Shown here: piece after piece, positions 1-50,911 of the stretch | How positions within the stretch are numbered: position 1 is the first letter of the stretch | Layout: each line of letters opens with the position of its first letter | Assembly: GCA_002269645.1 (NCBI GenBank) | Contig: NIVC01000519.1 | Location: 1-50,911, forward strand | DNA: 50,911 nt | Direction: 5' to 3' | DNA from: Macrostomum lignano | Lineage: Eukaryota | Translations under genes and position numbers: made by a program | The notes under the pieces: model-generated | The model's input: the letters and a program-made list of their open reading frames with translations, nothing else | What the model was told of the DNA's origin: nothing | Databases searched by the model: none

Positions 1-67
1 AGACTCTAGCGCCGTGACCCTGTTCGATTCTACAGATAATTTGGGGCGGCGCGACCCCCTTCCGGAG
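1..67 (-). mobile_element. Left piece of non-LTR retrotransposon remnant split by the Gypsy insertion
   Basis: Matches 12171-12237. The uninterrupted copy reads ccggag|agtccag, and 4314 onward continues with agtccag. Confidence 0.7.
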
Positions 68-939
68 TGTTGTGTTCTAATTAACACAGAGAGTTTCTTT
101 GATTGAAGCTTTCTCGGCGAGACACAAATCTCGCTCACAATACACTCAGCAACATTTAAAACGCAACACTCTAACTAGAAGAAAAATCAACTCACTCAGA
201 AGAGTCAAAGCGCATAGTCTATGGTTCAAATCGAGCTTCAGAAACGCGTGTAGCTTCCTCTCGCAAGTAACAGGGCGATGACTATGGACTGTTTTCAGAT
301 AAAGTGATCCAGCTGAGAGAATGGTTCAACAGATGACAGACGCGGAAAGATGGCGAGCAGTCGGAATGTTGGAAGCAGGTTGTACTCTTCGAACAACAGC
401 TGTTGTACTGCGAAGTTGGTGAAGCACCGTACCTTTTCTCGCGTGAGCCACGCTTCCAGTGGCTCTGCTCTTCTGTAGCAGACGTAAAACTGTTGAAGGC
501 GACCTCCCGAAGTGGTTCGCAACTGTTCGAAGAGTACAACCTGCTTCCAACATTCGACTGCTCGCCATCTTTCCGCGTCTGTTATCTGTTGAACCATTCT
601 CTCAGCTGGATCACTCTATCTGAAAACAGTCCATAGTCATCGCCCTGTTACTTGCGAGAGGAAGCTACACGCGTTTCTGAAGCTCGATTTGAACCATAGA
701 CTATGCGCTTTGACTCTTCTGAGTGAGTTGATTTTTCTTCTAGTTATAGTGTTGCGTTTTAAATGTTGCTGAGTGTATATTTATAGAGGTGAAACTCCTA
801 CTTGCACGTTGCATTGCCAAATCGATACGCAATCACCTACTCATTCTAGTCTGAGTACAATATACGCCCACGCATTCAATAAGGTCAATAGTTAATTGTC
901 AGTGGTCAGTTCATTGCGCAAGCATTGTCAATCACAACA
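68..939 (-). repeat. 3' LTR of the Gypsy element (about 235 bp once the nested Tc1 derivative is removed)
   Basis: On minus it starts TGTTGTG at 939, directly after the PPT, and ends CACAACA at 68. TATA-like CTATAAATA at 786-778. Confidence 0.85.
143..775. mobile_element. Non-autonomous Tc1/mariner fold-back element
   Basis: TA duplications at 141-142 and 776-777. Inverted arms 143-395 and 524-775 start CACTCAGCAACATTTAAAACG. Both arms carry a Tc1-type N-terminal HTH start (MVQQxTDAERWRAVGMLEAGCTLRT), extended on minus as VANHFGRSPSTVLRLLQKSRATGSV. Confidence 0.88.
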
Positions 940-952
940 TTCTCCCCCCTTC
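940..952 (-). other. Polypurine tract (plus-strand primer) of the Gypsy element
   Basis: Minus-strand purine run GAAGGGGGGAGAA abutting the TG start of the LTR. Confidence 0.85.
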
Positions 953-1003
953 GGAAGAGGATAACGCGCCGGTTGCCGTCGAGCTCGAGTTGACCTTCGA
1001 AGT

Positions 1004-2040
1004 TCAGGTGGAGGTGGCGGCTCGCCCGTCCGTGGGGGCGGAGCCGGCGCAGCGGCAAATCGAACAGTCGTCCTCTTGGTCGGCCGCGCCGTTGTCAGCC
1101 GGTGGGCTGTTGCACTTAACCAGCCGACTCGCTTGCCACTTTGTACCGTCGGACAGCACGAAGGTGTTGCGCCCTGCTGGGGAGGCGATCTTTAGCGGTT
1201 CCTTCAGTCGGGTCGCCAGCTTGTGCGCTCGGTGCGGCGTCTGTCGCCAGACCCAGTCTCCGGCCTGGAGCATAGAGTCACGAGCTCGCCTTCGCTTGTT
1301 GGTGTAGTCGGCATTCTTGGCTTGCCTCTGTGCGATACTGTCTCGCAGGTCGCTGTCGTCCCGCTGTTGCACTGGAGTTGGCCTGAGCAGCTGCAGTCCG
1401 GACCGCAGCTTGCGCCCGATCATCAGCTCGGCTGGAGTCAGCCCGGTGAGAGCGTGCTGGCTGGTCCTGTAGGTCTTGAGCACCAGGTCGATGGCGTCCT
1501 CGAACTTCGCTCCCGCCCTCAGGTTCGCTGCCAGGCCCTCCTTCAGACTCCGGTTGAATCGCTCGACTCCGCCGTTGCCTTGCGGGTAGTACCGGCTCAC
1601 TCGGCTGTGCTTGATGCCCTCGGCTCGCAGGAACTCTTCGAACTCGTCGCTGACGAACTGGGGTCCGTTGTCGCTGATCAGCATCTTCGGGACCCACCGG
1701 CCGAATAGCTTCCGAAGCGTCTTGATGATGTTGGCAGAGGTGACGGTTTCCATGGCTGCAATCTCCGGCCACTTGCTGTACAGGTCGTGGATCACCAGTA
1801 GAAACCGCTGGTGTCGAGGAGCCGCGGCGACCTCGCCGAAGATGTCGATCTCGACCTTGTCCCACGGTCCATCTGGCCACTCGATTGGTGTCACGATCGT
1901 CTGTTGAGGCTTGCCGGACTTCTCCGCCAGAGTGCAGACCGTGCAGTTCTTGACGTAGTCCTCCACCTGCCGGTCAATTCCAGGAAACCAGACCGTGTCG
2001 CGGCACCGCTGCTTTGACCGAACGACCCCGGATGCCCTTC
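1004..2040 (-). pseudogene. Gypsy integrase (frameshifted within the HHCC zinc finger)
   Basis: HEGHPG / CTVC zinc finger. DDE motifs EIDIFG, LISDNGPQF and GGVERFNRSLK are intact. Confidence 0.92.
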
Positions 2041-3336
2041 GTGGGCCTCCTCGATGACTTGAAGTCGCAGGCTCGTCGGAATGATCGCGCGTTCACCACG
2101 ACCGAGGCACTGACCGTTGTTCCAGCAGAACAGCTCGTCTCGGACGTTGAAGTACGGCTTTAGAGAGCTGTCCACCTTCGTTGGCCAGCCGCCCGAGATG
2201 TACCGCAAAACCGCCTGCAGCACTTCGTCCTCCTTGGTCGCCGTTGCCAGTGCGTGCGTCTGCCGTCAGCGTTGTCTTTTGAGTCGACGACCTGCGTAGA
2301 CGTAGCTCCTCTCGTCGGTCTCCTCGGCTGGAACGCACCCCGTCGTGGCCCATCTGGACAGCATGTCGCGCACTTGTTGTCAGCGCCAGGGATGTGCTCA
2401 AACCCATCGATGAGTCTCTCGACCCATCGATGAATGCGAAGAGGCCTGTGCCCCATGCCTTTCGAGTCGAGCAGAGTTGTCAGGGCCTTGTGGTCGTGTG
2501 CGCAGCGTTACTCGTCTGCCGTATAGATAGTAGTGCCAGCGTTCGATGCTCCATACACAGGCCAGGGCTTCTCGCTCTCCGGCTGAGTATCGCTTTTCCG
2601 CTGGGCTGAGTGCTCTCGATGCGAACGCGATTGGCACCTCTTTTTCGTTTTGTACTTGGCTGAGCACTGCCCCCAGTCCGTCTAGACTTGCATCGCAGGT
2701 GACGTACGTCTCAGCTTGGCAGTCAAAATGAGCTAACACTGGGCTGCTGGTTACGGCTGACTTGAGTGTACGGAAGGCTGTACGTTCCCGCTCACCCCAG
2801 TGCCAGTCCGCGTCCTTTTTGAGCAGTTGTCTCAGAGGCTCGGCAATTGCTGAGTAATGCAGTATGAACTTGTGCAAAAAGTTCACTGCCCCGAGAAACG
2901 ATTGAATTTGCGCGACCGTTGATGGCTCAGGAATTCTTAGAATTGCGTCGACGTTGGACTTGGTCGGTTTGATGCCGTCTGCAGAGATGACCAATCCGAA
3001 GAAATCCACGCTCGCCTGCCGGAATTTGCACTTCTCTCGATTGAGTGTGAAGCCTTCGCGATGAATCCGCCCTAGGACTTCTCGGAGGTTCTTGTCGTGC
3101 TCAGTCTCGTCCTTGCCGTGCACCAGGATGTCGTGCACGATGTTGATGGCGCCAGGAGCTCCTCGAAGCACCGTCTGCAGGGCTCGCTGGAAGGCAGCTC
3201 CGGAGCTAGATAGCCGAATGGCACCACGGTGAACTGGTACAGGCCGGCATCGGTGATGAAGCACGTCAGTCCTCGAGAGTCTGGATGCAGCGGAATCTGC
3301 TGGTAGCCTTGACGCAGGTCCAGCTTGCTGAAGCAC
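1891..3336 (-). pseudogene. Gypsy RT C-terminus, RNase H and linker (several frameshifts)
   Basis: NIVHDILVHG (degenerate xDD), FLGAVNF, TCDASLDGLGAVLSQ, PIAFASRAL, YSAGEREALACVW. Spread over ORFs 2398-3336 and 1891-2223. Confidence 0.92.
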
Positions 3337-4277
3337 TTCGAGCCGTTGATGCTGGCCGATAGGTCCTCGATTGACGGTACCGGATAGCGGTCCGCGATCA
3401 CCGCCTTGTTGACCTGCCGCAGATCCACGCAGAGACGAACCTTGTTGGACTCCTTCTTGCGCGTCACGACAACGTTGCTAACCGACTCGGACGCGTCGAC
3501 CTTCTCAATGATGCCCTGTTGCTCCATCCGGCTGATCTCTGACGTCACTTCGTCCTTCAGGCCGATCGGCAGCTTCCGCATTGGCTGAGACACTGGCTTG
3601 ACCGAGGCGTCGATCTTTGTCCGGTGAATGAAGCTCTTGGACCGGCCCAGACCGTCGAAGATTCCGGGGAAGTCGCGCTCGATCGTAGTCTCGCTGATGC
3701 TCATCACTCTGTTGTCACCTTGGAAGATTTTGAATCCGAGGGCCTGAAACAGGTCGCGGCCCAGGATGTTCGCTCCTTTGTCGGCGACGTAGAATGTGGC
3801 TTCTGTCCTGATGCCGTTGAACGTCACTGGAAGCTCGACTTTGCCGATGGTCTTGATCGCAGATCCGCCGTATGCCTTCAGTTTTGTGCTCGTCGGAAGC
3901 AGCGGGTGCCTAGCGAAGGACTTCTTGAACGTCTCCATGTTGAGCAACGAAACGGCAGCACCGCAGTCGATTTGCAGTCGAATCAGCTGTCCGTCCAGAC
4001 GGCATTCGCAGAATAAGCTGTCTGTGCTCTTGTTGTTCACGGCCAGGACCGTCAGGCTGGACTCTGCAGGCTTTTTGGTGTCGATCGCAGAGACCGCTTT
4101 CATGCGGCACATTTTCGCGAAATGGTTCGTCTTGCCGCATCGTCTGCATTTCTGGCCCATCGCCTTGCATTCGCCCTTGTGTCCGTGGTTGCCTCCGCAT
4201 CGAGTGCACTTTGGACCTGCTGCTGCGGTCTTCTCATGGCGAGCAGCTGGCTTCGGCTTCTTGCTCAGCGCCTTCAC
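3072..4277 (-). pseudogene. Gypsy gag C-terminus, aspartic protease and RT N-terminus
   Basis: Cys/His knuckles CTRCGGNHGH and CRRCGKTNHFAKMC; protease LQIDCGAAVSLL and ILGRD; RT motifs VRLCVDLRQVN, KLDLRQGYQQI and PFG. Confidence 0.93.
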
Positions 4278-4313
4278 GTGGAGCTCTGGGCCGCTGACCA
4301 GCCGCTGACGGAG

Positions 4314-4620
4314 AGTCCAGAAGGTGGATAGTCGCTCGCCCGGTAACCCTTAGGTAGTGGACGAACTAGCAAATATTCTCGGGCCGAAAACGTCGGAGAG
4401 GTCCGGGTTTGGGCCGAGGTTGGTGAGCCTGTCCTGGGTAAAGGCGGGGCGTTCCCAGATGAAGTGCCATGACCCCTGATGTCCCTGCGGTCGAGTCCAA
4501 TCAACAAGATTTTAATAGTCGCCAAACTGGCTCGCGACTTGTTATACCGGAACACGTCTGAACCAGTTTGTTGAAATCCACGCCAAATTTTATGATTTGC
4601 TCGCAATAATACAGAGACGG
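4314..4620 (-). mobile_element. 3' remnant of non-LTR retrotransposon ORF2 (I/LOA/R1-like C-terminus)
   Basis: Minus-strand frames give ILLIGLDRRDIRG and HFIWERPAFTQDRLTNLG...LSDVFG, resembling the LINE C-terminal H-x3-C-P-A zinc knuckle region (C changed to R). Confidence 0.55.
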
Positions 4621-5060
4621 GAGGGACAAGTCACAGCGAACTGGGGACTGAGGCTTCGCTAAAATCATGACAAAGGATGAAATAAATTGAAGAAGACTTC
4701 AAATCGTGCTACTAACAGTAGAATGACTGGAAGCAGAAATTCATGAGCGATTATATACGATAAAAGTGCGTCCACAACGCGTTAAGTGAGAGACTAATGT
4801 GCATTCAAGAACGACACAAGTACTTGAGTCTACACGAGTCGTCCTGATTACAGGAAGTACAGTAGGTTGACACTACACCTCAATTATTTTATCGTCAACT
4901 GGCTGGCTCTTCCACTTAGTAAACACAAAGTAAATGAAGCAATTAAAATTCGAGCGCATGTTTTGCCAAAGCGATTTTGGTAGCTTTTAATCTGCTGTCA
5001 TTTTTTTAACACGCCTTCACATAAAATATTTCTTTCGAATTACTCTGACATACAGAGCAG

Positions 5061-5348
5061 TTACAGCTTGATGCAGCTGATGATCTGGATGGCGCTGCCG
5101 CCGCACTTGTTGGCCAGGCAGCCGGCCAGCTGGCTGATGTTGGTGCCGTGGGCGAAGTAGCAGGAGGCCAGGTTGGAGATCAGGCAGTTCACGGAGCTGA
5201 TGCCGTTCTGCTTCAAGCAGTTGGTGTCGATGCTGATCACGGGAACGACCTCGTGAATGATGTCGTTCACGACCTCGTTCTTCTGCTCCGGAGTGTAGGC
5301 GGCGGCGGCGAAGGCCACGAGAGCGAACAGGCAGACGACGTTGTACAT
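5061..5348 (-). CDS. Small secreted six-cysteine protein, 95 aa, copy 1
   Basis: Intronless ORF with strongly GC3-biased codons and GCCATG start context. Signal peptide MYNVVCLFALVAFAAAA; mature Cys at 44, 55, 63, 77, 82, 92. Frame conserved in copy 2. Confidence 0.88.
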   Translation of the reverse strand: MYNVVCLFALVAFAAAAYTPEQKNEVVNDIIHEVVPVISIDTNCLKQNGISSVNCLISNLASCYFAHGTNISQLAGCLANKCGGSAIQIISCIKL

Positions 5349-5407
5349 GGCTGCTGAGCTGGGTGCTTTGGTTGCTGGCTTCTTGAGACTGGCTGCTGGG
5401 TTGAGTT

Positions 5408-5449
5408 GCTGATTGGGTCTCGGGCTCGGTCGCTGGGCTCTCATTTATG
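5408..5449 (-). promoter_or_regulatory. Putative core promoter of peptide gene copy 1
   Basis: Minus-strand CATAAAT (5449-5443) about 30 nt upstream of an Inr-like TCAGC (5412-5408). Conserved in copy 2 (13377-13371). Confidence 0.5.
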
Positions 5450-6351
5450 GTGCGCTTGTGCCGCTGCATTTTGTGATATCTTTGCAGCAGTCAACAGAAG
5501 CAAAAGTGCACTGCATGGGAAATTTCATACTGTCCAACTGCCTGTCAATAGCTGTTAGCTTGAAAATTTCCACGTATGAGCACTTTTTAAGCTCTCACAG
5601 ATAGGGGCTGGCAGTTTACCTAACCAAGCCCGTTGGAACCAGTAGTTTTATCACTGTCGGGACTTGAGGAACTGTCGGTCCGTATATGGGATGTACCAGC
5701 GTATCAGAAGGTATCAATATTTTTTAACGTTGTCGATACAGCATGCGCGCAAGAAAGAGCATTTAAAATATGCAATAACTTCAAACGTCAGAATATTCAG
5801 AGCAAAACGCCAGCTGAAGAATACTGACGCAGCAGGCATCCTACCGGCGCGGACAAACGCATACTTTCGTCGACTGGCCTGCTAGCGAACGCCGGCGCCC
5901 CGCATTCCGTATGCATTGCGGCGGGTTCTGCTACCACCGAAGCCCTGAGACGGGCCCTGTGATGCTGTTAGGACTGTCTAGGTTTGATCCGTCAGCGTAT
6001 TTCGCTGTTGTCGTTGTTACTGAATGACTTTATTGTTGGGTGCTTAGGATCATCTTATTCAAGGTTTATCAATAGTAAAGACCAAAGGCTGGTGTGAGCC
6101 GTCCCCGTGCGCTGCGCGCTCTTGTCAGCCCCGCTGTTCAATGTACTCTCTCTCCCGCCAGCCAACTTAACCCTTCCAACCCCCACCCCATTCAGTTCTT
6201 CTCTCTTCTGCAGCCGATCGGCTTGAGCTTCGGCCCTTCTAGCAATATGTACATCGTATTGCATATCGATCGATCACAATATATAATAGGACGCAAGGCT
6301 AAGTGGAAGCCTGAGCTTTTTCCATTCGCTATTAATTGAGCCTTTACAGCT

Positions 6352-8427
6352 GGGATCATCAGCAACCTTTTAGCAACCCTTGGATCATCAGCAACCTTTT
6401 AGCAACCCTTGGATCATCAGCAACCTTTTAGCAACCCTTGGATCATCAGCAACCTTTTAGCAACCCTTGGATCATCAGCAACCCTTGGATAATCAGCAAC
6501 CCTTGGATCATCAGCAACCCTTGGATCATCAGCAACCCTTGGATCATCAGCAACCCTTGGATCATCAGCAACCCTTGGATCATCAGCAACCCTTGGATCA
6601 TCAGCAACCCTTGGATCATCAGCAACCCTTGGATCATCAGCAACCCTTGGATCATCAGCAACCCTTGGATCATCAGCAACCCTTGGATCATCAGCAACCC
6701 TTGGATCATCAGCAACCCTTGGATCATCAGCAACCCTTGGATCATAAGCAACCCTTGGATCATCAGCAACCCTTGGATCATCAGCAACCCTTGGATCATC
6801 AGCAACCCTTGGATCATCAGCAACCCTTGGATCATCAGCAACCCTTGGATCATCAGCAACCCTTGGATCATCAGCAACCATCAACAATCATCGGCAATAA
6901 TCAACAATCATCAGCAATCATCAGCAATCATCAGCAATCATCAGCAATCATCAGCAATCATCAGCAACCTTTTAGCAACCCTTGGATCATCAGCAATCAT
7001 CAGCAATCATCATCAATCATCAGCAATCATCAGCAATCATCAGCAATCATCAGCAATCATCAACAATCATCAGCAATCATCAGCAATCATCAGCAATCAT
7101 CAGCAATCATCAGCAATCATCAGCAATCATCAGCAATCATCAGCAATCATCAGCAATCATCAGCAATCATCAGCAATCATCAGCAATCATCAACAATCAT
7201 CAGCAATCATCAGCAATCATCAGCAATCATCAGCAATCATCAGCAATCATCAGCAATCATCAGCAACCTTTTAGCAACCCTTGGATCATCAGCAATCATC
7301 AGCAATCATCATCAATCATCAGCAATCATCAGCAATCATCAGCAATCATCAGCAACCTTTTAGCAACCCTTGGATCATCAGCAATCATCAGCAATCATCA
7401 TCAATCATCAGAAATCATCAGCAATCATCAGCAATCATCAACAATCATCAGCAATCATCAACAATCATCAACAATCATCGGCAATCATCAACAATCATCA
7501 ACAATCATCGGCAATCATCAACAATCATCAGCAGTCATCAACAATCATCGGCAATCATCAACAATCATCAACAATCATCAACAATCATCAGCAATCATCA
7601 ACAATCATCAGCAGTCATCAAAAATCATCAGCAATCATCAGCAATCATCAGCAATCATCAGCAATCATCAGCAATCATCATCAATCATCAGCAATCATCA
7701 GCAATCATCAGCAATCATCAACAATCATCAACAATCATCGGCAATCATCAACAATCATCAACAATCATCAGCAGTCATCAAAAATCATCAACAATCATCG
7801 GCAGTCATCAGCAATCATCAGCAATCATCAGCAATCATCAGCAATCATCAGCACTCATCAACAATCATCGGCAATCATCAACAATCATCAACAATCATCA
7901 AAAATCATCAGCAATCATCAGCAATCATCAGCAATCATCAGCAATCATCAGCAATCATCAACAATCATCAGCAATCATCATCGATCATCAGCAATCATCA
8001 GCAATCATCAGCAATCATCAGCAATCATCAGCACTCATCAACAATCATCATCGATCATCAGCAATCATCAGCAATCATCAGCAATCATCAGCACTCATCA
8101 ACAATCATCGGCAATCATCAACAATCATCAACAATCATCAACAATCATCAACAATCATCAACAATCATCGGCAATCATCAACAATCATCAGCAATCATCA
8201 GCAATCATCAGCAATCATCAACAATCATCGGCAATCATCAGCAATCATCAGAAATCATCAGCAATCATCATCGATCATCAAAAATCATCGGCAATCATCA
8301 GCAATCATCAACAATCATCAGCAATCATCATCGATCATCAGCAATCATCAGCAATCATCAGCAATCATCAGCAATCATCAGCAATCATCAGCAATCATCA
8401 GCAATCATCAGAAATCATCAGCAATGA
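6352..8427. repeat. Compound satellite: 18-mer CATCAGCAACCCTTGGAT followed by 10-mer CAGCAATCAT
   Basis: Direct tandem repeats. They account for the long low-complexity ORFs in this interval. Confidence 0.97.
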
Positions 8428-8457
8428 TTAAAAGAAGTTAAAAGTGAGACAATATAT

Positions 8458-8463
8458 TTTATT
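8458..8463 (-). other. Duplicated polyadenylation signal of the CEP76 3'UTR copy
   Basis: AATAAA on minus, equivalent to 16028-16033. Confidence 0.45.
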
Positions 8464-8827
8464 TCATCAGATTTTCTGCCCTAAACTGCATGGCTAAAAA
8501 AACTAAACAATAAGAAAAAAACTAACTGTAACATGTATTTCACAGAAATAGTGGAATATTATATTGAGAAACAAAAGAAAAAATATGAATAAGAAAGAAG
8601 TACTTGAAGAAAAGTACATTTTGTTGCATGAAAAAATGTACTTCTAATTGGTCAGATTCAATTAAACTCGATTAAAAGTCGGATGCTGTTCTGAATTTCT
8701 GCACACAAGTGGCCGGCCCTTCATGTGCAGCAAATCACAACAGATTTAGGTGGATAAATAACATGAGTGAATGAGCAGCTCTACAGATTGTTAGCTGAAC
8801 TCGTAGATCAAGCAGCACATCAAGCAC

Positions 8828-9010
8828 TCACAACGCGGCCTGATAGGTGCAGCCGATCATGAGCCAGGTGGCGCAGGCTGACTCAGCGTAACACACCACC
8901 CGAGCCCGGGCGCACAGCCGCACCCGGTCGCCGCGGCAGAACACCACCTCCCGGCCGACCGGCGACCGGAGAGCAGCGGCCAGGGCCCGGCGCGGGTCCC
9001 GGTGCAGAAC
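8828..9010 (-). pseudogene. CEP76: Second, intact copy of the CEP76 terminal exon
   Basis: Appears identical to 16397-16579: acceptor ccag, VLHRDPRR...CTYQAAL and TGA. Confidence 0.85.
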
Positions 9011-9036
9011 CTGGATTAGGGCGATCGATTAATGGT

Positions 9037-9594
9037 CTAGTCACTCCTGACACATTCCAGTCACTCCTGACACATTTCAGTCACTTTTGACACATTCCAG
9101 TCACTCCTGACACATTCTAGTCACTTCTGACACATTCTAGTCACTTCTGACACATTCCAGTCACTTCTGACACATTCCAGTCACTTCTGACACATTCCAG
9201 TCACTCCTGACACATTCCAGTCACTCCTGACACATTCCAGTTACTCCTGACACATTCTAGTCACTTCTGACACATTCCAGTCACTCCTGGCACATTCTAG
9301 TCACTCCTGACACATTCTAGTCACTTCTGACACATTCCAGTCACTCCTGACATATTCTAGTCACTTCTGACACATTCTAGTCATACCACACCACCTCCCG
9401 GCCGACCGGCGACCGGAGAGCAGCGGCCAGGGCCCGGCGCGGGTCCCGGTGCAGAACCTGGATTAGGGCGATCGATTAATGGTCTAGTCACTCCTGACAC
9501 ATTCCAGTCACTCCTGACACATTCTAATCACTCCTGACACATTGTAGTCACTTCTGACATATTCTAGTCACTCCTGACACATTCCGGTCACTCA
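9037..9594. repeat. 20-mer minisatellite TCACTCCTGACACATTCTAG, split by a partial exon copy
   Basis: Tandem units at 9037-9384 and 9484-9594. Same family as 16606-17335. Confidence 0.95.
9388..9457 (-). pseudogene. CEP76: Third, truncated copy of the CEP76 terminal exon (5' part only)
   Basis: Encodes VLHRDPRRALAAALRSPVGREVV with the acceptor and flanking intron retained. Confidence 0.85.
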
Positions 9595-9597
9595 GTA

Positions 9598-9825
9598 TCA
9601 TCCAGTCCTTTTAGTCCTCCTAGTCATCCTAATCCTTTTAGTCCTCCTAGTCATCCTAATCCTTTTAGTCCTCCTAGTCATCCTAATCCTTTTAGTCCTC
9701 CTAGTCATCCTAATCCTTCTAATCCCTTTAGTCCTCCTAACCCTCCTAATCCTTTTAGTCCTCCTAATCCTCCTAATCCTTCTAGCCCTCCTAGTCCTTC
9801 TAATCATCCCGATCCTCCTAAACCG
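9598..9825. repeat. 27-mer (9-mer based) repeat GTCATCCTAATCCTTTTAGTCCTCCTA
   Basis: Direct tandem repeats. Confidence 0.9.
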
Positions 9826-10114
9826 TGTTGATTTTAGTGGTTTAATAACCGCTTGGCAAGTCTTTTATCTAATTGCCATGAATGGACAAAAGTCTTTATT
9901 TTCAATTGCGTACAGTACTGATTCTTGTACTTTGAGTAGCATGAGCGAATGCTCCTACTTAAATTGCTTGCTTGTCACAGAAAAAAGAACTGCAAGATTT
10001 CAGCTAGCTCGTAATAAAGAGTTTTAAGGCCCAGTGCTTTTTACTGTGTTTTGAGTATAGTAAATAATCAAAATGGGGCAAGGACCCTAGAGCGTTTTCC
10101 TTGAAGCGACAAGC

Positions 10115-10252
10115 TACGACTTCACGTCACTAACCGCACAACAGTATTTGTCTCTCGTGTCGCAGACGGCATGACAGAAATACTACGACTTCACGTCACT
10201 AACCGCACAACAGTATTTGTCTCTCGTGTCGCAGAGGGCATGACAGAAATAC
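10115..10252. repeat. 69-bp tandem duplication (2 copies)
   Basis: TACGACTTCACGTCACTAACCGCAC starts at 10115 and again at 10184. Confidence 0.9.
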
Positions 10253-11043
10253 ATCTGCTGCAGCTGCAGTGAGCTGAAGAAGAAGAATACTGAGAAGAAA
10301 ACAGTTGAGAGTAGGCCGTCTCACATCTGCATTTGTTTAGACGCTGCAGACTCGTAAAACTCAATGCGAGTCCGTAGCAGCTAGCAAAAAAACTGCCCTC
10401 TGGCCTTCGATTCTTCTTAACTCCTGCAAGCAGCGTGAGACCTGTCTAGCTATCCAGGGCCCTTCACCAATTCCAAAACCAAATAGCAACAAGATAAAAA
10501 CAAAAAAATTGCACTGGGTGTTTAGCAGCAACGCTACAAAAGTATACTTCGCCGTAGACGACAGCTTACGTGCTCCGAACAAAATCGAGGATATAATACG
10601 TGCTCGGAACAACATCAAGGATATAATATTGACAACAACTGGACAAAATCAGAGTGGGACTACGTGTTGCAACACTTTCTAATGGAGCTTAGGAAGCCAA
10701 ATGAAAACGGGGGCACTGATACCAATTAAAGAATTCCGTTGTCTATGCTAGCGGAGATAAGCTACTGATAGTATCCGCAAGTTTTATCACTAGGGAATAG
10801 ACAAGGCGAACAGGCAGAGTGAGTTACACGACAATACGCTCGTAATCCAGCTCACAGCAATACTCGTAATTTAAAATTTGGTTGCTATGTATACATGAAA
10901 CTATTTGTGCAACGTTTTCCAACGAGCTTCAAACTGTTTTCTGTTACACCTGCAGAAGAGGTTGCTAATCGTAAACACCTACCGGTACATGTAGATAAAC
11001 CAGTCGTTGCAGAGACCCAGTTCCCTTATAAAAGCGGCTGGGT

Positions 11044-11703
11044 TTACAAGCGAGTTATGCGTCCCGGTTCGCCGGCGGCTGTTTCCCTGCTTGAATCGGC
11101 CGCTTCTTCTGAACTGGCGGCAGGCACAACGGCTGAAGTCGGCTGTCTAGGTAAAGTGCCTGGCGGCGAGCCTGAGCTGGCCTCGGTGGAGGTGCGATTA
11201 AGGTGGGTAGAAATCTCTCCGTCGTTGCTCAGAACTGTCTGACGCAGAACGGTTGACCGGCCCAGGCCGCTGTCGATCGCCCGCCTCAGGTTCTGTCTCC
11301 GAAGCTGAACGTTGTTCGCATGCACGCCCTCTCGCGTGGCCTCCGCAAAAATCACTTCCAGCCTCTCCATCGGGATCTTCTTTCCACCAGAGAGATCAAG
11401 AAAGCGCCGCATGCCGAACTCTACGACCTCAGTTGAAGCGCCTGCATTTCTCAGGCCGATTTCCAGCTCAGCCAGCATGAACAGCATGCGCAGGCAGACG
11501 TGCGGATACCCGTTGGTGGTCCGACAAATGCTGATGTACTTGATGTCCTCCTTCCGGTTCAGAAGATCCCTCAGGCCGGTTACCTCCTGCTCATTGAGGA
11601 AGGTGTTCATTGCAGTTTCTGACTGCTCGGCATTGGCGCTAATTAGCGAGCTGCACTTCACTGCCAGCTGAGTATCATTCCTGATCTCGGGAGCACTGGC
11701 CAT
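11044..11703 (-). CDS. Orphan 219-aa ORF; predicted helical N-terminal region and Ser/Pro/Ala-rich tail
   Basis: Non-repetitive, GC-rich 660-nt ORF with GACATGG start context in AT-richer flanks. No family recognised with certainty. Confidence 0.55.
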   Translation of the reverse strand: MASAPEIRNDTQLAVKCSSLISANAEQSETAMNTFLNEQEVTGLRDLLNRKEDIKYISICRTTNGYPHVCLRMLFMLAELEIGLRNAGASTEVVEFGMRRFLDLSGGKKIPMERLEVIFAEATREGVHANNVQLRRQNLRRAIDSGLGRSTVLRQTVLSNDGEISTHLNRTSTEASSGSPPGTLPRQPTSAVVPAASSEEAADSSRETAAGEPGRITRL

Positions 11704-12168
11704 GTCGGTAGTTACCCACTATTTGCTCAGTAAATTGAAGCCTGTATCTGCCACAACCATATAGCAATGGTGTGCAAAGGAGCGCTCGGGAAGCGCAACT
11801 GATCTGAAGTGGCCGCAAGTGTCTACAGACTCCTGCATACTCTTTTATTATGCCTTCCAGCGTGTACAACAGGTACGTATTTATTCTTATTGCTTTCTCC
11901 GAGGATAGTTGGAAAATTTTTTTCTTCCATTGCATTGCTTGTTGAGTAGCATCCGTCATGTCAGCTTATATGAGGGTGAGGGTGTGCAAACGCATTACCC
12001 CTGCCCTGAACATCTACTGCCGCAAGAGAATGGGTTCGTTGCTCAAATATTTCTTCTTTTCTCTACACTGGATGCTTAGCAGTTGCATTTGTTTTTGCAA
12101 GAAACAGATTTATTTAGCATATTGCACATGGGTACACAGTAGAGCAAAATAGCTGAGCGGTAAACGCG

Positions 12169-12560
12169 TCAGGCTCTATCGCCGCGACCCTGTTCGATTT
12201 TAGAGCAATTTGGGGCAGCGCGGCCCCCCTCCGGAGAGTCCAGAAGGTGGATGGTCGCTCGCCCGGTAACTCTTAGGTAGCGGACGAGCTGGCAAATATT
12301 CTCGGGCCCGAAAACGTCGGAGAGGTCCGGGTTTGGGCCGAGGTTGGTGAGCCTGTCCTGGGTAAAGGCGGGGCGTTCCAGATGAAGTGCCATGACCCCT
12401 GATGTCCCTGCGGTCGAGTCCAATCAACAAGATTTTAATAGTCGCCAAGCTGGCTCGCGACTTGTTATACCGGAACACGTCAATTGCGATTGGCTGAACC
12501 AGTTTGTTGAAATCCAGGCCAAATTTTATGATTTGCTCGCAATACAGAGACGGGAGGGAC
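12169..12560 (-). mobile_element. 3' remnant of non-LTR retrotransposon ORF2, uninterrupted copy
   Basis: Paralog of 1-67 plus 4314-4620; reads LERPAFTQDRLTNLGPNPDLSDVFGPENICQLVRYLRVTG. Confidence 0.55.
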
Positions 12561-12987
12561 AAGTCGCAGCGGACTGGGGACTGAGGCTTCGCTAAAATCA
12601 TGACAAAGGATCAAATAAATTGAAGAAGACTTCAAATCGTGCTACTAACAGTAGAATGATTGGAAGCAGAAATTCATGAGCGATTATATCCGATAAAAGT
12701 GCGTCCACAACGCGTTAAGTGAGAGACTAATGTGCATTCAAGAACGACACAAGTACTTCAGTCTATACGAGTCGTCCTGATTACAGGAAGTACAGTAAGT
12801 TGACACTCTACACCTCAATTATTTTATCGTCAACACTTCCACTTGGTAAACACAAAGTAAATGAAGCAATTAAAATTCGATCGCATGTTTTGCCAAAGCG
12901 ATTTTGGTAGCTTTTAATCTGCTGTCATTTTTTTAACGCGCCCTCAGATAAAATATTTTTCTCGCATTACTTTGACATGCAGAGCAT

Positions 12988-13275
12988 TTACAGCTTGATG
13001 CAGCTGATGATCTGGATGGCGCTGCCGCCGCACTTGTTGGCCAGGCAGCCGGCCAGCTGGCTGATGTTGGTGCCGTGGGCGAAGTAGCAGGAGGCAACGT
13101 TTGAGATCAGGCAGTTCACGGAGTCGATGCCGTTCTGCAGCAGGCAGTTGGTGTCGATGCTGATCACGGGAACGACCTCGTGAATGATGTCGTTCACGAC
13201 CTCGTTCTTCTGCTCCGGAGTGTAGGCGGCGGCGGCGAAGGCCACGAGAGCGAACAGACAGACGAGCTTGTACAT
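12988..13275 (-). CDS. Small secreted six-cysteine protein, 95 aa, copy 2
   Basis: Paralog of 5061-5348 with 5 amino-acid differences; signal peptide and all six mature Cys retained. Confidence 0.88.
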   Translation of the reverse strand: MYKLVCLFALVAFAAAAYTPEQKNEVVNDIIHEVVPVISIDTNCLLQNGIDSVNCLISNVASCYFAHGTNISQLAGCLANKCGGSAIQIISCIKL

Positions 13276-13841
13276 GGCTGCTGAGCTGGGTGCTTTGGTT
13301 GCTGGCTTCTTGAGACTGGCTGCTGGGTTGAGTTGCTGATTGGGTCTCGGGGCTCGGTCGCTGGGCTCTCATTTATGGTGCCGCTGGTGCCGCTGCAGGT
13401 GACGCGGTCTCGGACTGTCACGCCGCTCACGGCCTGTCAGAGCTGTCAAAAGCCGTTATCGATATTTTCTTCTGTACCAATTGATTTTGTTTCAATCAAT
13501 TTTGCGATATCTTTGCAGCAGTCAACAGAAGCAAAAGTGCACTGCATGGGAAATTTCATACTGTCCAACTGCCTGTCAATAGCTGTTAGCTTGAAAATTT
13601 CCACGTATGAGCACTTTTTAAGCTCTCACAGATAGGGGCTGGCAGTTTACCTAACCAAGCCCGTTGGAACCAGTAGTTTTATCACTGTCGGGACTTGAGG
13701 AACTGTCGGTCCGTATATGGGATGTACCAGCGTATCAGAAGGTATCAATATTTTTTAACGTTGTCGATACAGCATGCGCGCAAGAAAGAGCATTTAAAAT
13801 ATGCAATAACTTCAAACGTCAGAATATTCAGAGCAAAATGC

Positions 13842-14163
13842 CAGCTGAAGAATATTGACGCAGCAGGCATCCTACCGGCGCGGACAACAGCTGAAGAATA
13901 CTGACGCAGCAGGCATCCTACCGGCGCGGACAACAGCTGAAGAATACTGACGCAGCAGGCATCCTACCGGCGCGGACAACAGCTGAAGAATACTGACGCA
14001 GCAGGCATCCTACCGGCGCGGACAACAGCTGAAGAATACTGACGCAGCAGGCATCCTACCGGCGCGGACAACAGCTGAAGAATACTGACGCAGCAGGCAT
14101 CCTACCGGCGCGGACAACAGCTGAAGAATACTGACGCAGCAGGCATCCTACCGGCGCGGACAA
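13842..14163. repeat. 46-bp VNTR, 7 copies
   Basis: Unit CAGCTGAAGAATACTGACGCAGCAGGCATCCTACCGGCGCGGACAA starts at 13842, 13888 ... 14118. A single copy occupies the paralogous site near 5812. Confidence 0.97.
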
Positions 14164-14659
14164 ACGCATACTTTCGTCGACTGGCCTGCTAGCGAACGCC
14201 GGCGCCCCGCATTCCGTATGCATTGCGGCGGGTTCTGCTACCACCGAAGCCCTGAGACGGGCCCTGTGATGCTGTTAGGACTGTCTAGGTTTGATCCGTC
14301 AGCGTATTTCGCTGTTGTCGTTGTTACTGAATGACTTTATTGTTGGGTGCTTAGGATCATCTTATTCAAGGTTTATCAATAGTAAAGACCAAAGGCTGGT
14401 GTGAGCCGTCCCCGTGCGCTGCGCGCTCTTGTCAGCCCCGCTGTTCAATGTACTCTCTCTCCCGCTAGCCAACTTAACCCTTCCAACCCCCACCCCATTC
14501 AGTTCTTCTCTCTTCTGCAGCCAATCGGCTTGAGCTTCGGCCCTTCTAGCAATATGTACATCGTATTGCAAATCGATCAACCACAATATATAATAGCACG
14601 CAAGGCTAAGTGGAAGCCTGAGCTTTTTCCATTCGCTATTAATTGAGCCTTTACAGCTG

Positions 14660-15997
14660 GGATCATCAGCAACCTTTTAGCAACCCTTGGATCATCAGCA
14701 ACCTTTTAGCAACCCTTGGATCATCAGCAACCCTTGGATAATCAGCAACCCTTGGATCATCAGCAACCCTTGGATCATCAGCAACCCTTGGATCATCAGC
14801 AACCTTTCAGCAACCCTTGGATCATCAGCAACCCTTGGATCATCAGCAACCCTTGGATCATCAGCAACCCTTGGATCATCAGCAACCCTTGGATCATCAG
14901 CAACCTTTCAGCAACCCTTGGATCATCAGCAACCCTTGGATCATCAGCAACCCTTGGATCATCAGCAACCCTTGGATCATCAGCAACCCTTGGATCATCA
15001 GCAATCATCAGCAATCATCATCGATCATCAGCAATCATCATCGATCATCAGCAATCATCAGCAATCATCAGCAATCATCAGCACTCATCAACAATCATCG
15101 GCAATCATCAACAATCATCAACAATCATCAGCAATCATCAGCAATCATCAGCAATCATCAGCAATCATCAGCAATCATCAGCACTCATCAACAATCATCG
15201 GCAATCATCAACAATCATCAACAATCATCAACAATCATCAGCAATCATCAACAATCATCAGCAATCATCAACAATCATCAACAATCATCAACAATCATCA
15301 ACAATCATCGGCAATCATCAACAATCATCAACAATCATCGGCAATCATCAACAATCATCAAAAATCATCAGCAGTCATCAGCAATCATCAGCAATCATCA
15401 GCAATCATCATCAATCATCAGCAATCATCAACAATCATCAACAATCATCAGCAATCATCAACAATCATCAACAATCATCAACAATCATCAGCAATCATCA
15501 ACAATCATCAACAATCATCAACAATCATCAACAATCATCAACAATCATCAACAATCATCAGCAATCATCAGCACTCATCAACAATCATCGGCAATCATCA
15601 GCAATCATCAACAATCATCAACAATCATCAACAATCATCAGCAATCATCAGCAATCATCAACAATCATCAACAATCATCAGCAATCATCAGCAATCATCA
15701 ACAATCATCAACAATCATCAGCAATCATCAACAATCATCAACAATCATCAACAATCATCAGCAATCATCAACAATCATCAACAATCATCAACAATCATCA
15801 ACAATCATCAACAATCATCAACAATCATCAGCAATCATCAGCACTCATCAACAATCATCGGCAATCATCAGCAATCATCAACAATCATCAGCAATCATCA
15901 TCGATCATCAGCAATCATCAGCAATCATCAGCAATCATCAGCAATCATCAGCAATCATCAGCAATCATCAGCAATCATCAGAAATCATCAGCAATGA
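14660..15997. repeat. Compound 18-mer/10-mer satellite, second copy
   Basis: Same units as 6352-8427, shorter array. Confidence 0.97.
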
Positions 15998-16027
15998 TTA
16001 AAAGAAGTTAAAAGTGAGACAATATAT

Positions 16028-16033
16028 TTTATT
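16028..16033 (-). other. Probable CEP76 polyadenylation signal
   Basis: AATAAA on minus about 365 nt downstream of the stop codon, just before the satellite. Confidence 0.55.
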
Positions 16034-16396
16034 TCATCAGATCTTCTGCCCTAAACTGCATGGCTAAAAAAACTAAACAATAAGAAAAAACTAACTGTAA
16101 CATGTATTTTACAGAAATAGTGGAATATTATATTGAGAAACAATAGAAAAAATATGAATAAGAAAGGAGTACTTGAAGAAAAGTACATTTTGTTGCATGA
16201 AAAAATGTACTTCTAATTGGTCAGATTCAATTAAACTCGATTAAAAGTCGGATGCTGTTCTGAATTTCTGCACACAAGTGGCCGGCCCTTCATGTGCAGC
16301 AAATCACAACAGATTTAGGTGGATAAATAACATGAGTGAATGAGCAGCTCTACAGATTGTTAGCTGAACTCGTAGATCAAGCAGCACATCAAGCAC

Positions 16397-16579
16397 TCAC
16401 AACGCGGCCTGATAGGTGCAGCCGATCATGAGCCAGGTGGCGCAGGCTGACTCAGCGTAACACACCACCCGAGCCCGGGCGCACAGCCGCACCCGGTCGC
16501 CGCGGCAGAACACCACCTCCCGGCCGACCGGCGACCGGAGAGCAGCGGCCAGGGCCCGGCGCGGGTCCCGGTGCAGAAC
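16397..16579 (-). CDS. CEP76: CEP76 exon 5 (terminal)
   Basis: Acceptor ccag|gttctg; 60 codons plus TGA; matches the CEP76 C-terminus. Confidence 0.92.
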   Translation of the reverse strand, partial: VLHRDPRRALAAALRSPVGREVVFCRGDRVRLCARARVVCYAESACATWLMIGCTYQAAL

Positions 16580-19500
16580 CTGGATTAGGGCGATCGATTA
16601 ATGGTCTAGTCACTCCTGACACATTCCAGTCACTCCTGACACATTCTAGTCACTTCTGACACATTCTAGTCACTCCTGACACATTCCAGTCACTCCTGAC
16701 ACATTCTAGTCAGTCCTGACAATTCATTCTAGTCACTCCTGACACATTCTAGTCAGTCCTGACACATTCTAATTACTCTTGACAATTCATACTAGTCAGT
16801 CCTGACAATTCATTCTAGTCACTCCTGACACATTCTAGTCAGTCCTGACACATTCTAATTACTCTTGACAATTCATACTAGTCAGTCCTGACATATTCTA
16901 GTCACTCCTGACACAGTTTAGTCTCCTAACACATTATAGTCACTCTTTACACATTCTAGTCAGTGACACATTCTAGTCCCTACTGACACATTCTAGTCAC
17001 TCCTGGCAATTCAATCTAGACAGTCCTGACATATTCTAGTCACTCCTGACACATTCTAGTCACTTCTGACACATTCCAGTCACTCCTGGCACATTCTAGT
17101 CACTTCTGACACATTCTAGTCACTTCTGACACATTCTAGTCACTTCTGACACATTCCAGTCACTTCTGACACATTCCAGTCACTTCTGACACATTCTAGT
17201 CACTTCTGACACATTCCAGTCACTCTTGACACATTCCAGTCACTCCTGGCAATTCAATCTAGACAGTCCTGACATATTCTAGTCACTCCTGACACATTCT
17301 AGTCACTTCTGATACATTCTAAAAACTCCTGACACATAAATAGATAAATATGGACACACATTTTCGGCGGCAAAAGCGAGCCCGAACGCACCTGCAGCGG
17401 GTAGCCCCGGAAGGTGTGCCCGTCTGGCACCAGACGATTCATAGCGGCCTGGAATTCCTCGTTGGCGAAGGCGACTCCGTGCAGGCGTTCCTGTTCGTAG
17501 CCGGCCAGGGCGCCCGTCAGGCAGAAGCTGAGCTCTTCGTCCCACTGCGTGGCGCCCAGACCGTCGGCTTCGCGCCGTTCGGCCACCGCGGCGCGCAGGC
17601 GCAGCTCGAATTGGTTTGACTCGCGCACCGCGTCCAATAGCGGGGCGCTCAGCGTTGCTAAGCAACCGGGCGGCGTCGGACCGCCAGTCAAAGCCGCCCC
17701 GATCGCCTCCTCGCTCATCGGCTTCCATCTGGCGGAATCGTCCAAGTCGAAGCGGCAGGAGGCGACCGCGTCGCTGGCCTGATTGTTGGCGTAGAATGAC
17801 CGGTGATTGAACAGGCAGCCGATGCGGGTGTAGGGATGCTGCGACTGCTGCTGACCGCTGAAATTTGAATACTAGTTTTAGAATTTTTATTCTAATTTTT
17901 AGTTTTAGAAGTTTAGGCTCACGCGTCGACTGCCGTCAGAGTCGCGTCCGAGTACAGCAGGTCCGACCTCGCCAGCGAGTACACCAGCTGGCAGCAGATC
18001 ACCAATTCAGTAGTATCAATTGGTATCCACAGTATAAGTAGGTCTACTTATAACTGGACTCCCGAAACTCCGACTTATCCCACGCTGTTCTCCAGAAGTT
18101 TCCGTTCCTGTAGAGCTACCGCTTTGTTTGTGTAAGGCGCTTACAAATGACAACCCGCTGTTAAATATAGAGATGCTACTCATAAAATCTTCTTTACTTC
18201 TTTTTTTCTTCGCTTCTTTACTGCGAAATTTGATGTCAATGCCTTCCGGATTTTTTTGCATGAATTACCCGACTGTTAGCTGGTCAGCGAATCCTGTTTG
18301 CCAGACAGGATAACAAACAAGATAACAAACAGGATGACACAATGTTTCCCTGCAGGATTCGCATGAATTACCCGACTGTTAGCTGGTCAGCGAATCCTAT
18401 TTGAATCTTGTTTGAAACAAGGAAACGTAAGATTTCGTCACGCAAACAGGATTCATACAAGATAACATTTTGCATAACCGGAATGGGGCATGTTATCTTG
18501 TTTGAGCGAATGTTATCTTGTGGTGTTATCTGGTTTATTTACCAGAGTGATTAAGAGCCAACTATTCAATAATTAAGAGCTGCAGTCGGCTGAAAGCGCC
18601 ATCCTACCTGTGCAAAAAGCGCTGCCCATTGACGGGGTCCCAAAAGTGCACAGAAGCCGGTTCGGCCGAACTGCCCAGCTGGCTGAGCGTCACCACCCAG
18701 GCCACCGGGCTGCCGGAGGCCGCGTTAGCACCAGAGCTGGAAGCCGGGGCTTTGGCGCCGAACGCCACGTAGGCGTCGAGGCCGAAGCCCAACAGCAGCG
18801 AGCAGAGCAGGGCGGCGTGGTCGCCGGTGTCGCCGCGGCCCCTGGCCAAGAAAGCGTGCCGGCTGCACCACATGTCGGCCAGGCCGCAGCCCAGCGCAGC
18901 CGCCCGCTCGTACTGCAGGCAGGCGACGAATCTGGCGGCGTGCCGCGGCGACTCGATGAGGCGGCCGGCGCGCAGCGGCTTGACCAGTTCGAAGACCGGG
19001 CGGTCCCGGCCGCACTCGTCTTTGGCGAATATCTTCACTAGGCGGTCGGCGTTGGCCGCGCGAGCGGCGCAGTACTCGCTCCACCACTGGCTGGCGTAGA
19101 GCACAAATAGGCGCTCGGAGTTCTCGCGCCTGCCGCGCTCCATGGCCAGCTGCTGCTGCACTAGATCCGGGCTGAACCTGTCAATCTGGGTTTGGATAAT
19201 CAGCGACTAACTTATGCATATTCTCTTAGGAACCAACTTCCCAGACCTTAGCAACCAAATTCACAGATCTTAGCAACCAACTTCCCAGATTCTTAGCAAC
19301 CAACTCTTCAGATCCTTCAGAAATTATTTTCCCGTGATTCACTTAGCAACCAACTCTCTGGCCAGATCCCCTTAGCAACCAACTCTCTTGCCAGATCCCC
19401 TTAGCAACCGCAACCAACTCTTTGGCGAGATCACCTTAGCAACCAACTCTCTGGCCAGATCTCTTAAGCAACCAACTCGCTAGCCAGATCGCCTTAGCAA

Positions 19501-21670
19501 CCAATTCTCTTGCCAGATCGCCTTAGCAACCAACTCTCTTGCCAGACCTCCTTAGTAACCAACTCTCTTGCCAGATCCCCTTAGCAACCAGCCCTCTTCC
19601 TAGATTTACAGCCGCTCACCTGTCTCGTCCCGCTGTACAGCAGCCTTGCAGTGACATCAAGCAGGCCGGCGGACACCTGCGCCTCGGCGCCAACCCCATT
19701 GAGCCGGACGCTGCGCCGCATAGCCAAGGAGGCCTCGCACAGCAGGGGCCGCCAGTCGAATTCTGTACTGCTGACCAGCTGACGGTGTTCGCCAGAGTCG
19801 TGCCGCAGCAGCACCAGGTGCAGCGGGTCGGACAGGCCCAGCAGAGAGGCATCGCCCAGCCCGGGCTTGGCCAGCTCAATGTAGAATGTCTCGCCAATTT
19901 TGGGATTGCTGACGCAGGCAAATTGCCGGGAGTGAAACCGCTGGCCGCCCGGCCCGAAAGCCAGGTGGAGGCTCATCTGAGCGGCTTCATCGTCGGAGTC
20001 GCCGACGCCCAAGCCGACAAAGGCGCGGCCTTCGTGCACCTCGAGCGCTAGGAAGACTGCCCCGCGGGAGAGGCCGTTGGCCACCGCCTCGTCTGCGGAT
20101 TCAGGGAACACATTGAGTAAAAATAAATGAAGGCTGTATACCTACAAGAGATGCGTGGCCATATTAATTGTCATGCGATTTGAATTTATGAGGGACAACC
20201 CCCAAGGCACAGAGAGAGTACATGTCTGCAGCCTAATGGTAGAGTACATGGCAGAGTGCAGTATTGGTGCATCTGTATGTGCTCAGTGAGTCAGCAGAAT
20301 GGGGCAGAATTTCCGTCAGCGCTGGTTGTGGGGCAATTTTGCTCTAAAGTCATTGCACCAGAGATGACAATGGCTGTCTTGCAAATATTCACTTATTTAT
20401 TCAAGCCAGATCAGGAAACACCAGATTTTATAGATTTCCAACCATTTTTTTTAGGAAAGTCAGCAGTTTTGATATTAGTTTCTTCAAATTCATTTTGCTT
20501 ATATATAGAATTACTATAACTCAGTTAAAAATGTCAAATACACTTGGTTCACTTATTTACTACTTTCTTTGTAGTATTAAATTGGCCTTTTATACTATAC
20601 ATTATAATTATAAGCAATGATATTAATAATTATATATTATTATAGCTTGGATCATATAAATTTACTAATCTAATATTAATACTTAAATTAAATTATTAAA
20701 AATTATATTTAGTATATATTTATTATTCTATCAATTTAATTTTTTTCTTCAAAAAACAATAACAAACATTTAAAAAGCATAAATAAATCAAACATTATTT
20801 ACAATCTTCAAAATGCAGTCATATATATTTTATTTGGCTATTTGTTATTTTCAAATATATTACATAATTTTTACAACTTTTTATAAAATTAAAAGACGCA
20901 TTTTTTTTAATTTAGAATCTATATTGTGGGCAGGTAAAACAAGTGGGCTTTAGCCGTTTTTAATGGCTGAGTGACCTGCCTCGCTGCCCTCCTTTTTATT
21001 TAATTAGAATAAATGTTAACTATTCTATAAGTTATTTTTATCATAAATAATAATTAATGAAGGCATAAAATATAAAAGATAATAATATTTATGCTTATAT
21101 TTTAAATAATATCTGAATTTTTATTTAAAAAGCTGTTTCAAATGGTTAGCAAAGCGAAAAAATAATATTTTATAATAACATTCTACTTGATATACACAAA
21201 TACCTGCTTAGGCTTTTAAGTATAGGGGCCTATAATCAATAATATAGCCTAACTAAAACTTCCCTTGAATTATTATAATAAAATAAATGCAAGTATGGCA
21301 CTGGTACAAGTAACAAATTTTGAAAGATGTTATACTTACATGTTTTGCCCTGCACTTCTTTTATTTGTGGATTAGATGCAGACAGGTTCATTTGTGACAA
21401 TACTTTATCCTTCACCTCTTCAACAATGTTTTGAACTTCTTTATTTGAAACAAGTTCAGCTTCAAGTCTTCCTTTGGGTCTTGTTGTCTCGGTGTGCACA
21501 TGGTCATGAAAATCATGACTAAAAAGATCACTGCCTAGCAATTCATTGGCATCCTGGCCTACTAGGTTTCTATCTCTAATCAGTCCTTCGATATCAATTT
21601 TCTCTAATTCGCGTTGGATAATTTCACCTAAAACTTGAAGATGGTTAGCATCATCCAAGCTGAAATCCAT
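16397..21670 (-). CDS. CEP76: Centrosomal protein of 76 kDa; 5 exons (21670-21340, 20092-19620, 19185-18608, 17857-17392, 16579-16397), 2031 nt, 676 aa
   Basis: All four introns are GT-AG with matching phases (1, 0, 2, 0). Recognisable CEP76 segments: C2 domain, ERLFVLYASQWWSEY, KPLRAGRLIESPRHAARFV, GDTGDHAALLCSLLLGFGLDAYV, PYTRIGCLFNH, RWKPMSEEAI, FRGYPLQ, CRGDRVRL...YAESACATWLM. Confidence 0.93.
16606..17335. repeat. 20-mer minisatellite filling CEP76 intron 4
   Basis: TCACTCCTGACACATTCTAG variants in tandem. Confidence 0.95.
17392..17857 (-). CDS. CEP76: CEP76 exon 4
   Basis: Acceptor tttcag|, donor cag|gtgcgt; encodes HPYTRIGCLFNH to FRGYPLQ. Confidence 0.93.
18259..18549. mobile_element. 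Possible DNA-transposon terminus (CACT-type end with subterminal CAAGATAAC repeats)
   Basis: Minus strand starts CACTCTGG at about 18549. CAAGATAAC occurs in both orientations and a 39-bp segment is duplicated (18259 and 18361). No partner end was found. Confidence 0.3.
18608..19185 (-). CDS. CEP76: CEP76 exon 3
   Basis: Acceptor cccag|att, donor ag|gtagga; transglutaminase-like core region of CEP76. Confidence 0.93.
19225..19590. repeat. 29-bp minisatellite in CEP76 intron 2 (CTTAGCAACCAACTCTCTTGCCAGATCCC)
   Basis: About 12 units, with shorter degenerate units at the left end. Confidence 0.92.
19620..20092 (-). CDS. CEP76: CEP76 exon 2 (C2 domain)
   Basis: Acceptor ccgcag|, donor cag|gtgagc; LEVHEGRAF...QRFHS...DPLHLVLL...FDWRPLL...LNGVGAEAQVSAGLL. 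Confidence 0.92.
21340..21670 (-). CDS. CEP76: CEP76 exon 1 (AT-rich)
   Basis: MDFSLDD...LGEIIQRELEKIDIEGLIRD resembles the CEP76 N-terminal helix. Donor t|gtaagt is phase 1, matching exon 2. Confidence 0.75.
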
Positions 21671-23143
21671 ATTTAGTTTTTCGATTTCAGTGAGAAGACA
21701 ACCGAAATTAATGCACAATGATGAAGTATTTTTTTTATAAAACTACGAACAAGTGACTGTGGCAAAAGCAATAAAAGTTCAGTTTCAGGATTTAATGAAC
21801 CGGAACTCTTATTTATCTATTATTAAGGATAGCCCTATTCGAGCAAAAAGACGCAAGCAGCCGGCGCAATTCTTGTATACTTTTATTGTGCCTTCAAAAA
21901 AGCTCTCTTCGTTTCCAATATTGAAATAGATCTATTTTCATTAGAACCGATTTTAGTATAACAACAAGGGTAAAACTGATATAATGATATTGATACAATA
22001 GTCTTTAAATTTCTAGTGACACATTTAGATTATATATGTTTCTTTATATTTAAGATATCTTAAATATATATTTAAGCCAATCTATACTTCAATTAAATTT
22101 TAAGCCGCTGGTGGTAACCTTTTGATTGCGCAACAAAGAATATTTCACGAAAGGTGATCTTCATAATTCATGGTTCCTAAAAGCCTCTGGCAATGTTTTT
22201 GTAATAATATCTGAAGACATCTTATTTTTATTGCATGTCAAGATAACTATAAAAAGTATATGACACTCATGGAAAGAAGTGCATATCATGATTTGTTCGG
22301 TATGTTATATAGGGCACCGCGGGCACAGATTCAATTTTGGATACTAATAACTCAAATGGAAACAAAGGTATTGCAATTTCAATATAGTATTTTGTTCGTC
22401 TCAACCTGAAGAAAGATACGTGTACATCTACATGTACTTCGTATCTTTATGCTGAGAATTTGATAGTACGCTCGTACCATATGCAAAACTTAATGCTATT
22501 TGAGTCTTTTGTAGTTAATATTTGGCCATATCGAGTGTTCAAAACCTGAGATGCACTAACTATAGAATACTTTCAAACCAGACATATTATGAGCAGCAAA
22601 ATAGATCAGTGGCATCCATGTGCTGCTGTAACAACGCTTTCAACGACTGAAAACTAAAAATCCCAATATATGGCGAATTCGCCTTGAAACTCTGGTGCTA
22701 AATGTAAAAGCAGCCTCGACTAAGCCGCTTCCCGCGAGCTGTAGGTAATCCACGCAAGTGCTTGATGGCGAAAGAGACTCTTATGGGGATCGTATTACAC
22801 AAACCACAGCCGAGGAAATGACTGGTCAGAGAAAGAGATCGGCGTGTCTAAGCGGATTTCGCATCGCAGACACTGCAGATGATTTCTCGCCGGCCTGGGA
22901 AAAAGGAAACGCCCCATTCTGATCAGAGTATATTTTCAGATGGAGGCCGAACTGGCAAAGCGGCTGACACTCCACTGGCGGCTTGACTTGGTGTCATGCC
23001 GCGTTGAGGTATAAAAGACAATCGATTCTTTTTACGAGTGCTGCTCGCACTTTCTGCTGACCCGAGAAGGCCGTGGGCTGCACAACGATAGTGATTTCGA
23101 ATTCAAGGTAGGACAGACAAAGCTGGCAGTCTGATGCAATTGC

Positions 23144-23983
<840 letters not shown>

Positions 23984-24289
23984 ATGACTATGTGAAACGT
24001 GGGACGCATATGTAACGTGATTAAAATGACAGAAAACAAAAGCTAACATCAATAGAGAGCTAGCGGAATTAAGTGACCGTGAAAGGAGAAGTGAGACAGA
24101 CGTCATGCTGCAGAGAACTGTCGTTCCAAATTTGACATTTTATTCGTATACGAGATAAAGCCCTGTCGCTGTGACCTGTGCAAACACCCTCACGGTCAAC
24201 GCGGTTTCAGCTTTGCTTTTACATCTGTTCTACCTTCTTCCTTCCTCTTTCTTCCTGACTAATGCGACCAGAACTGTCTGCCCTAGTGG

Positions 24290-24770
24290 TAACACCCACC
24301 TCATTCCGCTTTTCTCCGTCACCCAGGCCCCCGACTGCAGTAGCCCCTACACCCACCTCACTCCGCTTTCCTCCCTCATCCAGGCCCCCGACTGCAGTAG
24401 CCCCTACACCCACCTCACTCCGCTTTCCTCCCTCATCCAGGCCCCCGACTGCAGTAGATCCTACACCCACCTCACTCCGCTTTCCTCCCTCATCCAGGCC
24501 CCCGACTGCAGTAGATCCTACACCCACCTCACTCCGCTTTCCTCCCTCATCCAGGCCCCCGACTGCAGTAGATCCTACACCCAACTCACTCCGCTTTCCT
24601 CCCTCATCCAGGCCCCCGACTGCAGTAGATCCTACACCCACCTCACTCCGCTTTCCTCCCTCACCCAGGCCCCCGACTGCAGTAGCCCCTACACCCACCT
24701 CACTCCGCTTTCATCCCTCACCCCACCTCACTCCACTTTCCTCCCTCACCCAGTCCCCCGACTGCAGCAG
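24290..24770. repeat. 57-bp minisatellite, about 8 units
   Basis: CACCCACCTCACTCCGCTTTCCTCCCTCATCCAGGCCCCCGACTGCAGTAGATCCTA repeated. Confidence 0.95.
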
Positions 24771-25909
24771 AACCCAACACCCACCCCTCTATCAAAGACA
24801 TCAGATTAGGCCTTTTAATTACACCCGTATTCTACAAAATAATGATTGATGAATTCTGTAATCTCTTGCCCAATTATAAGCCTTTCTTTTCTAATCGGAT
24901 TTAGAAGGATGTCATTCATCAATCGATATTCCAGGACGTCTAATCCCTAGCAATAGTCTACCTTGGGATCTCAGCCTGACATGATTTTTAAATTCCAGAG
25001 TGGGATACAAACATTGTTTAATCGAAATCCCCCCTCTTGCCTCTCTTCAAATCTCTCTCGCGCGCTCCCCCAAGATTGTACAAAAGGTTGCACTGGATTA
25101 CAAAAACAAATTCAAAAGCAAGAAAAAATTGTCCGCGCACTATGCCGGATGCCATAAACCATGCGCTGCGCATTAATTTTGCGTCCCACCTTTAGGCTGC
25201 TAATTAAGAGAGAGTATTAGGGCCGGCCACTCCGTCTCTGGGTGGTATTTTCATAAATGTGCACTTGAACAGCACACAGAAATGCGCGATTCGTGCACCA
25301 GTGCATCAGCGCTTAACTAAGAAAATTAAGGGGGTGTTTTCTAGAAAAAACTGGTTCGTTTTCAATTTCAAAGTCTCCCGGCATCCGTAACTGCTGAATC
25401 CCGGCCTCCATCAGCCAGTGATTTATTACACGTAGCAGGCCAGTTCGGCAGTCCCTTGGGACCGTAGAATCCGCCCGCTTGGGCTGAGTCTCCAGCCGCT
25501 GGGCGCGGATCAAGGATGAGGGCGGGGAGTGGTGAGATCAGCGATAAGCAGAGGAAGGAAGCCGCAACCGGTCTGAGGGGAGACTGAGGTGAACAGCAAC
25601 AGATATTATGAGATGCTCTCCACGTATACTTAGTCCCTGCATAATCTTCTTCCTGCAGACGGTCGGTCGCAGAATCAAGCAAAGATATTTACAGTTAGAC
25701 AGCGAGAGCCTCAACCAACGGAGTTTAGTTATTATATTACCAAAGTCTGCCCTAACAGAAGCGGACCCTGCGACTGCTTCTAGGAAATCAATCATTACAA
25801 ATTGGACTGGGCGTTCATCCAGCACCCTATTGATTCGGGTGAACTGGCTTTCAATTTCGCCACTACATCTAGTATGCCCCCATCTGGAATTCAATTCACT
25901 CTCTCCTCA

Positions 25910-27070
25910 CTCATCCTTCACCATCTCTCCACCGTCTCCTCTCCACCATCTCCTCTCTACCGTCTCCTCTCCACCATCTCCTCTCCACCATCTCCTCTCC
26001 ACCCTCTCCTCTCCACCGTCTCCTCTCCACCATCTCCTCTCCACCGTCTCCTCTCCACCATCTCCTCTCCACCGTCTCCTCTCCACCCTCTCCTCTCCAC
26101 CGTCTCCTCTCCACCCTCTCCTCTCCACCGTCTCCTCTCCACCCTCTCCTCTCCACCGTCTCCTCTCCACCATCTTCCTCTCCACCCTCTCCTCTCCACC
26201 GTCTCCTCTCCACCATCTCCTCTCACCCCTCTCCTCTCCACCCTCTCCTCTCCACCGTCTCCTCTCCACCGTCTCCTCTCCACCGTCTCCTCTCCACCGT
26301 CTCCTCTCCACCTTCTCCTCTCCACCATCTCCTCTCCACCGTCTCCTCTCCACCATCTCCTCTCCACCGTCTCCTCTCCACCATCTTCCTCTCCACCCTC
26401 TCCTCTCCACCATCTCCTCTCCACCATCTTCCTCTCCACCGTCTCCTCTCCACCATCTCCTCTCCACCATCTCCTCTCCACCCTCTCCTCTCCACCGTCT
26501 CCTCTCCACCATCTCCTCTCCACCGTCTCCTCTCCACCATCTCCTCTCCACCGTCTCCTCTCCACCCTCTCCTCTCCACCGTCTCCTCTCCACCCTCTCC
26601 TCTCCACCGTCTCCTCTCCACCCTCTCCTCTCCACCGTCTCCTCTCCACCATCTTCCTCTCCACCCTCTCCTCTCCACCGTCTCCTCTCCACCATCTTCC
26701 TCTCCACCCTCTCCTCTCCACCGTCTCCTCTCCACCATCTCCTCTCACCCCTCTCCTCTCCACCCTCTCCTCTCACCCCTCTCCTCTCCACCCTCTCCTC
26801 TCACCCCTCTCCTCTCCACCCTCTCCTCTCACCCCTCTCCTCTCCACCCTCTCCTCTCCACCCTCTCCTCCTCATCCTCTCCTCTCTACTCTCTCCTCTC
26901 TACTCTCTCCTCTCCACTCTCCCCCTCTCCACTCTCTCCTCTCCAGCCACCCTCTCCTCTCCACCCTCTCCTCTCCACCCTCTCCTTTCCGCCATCTCCT
27001 CTCCACCCTCTCCTTTCCGCCATCTCCTCTCCACCCTCTCCTTTCCGCCATCTCCTCTCCACCTTCTCCC
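25910..27070. repeat. Pyrimidine-rich repeat, about 13-mer TCTCCTCTCCACC
   Basis: Direct tandem repeats. Confidence 0.95.
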
Positions 27071-27809
27071 ATGCACCGTCTCCCCCATCTTTCCGCTTCC
27101 CATTTCTCCTCTCCCTTGCACTCCTGTCTGCCGTCTGCATCTCCCCGATTCGAAAGGACGCCAGACAAATAAGCCGGGTCCAAGTGATCCGCAGCGAGGA
27201 TTGAACAGAAGGCCCAGCACAGAACGGAGAAACTGAAACCTGCCAGTCAGAAGTGGGGAGGTGGCATTGAATAAACTAAAACAGTGAATAGTAGGCCAAT
27301 GAGGTTACCGTATTGCAGTCCAGATTTGCCATTGGTCGCCAACACTGACCAACCCACCCTTGTGCGTCGGGGTGCACAGATCAGCGAAGAGAGAGAGAGA
27401 GAGAGAGCGGGAGGGGCAGCTGCGCCCGTTCTTTGCCAAGGCGAGTCAGCAGCAGCGGCTAAAAATTTCCAAAGAGACAAAAAGCTTTAGAGGGGATTTG
27501 GCCCGCCACTAGACAGTATAATATAGGAACGAATAAGAGACGATTAAGCGTATAGTTGAAAAAGAGAGTAAGAGAGACCAAGAGAGAGAGAGCTAGAGAC
27601 AGAAGACGTCGGCCAAGGCGGATCGGGATCGTCATTATAAAACTGTCAGTCAATCAATATCGAGTTATTGGCAAGGACGAGAGGACAGCCGGAGAGGACT
27701 ACCGAGTTCAGATCAAGGAGGCATGCCAGTCTGTTGCTGACTTTACTCCTGTCGCTCTGAGTTGATGCGCTCGAGCGCTGGTCCAGGTAATGCTTTGTTC
27801 GGTTAGAGG

Positions 27810-28250
27810 GACCTTCCACGGAGCTTCAGCAGGCGCCGCTGCCTCCCACAGAGCTTCAGCGGGGCGCCGCTGCCTCCCACAGAGCTTCAGCGGGCACCGC
27901 TGTCTCGCACGGAGCTTCAGTGGGGCGCCGCTGCCTCCCACGGAGCTTCAGTGGGGCGCCGCTAGCCGCTGCCTCCCACGGAGCTTCAGTGGGCGCCGCT
28001 GCCTCCCATGAGGCTCCAGTGGGCGCCGCTGCCTCCCATGAGGCTTCAGTGGGCGCCGCTGCCTCCCATGAGGCTCCAGTGGGCGCCGCTGCCTCCCATG
28101 AAGCTCCTGTGGGCGCCGCTGCCTCCCATGAGGCTTCAGTGGGCGCCGCTGCCTCCCATGAGGCTTCAGTGGGCGCCGCTGCCTCCCATGAGGCTTCAGT
28201 GGGCGCCGCTGCCTCCCATGAGGCTTCAGTGGGCGCCGCTGCCTCCCAAT
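27810..28250. repeat. 30-bp GC-rich minisatellite GGGCGCCGCTGCCTCCCATGAGGCTTCAGT
   Basis: Direct tandem repeats. Confidence 0.95.
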
Positions 28251-29084
28251 CCAATCCAATCTAATCCATAGCTTCTCTATCCATGCAAGCCATTTTCTCA
28301 CCTTTAACATTTCCTGATCCTATAATAATCAATTTCGAAGCAGTCATTGCCGGGTACCAGCAGAGGAAATTATTCCCAGATATTGTTCATGACTGCCTGG
28401 GTAGGGAGATGAGATGCTTATCAAGATAAACACTATCATGACATGCTCAGCAGCTCTGCAGACTATTTTCACCTCAATCCAGTAGAGATAAGCCTCTTCC
28501 CACCCCTAACCCTCAAGTCCTGGAAGTCACACCTGGATCCCCGTGACCACCTCCGCCAGTGTCTCTCCGCGTCAACCAAATAGAGCCGCATTCCAATACG
28601 CGCAATTTCTTTATTGAAGCCGACACGACACGCCTGCCCGTAACCATTTGCGACGAGATTTTTGCGCTGCGCCAGCCGTCGCCCCAATGTTTTTTTGTTG
28701 GATGGCTGGCCACCCCCCCCCCCGGGTTGCCAGTGAATCTCTGGGCAGAAATGCTAATTAGAATTTGCAACAGCCAGCCGTACTTCCAGTGTTTCCCTTC
28801 CCCTTCATCCTACCCTCCCCCATCAGCTTCCCGGATTCGATTCCAGTAGCTCCATCGTTTCTATTTCTGTGCAGCTTCCCGCCCAGTGCGTTGCCGTTGC
28901 CCGCAGCTGGCTTGGCGCGGCCGCCTTCTCCCGGATCTCTGGCGGCTGACTGCAATCCCCCTCCCCACTGGCTGTGATTTCTGATCCCAAAACACCGCCG
29001 CTGCACAGCCATCCCTGCATAGCCTCGATGACTCCGCTTTCCTGTGCAGCTGCCCACTGCCCGCTACCTGCTTTCAGTCCCTCT

Positions 29085-29109
29085 GTGTCTGTCTGTCTGT
29101 CTGTCTTAG

Positions 29110-29188
<79 letters not shown>

Positions 29189-29212
29189 ATATCTGTCTAT
29201 CTGTCTGTCTGA
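29085..29212. repeat. (CTGT)n microsatellite
   Basis: Direct observation. Confidence 0.95.
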
Positions 29213-29382
29213 CTAGGCTGAGTAAATCAATGTGAAGCCGTCAGTGAAAGCGGGCAGAACAGAAGCACAGCAAGCCAGGCTGGCAGGGGATGATTTGAGC
29301 GCGACTCAACTTTATTTTTCTCTCTCCATTGTCTGTTGCGCGCCGTCAAATTTCTGCCTCTCAGTGAAGCTCTTCCAGCCGC

Positions 29383-29465
29383 TGACTGCAGCCCCAGTGC
29401 CATTCTGCAACTGTTGCATTCAGACTGCAGCCCCAGTGCCATTCTGCAACTGTTGCATTCAGACT
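29383..29465. repeat. 39-bp tandem duplication (2 copies)
   Basis: GACTGCAGCCCCAGTGCCATTCTGCAACTGTTGCATTCA occurs twice. Confidence 0.9.
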
Positions 29466-29593
29466 CTTGACAATTGAGAGGCGAGGCATCCAGACAGCTG
29501 AGGCCCCAGCCGCCACGCCCCCCCCCCCACCGCCTGCCCTCTCAGGTCCGCAGGCCTGGCCCACTGCCATAGTTTGAGCAGTTTGCTGCAGTC

Positions 29594-29687
29594 ATGAGCA
29601 GTCCGGGCTCCATCGACGCCGAGCGAGGCCGCCAGCTGTACCAGATGATGGAGGACCTAGGCATCGATCAGTGCAGCGGAGGCGGCA

Positions 29688-29732
<45 letters not shown>

Positions 29733-30124
29733 GCGTTGGCTGCGGACTGGACGGCCTCGGAAGCTGCGGAGGCGGCGGCATGGGCGGCGGCAGCGGCCTG
29801 CTGCAGAAGGACGTCGATTTGAACTCGAACGAGCGGCGCTACCTGCTTTCAGTGGAGATGGGCGACATGACCAGCGTGCGGCAGTACGTTGAAAACGCCG
29901 AAACGCTGAGCGTCAACGTCAACTGCGTGGATTCGCTCGGTCGATCGGCTGTGCTAATCGCCATCGAGTTTGAGCACATCGAACTGCTGGAGATGCTGCT
30001 CAGCTTCGGCTTCTTGGAGTTGGGCGACGCCCTGCTGCACGCCATCCAGGAAGAGAACGTTGTTGCCGTGGAGATGCTGCTGCACGCCCAGGCGGAGAAG
30101 CAGCAGAAGAAGCCGCAGGCTCCA
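29594..30124 (+). CDS. TRPC: TRPC exon: poly-Gly N-terminus and first ankyrin repeats
   Basis: [43 protein letters not shown]; donor cca|gtgagt. Confidence 0.93.
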
Positions 30125-30805
30125 GTGAGTTTCTTGGCATGTTTTTTTTAGTTTTCTGTCACCTACAGCAGGATGCACGAGGCGGTAAACGCGTCTGATT
30201 CATCTGGCCGAGGGGTGGTGGTCCCATGAGGGCCAACCCCCCCCCCCCCCCAAGGCACAGATAGTGTACATGCCTGATGATTAGAAAGTCACTGTACATC
30301 CTGTGTGAGCGTGTGTGTGTGTGCCTGCGTACAGTATTGGCGCGTGCTTGTATGCGCCCAGGGGTCAGCGAAATTGTTAATTTTGACTATTAAAAGTGTT
30401 GCCAGATTTACGCGAGTTTTATAAGCATAATTGAGGTAGACGGTGGGAGTTTGTTAATTCGGGTTAAAAACAACAATAAGATCCAGCTTATGAATTTTGA
30501 ATAGAGACCCTGGGCCTCTGGATTAATGAATTTCTGTCCTCCACTGGTCTGTAACGGGCAGTGCCTGCAGACGTTTTAATTGTAATTTAGACGTTTTAGC
30601 TGTAGTGATTGTAGCGCAGCCTCAGAGTCACGGTGCATCCCGGAAATTGCGTGACTGCGAGCCGGATGAAGCTGGGAGTCTGGTTGAGCTCCGTGGCTTT
30701 TTGCAAATTTGAGGAAGCTGCTTGCATAGGCAACTCACGAAAGGAAGATTTACACAAGCATTTTGTTCATTCGTTCGTTAGTTAGTTAGTTAGTTAGTTA
30801 GTTAT

Positions 30806-30900
<95 letters not shown>

Positions 30901-30901
30901 A

Positions 30902-30950
<49 letters not shown>

Positions 30951-30975
30951 CAGTTAGTTAGTTAGTTAGTTAGTC

Positions 30976-31024
<49 letters not shown>

Positions 31025-31025
31025 T

Positions 31026-31096
<71 letters not shown>

Positions 31097-31097
31097 A

Positions 31098-31166
<69 letters not shown>

Positions 31167-31191
31167 CAGTTAGTTAGTTAGTTAGTTAGTC

Positions 31192-31230
<39 letters not shown>

Positions 31231-31239
31231 CAGTCAGTC

Positions 31240-31310
<71 letters not shown>

Positions 31311-34300
31311 CAGTCAGTCAGTCAGTCAGTCAGTCAGTCAGTCAGTCAGTCAGTCAGTCAGTCAGTCAGTCAGTCAGTCAGTCAGTCAGTCAGTCAGTCA
31401 GTCAGTCAGTCATTCAGTCAGTCAGTCAGTCAGTCAGTCAGTCAGTCAGTCAGTCAGTCAGTCAGTCAGTCAGTCAGTCAGTCAGTCAGTCAGTCAGTCA
31501 GTCAGTCAGTCAGTCAGTCAGTCAGTCATTCAGTCAGTCAGTCAGTCAGTCAGTCAGTCAGTCAGTCAGTCAGTCAGTCAGTCAGTCAGTCAGTCAGTCA
31601 GTCAGTCAGTCAGTCAGTCAGTCAGTCAGTCAGTCAGTCAGTCAGTCAGTCATTCAGTCAGTCAGTCAGTCAGTCAGTCAGTCAGTCAGTCAGTCAGTCA
31701 GTCAGTCAGTCAGTCAGTCAGTCAGTCAGTCAGTCAGTCAGTCAGTCAGTCAGTCAGTCAGTCAGTCAGTCAGTCAGTCAGTCAGTCAGTCAGTCAGTCA
31801 GTCAGTCAGTCAGTCAGTCAGTCAGTCAGTCAGTCAGTCAGTCAGTCAGTCAGTCAGTCAGTCAGTCAGTCAGTCAGTTGTCCTGTCGAGTAGAGGCGGC
31901 TATGGCAAATTCCAGTGGGCCTCCGCTGCCTTCGATCTGTGGGAACAAATGCGCGAATTGACGAGGAACCGAAGCGATGCAACAGTTGCCGACCCTCCCA
32001 CAGGGATGGCAGGAGAGCAGTGGCAGAACCGAACTCCCCCAGTAAAATTCCAGCTTCCGAAGTCCTACAGCTCTGCAGCTGGCACTCTTGAGCACGCTTG
32101 AGCAGTTTCCTTCATCTCTCTCTGTCCGACTGTTTTCGTCTCTCTCTAGAAGCAGCAGCCGGCTAAAACTCCCATGGCAAATCAATTTTATGCGTACAAA
32201 ACTGATCTTAAATTGGGTGGCCATTTCCCTTCACAGAATTTTACATTGAACACCTGGTCTCTCAGTGGCAATATAGTGGAGTTCTAAAGTTCATTGTGTA
32301 CTCTATCTTGTCTTCCTCTACCTTTTTAATCCGCTGAAAAGTGCATACGCGTCCAGTTTTAATTACTTAGGCAGAAGCGACATTTGTCCCTCTGCCCAGA
32401 GTCTGAAGTATTTCCAGCCTTGCGAATTAATCACAGGTCCATATGAAAATTGTCTGCATCGATCCAATGCATAGCTTGGGGAGGGCTGTTTTCCCATCAT
32501 CAGTCAGTTTCTCTGCCTGCTTGTCCGCCAACTTTAACCCCTAGGATATGATGCTAATGCTGAGGATGCGAGGGCTACTGAGGAAAGCTATGGAATGACG
32601 CTAATAGAAAGGCTAATGATGCTACAGAGTGACGCTAATAGCAAGGCTAATGATGCTACAGAGTGAGGCTAATAGCAACGCTAATGATGCTACAGACTGA
32701 GGCTAATAGCAAGGCTAATGATGCTACAGAGTGAGGCTAATAGCAACGCTAATGATGCTACAGAGTGAGGCTAATAGCAACGTTAATGATGCTACAGAGT
32801 GAGGCTAATAGCAAATCTAATGATGCTACAGAGTGAGGCTAATAGCAAGGCTAATGATGCTACAGAGTGAGGCTAATAGCAAGGCTAATGATGCTACAGA
32901 GTGAGGCTAATAGCAAGGCTAATGATGCAAGGCTAATGATGCTACAGAGTGACGCTAATAGCAAGGCTAATGATGCTACAGAGTGAGGCTAATAACAAGG
33001 CTAATTATGCTACAGAGTGAGGCTAATAGCAACGCTAATTATGCTACAGAGTGAGGCTAATAGCAACGCTAATGATGCTACAGAGTGAGGCTAATAGCAA
33101 CGTTAATGATGCTACAGACTGAGGCTAATAGCAAGGCTAATGATGCTACAGAGTGAGGCTAATAGCAAGGCTAATGATGCTACAGACTGAGGCTAATAGC
33201 AAGGCTAATGATGCTACAGACTGAGGCTAATAGCAAGGCTAATGATGCTACAGACTGAGGCTAATAGCAAGGCTAATGATGCTACAGACTGAGGCTAATA
33301 GCAAGGCTAATGATGCTACAGACTGAGGCTAATAGCAAGGCTAATGATGCTACAGACTGAGGCTAATAGCAACGCTAATAATGCTACAGAGTGACGCTAA
33401 TAGCAAGGCTAATGATGCTACAGAGTGAGGCTAATAGCAAGGCTAATGATGCTACAGACTGAGGCTAATAGCAACGCTAATGATGCTACAGACTGAGGCT
33501 AATAGCAACGCTAATGATGCTACAGAGTGACGCTAATAGCAAGGCTAATGATGCTACAGAGTGAGGCTAATAGCAACGCTAATGATGCTACAGAGTGAGG
33601 CTAATAGCAACGTTAATGATGCTACAGAGTGAGGCTAATAGCAAATCTAATGATGCTACAGAGTGAGGCTAATAGCAAGGCTAATGATGCTACAGAGTGA
33701 GGCTAATAGCAAGGCTAATGATGCTACAGAGTGAGGCTAATAGCAAGGCTAATGATGCAAGGCTAATGATGCTACAGAGTGACGCTAATAGCAAGGCTAA
33801 TGATGCTACAGAGTGAGGCTAATAACAAGGCTAATTATGCTACAGAGTGAGGCTAATAGCAACGCTAATGATGCTACAGAGTGAGGCTAATAGCAAGGCT
33901 AATGATGCTACAGACTGAGGCTAATAGCAAGGCTAATGATGCTACAGACTGAGGCTAATAGCAAGGCTAATGATGCTACAGACTGAGGCTAATAGCAAGG
34001 CTAATGATGCTACAGACTGAGGCTAATAGCAAGGCTAATGATGCTACAGAGTGAGGCTAATAGCAAGGCTAATGATGCTACAGACTGAGGCTAATAGCAA
34101 CGCTAATAATGCTACAGAGTGACGCTAATAGCAAGGCTAATGATGCTACAGACTGAGGCTAATAGCAACGCTAATGATGCTACAGACTGAGGCTAATAGC
34201 AACGCTAATGATGCTACAGAGTGACGCTAATAGCAAGGCTAATGATGCTACAGAGTGAGGCTAATAGCAAGGCTAATGATGCTACAGAGTGAGGCTAATA

Positions 34301-37300
34301 GCAAGGCTAATGATGCTACAGACTGAGGCTAATAGCAAGAATAATGATGCTACAGAGTGACGCTAATAACAAGGCTAATGATGCCGAACTCGCAATTCCA
34401 TTTATCAGGGTCAATTGCTACCCACGTGCGGCATGGCCACTCCCTCAATGCTGTTTCTGCAGCAGAGAATGGAAGAGACGGTCTGTGTGCAGTTGGCTTG
34501 CACCCTGACTCTGGCACGCGGTTGCCGAGAGCATTGCTCAAATTATATTTGTTGCTTTTGTTCTGGAGAATGGGGCCCTGGCAACAGCGGTGCTTGCGGC
34601 TTTTTTTAAGTTCAACTGTTTTTTGTCTCTGCTAAGCACTTGTTTTTGAGTCCCTATTTATAAGTCCCTGTTCCCGAGTCCCTGTCTATTAGTCCCTGTT
34701 CCCGAGTCCCTGTCTATTAGTCCCTGTTCCCGAGTCCCTGTCTATTAGTCCCTGTTCCCGAGTCCCTGTCTATTAGTCCCTGTTCCCGAGTCCCTGTCTA
34801 TTAGTCCCTGTTCCCGAGTCCCTGTCTATAAGTCCCTGTTCCCGAGTCCCTGTCTATAAGTCCCTGTACCCGAGTCCCTGTCTATGAGTCCCTGTTCCCG
34901 AGTCCCTGTCTATTAGTCCCTGTTCCCGAGTCCCTGTCTATTAGTCCCTGTTCCCGAGTCCCTGTCTATAAGTCCCTGTTCCCGAGTCCCTGTCTATAAG
35001 TCCCTGTACCCGAGTCCCTGTCTATGAGTCCCTGTTCCCGAGTCCCTGTCTATTAGTCCCTGTTCCCGAGTCCCTGTCTATTAGTCCCTGTTCCCGAGTC
35101 CCTGTCTATAAGTCCCTGTTCCCGAGTCCCTGTCTATAAGTCCCTGTTCCCGAGTCCCTGTCTATTAGTCCCTGTTCCCGAGTCCGTGTCTATAAGTTCC
35201 TGTTCCCGAGTCCCTGTCTATAAGTCCCTGTTCCCGAGTCCCTGTCTATAAGTCCCTGTTCCCGAGTCCCTGTCTATAAGTCCCTGTTCCCGAGTCCCTG
35301 TCTATAAGTCCCTATTCCCGAGTCCCTGTCTATAATTTCCTATCACTAATTCCCAGTTTCTAAAAACCTGTCATCGAGTCGGTCTCTCCCGCACTTTACC
35401 CTCTTGAACACATAAAAATCTTTCTATCCAGATTATCTTTTCAATCCAGTCTCCCTCCCTCCTTCCCTCTCTCTCTTCTTTCCATTTTTGGCGTCGAGCC
35501 GCAACCGCCCGGTCACGCGAAGCCGCCGGACCTGCCAGCTCTGCTTCTGCTGCTCGCGATTTTGGCAGCCAATTTTATTTGCTGACCGACAGCCAATTTG
35601 TTCCTCATTATATCGAGTGCTGGGGGAATCGGGCGGTCCTTCAGGCTCGTCTCTCCCCTCTCTCCCCTCCCGCTGTGCTAAACGGAAATGAGGACAGCCC
35701 CAGCGTTGGAATCCCCCTTGCCGCCGCCACCAAACTTTTTTTGTATTTCGTAACCAGCCTGCATGCATAGCAGCAACCGCGATTTTGCTGCGTACAAAAA
35801 TGCGCCGCTATCAATGGTTTGAATTGAAAGGGTTTTGGATTGCAATTTTTTGCATGTTAGTTTTTAGCACACTGCTTTACAAAACCCTGCTTGTGGTGAT
35901 TGTTGGAGGCAGATTAGGGAATGAAGGAATTAAGGAATGAAGGGAAGGAAGGTAGGTAGATATATAAACAGCTGGGTTGGTAGATGAGGTAGGTTGACAA
36001 GCAGGTAGACAGCCAGGTAGGAAGGTAGACAGGTAGACAGGCAGGTAGACAGGCAGGTAGACAGGCAGGTAGACAGGCAGATAGGCTGGTAGACGGGTAG
36101 ACAGGCAGATAGACAGGCAGATAGGCTGGTAGACTGGTAGACAGGCAGGTAGACAGGCAGATAGGCTGATAGGCGGGTAGACAGGCAGGTAGACAGGCAG
36201 ATAGGCTGGTAGGCGGGTAGACAGACAGGTAGACAGGCAGATAGGCTGGTAGGCGGGTAGACAGGCAGGTAGACAGGCAGGTAGACTGGTAGGCGGGTAG
36301 ACAGGCAGGTAGACAGGCAGGTAGACTGGTAGGCGGGTAGACAGGCAGGTAGACAGGCAGATAGGCTGGTAGGCGGGTAGACAGGCAGATAGACAGGCAG
36401 GTAGACAGGCACGTAGACAGGCAGGTAGACAGGCAGGTAGACAGGCAGGTAGACAGGCAGGTAGACAGGCAGGTAGGCTGGTAGGCGGGTAGACAGGCAG
36501 GTAGACAGGCAGATAGGCTGGTAGGCGGGTAGACAGGCAGATAGGCTGGTAGGCGGGTAGACAGGCAGATAGACAGGCAGATAGGCTGGTAGACGGGTAG
36601 ACAGGCAGATAGACAGGCAGATAGGCTGATAGGCGGGTAGACAGGCAGGTAGACAGGCAGATAGGCTGGTAGGCGGGTAGACAGGCAGGTAGACAAGCAG
36701 GTAGACAGGCAGGTAGACAGGCAGGTAGACAGGCAGGTAGACAGGCAGGTAGACAGGCAGGTAGACAGGCAGGTAGACAGGCAGGTAGACAGGCAGGTAG
36801 ACAGGCAGGTAGGCTGATAGGCGGGTAGACAGGCAGGTAGACAGGCAGATAGGCTGGTAGGCGGGTAGACAGACAGGTAGACAGGCAGATAGGCTGGTAG
36901 GCGGGTAGACAGGCAGGTAGACAGGCAGGTAGACTGGTAGGCGGGTAGACAGGCAGGTAGACAGGCAGGTAGACTGGTAGGCGGGTAGACAGGCAGGTAG
37001 ACAGGCAGATAGGCTGGTAGGCGGGTAGACAGGCAGATAGACAGGCAGGTAGACAGGCAGGTAGACAGGCAGGTAGACAGGCAGGTAGACAGGCAGGTAG
37101 ACAGGCAGGTAGACAGGCAGGTAGACAGGCAGATAGGCTGGTAGGCGGGTAGACAGGCGGGTAGACAGGCAGATAGACTGGTAGGCGGGTAGACAGGCAG
37201 GTAGACAGGCAGATAGGCTGGTAGGCGGGTAGACAGGCAGATAGACAGGCAGGTAGACAGGCAGGTAGACAGGCAGGTAGACAGGCAGATAGGCTGGTAG

Positions 37301-40300
37301 GCGGGTAGACAGGCAGGTAGACAGGCAGATAGGCTGGTAGACAGGTAGACAGGCAGATAGGCTGGTAGACGGGTAGACAGGCAGATAGACAGGCAGGTAG
37401 ACAGGCAGGTAGACAGGCAGATAGGCTGGTAGGCGGGTAGACAGGCAGGTAGACAGGCAGATAGGCTGGTAGACAGGTAGACAGGCAGATAGGCTGGTAG
37501 GCAGGTAGACAGGCAGGTAGGCAGGAAGGTAGACAGGCAGATAGGCTGGTAGGCAGGTAGACAGGCAGGTAGACAGGCAGGTAGACAGGCAGGTAGACAG
37601 GCAGGTAGACAGGCAGGTAGACAGGCAGGTAGACAGGCAGGTAGACAGGCAGGTAGACAGGCAGATAGGCTGGTAGGCAGGTAGACAGGCAGGTAGGCAG
37701 GTAGATAGGCAGGTAGTTAGGCAGGCAAGGTAGATTGGTATTAAAGGCCGCAGAATAAAAATTCAATTTTTCGACTTTGCACATCAAATTCGGCATTGGT
37801 TTGCACTTCAACCTGCAGGGCCCCATGGGCGCGGTGCCGTCCAGCAGCTTCACCCCGGACATCACGCCCATCATCCTGGCCGCTCATATCGACAACTACG
37901 AGATCCTGAAGATCCTGCTGGACCGCGGCGACCGCGTGCCCAAGCCGCACGAGCTGCGCTGCGCCTGCGATGAGTGCGTGCTGGCGCAGAAGGAGGACAG
38001 CCTGCGGCACTCCAAGTCGCGAATCAACGCCTACAAAGCCCTGGCGAGTCCCTCCTTGATCTGCCTGTCTAGCAAGGATCCAATTCTGACCGCCTTCGAG
38101 CTCAGCTGGGAGATGAAGCGACTAGGGAGGCTGGAGAACGAGTTCAAGAGCGAGTACGAGCAGTTGGCCGCCAAGTGCCAGGAGTACGCCTCCGCCCTGC
38201 TGGAGCAGACCCGCAGTTCCGCTGAGCTGGCTATCGTGCTCAACCAGGACATCGGCCAGAGCGGCCACAAGGTGAACGAGAAGGCGCTGGAAGAGACTGA
38301 TGAAGAACGGATGACTCTGTCCAGATTGAAGCTGGCGATTAAATACAAGCAGAAGAAGGTGAGGATCCGCGATGATGAGCCATGGAAGCGGAGGGTGCGG
38401 AGGGTGCAGAGGGTGCGGAAGGTGGGGATGATGCGGAGGGTGCGGATGGTGCGGAGGGTATAGGGGTGAAGAGAGCATTCAAGGTCAGGAGTGTACGGAG
38501 GCCGTGGAGTGCATGTAGAATGTGTAGGGCAGAGGGTTTGGAGGGTACTGTGGATTAGGGTTAGGGCTCAAGAATGCTCATACATTCGGTCTATGTTTTT
38601 AATAAAATATTTACATATTTATATATTTATATTTATATTCTTCCCTAGAATTGTACAGATAAACTGTATTAGCACTTTTATCGCGAGCTTGTACTCTTTT
38701 GACCTCTGACCTGAAGAATATGATTGAGCAGTCGTAGGCTGCCTTAGGAAACTGTACTGTTTGCTGTATTCCAGTCTCCAGCATCCCAAAGTCCAAGATG
38801 AAGCGATTTATTATGCCAGCCTGCAGCCTCAGTCAGTGGCTACTCTTTGCTCCTCGGCAATTTTCTGCACAACCCTTTGCACTGGCCGAAAAAGGGAAGT
38901 CGAGTCGGAGGCTGTAGGATTTGGACTGATGGAGCAGCGTTGCAATCAGAACTGCGCGGCTGTCCCAAGGAATTCGCTTCCGTCCTCGCTTTCTTCCCCT
39001 CCAGCTCCGGAAAAAAATCCCCTCCAATTTGCATCCCGGCGCCAATTTAAATAATTATGAGCGATTCCGCCTCCTAATTATATGCTACTTTTCCTCTCTT
39101 CTTTGCTGCCCGTCTCGTTCAGAGTCGGAGAGCGGATTCAAATTGATAGAGCGCCTCTGAAGGTCTGGGGTTCGATTTCCCTTGTCGCTGCACTTTTCAG
39201 ATGCTGCGGATTAAGTATTCTAATTTTTGCGATAAAATTGAGATAAAAGCTTGTTAGTTTTCTTGCAGTTCAACTCTTAGTCTCTTGTGACATTGTTGAT
39301 AGATTGGCAGTTTGATTGGACTGAAAATTTTGAATACATTGATAGTTTGATTAGATTGACAAGTTTGAATAGATTGACAGTTTGATTGGATTGACAAGCT
39401 TGAATAGATTGACAGTTTGGTTGGATTGGAAGATTTGATTAGATTGACAGTTTTATCGGATTGAAAGTTTGATTAGATTGAGTTTTATTGGATTGACAGT
39501 TTGATTGGATTGACAGGTTTGATTAGATTGACAGTTTGATTAGATTGATAGTTTGATTGGATTGACAGTTTGATTGGATTGACAGTTTTATTGGATTGAC
39601 AGTTTTATTGGATTGACAGTTTGATTGGATTGACAGGTTTGATTGGATTGACAGGTTTGATTGGATTGACAGGTTTGATTGGATTGGAAGATTTGATTAG
39701 ATTGACAGTTTGATTGGATTGACAGTTTGATCGGATTGACAGGTTTGATTAGATTGACAGTTTGATTGGATTGACAGGTTTGATTGGATTGACAGGTTTG
39801 ATTAGATTGACAGGTTTGATTAGATTTACAGTTTGATTGGATTGACAGGTTTGATTGGATTGGAAGATTTGATTAGATTGACAGGATTGATTAGATGGAC
39901 AAGCTTGAATAGATTGACAGGTTGATTAGATTGACAGTTTGATTGGATTGACAAGCTTGAATAGATTAACAGTTTGATTGGATTGGCAGATTTGATTAGA
40001 TTGACAGGTTTGATTGAATTGACAGTTTGATTAGATTGACAGTTTGATTGGATTGACAGTTTGATTGGATTGACAGTTTGATTAGATTGACAGTTTGATT
40101 GGATTGACAGTTTGATTGGATTGATTCGGCTACAGATCTGGAAGGAATTTGCGTGAGTTTGCGCGCTCTCAATACACGAAGATGAGCCCAGCCTGAACGG
40201 TAGCTGGGGGACACTGTCTGCCTGTCTGGGGCTTCTGTATTGACACACAGCTCAGCCGCTGTCGCTCTCCTCCTCTCTCTCTCTCTCTCTCTCCCTTATT

Positions 40301-43188
40301 CTCGAATTTTTTCATTATCTGTCTAGCGGAGTGACAGCGGGTCTTGAAACCACTGTGTGTGTATATAGATTATGCATATCTCATATATTATATGAGCTAT
40401 TGAATATATGGCTTCATCATATTCAAGTCGAGCTGTGGGGGGGGGGTTGGGCGCTGGTCTGGGTCTTTTATCTTCTTGAAAATGCGAATATTAGGAACGG
40501 AGGGAGAGGAGAGAGGAGAGGAGAGTTAACTGTGACAGATGCCTTCACCAGACAAGGCAGCCTGATCTGACTGATGTGTGTACTCCCCACCCCGCAGCTA
40601 CCAGCCGCAGATATCGGGGGGGGGGGGCAGTCAGCTGTCTCCAAAAGTCTTAGCCTATCATCTTCTGTTTCGCCTACTAGAAGCCAGGAGCCTGACTAGC
40701 TGCAGCAGTTGGCCCTTGAGGCAAAAAGCCTGACTTGACTGCCCCCAATTGCCCCCTAAAAGGCCTAAACCCAGTTTACCCCAGCCTGCGGCAATAATTT
40801 GTTCTTATAGTACAATAAATCCCATTTACCTGAGGCTTTACAACCGCGATTGTCGGTGGAGCTGTTTAGCGTACCTGCATAAAAATGATATCCTTTTTTT
40901 CTGGCCCGTTGACCAAATTGGACCAATTGTCAACAGGAAGATGGAGATGGAGATGGAGCGTAAACAGCGCCTCCGCTAGTCCGATCTGTATATGGAATTG
41001 AAGCACTCTGCTGGCTCATAAGTGGGCTTATAAGTAGTCTGGACTGAGACAAGGATATGGGGATGCGGAAGCTGGAGTGAATAATCTTGCTAGGGGCGCC
41101 AACTCCAGCTAGGGATGCCAGCATAGCGCGTGATTGTCAGGGAGTGCCAACTTGAGTGTCAAGGAGTGCCCACTTGAGTGTCAGGGAGAGCCCACTTGAG
41201 TGTCAGGTGGGTGCCAAATTGATTGTCAGATGGGTGCCAAATTGATTGTCAGGTAGGTGCCAACCTGAGTGTCAGGTGGGTGCCATCTTGAGTGTCAGAT
41301 GGGTGCCAACCTGAGTGTCAGGTGGGTGCCATCTTGAGTGGCAGATGGGTGCCAACTTGAGTGTCATGTGGGTGCCAATTTGAGTGTCAGGTGGGCGCCA
41401 ATTTGAGTGTCAGGTGGGTGCCAACTTAAGTGTCAGGTGGGCGCCAACTTAAGTGTCGCCAATAACTTCGCCATAAAACCCGATCCCTCAGTTCGTGGCG
41501 CATCCCCACTGCCAGCAGCTGCTGGCGGCGCTGTGGTACGACGGTCTGCCCGGCTTCCGGCGCAAGCACCTGATCCTGCAGATGGGCATGATTGCCACCT
41601 TTGCCGGGATTTTCCCCGCTCTGGCGTTCATGTACCTGCTGGCCCCGCACTCCGAAATGGGCCAGAAAATGCGGAAGCCCTTCATAAAGTTCATCTGTCA
41701 CAGCGCCTCCTACCTGCTGTTTCTCGGTGAGGACCGGCTCCGTGTGTGTTTTTGTCTTCTTGTTAGATTTATTTGTATTAGCAAATCAATATTTTAGCGT
41801 CACGTGACTAACCATTTTCAGTCGGAGGGGGGGCTACTGACCCTCTTTGACCTTCCCTAATGTTTGGCCTCAATATTTTTGGTTATTAATAATTTTAGCC
41901 TGTATAATATTTTACCAACTCCTTGTTTCTTTACTAGGCTTGCAACCTAGTGGTCAGAGCGTCGGACTCACGACTGAAAGGTCGGGGGTTCGATTCTCGA
42001 CTCACTCGGAACAATTTGTGTCCTTGAGCAAGACACTTAACTCTGCATTGCTTCAGGTCACCCAGCTGTAAAGTGGGTGCCAGCATTAGCTGGGGTAATT
42101 GAGTGTGTGTGGCGACCCCCCAGTCCTTGGACTGAACAGCCGTACGCAGCCTTCAGATGCGCCGCGCAATAGCTGCGGCTGAGCTGTCGGTTGCACATCT
42201 GGCCATTGGGGCAGGTGTAATCAGTTATTGTTACTATTATTATTTATTTATTTATTATTGGCTAGTGCAATCAATTTCCCCTCAACAACACCTGAAATTA
42301 GGTTTTCTGGTTTTGGCCGCGATTCGAGTCGAGGACCTCCTATTCGACACTATGGAGTTGAAAATGAAGGAGAGAGGCGCCGGGCCCTCGGCAGTGGAGC
42401 TCATCATCGTCACCTACGTTATGGGTGAGTTGCCCGACTGGCCCTGGCTGTTCTACAGGAAGAGATGCTCATTCTCATTCGCTCCAATTTAAACTCCATC
42501 AGGCTGAGCACTGATATTGTGGAATCAGGATTGAGGCTGTTTAACAATCCTGATTCTCCATACTATTCTCTCTCTCTCTCTCTCTCTCGGTCATGGGATT
42601 ATGCTCTTATTCACAAGTGCTTGAGCAAGAGAAAGAGAGAGAGAGAGAGAGAGAAGTCGGTCCCGTTCGCACCCACTCTTCCCCCATCACTCTCTCATTC
42701 AGCCCTCGGGGCCCCTCTAGCAATGCACACAGCCAGAATATGAGCCTGGGAATTCTCATTTGTCGGAATGGAGATTTTGATAGTATATGTCAGTTTTGGG
42801 GCGAGTTCAGGCCGCTACGTCGGGAATATGGGAGGGGGGGGAAGACGGCATGGATTGATCCCGGATCCCCGGCGTAGCCTGAAGGCTCGCCTGCCGGCCT
42901 GTCCTGCTAGCAACCGCAGTTCTCTATTAGGAGATGTGGCCAAGTCAGACTTTTAGTGATGGTCGGTCCGCTCTGCAATCCTGCCCGGTTATTCAGCGGC
43001 TTTAGGAGGCTGAAAATTACAAGTTAAGATATAGCGGTAGAGAGGGAGAGAGTTGAAAAAAAGACAGAGAGAGTAGAGGTGAGATAGAGGGAGAGAAGTA
43101 GGAAGAGAAGTAGAAGGAAGATGGAAAGACAAGTAGTTCGTAGAGGTGAGGTGGAAGGAGAGAAGTAGAGGAGAGACGGAGAGAGAGG

Positions 43189-43223
<35 letters not shown>

Positions 43224-43234
43224 GGAGAGAGAGG

Positions 43235-43269
<35 letters not shown>

Positions 43270-43475
43270 GGGGAGAGAGAGAGAGAGGAGGGCACCTCCA
43301 ATCTCAGGCACTGACACAGTAGCGGTAGAAAGGACTGAAGAAAGTCAGTTTAATTGAATTGCCGATATTTCGAAATTATTGTATTATCTTTCTTCGTCAG
43401 GGCAAGTGAGGTGAGGTGGAAGGAGAGAAGTAGAGGGGAGACGGAGAGAGAAGTAGAGGAGAGACGGAGAGAGAG

Positions 43476-43570
<95 letters not shown>

Positions 43571-46500
43571 TAGAGAGGAAACGGAGAAAGAGAAGTAGAT
43601 GGGAAACGGATAGAGAGGAGTAGAGGTGAAATGGAGAGAGAGAGAGAGAAGTAGAGGGAGACGGAGAGAGAGAGAGAGAAGTAGAGAGAGGTAAGGAAAT
43701 GTGTAAAGAAAACATAGGGGCGAGAGCTTTCATCTGCCCCAATACCCTGATGAAGAGAGAGAAGTAAAGGAAATTGAAGAAAGAAACACCATCCCCAATT
43801 TCAGTTCATTGTCAGCAGAGTTCTTCTGTAGGTCCAACAGTACTGTAGCCCAGATTATCTATAGCTAGCATAGAAAAATACATCATAGAAAAAGTCAATT
43901 CTAGAGCAATAAAATTGTCGGCAATTATTGGCTGAGCAGGCGGCAGGGGGAGGGGGCTGAAAGTTAACCACCCAGGCGACACGAGAGCTGCATTTTCTGT
44001 CCGTTTCGTACGGGTATTTGAGTTGAGCAGGCGAGGGAGAATGCTCCAGATTTACTACTCAAGTCTTCTTCTGTTTCGCTCCACTTGCTCTCTCCTCTGT
44101 CCCTCTCCTCTCCTGAACTCCCCAAACCGACCAAAAAAATTCGACCAAAGGCCTTCAACTAAAAAAGCCTCCCTGAGCCTATTCTCTACAGCGGAAGAAA
44201 CACTGGCAGAGGAGGACAGCACACAAGCGAGCCCTAAAATTAAAAGGAAGGAACGCCTTTCTGCTTCCAATTAATGTGGAGTTTAAATGCACTGGCAAAC
44301 TTTGGGGTAAGAAAAGGCGCTGGGAGGAGAAGCTGGCGGTCAAGTGAAACGAGAGAAATCTGAGGGGAAAGTGGCTTAAAGAAATAGGAGAAATTCAATT
44401 TGCTGAGCTGGAGACTCGGGCTAGTGTGGGATTGAGGGGAGAGAGAGGAGGCAGGTTGGGGAGGGGAGCGGCTAGATGGGGTGGAGAGACTGTGAGAGGG
44501 GCCAGAGGGGTGAAGAGACTGCGGGAGGGGCCAGAGGGGGTGAAGAGACTGCGGGAGGGGCCAGAGGGGGTGAAGAGACTGTGAGAGGGGCCAGAGGGGG
44601 TGAAGAGACTGTGAGAGGGGCCAGAGGGGGTGAAGAGACTGCGGGAGGGGCCAGAGGGGGTGAAGAGACTGTGAAAGGGGCCAGAGGGGGTGAAGAGACT
44701 GTGAAAGGGGCCAGAGGGGGTGAAGAGACTGCGGAGAGGGGCCAGAGGGGGTGAAGAGACTGCGGAGAGGGGCCAGAGGGGGTGAAGAGACTGCGGGAGG
44801 GGCCACAGGGGGTGAAGAGATTGTGAGAGGGGCCAGAGGGGGTGAAGAGACTGCGGGAGGGGTCAGAGGGGGTGAAGAGTCTGTGAGAGGGGTCAGAGGG
44901 GGTGAAGAGTCTGTGAGAGGGGTCAGAGGGGGTGAAGAGTCTGTGAGAGGGGTCAGAGGGGGTGAAGAGTCTGTGAGAGGGGTCAGAGGGGGTGAAGAGT
45001 CTGTGAGAGGGGCCAGAGGGGGTGAAGAGTCTGTGAGAGGGGTCAGAGGGGGTGAAGAGTCTGTGAGAGGGGCCAGAGGGGGTGAAGAGTCTGTGAGAGG
45101 GGCCAGAGGGGGTGAAGAGTCTGTGAGAGGGGTCAGAGGGGGTGAAGAGTCTGTGAGAGGGGCCAGAGGGGGTGAAGAGACTGCGGGAGGGGCCACAGGG
45201 GGTGAAGAAACTGCGGGAGGGGCCAGAGGGGGTGAAGAGACTGTGGGAGGGGCCAGAGAGGATCCCAGCAATCAATTTCTTCGCCATTGCATACCCATTG
45301 AAATGAACAGGAACCCTGCGGAGTTTAAATCTCTATAAAAGCCGACTGCAGTTGGCTCTGTTTAATCCTCACTGGGTCGCTAGAGAATCTCCAGGGCGAA
45401 ATTCATGCTCGCTTCCTCTCCCCAAGCTCCCAGCCTGTTGATCCCGTTCCCCCTAACCCCCTTCATCCAGGCGCCGTCGGCGATAATCACTTTTAATTCT
45501 CATTTCCCAGAAAGTCAGAAGTTGGATTGCTAGCAGTCGATAGCTTTCTCTCTCCCAGCGGGCTTGGGTTCCCTATTTTGGCGATTTTTTAAAATTCCAG
45601 CCTTCATCTCTCTATCTTTGATTCATTTCTGGCCATTCCGTCGCAGCCGAATCCCATGGCAATTAATTATTCGATATCCGACACGCAGGAAAATTCCCCA
45701 GAAGAAAATGTCGGAATAAGCGAAGCATTACCAGCGGAAGGCTGTATGGAAATTATAAATCGAATAAATTGAAAAAATGTTATTTATTGAATCGAATCAA
45801 TCATGGTTTTTAAAAGATGGCAGATGGACCTGTCAGTCTGAGAAGCCAAATATTTATGATGCAGCAGAATGGAAGCGGGTGCGCGTCGCTCGTAAAATAT
45901 TAGCGCAAAATTTTCACTGGCAGATGGAAACAGCCAAAGTTACTGTAGTCGGACTGTACTTTTCAACGATGTAAAGTCTCGAGCTTGAGAAGTTTTGAGC
46001 TTGAGAACTTTTGAGCTTGAGAAGTTTAGAGCTTGAGGAGATTTGAGCTTGATAAGATTTGAGCTTGTGAAGTTTCGAACTTGAGAACTTTCGAGCTTGA
46101 GAACTTTCGAGCTTGAGAAGTTTCGAGCTTGAGAAGATTTGAGCTTGAGAAGATTTGAGCTTGAGAAGTTTCGAGCTTGTGAAGTTTCGAGCTTGTGAAA
46201 GCAACTGAACCTATCGACTTGTTCACAAAGTACGTTGTACTTTGGCATTTCATTAAGTTTTTTAAAAAACTACGAGCGTAAGTTAAAATTATTAAAAACG
46301 GAGGCGAATCTATAGAACTTTTCTGGAGGTCAACCCACCCCTTTTTTGACCCCCCTAGCCTGTCAAACTTATTTTGGCTAATTTTGATTTTTTCAGTTTC
46401 TCCAGGGTCATGACACTGCTAAGCTTCTTGGCAAGGGTGTCAGCTGACCATCTTGAACCCAAAAAGTGTTTTAAAGTATTTATTTAAGGACAATGCAACA

Positions 46501-47558
46501 GAGCGCGCCCCCTGCATACACGCGCGCTTACTCCCGCGCACCGTACGCGCCACCCGCAGGCTTTGTCTGGCAGGAGATCAAGCAGCTGTGGAACGAGGGC
46601 GCCAAGGCTTATGTTACCGACATGTGGAACCTGCTGGACTTCGCCACCAATGCGCTCTACATTGCCACCATCACGCTGAGGGGAGTCGCCTGGTACCGGG
46701 TCTGTCGTGCCGCCGACTGCTTCTGTTTTGTAGAGTGCTGCCACTGCTGTGCAATCACTGCGTGCACCAGCCTGACTGATTGCTCTCTCCCCTTTCTCTT
46801 CTTGTCGGAGAGACACCCTATCCCTCTCACCCTCTCCCTCTCACCCTCTCCCTCTCACCCTCTCCCTCTCACCCTCTCCCTCTCACCCTCTCCCTCTCAC
46901 CCTCTCCCTCTCACCCTCTCCCTCTCACCCTCTCCCTCTCACCCTCTCCCTCTCACCCTCTCCCTCTCACCCTCTCCCTCTCAGCCTCTTCCTCTCACCC
47001 GATCCCTATCTTCCCCTTCCCCTCTTCTTTCACTCTCTACTTCTCACTCTCTCTCTTTCTCAATCTGCATTTTTTCCACACACTCCCTATTCTATTGTTT
47101 CTCTCTCTCCGAGCCTGTCTCAAAGCCCCAGCTAACCGTTGGTATCTCATTCAAAGCCATCCCTATTAAAACGGCCGTTGGCAGGTGCGGCAGGACGGCA
47201 ACTTGGCTAATATTCACCGACAGTACTGGGACGCGTACGACCCCACCCTGATCTCTGAGTGCCTGTTCGCCACGGCCAACATATTCTCCATGCTCAAATT
47301 GGTGTACATCTTCACGGTGAACCCGCACCTGGGCCCGCTGCAGATCTCATTAGGCCGGATGCTGTCGGACATACTCAAATTTCTATTTGTAGTTGTGCTA
47401 GTGCTCAGCAGCTTCGCTTGCGGCTTCAACCAGCTCTATTGGTTCTATGCGTACGAGAGGAACAAGTATTGCAAAGATGTGAAACTGGGCTTCGGCATCA
47501 CCGGCTCCGATCTGGAGAAGTATCAGTACTGCGTCACGAGAGGCCGCACCTTCTCAAA
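29594..47558 (+). CDS. TRPC: TRPC-family (TRP-gamma-like) cation channel, 3' partial; exons 29594-30124, 37819-38358, 41492-41726, 42302-42424, 46560-46699, 47185-47558
   Basis: Phase-consistent GT-AG introns (0, 0, 1, 1, 0). Ankyrin repeats, [93 protein letters not shown]. The pore helix and TRP box lie beyond the window. Confidence 0.95.
30770..31876. repeat. Compound microsatellite (GTTA)n grading into (GTCA)n
   Basis: Direct observation. Confidence 0.98.
32600..34383. repeat. 34-bp minisatellite GGCTAATAGCAAGGCTAATGATGCTACAGAGTGA, about 50 units
   Basis: Direct tandem repeats with recurring variant units. Confidence 0.97.
34655..35340. repeat. 28-bp minisatellite made of two related 14-mers (AGTCCCTGTTCCCG + AGTCCCTGTCTATT)
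   Basis: Direct tandem repeats. Confidence 0.97.
35985..37725. repeat. 12-mer-based repeat GGTAGACAGGCA with variant units
   Basis: Direct tandem repeats. They explain spurious ORFs of up to 665 aa. Confidence 0.97.
37819..38358 (+). CDS. TRPC: TRPC exon: ankyrin 4, zinc-binding TRP_2 motif and helical linker
   Basis: Acceptor ctgcag|, donor aag|gtgagg. Confidence 0.95.
39295..40125. repeat. 17/18-mer repeat GATTGGATTGACAGTTT
   Basis: Direct tandem repeats. Confidence 0.95.
41140..41460. repeat. 23-mer repeat GAGTGTCAGGTGGGTGCCAACTT
   Basis: Direct tandem repeats just upstream of a TRPC exon. Confidence 0.92.
41492..41726 (+). CDS. TRPC: TRPC exon: pre-S1 region and S1
   Basis: Acceptor cctcag|, donor g|gtgagg; [25 protein letters not shown]. 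Confidence 0.95.
41937..42258 (+). mobile_element. tRNA-derived SINE with CORE/V-like central domain and (TTAT)n tail
   Basis: A-box-like CAACCTAGTGG, B-box GGTTCGATTCT, central TGTGTCCTTGAGCAAGACACTTAAC...CAGCTGTAAAGTGGG, and an AT-rich microsatellite tail. Confidence 0.75.
42302..42424 (+). CDS. TRPC: TRPC exon: end of S1 to S2
   Basis: Acceptor attag|, donor g|gtgagt; [18 protein letters not shown]; phase 1/1. Confidence 0.9.
43025..43700. repeat. GA-rich low-complexity tract with (GA)n and an internal duplication
   Basis: GGTGAGGTGGAAGGAGAGAAGTAGAGG recurs near 43143 and 43410. Confidence 0.9.
44480..45260. repeat. 30-bp minisatellite GAGACTGTGAGAGGGGCCAGAGGGGGTGAA
   Basis: Direct tandem repeats. 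Confidence 0.95.
45978..46200. repeat. 16-mer repeat TTCGAGCTTGAGAAGT
   Basis: Direct tandem repeats. Confidence 0.92.
46560..46699 (+). CDS. TRPC: TRPC exon: S2-S3
   Basis: Acceptor ccgcag|; [14 protein letters not shown]...[12 protein letters not shown]; donor cgg|gtctgt is weak but gives the phase 0 needed. Confidence 0.92.
46820..46985. repeat. 14-mer CTCTCACCCTCTCC repeat
   Basis: Direct tandem repeats. Confidence 0.92.
47185..47558 (+). CDS. TRPC: TRPC exon: S4, S4-S5 linker, S5 and extracellular pore loop
   Basis: [51 protein letters not shown]; donor aa|gtgagc. Confidence 0.95.
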
Positions 47559-47904
47559 GTGAGCCTTTGGGGGGAGTGAGATGCAGGTGGAGTGGTGTTA
47601 TGTCTTGTGATCCTGTGCTTTATATTTGATTGCTATGTCGCGTAATCTTTCACTCTTTATACTTGCGTCGCAATACAAGTAGCTTCGTGCGGACGAGTTG
47701 CTTAGAGAGGAGACACGCTCTGGGGAAGGCAATAACAAGGGTTCTAAGGTTGTAGCCATAGACATAAATGAATGGGGAAATAACAGGGAAACGCTAATCG
47801 GCAAAGTACAAGCATGAGCTATAACTGTTAAGTGCAATTACAATTTATTTAATTTACAATGCACTTCAAGTGGAAGGTTTCATTTTTAGAGGAAGATGGA
47901 AAAG

Positions 47905-48497
47905 GAGAGAGGGGGGAGAGGGGGGAGAGGGAGAGGGAGAGAGAGGGGGAGAGAGGGAGAGGGAGAGGGAGAGGGAGAGGGAGAGGGAGAGGGAGAGGGA
48001 GAGGGAGATTGAGAGTGAAAGCGAGAGGGAGAGGTAAACAGAGAGGTAGAAGGAGAGGGAGAGGGAGAGGGGGAAGGAGGGAGAGGGAGAGGGAGAGGGA
48101 GATGTAGAGGGAGAGGGAGATGGAGAGGGAGAGGGAGAGGGAGAGGGAGAGGGAGATGGAGAGGGAGAGGGAGAGGGAGAGGGAGATGGAGAGGGAGAGG
48201 GAGATGGAGAGGGAGATGGAGAGGGAGATGGAGAGGAAGAGGAGAGGGAGAGGGAGAGGGAGAGGGAGATGGAGAGGGAGAGGGAGAGGGAGATGTAGAG
48301 GGAGAGGGAGAGGGAGAGGGAGAGGGAGAGGGAGATGGAGAGGGAGAGGGAGAGGGAGAGGGAGAGGGAGAGGGAGAGGGAGAGGGAGAGGGAGAGGGAG
48401 ATGGAGATGGAGAGGGAGATGGAGAGGGAGATGTAGAGGGAGATGGAGAGGGAGATGTAGAGGGAGATGGAGAGGGAGAGGGAGAGGGAGAGGGAGA
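47905..48497. repeat. (GAGAGG)n / (GAGATG)n hexamer repeat
   Basis: Direct observation. Confidence 0.95.
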
Positions 48498-49130
48498 TGA
48501 ATAAGAGTGCGAACATCAGACGCAACCACCAAACAAATTTCCCTCCAATTGGTAAAGAGAACATCAGATTATTAACACTATTGGCAGTCACCGTTGTTTC
48601 CAAGCGGTTTCCAAGTCTCAAACTCTTCCCTGGGGCACTTCCGATATGTATTGCAAATCACTTTCTATATTAGGAATCGAAAAAGGAGGGATAATTTCCC
48701 AAATTCTTGCATTTCGGCTATTGATGATGCTCTCATAAATGTCGTGACAGATTAGCACTTTTCCCGTCCAGCTGGGCGGCTGTTTAGCGGAAGAGAATTT
48801 GTTGAAAATCTGCTGCTAGCAGAGGAGAAAGAAGGAGATTCTGCAGGCTGCGGCAGTGAACTTTTTGTCCATCAACACCCCCGGTTCTTGCGCTGCGTGT
48901 GTTCCGCGTGGTTGCAGTGGGGGCCTGCGGCTGCCTCTGTGGCCACTGCAAACAACCAACGGCAGGGAAACTTCTGTATGCATTGAAGCTGTGACAAATT
49001 CTAAGTTTACCGGCGAGCCCGCAGGCCATGGAGGCCAAGAAACACTTTTCCCTAAATTAATCCCCATTTTCCGATAGTTTCAGGTTTGACCGCAGTTCTT
49101 TAATGTACCGACAAACGGTTGTTGTTTAAA

Positions 49131-50911
49131 TTTTGTGTCGAGAGTCTAGCACAGGGATGGGAAACTCAAATGCCAAATGCTAATCTAGCTCATGGCTGCG
49201 TGACAGTGGGAGGAGGAGAGAGGAGGAGAGAGGAGGAGAGAGGAGAGGAGAGAGGAGAGGAGAGGAGAGGAGAGGAGAGGAGAGGAGAGGAGAAGAGAGG
49301 AGAGGAGAGAGGAGAGGAGAGAGGAGAGGAGAGAGGAGAGGAGAGGAGAGGAGAGGAGAGGAGAGGAGAGGAGAGGAGAGGAGAGGAGAGGAGAGGAGAG
49401 GAGAGGAGAAGGGAGGAGAGGAGAGGAGAGGAGAAGAGAGGAGAGGAGGAGAGAGAGAGGAGAAGAGAGGAGAGGAGAAGAGAGGAGAGGAGAGGAGAGG
49501 AGGGGAGAAGAGGAGAGGAGAGGAGGGGAGAAGAGGAGAGGAGAGGAGAGAGGAGAGGAGAGAGTTTTGTGTCGAGAGTCTAGCACAGGGATGGGAAACT
49601 CAAATGCCAAATGCTAATCTAGCTCATGGCTGCGTGACAGTGGGAGGAGGAGAGAGGAGGAGAGAGGAGGAGAGAGGAGAGGAGAGAGGAGAGGAGAGGA
49701 GAGGAGAGGAGAGGAGAGGAAGAGAGGAGAGGAGAGGAGAGGAGAGGAGAGGAGAGAGGAGAGAGGAGAGGAGAGAGGAGAGGAGAGAGGAGAGGAGAGG
49801 AGAGGAGAGGAGAGGAGAGGAGAGGAAGAGAGAGGAGAGGAGAGGAGAAGGGAGGAGAGGAGAGGAGAGGAGAAGAGAGGAGAGAGGAGGAGAGAGGAGA
49901 GGAGAGGAGAGGAGAGGAGAGGAGAAGCGAGGAGAGGAGAGGAGAGGAGAGGAGAGGAGAGGAGGGGAGAAGAGGAGAGGAGAGGAGAGGAGAAGAGGAG
50001 AGGAGAGGAGAGGAGAGGAGAGGAGAGGAGAAAGGAGGAGAGGAGAAGAGATGAGAGGAGAGAAGAGGAGAGGAGAGGAGAGGAGAAGAGGAGAGGAGAG
50101 GAGGGGAGAAGAGGAGAGGAGAGGAGGAGAGAGGAGAGGAGAGGATAGGAGAGGAGAGGAGAGGAGAGGAGGGAGAGGAGAAAAGAGGAGAGGAGAGGAG
50201 AGGAGAGGAGAGGAGAGGAAAGGAGGGAGAAGAGGAGAGGAGAGGAGGGGAGAAAAGGAGAGGAGAGGAGGAGAGAGGAGAGGAGAGGATAGGAGAGGAG
50301 AGGAGAAGAGAGAGAGGAGAGAGAGGAGAGGAGAGGAGAGGAGAGGAGAAGGGAGGAGAGGAGAAGAGAGGAGGAGAGAGGAGAGGAGAGGAGAGGAGAG
50401 GAGAGGAGGGGAGAAGAGGAGAGGAGAGGAGGAAGGGAGAAGAGGAGAGGAGAGGAGGAGAGAGGAGAGGAGAGGAGAGGAGAGGAGAAGGAGGAGAGGA
50501 GAAGAGAGGAGAGGAGAGGAGAGGAGAGGAGAGGAGAGGAGAGGAGAGGAGAGGAGAGGAAAGGAGGGGAGAAGAGGAGAGGAGAGGAGGGAGAGGAGAG
50601 AGAGAGGAGAGGAGAGGAGAGGAGAGGAGAGAAGGAGGATAGGGAGGAGAGGAGAGGAAGAGAGGAAGAGAGGAAGGAGGAGAGAGGAGGAGAGGGAGAG
50701 GAGAGGAGAGGAGAAGGGAGGAGAGGAGAAGAGAGGAGAGGAGAGGAGAGGAGAGGAGAGGAGAGGAGAGGAGGGGAGAAGAGGAGAGGAGAGGAGGAGA
50801 GACAGGAGGAGGAGAGGAGAGGAGAGGAGAGGAGAGGAGGAGAAGGGAGGAGAGGAGAAGAAGAGGAGAGGAGAAGAAGAGGAGAGGAGAGTAGAGGAGA
50901 AGAGGAGAGGA
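49131..50911. repeat. (GAGAG)n purine tract with a 434-bp tandem duplication
   Basis: The unique segment TTTTGTGTCGAGAGTCTAGCACAGGG...GTGACAGTGGG occurs at 49131 and again at 49565, each followed by GAGAG repeats. Confidence 0.95.

Follow-up and report, generated by a model that had tools for sequence, protein, structure and literature searches.

A tandem gene pair from a putatively secreted six-cysteine protein family known to date only from Macrostomum flatworms

What do two nearly identical short genes on one contig of the flatworm Macrostomum lignano encode, and does their product belong to a known class of secreted peptides? The original prediction, made for the whole 50,911-nt stretch analyzed here (contig NIVC01000519.1, hereafter the window), held that they were tandem copies of an undescribed gene for a secreted six-cysteine peptide. 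Here, we consider it fairly probable that the full explanation is as follows: the two open reading frames (ORFs) are paralogues of a Macrostomum secreted six-Cys family and supply a lineage-restricted secreted effector.

Tandem genes, their transcripts, and their promoters

The M. lignano contig contains two intact, single-exon ORFs of 95 codons plus a stop codon, both on the minus strand. Copy 1 (5061 to 5348) has neither a gene model nor a recorded product, and copy 2 (12988 to 13275) has a GenBank annotation as a protein of 95 aa. The predicted positions of two intronless 95-aa genes were right, as each translates from M to stop; on the plus strand, neither ORF has a start codon and copy 2 is interrupted by a stop. 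No further family copies were found inside the window by tblastn.

The tandem duplication was borne out by self-BLAST, in which both units matched directly at a distance of about 7.9 kb (4309 to 5468 with 12232 to 13397, and 5468 to 5856 with 13499 to 13887), as did the satellite blocks beyond. Unit 1 (4309 to 9383, no strand assigned), delimited by self-BLAST and Tandem Repeats Finder, comprises the 3' flank, the gene, the promoter, and satellite arrays, for which Tandem Repeats Finder gave 18-bp units at 6372 to 6879, 10-bp units at 6867 to 8425, and 20-bp units at 9039 to 9383. The parts follow the same order in unit 2 (12232 to 17337, no strand assigned), which also includes a 46-bp array of seven repeats (13842 to 14163) and is matched by a colinear region of contig NIVC01001252.1. 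Of the 95 residues, 5 distinguish the two proteins (N3K, V4L, K46L, S51D, and L60V). Divergence between the copies is 3.8% in the coding sequence (CDS), with no indels, and 3.6% in the 3' flank, with six. The GC content of the CDS (0.59 to 0.60) is above that of the flanks (0.45 to 0.48), and ten intact copies of 95 to 96 codons, in the window and at four other loci, keep all six Cys invariant. Taken together, the GC content, the indel-free CDS, and these intact copies indicate that the ORFs did not arise by chance.

The exact product of copy 2 is P0017, an NCBI record on the window contig named as a hypothetical protein. Neither the 95-aa nor the 127-aa exact product of copy 1 was present in the searched protein collection. 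The GenBank annotation of M. lignano was built only from RNA-seq-derived transcripts and TransDecoder ORFs (PMC5730564); thus, the annotation of copy 2 is evidence of expression, at least at the level of the family and of copy 2, since the annotation by itself does not allow RNA-seq reads to be assigned to one or another of the near-identical copies. Expression of at least one copy, on which the original prediction depended, is accordingly indicated by the transcript-derived model of copy 2. The same annotation qualifies the word "undescribed": the genes are uncharacterized, but copy 2 was already in GenBank. GC3 was 0.92 to 0.95, only slightly above the 0.82 to 0.88 of unrelated M. lignano exons, and codon bias is therefore no argument for very high expression. 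Searches for tissue, proteomic, or functional data turned up none on any family member, which counts against our preferred explanation.

A TATA/Inr-type promoter had also been predicted. The TATA part stands: a CATAAAT box lies 95 to 101 nt upstream of the ATG of copy 1 (5443 to 5449, minus strand) and about 100 nt upstream of that of copy 2 (13371 to 13377, minus strand), and it is conserved in six of seven aligned promoters, including one from a more divergent genome. An Inr is plausible. About 25 nt upstream of its TATA-like box, copy 2 carries CGTCACCTGC (13395 to 13404, minus strand), a CRE-like half-site fused to an E-box. Of 10 promoters, 7 have such an element at −120 to −140, among them those of L001/L002 (the more divergent genome) and L005 (subfamily C, approximately 45% amino acid identity). 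The putative promoter module is common to several subfamilies. A 102-bp segment of the copy 2 promoter (13398 to 13499, minus strand) is cleanly deleted in copy 1 at junction 5468/5469, as determined by pairwise alignment and self-BLAST break points, and the deletion takes out the CGTCACC part of the conserved upstream element. On the 3' side, a putative ATTAAA poly(A) signal, called by motif match only, starts 70 nt past the stop codon of copy 1 (4986 to 4991, minus strand); copy 2 has the same motif match at 12913 to 12918 (minus strand).

Several GenBank models reach upstream of the CATAAAT box, which leaves the transcription start unsettled and counts against our preferred explanation. The 127-aa GenBank models start at an upstream ATG that overlaps this box. 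Because this ATG is not conserved and in copy 2 lies in a different frame, we regard the 127-aa start as spurious and the 95-aa ORF as the true product.

These observations also bear on whether the genes are functional at all. They could be relics, with ORFs surviving by chance or copy 1 being a dead duplicate, or the tandem could be an assembly artifact of a redundant polyploid genome. The M. lignano assembly is indeed redundant (PMC5730564), copy 1 lacks both the conserved promoter element and a gene model, the two copies are as divergent in the CDS as in the 3' flank, only one copy is present on the homologous contig L007, and one copy at locus L006 is frameshifted. However, the intact copies with invariant Cys extend across loci and into the more divergent genome (dS of 0.3 to 0.5), the N-terminal part is under purifying selection, indels are confined to the flank, and the copy 2 annotation is transcript derived. 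As for an artifact, tandem clusters recur at L003 and L006, and the difference of about 4 to 6% between the window copies argues against collapsed or duplicated reads. Relics or artifacts are thus very improbable in our judgment.

Protein architecture, family, and evolution

Both copies match the predicted C-x10-C-x7-C-x13-C-x4-C-x9-C pattern exactly, with Cys at positions 44, 55, 63, 77, 82, and 92 (gaps of 10/7/13/4/9) and one more at position 6 in the signal peptide. The features of the expected signal peptide can be read directly: an n-region (MYN or MYK), a 14-residue hydrophobic core with a mean Kyte-Doolittle value of 2.4, and small residues at −3 and −1 of an AxA-type cleavage site (AAA before Y). 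It covers residues 1 to 17 (MYNVVCLFALVAFAAAA, followed by Y, in copy 1 at 5298 to 5348; copy 2 at 13225 to 13275; both minus strand), and a signal peptide of like type is present in all family members of every subfamily. Residues 18 to 35 form an N-segment with a hydrophobic moment and a charge of −3 (YTPEQKNEVVNDIIHEVV in copy 1, 5244 to 5297; 13171 to 13224 in copy 2; both minus strand). Hydrophobic residues at i, i+1, i+4, i+5, i+8, and i+9 make residues 20 to 35 amphipathic, in line with the prediction, and the segment is acidic as well. This conserved segment may be a pro- or sorting region. It is missing from subfamily D. No dibasic or other recognizable processing site was found between it and the Cys domain, which counts against our preferred explanation.

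The predicted helical six-Cys domain occupies residues 36 to 95 (5064 to 5243 in copy 1 and 12991 to 13170 in copy 2, both minus strand), with a GRAVY of +0.6 and hypervariable stretches between the Cys. Its net charge is only about 0 to +2, in contrast to the −3 of the N-segment. The mature protein has a neutral to acidic pI of 4.9 to 6.0, unlike typical cationic antimicrobial peptides, and this too weighs against our preferred explanation. The predicted NIS sequon is present in both copies (N70-I-S) and in other A-type paralogues, with NLT in P0004, a homologue from the Logan data, but it is missing in subfamilies B (Mlig013012 type), C, and D and in P0007. Being limited to A-type paralogues and the Logan homologue, the sequon is not family defining.

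The Macrostomum six-Cys family is defined here as the Mlig001791/013012/029556/019425-026862 group, whose members have a signal peptide, invariant P36, D41, and G49, six Cys spaced 10/7/13/4/9, and a C-terminal C-[IL]-K. Both window proteins have all of these features and align end to end with every member, and the members are 37 to 96% identical to copy 1 (E values of 1e-52 to 5e-9). The family has at least 26 GenBank accessions, and every named member is from M. lignano. When 1.84 billion representatives were searched exhaustively with an HMM, 5 matched, and profile searches covering 5.8 billion proteins brought up 8 clusters, with no additional members. Outside the M. lignano records, one homologue was found, in one sequencing sample (Logan runs SRR31628394 and SRR31628425). 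The family thus appears to be lineage restricted, having been found so far only in Macrostomum flatworms. The accessions, together with tandem clusters at other loci, uphold the claim of a multicopy gene; at L003, four intact copies and one C-terminal fragment lie within 15 kb, an arrangement mirrored at L006.

The two parts of the protein evolve differently. The dN/dS ratio is 0.2 to 0.5 for residues 1 to 37 and 0.95 to 1.16 for residues 38 to 95, and nonsynonymous changes are concentrated in the Cys domain (Fisher P = 2e-4 to 0.03), with the six Cys invariant. The signal peptide and N-segment are under purifying selection, and the Cys domain changes at a near-neutral rate around a fixed Cys scaffold. 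Since the Cys-domain ratio is not significantly greater than 1 (Fisher P of 0.2 to 0.8), relaxed constraint is also compatible with the data, which counts against our preferred explanation. Divergence between the window copies is mosaic, and all four combinations of N-terminal and domain variants occur among the copies, suggesting gene conversion between family members.

A lineage-restricted, secreted, small, multicopy, and fast-evolving family would also suit reproductive secretions of the prostate and seminal fluid, the female tract, or the cement gland, acting on the mating partner with sexual conflict driving Cys-domain evolution. M. lignano has 76 prostate-limited transcripts, 31 of which have no BLAST match, and signal peptides were found in 38 of 65 (PMC5977470); two further papers describe fast evolution of reproduction-related genes in Macrostomum (PMC7336406, PMC8662610). 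Both points count in favor of such a role. However, we found nothing to tie the family to transcripts limited to the prostate, testis, or tail, and immune or digestive effectors fit the same sequence features equally well. We view a partner-directed role as possible, with a likelihood almost equal to that of a defense or digestive peptide.

Predicted fold and tests against known families

The peptide had been described as recognizable neither as a saposin or defensin nor as a member of another named family, and no clear match to a well-characterized family emerged. Fifteen members gave no Pfam match at E ≤ 10, and the family profile gave none to PDB sequences. AlphaFold predicted four short helices for residues 33 to 95 (pLDDT of 83.4, pTM of 0.66); the model is all-helical except for a two-residue N/C bridge, with low confidence in the N-segment. 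Foldseek against PDB and BFVD gave no match at E ≤ 0.001 (best E value of about 1). According to this model, the Cys domain would be a four-helix minidomain with no significant PDB match, in which three disulfides probably form.

The saposins required explicit tests. UniRef names P0005, P0007, and P0026 "Saposin B-type domain-containing," an automatic UniProt label that presumably derives from PROSITE profile PS50015. As this name implies, the family could be a divergent, miniaturized SAPLIP, a lipid-binding or membrane-perturbing saposin; the six Cys, the all-helical prediction, and the hydrophobic domain agree with this, and flatworms have many true SAPLIPs. The only hint of lipid binding or membrane perturbation is the GRAVY of +0.6 of the domain. 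However, there was no match to SapB_1, SapB_2, or any other relevant Pfam entry among the 15 members, and hhalign of the family profile with a saposin profile gave a probability of 0.09%, while in a control the saposin profile recovered all PDB SAPLIPs with E values down to 1e-30. Saposin-HMM scores of −1.8 to +0.9 bits were not above those of Cys-fixed shuffles (0.6 ± 1.8). C1 to C6 span 49 residues rather than about 74, and the gaps of 10/7/13/4/9 differ from the canonical 3/27/10/24/5 or so, a spacing that extends over about 75 to 80 residues and that an alignment of six SAPLIPs bore out. Foldseek, which is weak on 60-residue helical proteins, placed no SAPLIP among the 31 best PDB matches. 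A SAPLIP origin is unlikely on this evidence.

Defensins (CS-alpha/beta, beta-defensin, and big defensin) were rejected on the all-helical prediction, the pI, and the lack of a Pfam match, as opposed to a usually cationic protein with a beta-sheet core stabilized by three to four disulfides. CHH/ITP/MIH neurohormones and insulin-like peptides were rejected because there is no CC pair, which insulin requires, the spacing differs, and no Pfam match or PDB sequence or fold match was found.

Possible function and comparison with known systems

In the mechanism that we propose, each gene would run from the CRE/E-box-like element through the CATAAAT box, a leader of approximately 65 to 100 nt, and the 288-nt CDS to ATTAAA 70 nt past the stop codon. 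The 95-aa preprotein would enter the endoplasmic reticulum by its 17-residue signal peptide and, after probable cleavage, be secreted. The released product of about 8.3 kDa would combine the conserved acidic amphipathic N-segment with a 60-residue, unusually hydrophobic domain of few charged residues, folded into four short helices that three disulfides hold together. The family would grow by tandem duplication and exchange sequence between copies; the signal peptide and N-segment would stay constant, and the Cys domain would vary at its surface at about the neutral rate. Such a variable hydrophobic domain may bind an external, fast-changing, or lipidic target. Our tentative first choice is a gland- or epithelium-derived peptide for defense or digestion that acts on membranes or lipids. 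More speculatively, the domain may be a new disulfide-stapled four-helix miniprotein fold unrelated to saposins, belonging to a flatworm-specific effector superfamily in which the prepro region is conserved and the mature domain diversifies. If true, this would be the first superfamily of toxin- or antimicrobial-like (or partner-manipulating) peptides to be described in a free-living flatworm, and its compact, conserved gland-type promoter module (CRE/E-box plus TATA) could be used in M. lignano transgenesis.

The products might instead be water-borne or contact signals, such as pheromone-like ligands, or structural parts of mucus, rhabdites, or adhesive. In general design only, the family is like ciliate Er pheromones and Aplysia attractin, which are small, disulfide-stapled, helical secreted proteins, and hydrophobic surfaces could promote self-assembly within mucus or rhabdites. 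However, PDB searches matched no protein of this kind in sequence or fold, the proteins of structural secretions are usually larger or repetitive, and dozens of near-identical copies are rare among pheromone ligands. We consider this reading rather unlikely. As a lead only, Euplotes Er pheromones, Aplysia attractin, and crustacean CHH/ITP resemble the family in size class, three-disulfide helical bundle, and release to the medium or a body fluid. They have other Cys frameworks and no PDB sequence or fold match to it, and they form single-copy or allelic series, not large tandem families.

Compared with SAPLIPs (saposins A to D, NK-lysin, amoebapores, and surfactant protein B), the preferred effector would likewise be secreted, about 60 to 80 residues long, all-helical with hydrophobic and amphipathic helices, and stabilized by six Cys in three disulfides, as predicted here. 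The Cys spacing and domain length are incompatible, and in the model C2/C3 and C4/C5 sit as pairs on the two middle helices and not on helices 1 and 4.

Toxin and antimicrobial-peptide superfamilies (conotoxin, defensin, and amphibian antimicrobial-peptide precursors) offer another comparison. To our knowledge, M. lignano is not known as venomous. The family has no sequence or fold relationship to these superfamilies and no recognizable propeptide cleavage site; its mature part is predicted to be helical, hydrophobic, and about neutral rather than beta-rich or cationic, and positive selection is not demonstrated. The likeness lies in how the genes are built and multiplied: a conserved signal peptide and acidic N-segment, a fixed Cys scaffold with near-neutral or faster change elsewhere, and tandem multiplication with exchange between copies.

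Two minus-strand genes and the length of their product

The two ORFs of the original prediction, at 5061-5348 (copy 1) and 12988-13275 (copy 2), were both complete at 95 residues and intronless, and their strand proved to be the minus strand. The plus-strand reading was rejected, as a start codon was absent in both ORFs and a stop fell inside the translation of copy 2. The complete minus-strand translation of copy 1 is MYNVVCLFALVAFAAAAYTPEQKNEVVNDIIHEVVPVISIDTNCLKQNGISSVNCLISNLASCYFAHGTNISQLAGCLANKCGGSAIQIISCIKL, from which the complete translation of copy 2 differs by N3K, V4L, K46L, S51D, and L60V. The proposed pattern C-x10-C-x7-C-x13-C-x4-C-x9-C was exact, with cysteines at residues 44, 55, 63, 77, 82, and 92; a seventh cysteine in both copies, residue 6, lies inside the signal peptide. 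The N-terminus of both copies has the predicted anatomy of a cleavable signal peptide, as had been claimed, with a short n-region and a 14-residue hydrophobic core (mean Kyte-Doolittle 2.4) followed by AAA|Y. An N-terminus of this type is shared by every subfamily described below. Residues 18-35 were amphipathic, again as proposed, and acidic (charge -3), and residues 36-95 were hydrophobic (GRAVY +0.6) and almost uncharged.

Several other readings of these ORFs were discarded. The GC content of the peptide CDSs was 0.59-0.60 (0.45-0.48 in the flanks), and their GC3 was 0.92-0.95 versus 0.82-0.88 in unrelated exons of the window; against this control, GC3 is unexceptional and was not accepted as a sign of very high expression. 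Two ORFs rich in Arg (5017-5469 and 12944-13372, both minus strand; 150 and 142 aa) overlap the peptide CDSs out of frame. Neither is conserved in the other copy, and both are a side effect of GC3-rich coding sequence. The C-terminal CIKL was rejected as a CaaX prenylation box, since the protein is predicted to enter the ER, C92 is a scaffold cysteine, and the C-terminus of subfamily D is CLKKP.

Copy 2 is an annotated GenBank gene whose 95-aa product has an identical NCBI record; neither a 95-aa nor a 127-aa version of the copy 1 product was on record in the protein collection. The assembly annotation was built from RNA-seq-derived transcripts only (StringTie/TACO plus a de novo transcriptome), with ORFs called by TransDecoder and repeat-overlapping transcripts discarded (PMC5730564). 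An annotated member therefore has transcript support, which the annotation alone does not assign to one of the near-identical copies. A literature search for the locus names of the family gave no mention, and the supplements of M. lignano expression papers contained neither the gene IDs nor the sequence words of the gene.

Many GenBank paralogues are 127 aa long and carry a 32-aa extension, MRAQRPSPRPNQQLNPAASLKKPATKAPSSAA. Comparison of the loci shows that the true family product is 95 aa and that the extension is spurious 5' UTR, because its ATG overlaps the CATAAAT box of the promoter, a 1-nt indel shifts its frame in copy 2, the Mlig013012-type copy lacks it, and the homologue from Logan assemblies uses another upstream ATG instead. 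The extension is also hydrophilic, and in a 127-aa product the signal peptide would end up buried. The 8-aa deletion in the annotated family protein P0003 was rejected as a natural variant. The genomic locus on NIVC01001252.1 (L007) encodes all 95 aa, identical to copy 2, and the gene span of 384 nt (L007 10001-10384) exceeds what the 119-aa product needs, so the deletion is a model artefact. Two further annotated proteins, P0009 (979 aa) and P0024 (2915 aa), are chimeric models in which a family member is fused to unrelated genes.

A Macrostomum-restricted family and the saposin label

Both copies are members of a family of six-cysteine helical mini-proteins that are predicted to be secreted; the family is uncharacterised and restricted to Macrostomum. 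An exhaustive HMMER search with the family profile gave 5 matches at E<=0.001 among 1.84 billion representative proteins, and profile searches of 5.8 billion clusters matched 8, to which the Cys domain alone as a profile added no new members. By cluster listings, the family comprises at least 26 GenBank accessions, which share about 20 Mlig locus names. Four subfamilies were distinguished: A (001791, 020553, 018888, and others), 013012, 029556, and 019425/026862, with identity to copy 1 as low as about 37-45%. The Logan homologue (67% identity) came from the Logan-assembled runs SRR31628394 and SRR31628425; its contigs look genomic and intronless, and they keep the promoter module. The end of one of them (L001, ~1125-1179) is tRNA-like, GGTTAGCACGG...GGGTTCGAATCCC, and may represent a SINE or a tRNA gene.

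Within M. lignano, a second tandem locus (L003) holds four intact copies and a C-terminal fragment within 15 kb, and a third (L006) mirrors it with one copy frameshifted. At L006 5715-5997, the halves encoding aa 1-44 and aa 52-95 lie 19 nt apart instead of 21; this copy is a pseudogene unless the assembly is wrong here. A 121-aa neighbour gene in both loci did not match the family.

Three paralogues carry the automatic UniProt name "Saposin B-type domain-containing protein," whereas the original prediction did not recognise the cysteine spacing as that of saposin. Five kinds of test gave saposin no support. First, 15 members searched against Pfam at E<=10 had no SapB_1/SapB_2 match and no other relevant match. 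Second, hhalign of the family profile against a saposin control profile built from six saposin-like proteins (SAPLIPs) gave a probability of 0.09%, while the control itself recovered every PDB saposin, NK-lysin, amoebapore, SP-B, granulysin, and AOAH, with E values down to 1e-30. Third, with all HMMER filters off, the family scored -1.8 to +0.9 bits against the saposin HMM, which is not above cysteine-fixed shuffles (0.6 +/- 1.8). Fourth, SAPLIP cysteine gaps are approximately 3/27/10/24/5 over about 74 residues, in contrast to 10/7/13/4/9 over 49 in the family, and the two frameworks can be reconciled only by losing most of two helices. Fifth, the best Foldseek matches had E values of about 1 and were generic three-helix bundles, with no SAPLIP among those listed. 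Saposin membership, and with it the automatic label, is thus unsupported. True SAPLIP homology that has diverged beyond recognition would fit the automatic name and the helical prediction; given these five results, we consider it improbable.

The fold was modelled with AlphaFold2, which was confident for residues 35-95 only of the full-length protein; the domain alone, with a nine-sequence alignment, reached a pLDDT of 83.4 and a pTM of 0.66. The modelled helices span residues 42-47, 53-67, 71-82, and 86-92 (full-length numbering), together with a small N/C-terminal bridge. In this model, helix 2 carries C55 and C63 and helix 3 carries C77 and C82, and a stapled central hairpin with its ends tied by C44-C92 is geometrically plausible. 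The family profile had no match to PDB sequences at E<=10, and Foldseek against PDB and the viral fold library BFVD had none at E<=0.001. The defensin framework, likewise not recognised originally, was excluded along with those of CHH/ITP and insulin by the helical prediction, the cysteine spacing, and the absence of matches. The predicted structure is possibly a new helical disulfide fold.

Promoter, duplication unit, and genomic surroundings

The window pair is a recent tandem duplicate with a promoter lesion in one copy. In both window copies, in three of the four at L003, and in the Logan contigs, the ATG is preceded at a distance of 95-103 nt by a CATAAAT box; the distant subfamily C has TATAAAA at the equivalent position. 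This conserved box agrees with the TATA part of the TATA/Inr-type promoter proposed earlier, and an Inr is plausible. Initiation directed by the box is no more than plausible, because the "partial" GenBank models start 9-40 nt downstream of it, whereas those of 127 aa contain it. Some 25-35 nt upstream of the TATA-like box, 7 of 10 promoters have CGTCA[C/G]CTGC, in which a CRE-like half-site is joined to an E-box. Among the seven are those of the Logan contigs and of subfamily C, in which the neighbouring sequence is otherwise unalignable. In copy 1, 102 bp are cleanly deleted (junction 5468/5469, corresponding to 13398-13499 of copy 2); the TATA box is retained, and the conserved CGTCACCTG element is lost. 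This loss and the lack of a GenBank gene model suggest that copy 1 could be expressed weakly or not at all. Each copy has an ATTAAA signal 70 nt past the stop codon.

Self-BLAST of the window revealed a direct repeat of about 7.9 kb, comprising 4309-5468 versus 12232-13397 (94%), 5468-5856 versus 13499-13887 (99%), and satellite-rich blocks up to 9383 and 17337 (~90% match). Each unit consists of the 3' flank, gene, promoter, and three satellite arrays (18-, 10-, and 20-bp units), and tblastn detected no further family copies in the window, intact or degenerate. Divergence between the copies was mosaic: 3.8% mismatches and no gap events in the CDS, 3.6% and 6 gap events in the 3' flank, and 0.8% and 3 gap events in the leader plus the 388-bp upstream block. 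Among collected copies, N-terminal MYNVV or MYKLV occurred with domain K46/S51 or L46/D51 in all four combinations. Together, these patterns point to sequence exchange between paralogues, putatively by gene conversion or unequal crossing-over.

NIVC01001252.1 is colinear with window 12167-24620 at 95-98%, and it carries the copy 2 counterpart only. Thus, by this alignment, the copy 1 block represents a structural difference between homologous contigs of a redundant, recently polyploid genome. A CEP76-like gene (~17300-20100, minus strand; e.g., exon ORF 18604-19161, with a CEP76 peptidase-like domain at E = 4e-20) adjoins the peptide gene on both contigs, so the neighbourhood is conserved. On the other side lies the pol region of a Ty3/gypsy-type LTR retrotransposon (1004-4277, minus strand; inverted repeat 140-395/524-778), in which three ORFs together encode zinc knuckle, aspartic protease, RT, RNase H, and integrase. 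The edge of this element at ~4308 meets the distal end of duplication unit 1; hence, the insertion may set the apparent duplication boundary. ORFs 11044-11703 and 12200-12601 between the copies did not match the family.

The satellites (AGCAACCCTTGGATCATC)n, (ATCATCAGCA)n with 100-156 units, and (AGTCACTCCTGACACATTCC)n occupy about 3 kb per gene, 1-4 kb upstream (6372-9383 and 14679-17337); they lie within the duplicated unit and are found in L007 too. Long "ORFs" within the satellites (6.4-8.4 and 14.7-16 kb) are spurious, the 10-bp period being non-coding. Upstream of copy 2, a 46-bp unit is repeated seven times (99% identical; 13842-14163), and the matching site at copy 1 (~5811-5856) has one unit only. 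The window from 20000 to 50911 is mainly tandem arrays: (ATAG)n at 23144-23982, a 14-bp CT-rich array at 25925-27069, (GTTA)n at 30773-31879, a 34-bp array at 32596-34384, a 28-bp array at 34648-35335, 12/40/80-bp arrays at 35987-37734, (GGGAGA)n at 47923-48497, and (GAGGA)n at 49210-50911. One ORF in this part (29594-30151, plus strand) has ankyrin repeats. Rfam and tRNA scans gave no matches.

Domain evolution and candidate function

Whole-CDS pairwise Nei-Gojobori estimates were 0.3-0.7 within subfamily A and ~0.8-1.3 for A versus B (the Mlig013012 type). For the signal peptide and N-segment (residues 1-37), dN/dS was 0.48 for A versus B and 0.21-0.24 for either against the Logan homologue. 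For the Cys domain (residues 38-95), it was 1.16 for A versus B, 0.95 for A versus the Logan homologue, and 0.61 for B versus the Logan homologue. The domain was enriched for nonsynonymous differences (Fisher p = 2e-4, 0.034, and 0.0012), and its nonsynonymous and synonymous rates did not differ significantly (p = 0.2-0.8). The six cysteines, P36, D41, and G49 are invariant family-wide. Given this invariant scaffold, positive selection in the Cys domain is suggested; with dN/dS at about 1 and not significantly off neutrality, it was not accepted as established.

In the mechanism we propose, the pre-protein would enter the ER co-translationally, the signal peptide would be cleaved after A17, the six cysteines would be oxidised to three disulfides, and a protein of ~8.3 kDa would be secreted. 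The conserved acidic N-segment may serve in sorting, folding, or masking, and the variable, hydrophobic, low-charge domain may contact an external partner. Hydrophobic residues make up half of the 60 in the domain, more than its small core can bury, which suggests that the domain binds lipid, membrane, or a hydrophobic ligand or associates with itself. A secreted extracellular effector is the reading we favour, with some confidence. Within it, a membrane- or lipid-active factor for defence or digestion is a tentative proposal; an antimicrobial role is disfavoured by the neutral to acidic charge and the absence of a processing site. A partner-directed reproductive secretion is nearly as likely as that factor. 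Some reproductive proteins share the architecture of the family, and a prostate in situ screen found many secreted transcripts without homologues, whose sequences were not given (PMC5977470). Signalling or structural roles are unlikely.

Transgenesis, RNAi, and in situ methods all work in M. lignano, so the family lends itself directly to tests, both of a possibly new helical disulfide fold and of its use as marker or driver of a secretory cell type. Lineage-restricted small secreted cysteine-rich proteins underlie much species-specific biology, such as defence, mating conflict, and adhesion, and they are systematically left "hypothetical" or given wrong automatic names. Here, the saposin label was shown to be unsupported, the product was fixed at 95 aa, and a short conserved promoter module, naturally deleted in copy 1, was obtained. 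If the Cys domain is positively selected, the family would offer, in a flatworm that regenerates, a tractable model of how effectors diversify. It is a new family in a familiar class, that of lineage-specific, tandemly amplified, fast-evolving secreted cysteine-rich peptides. The same combination of a conserved prepro region and a hypervariable mature part on a cysteine framework is found in toxin and antimicrobial-peptide superfamilies and in some reproductive proteins.
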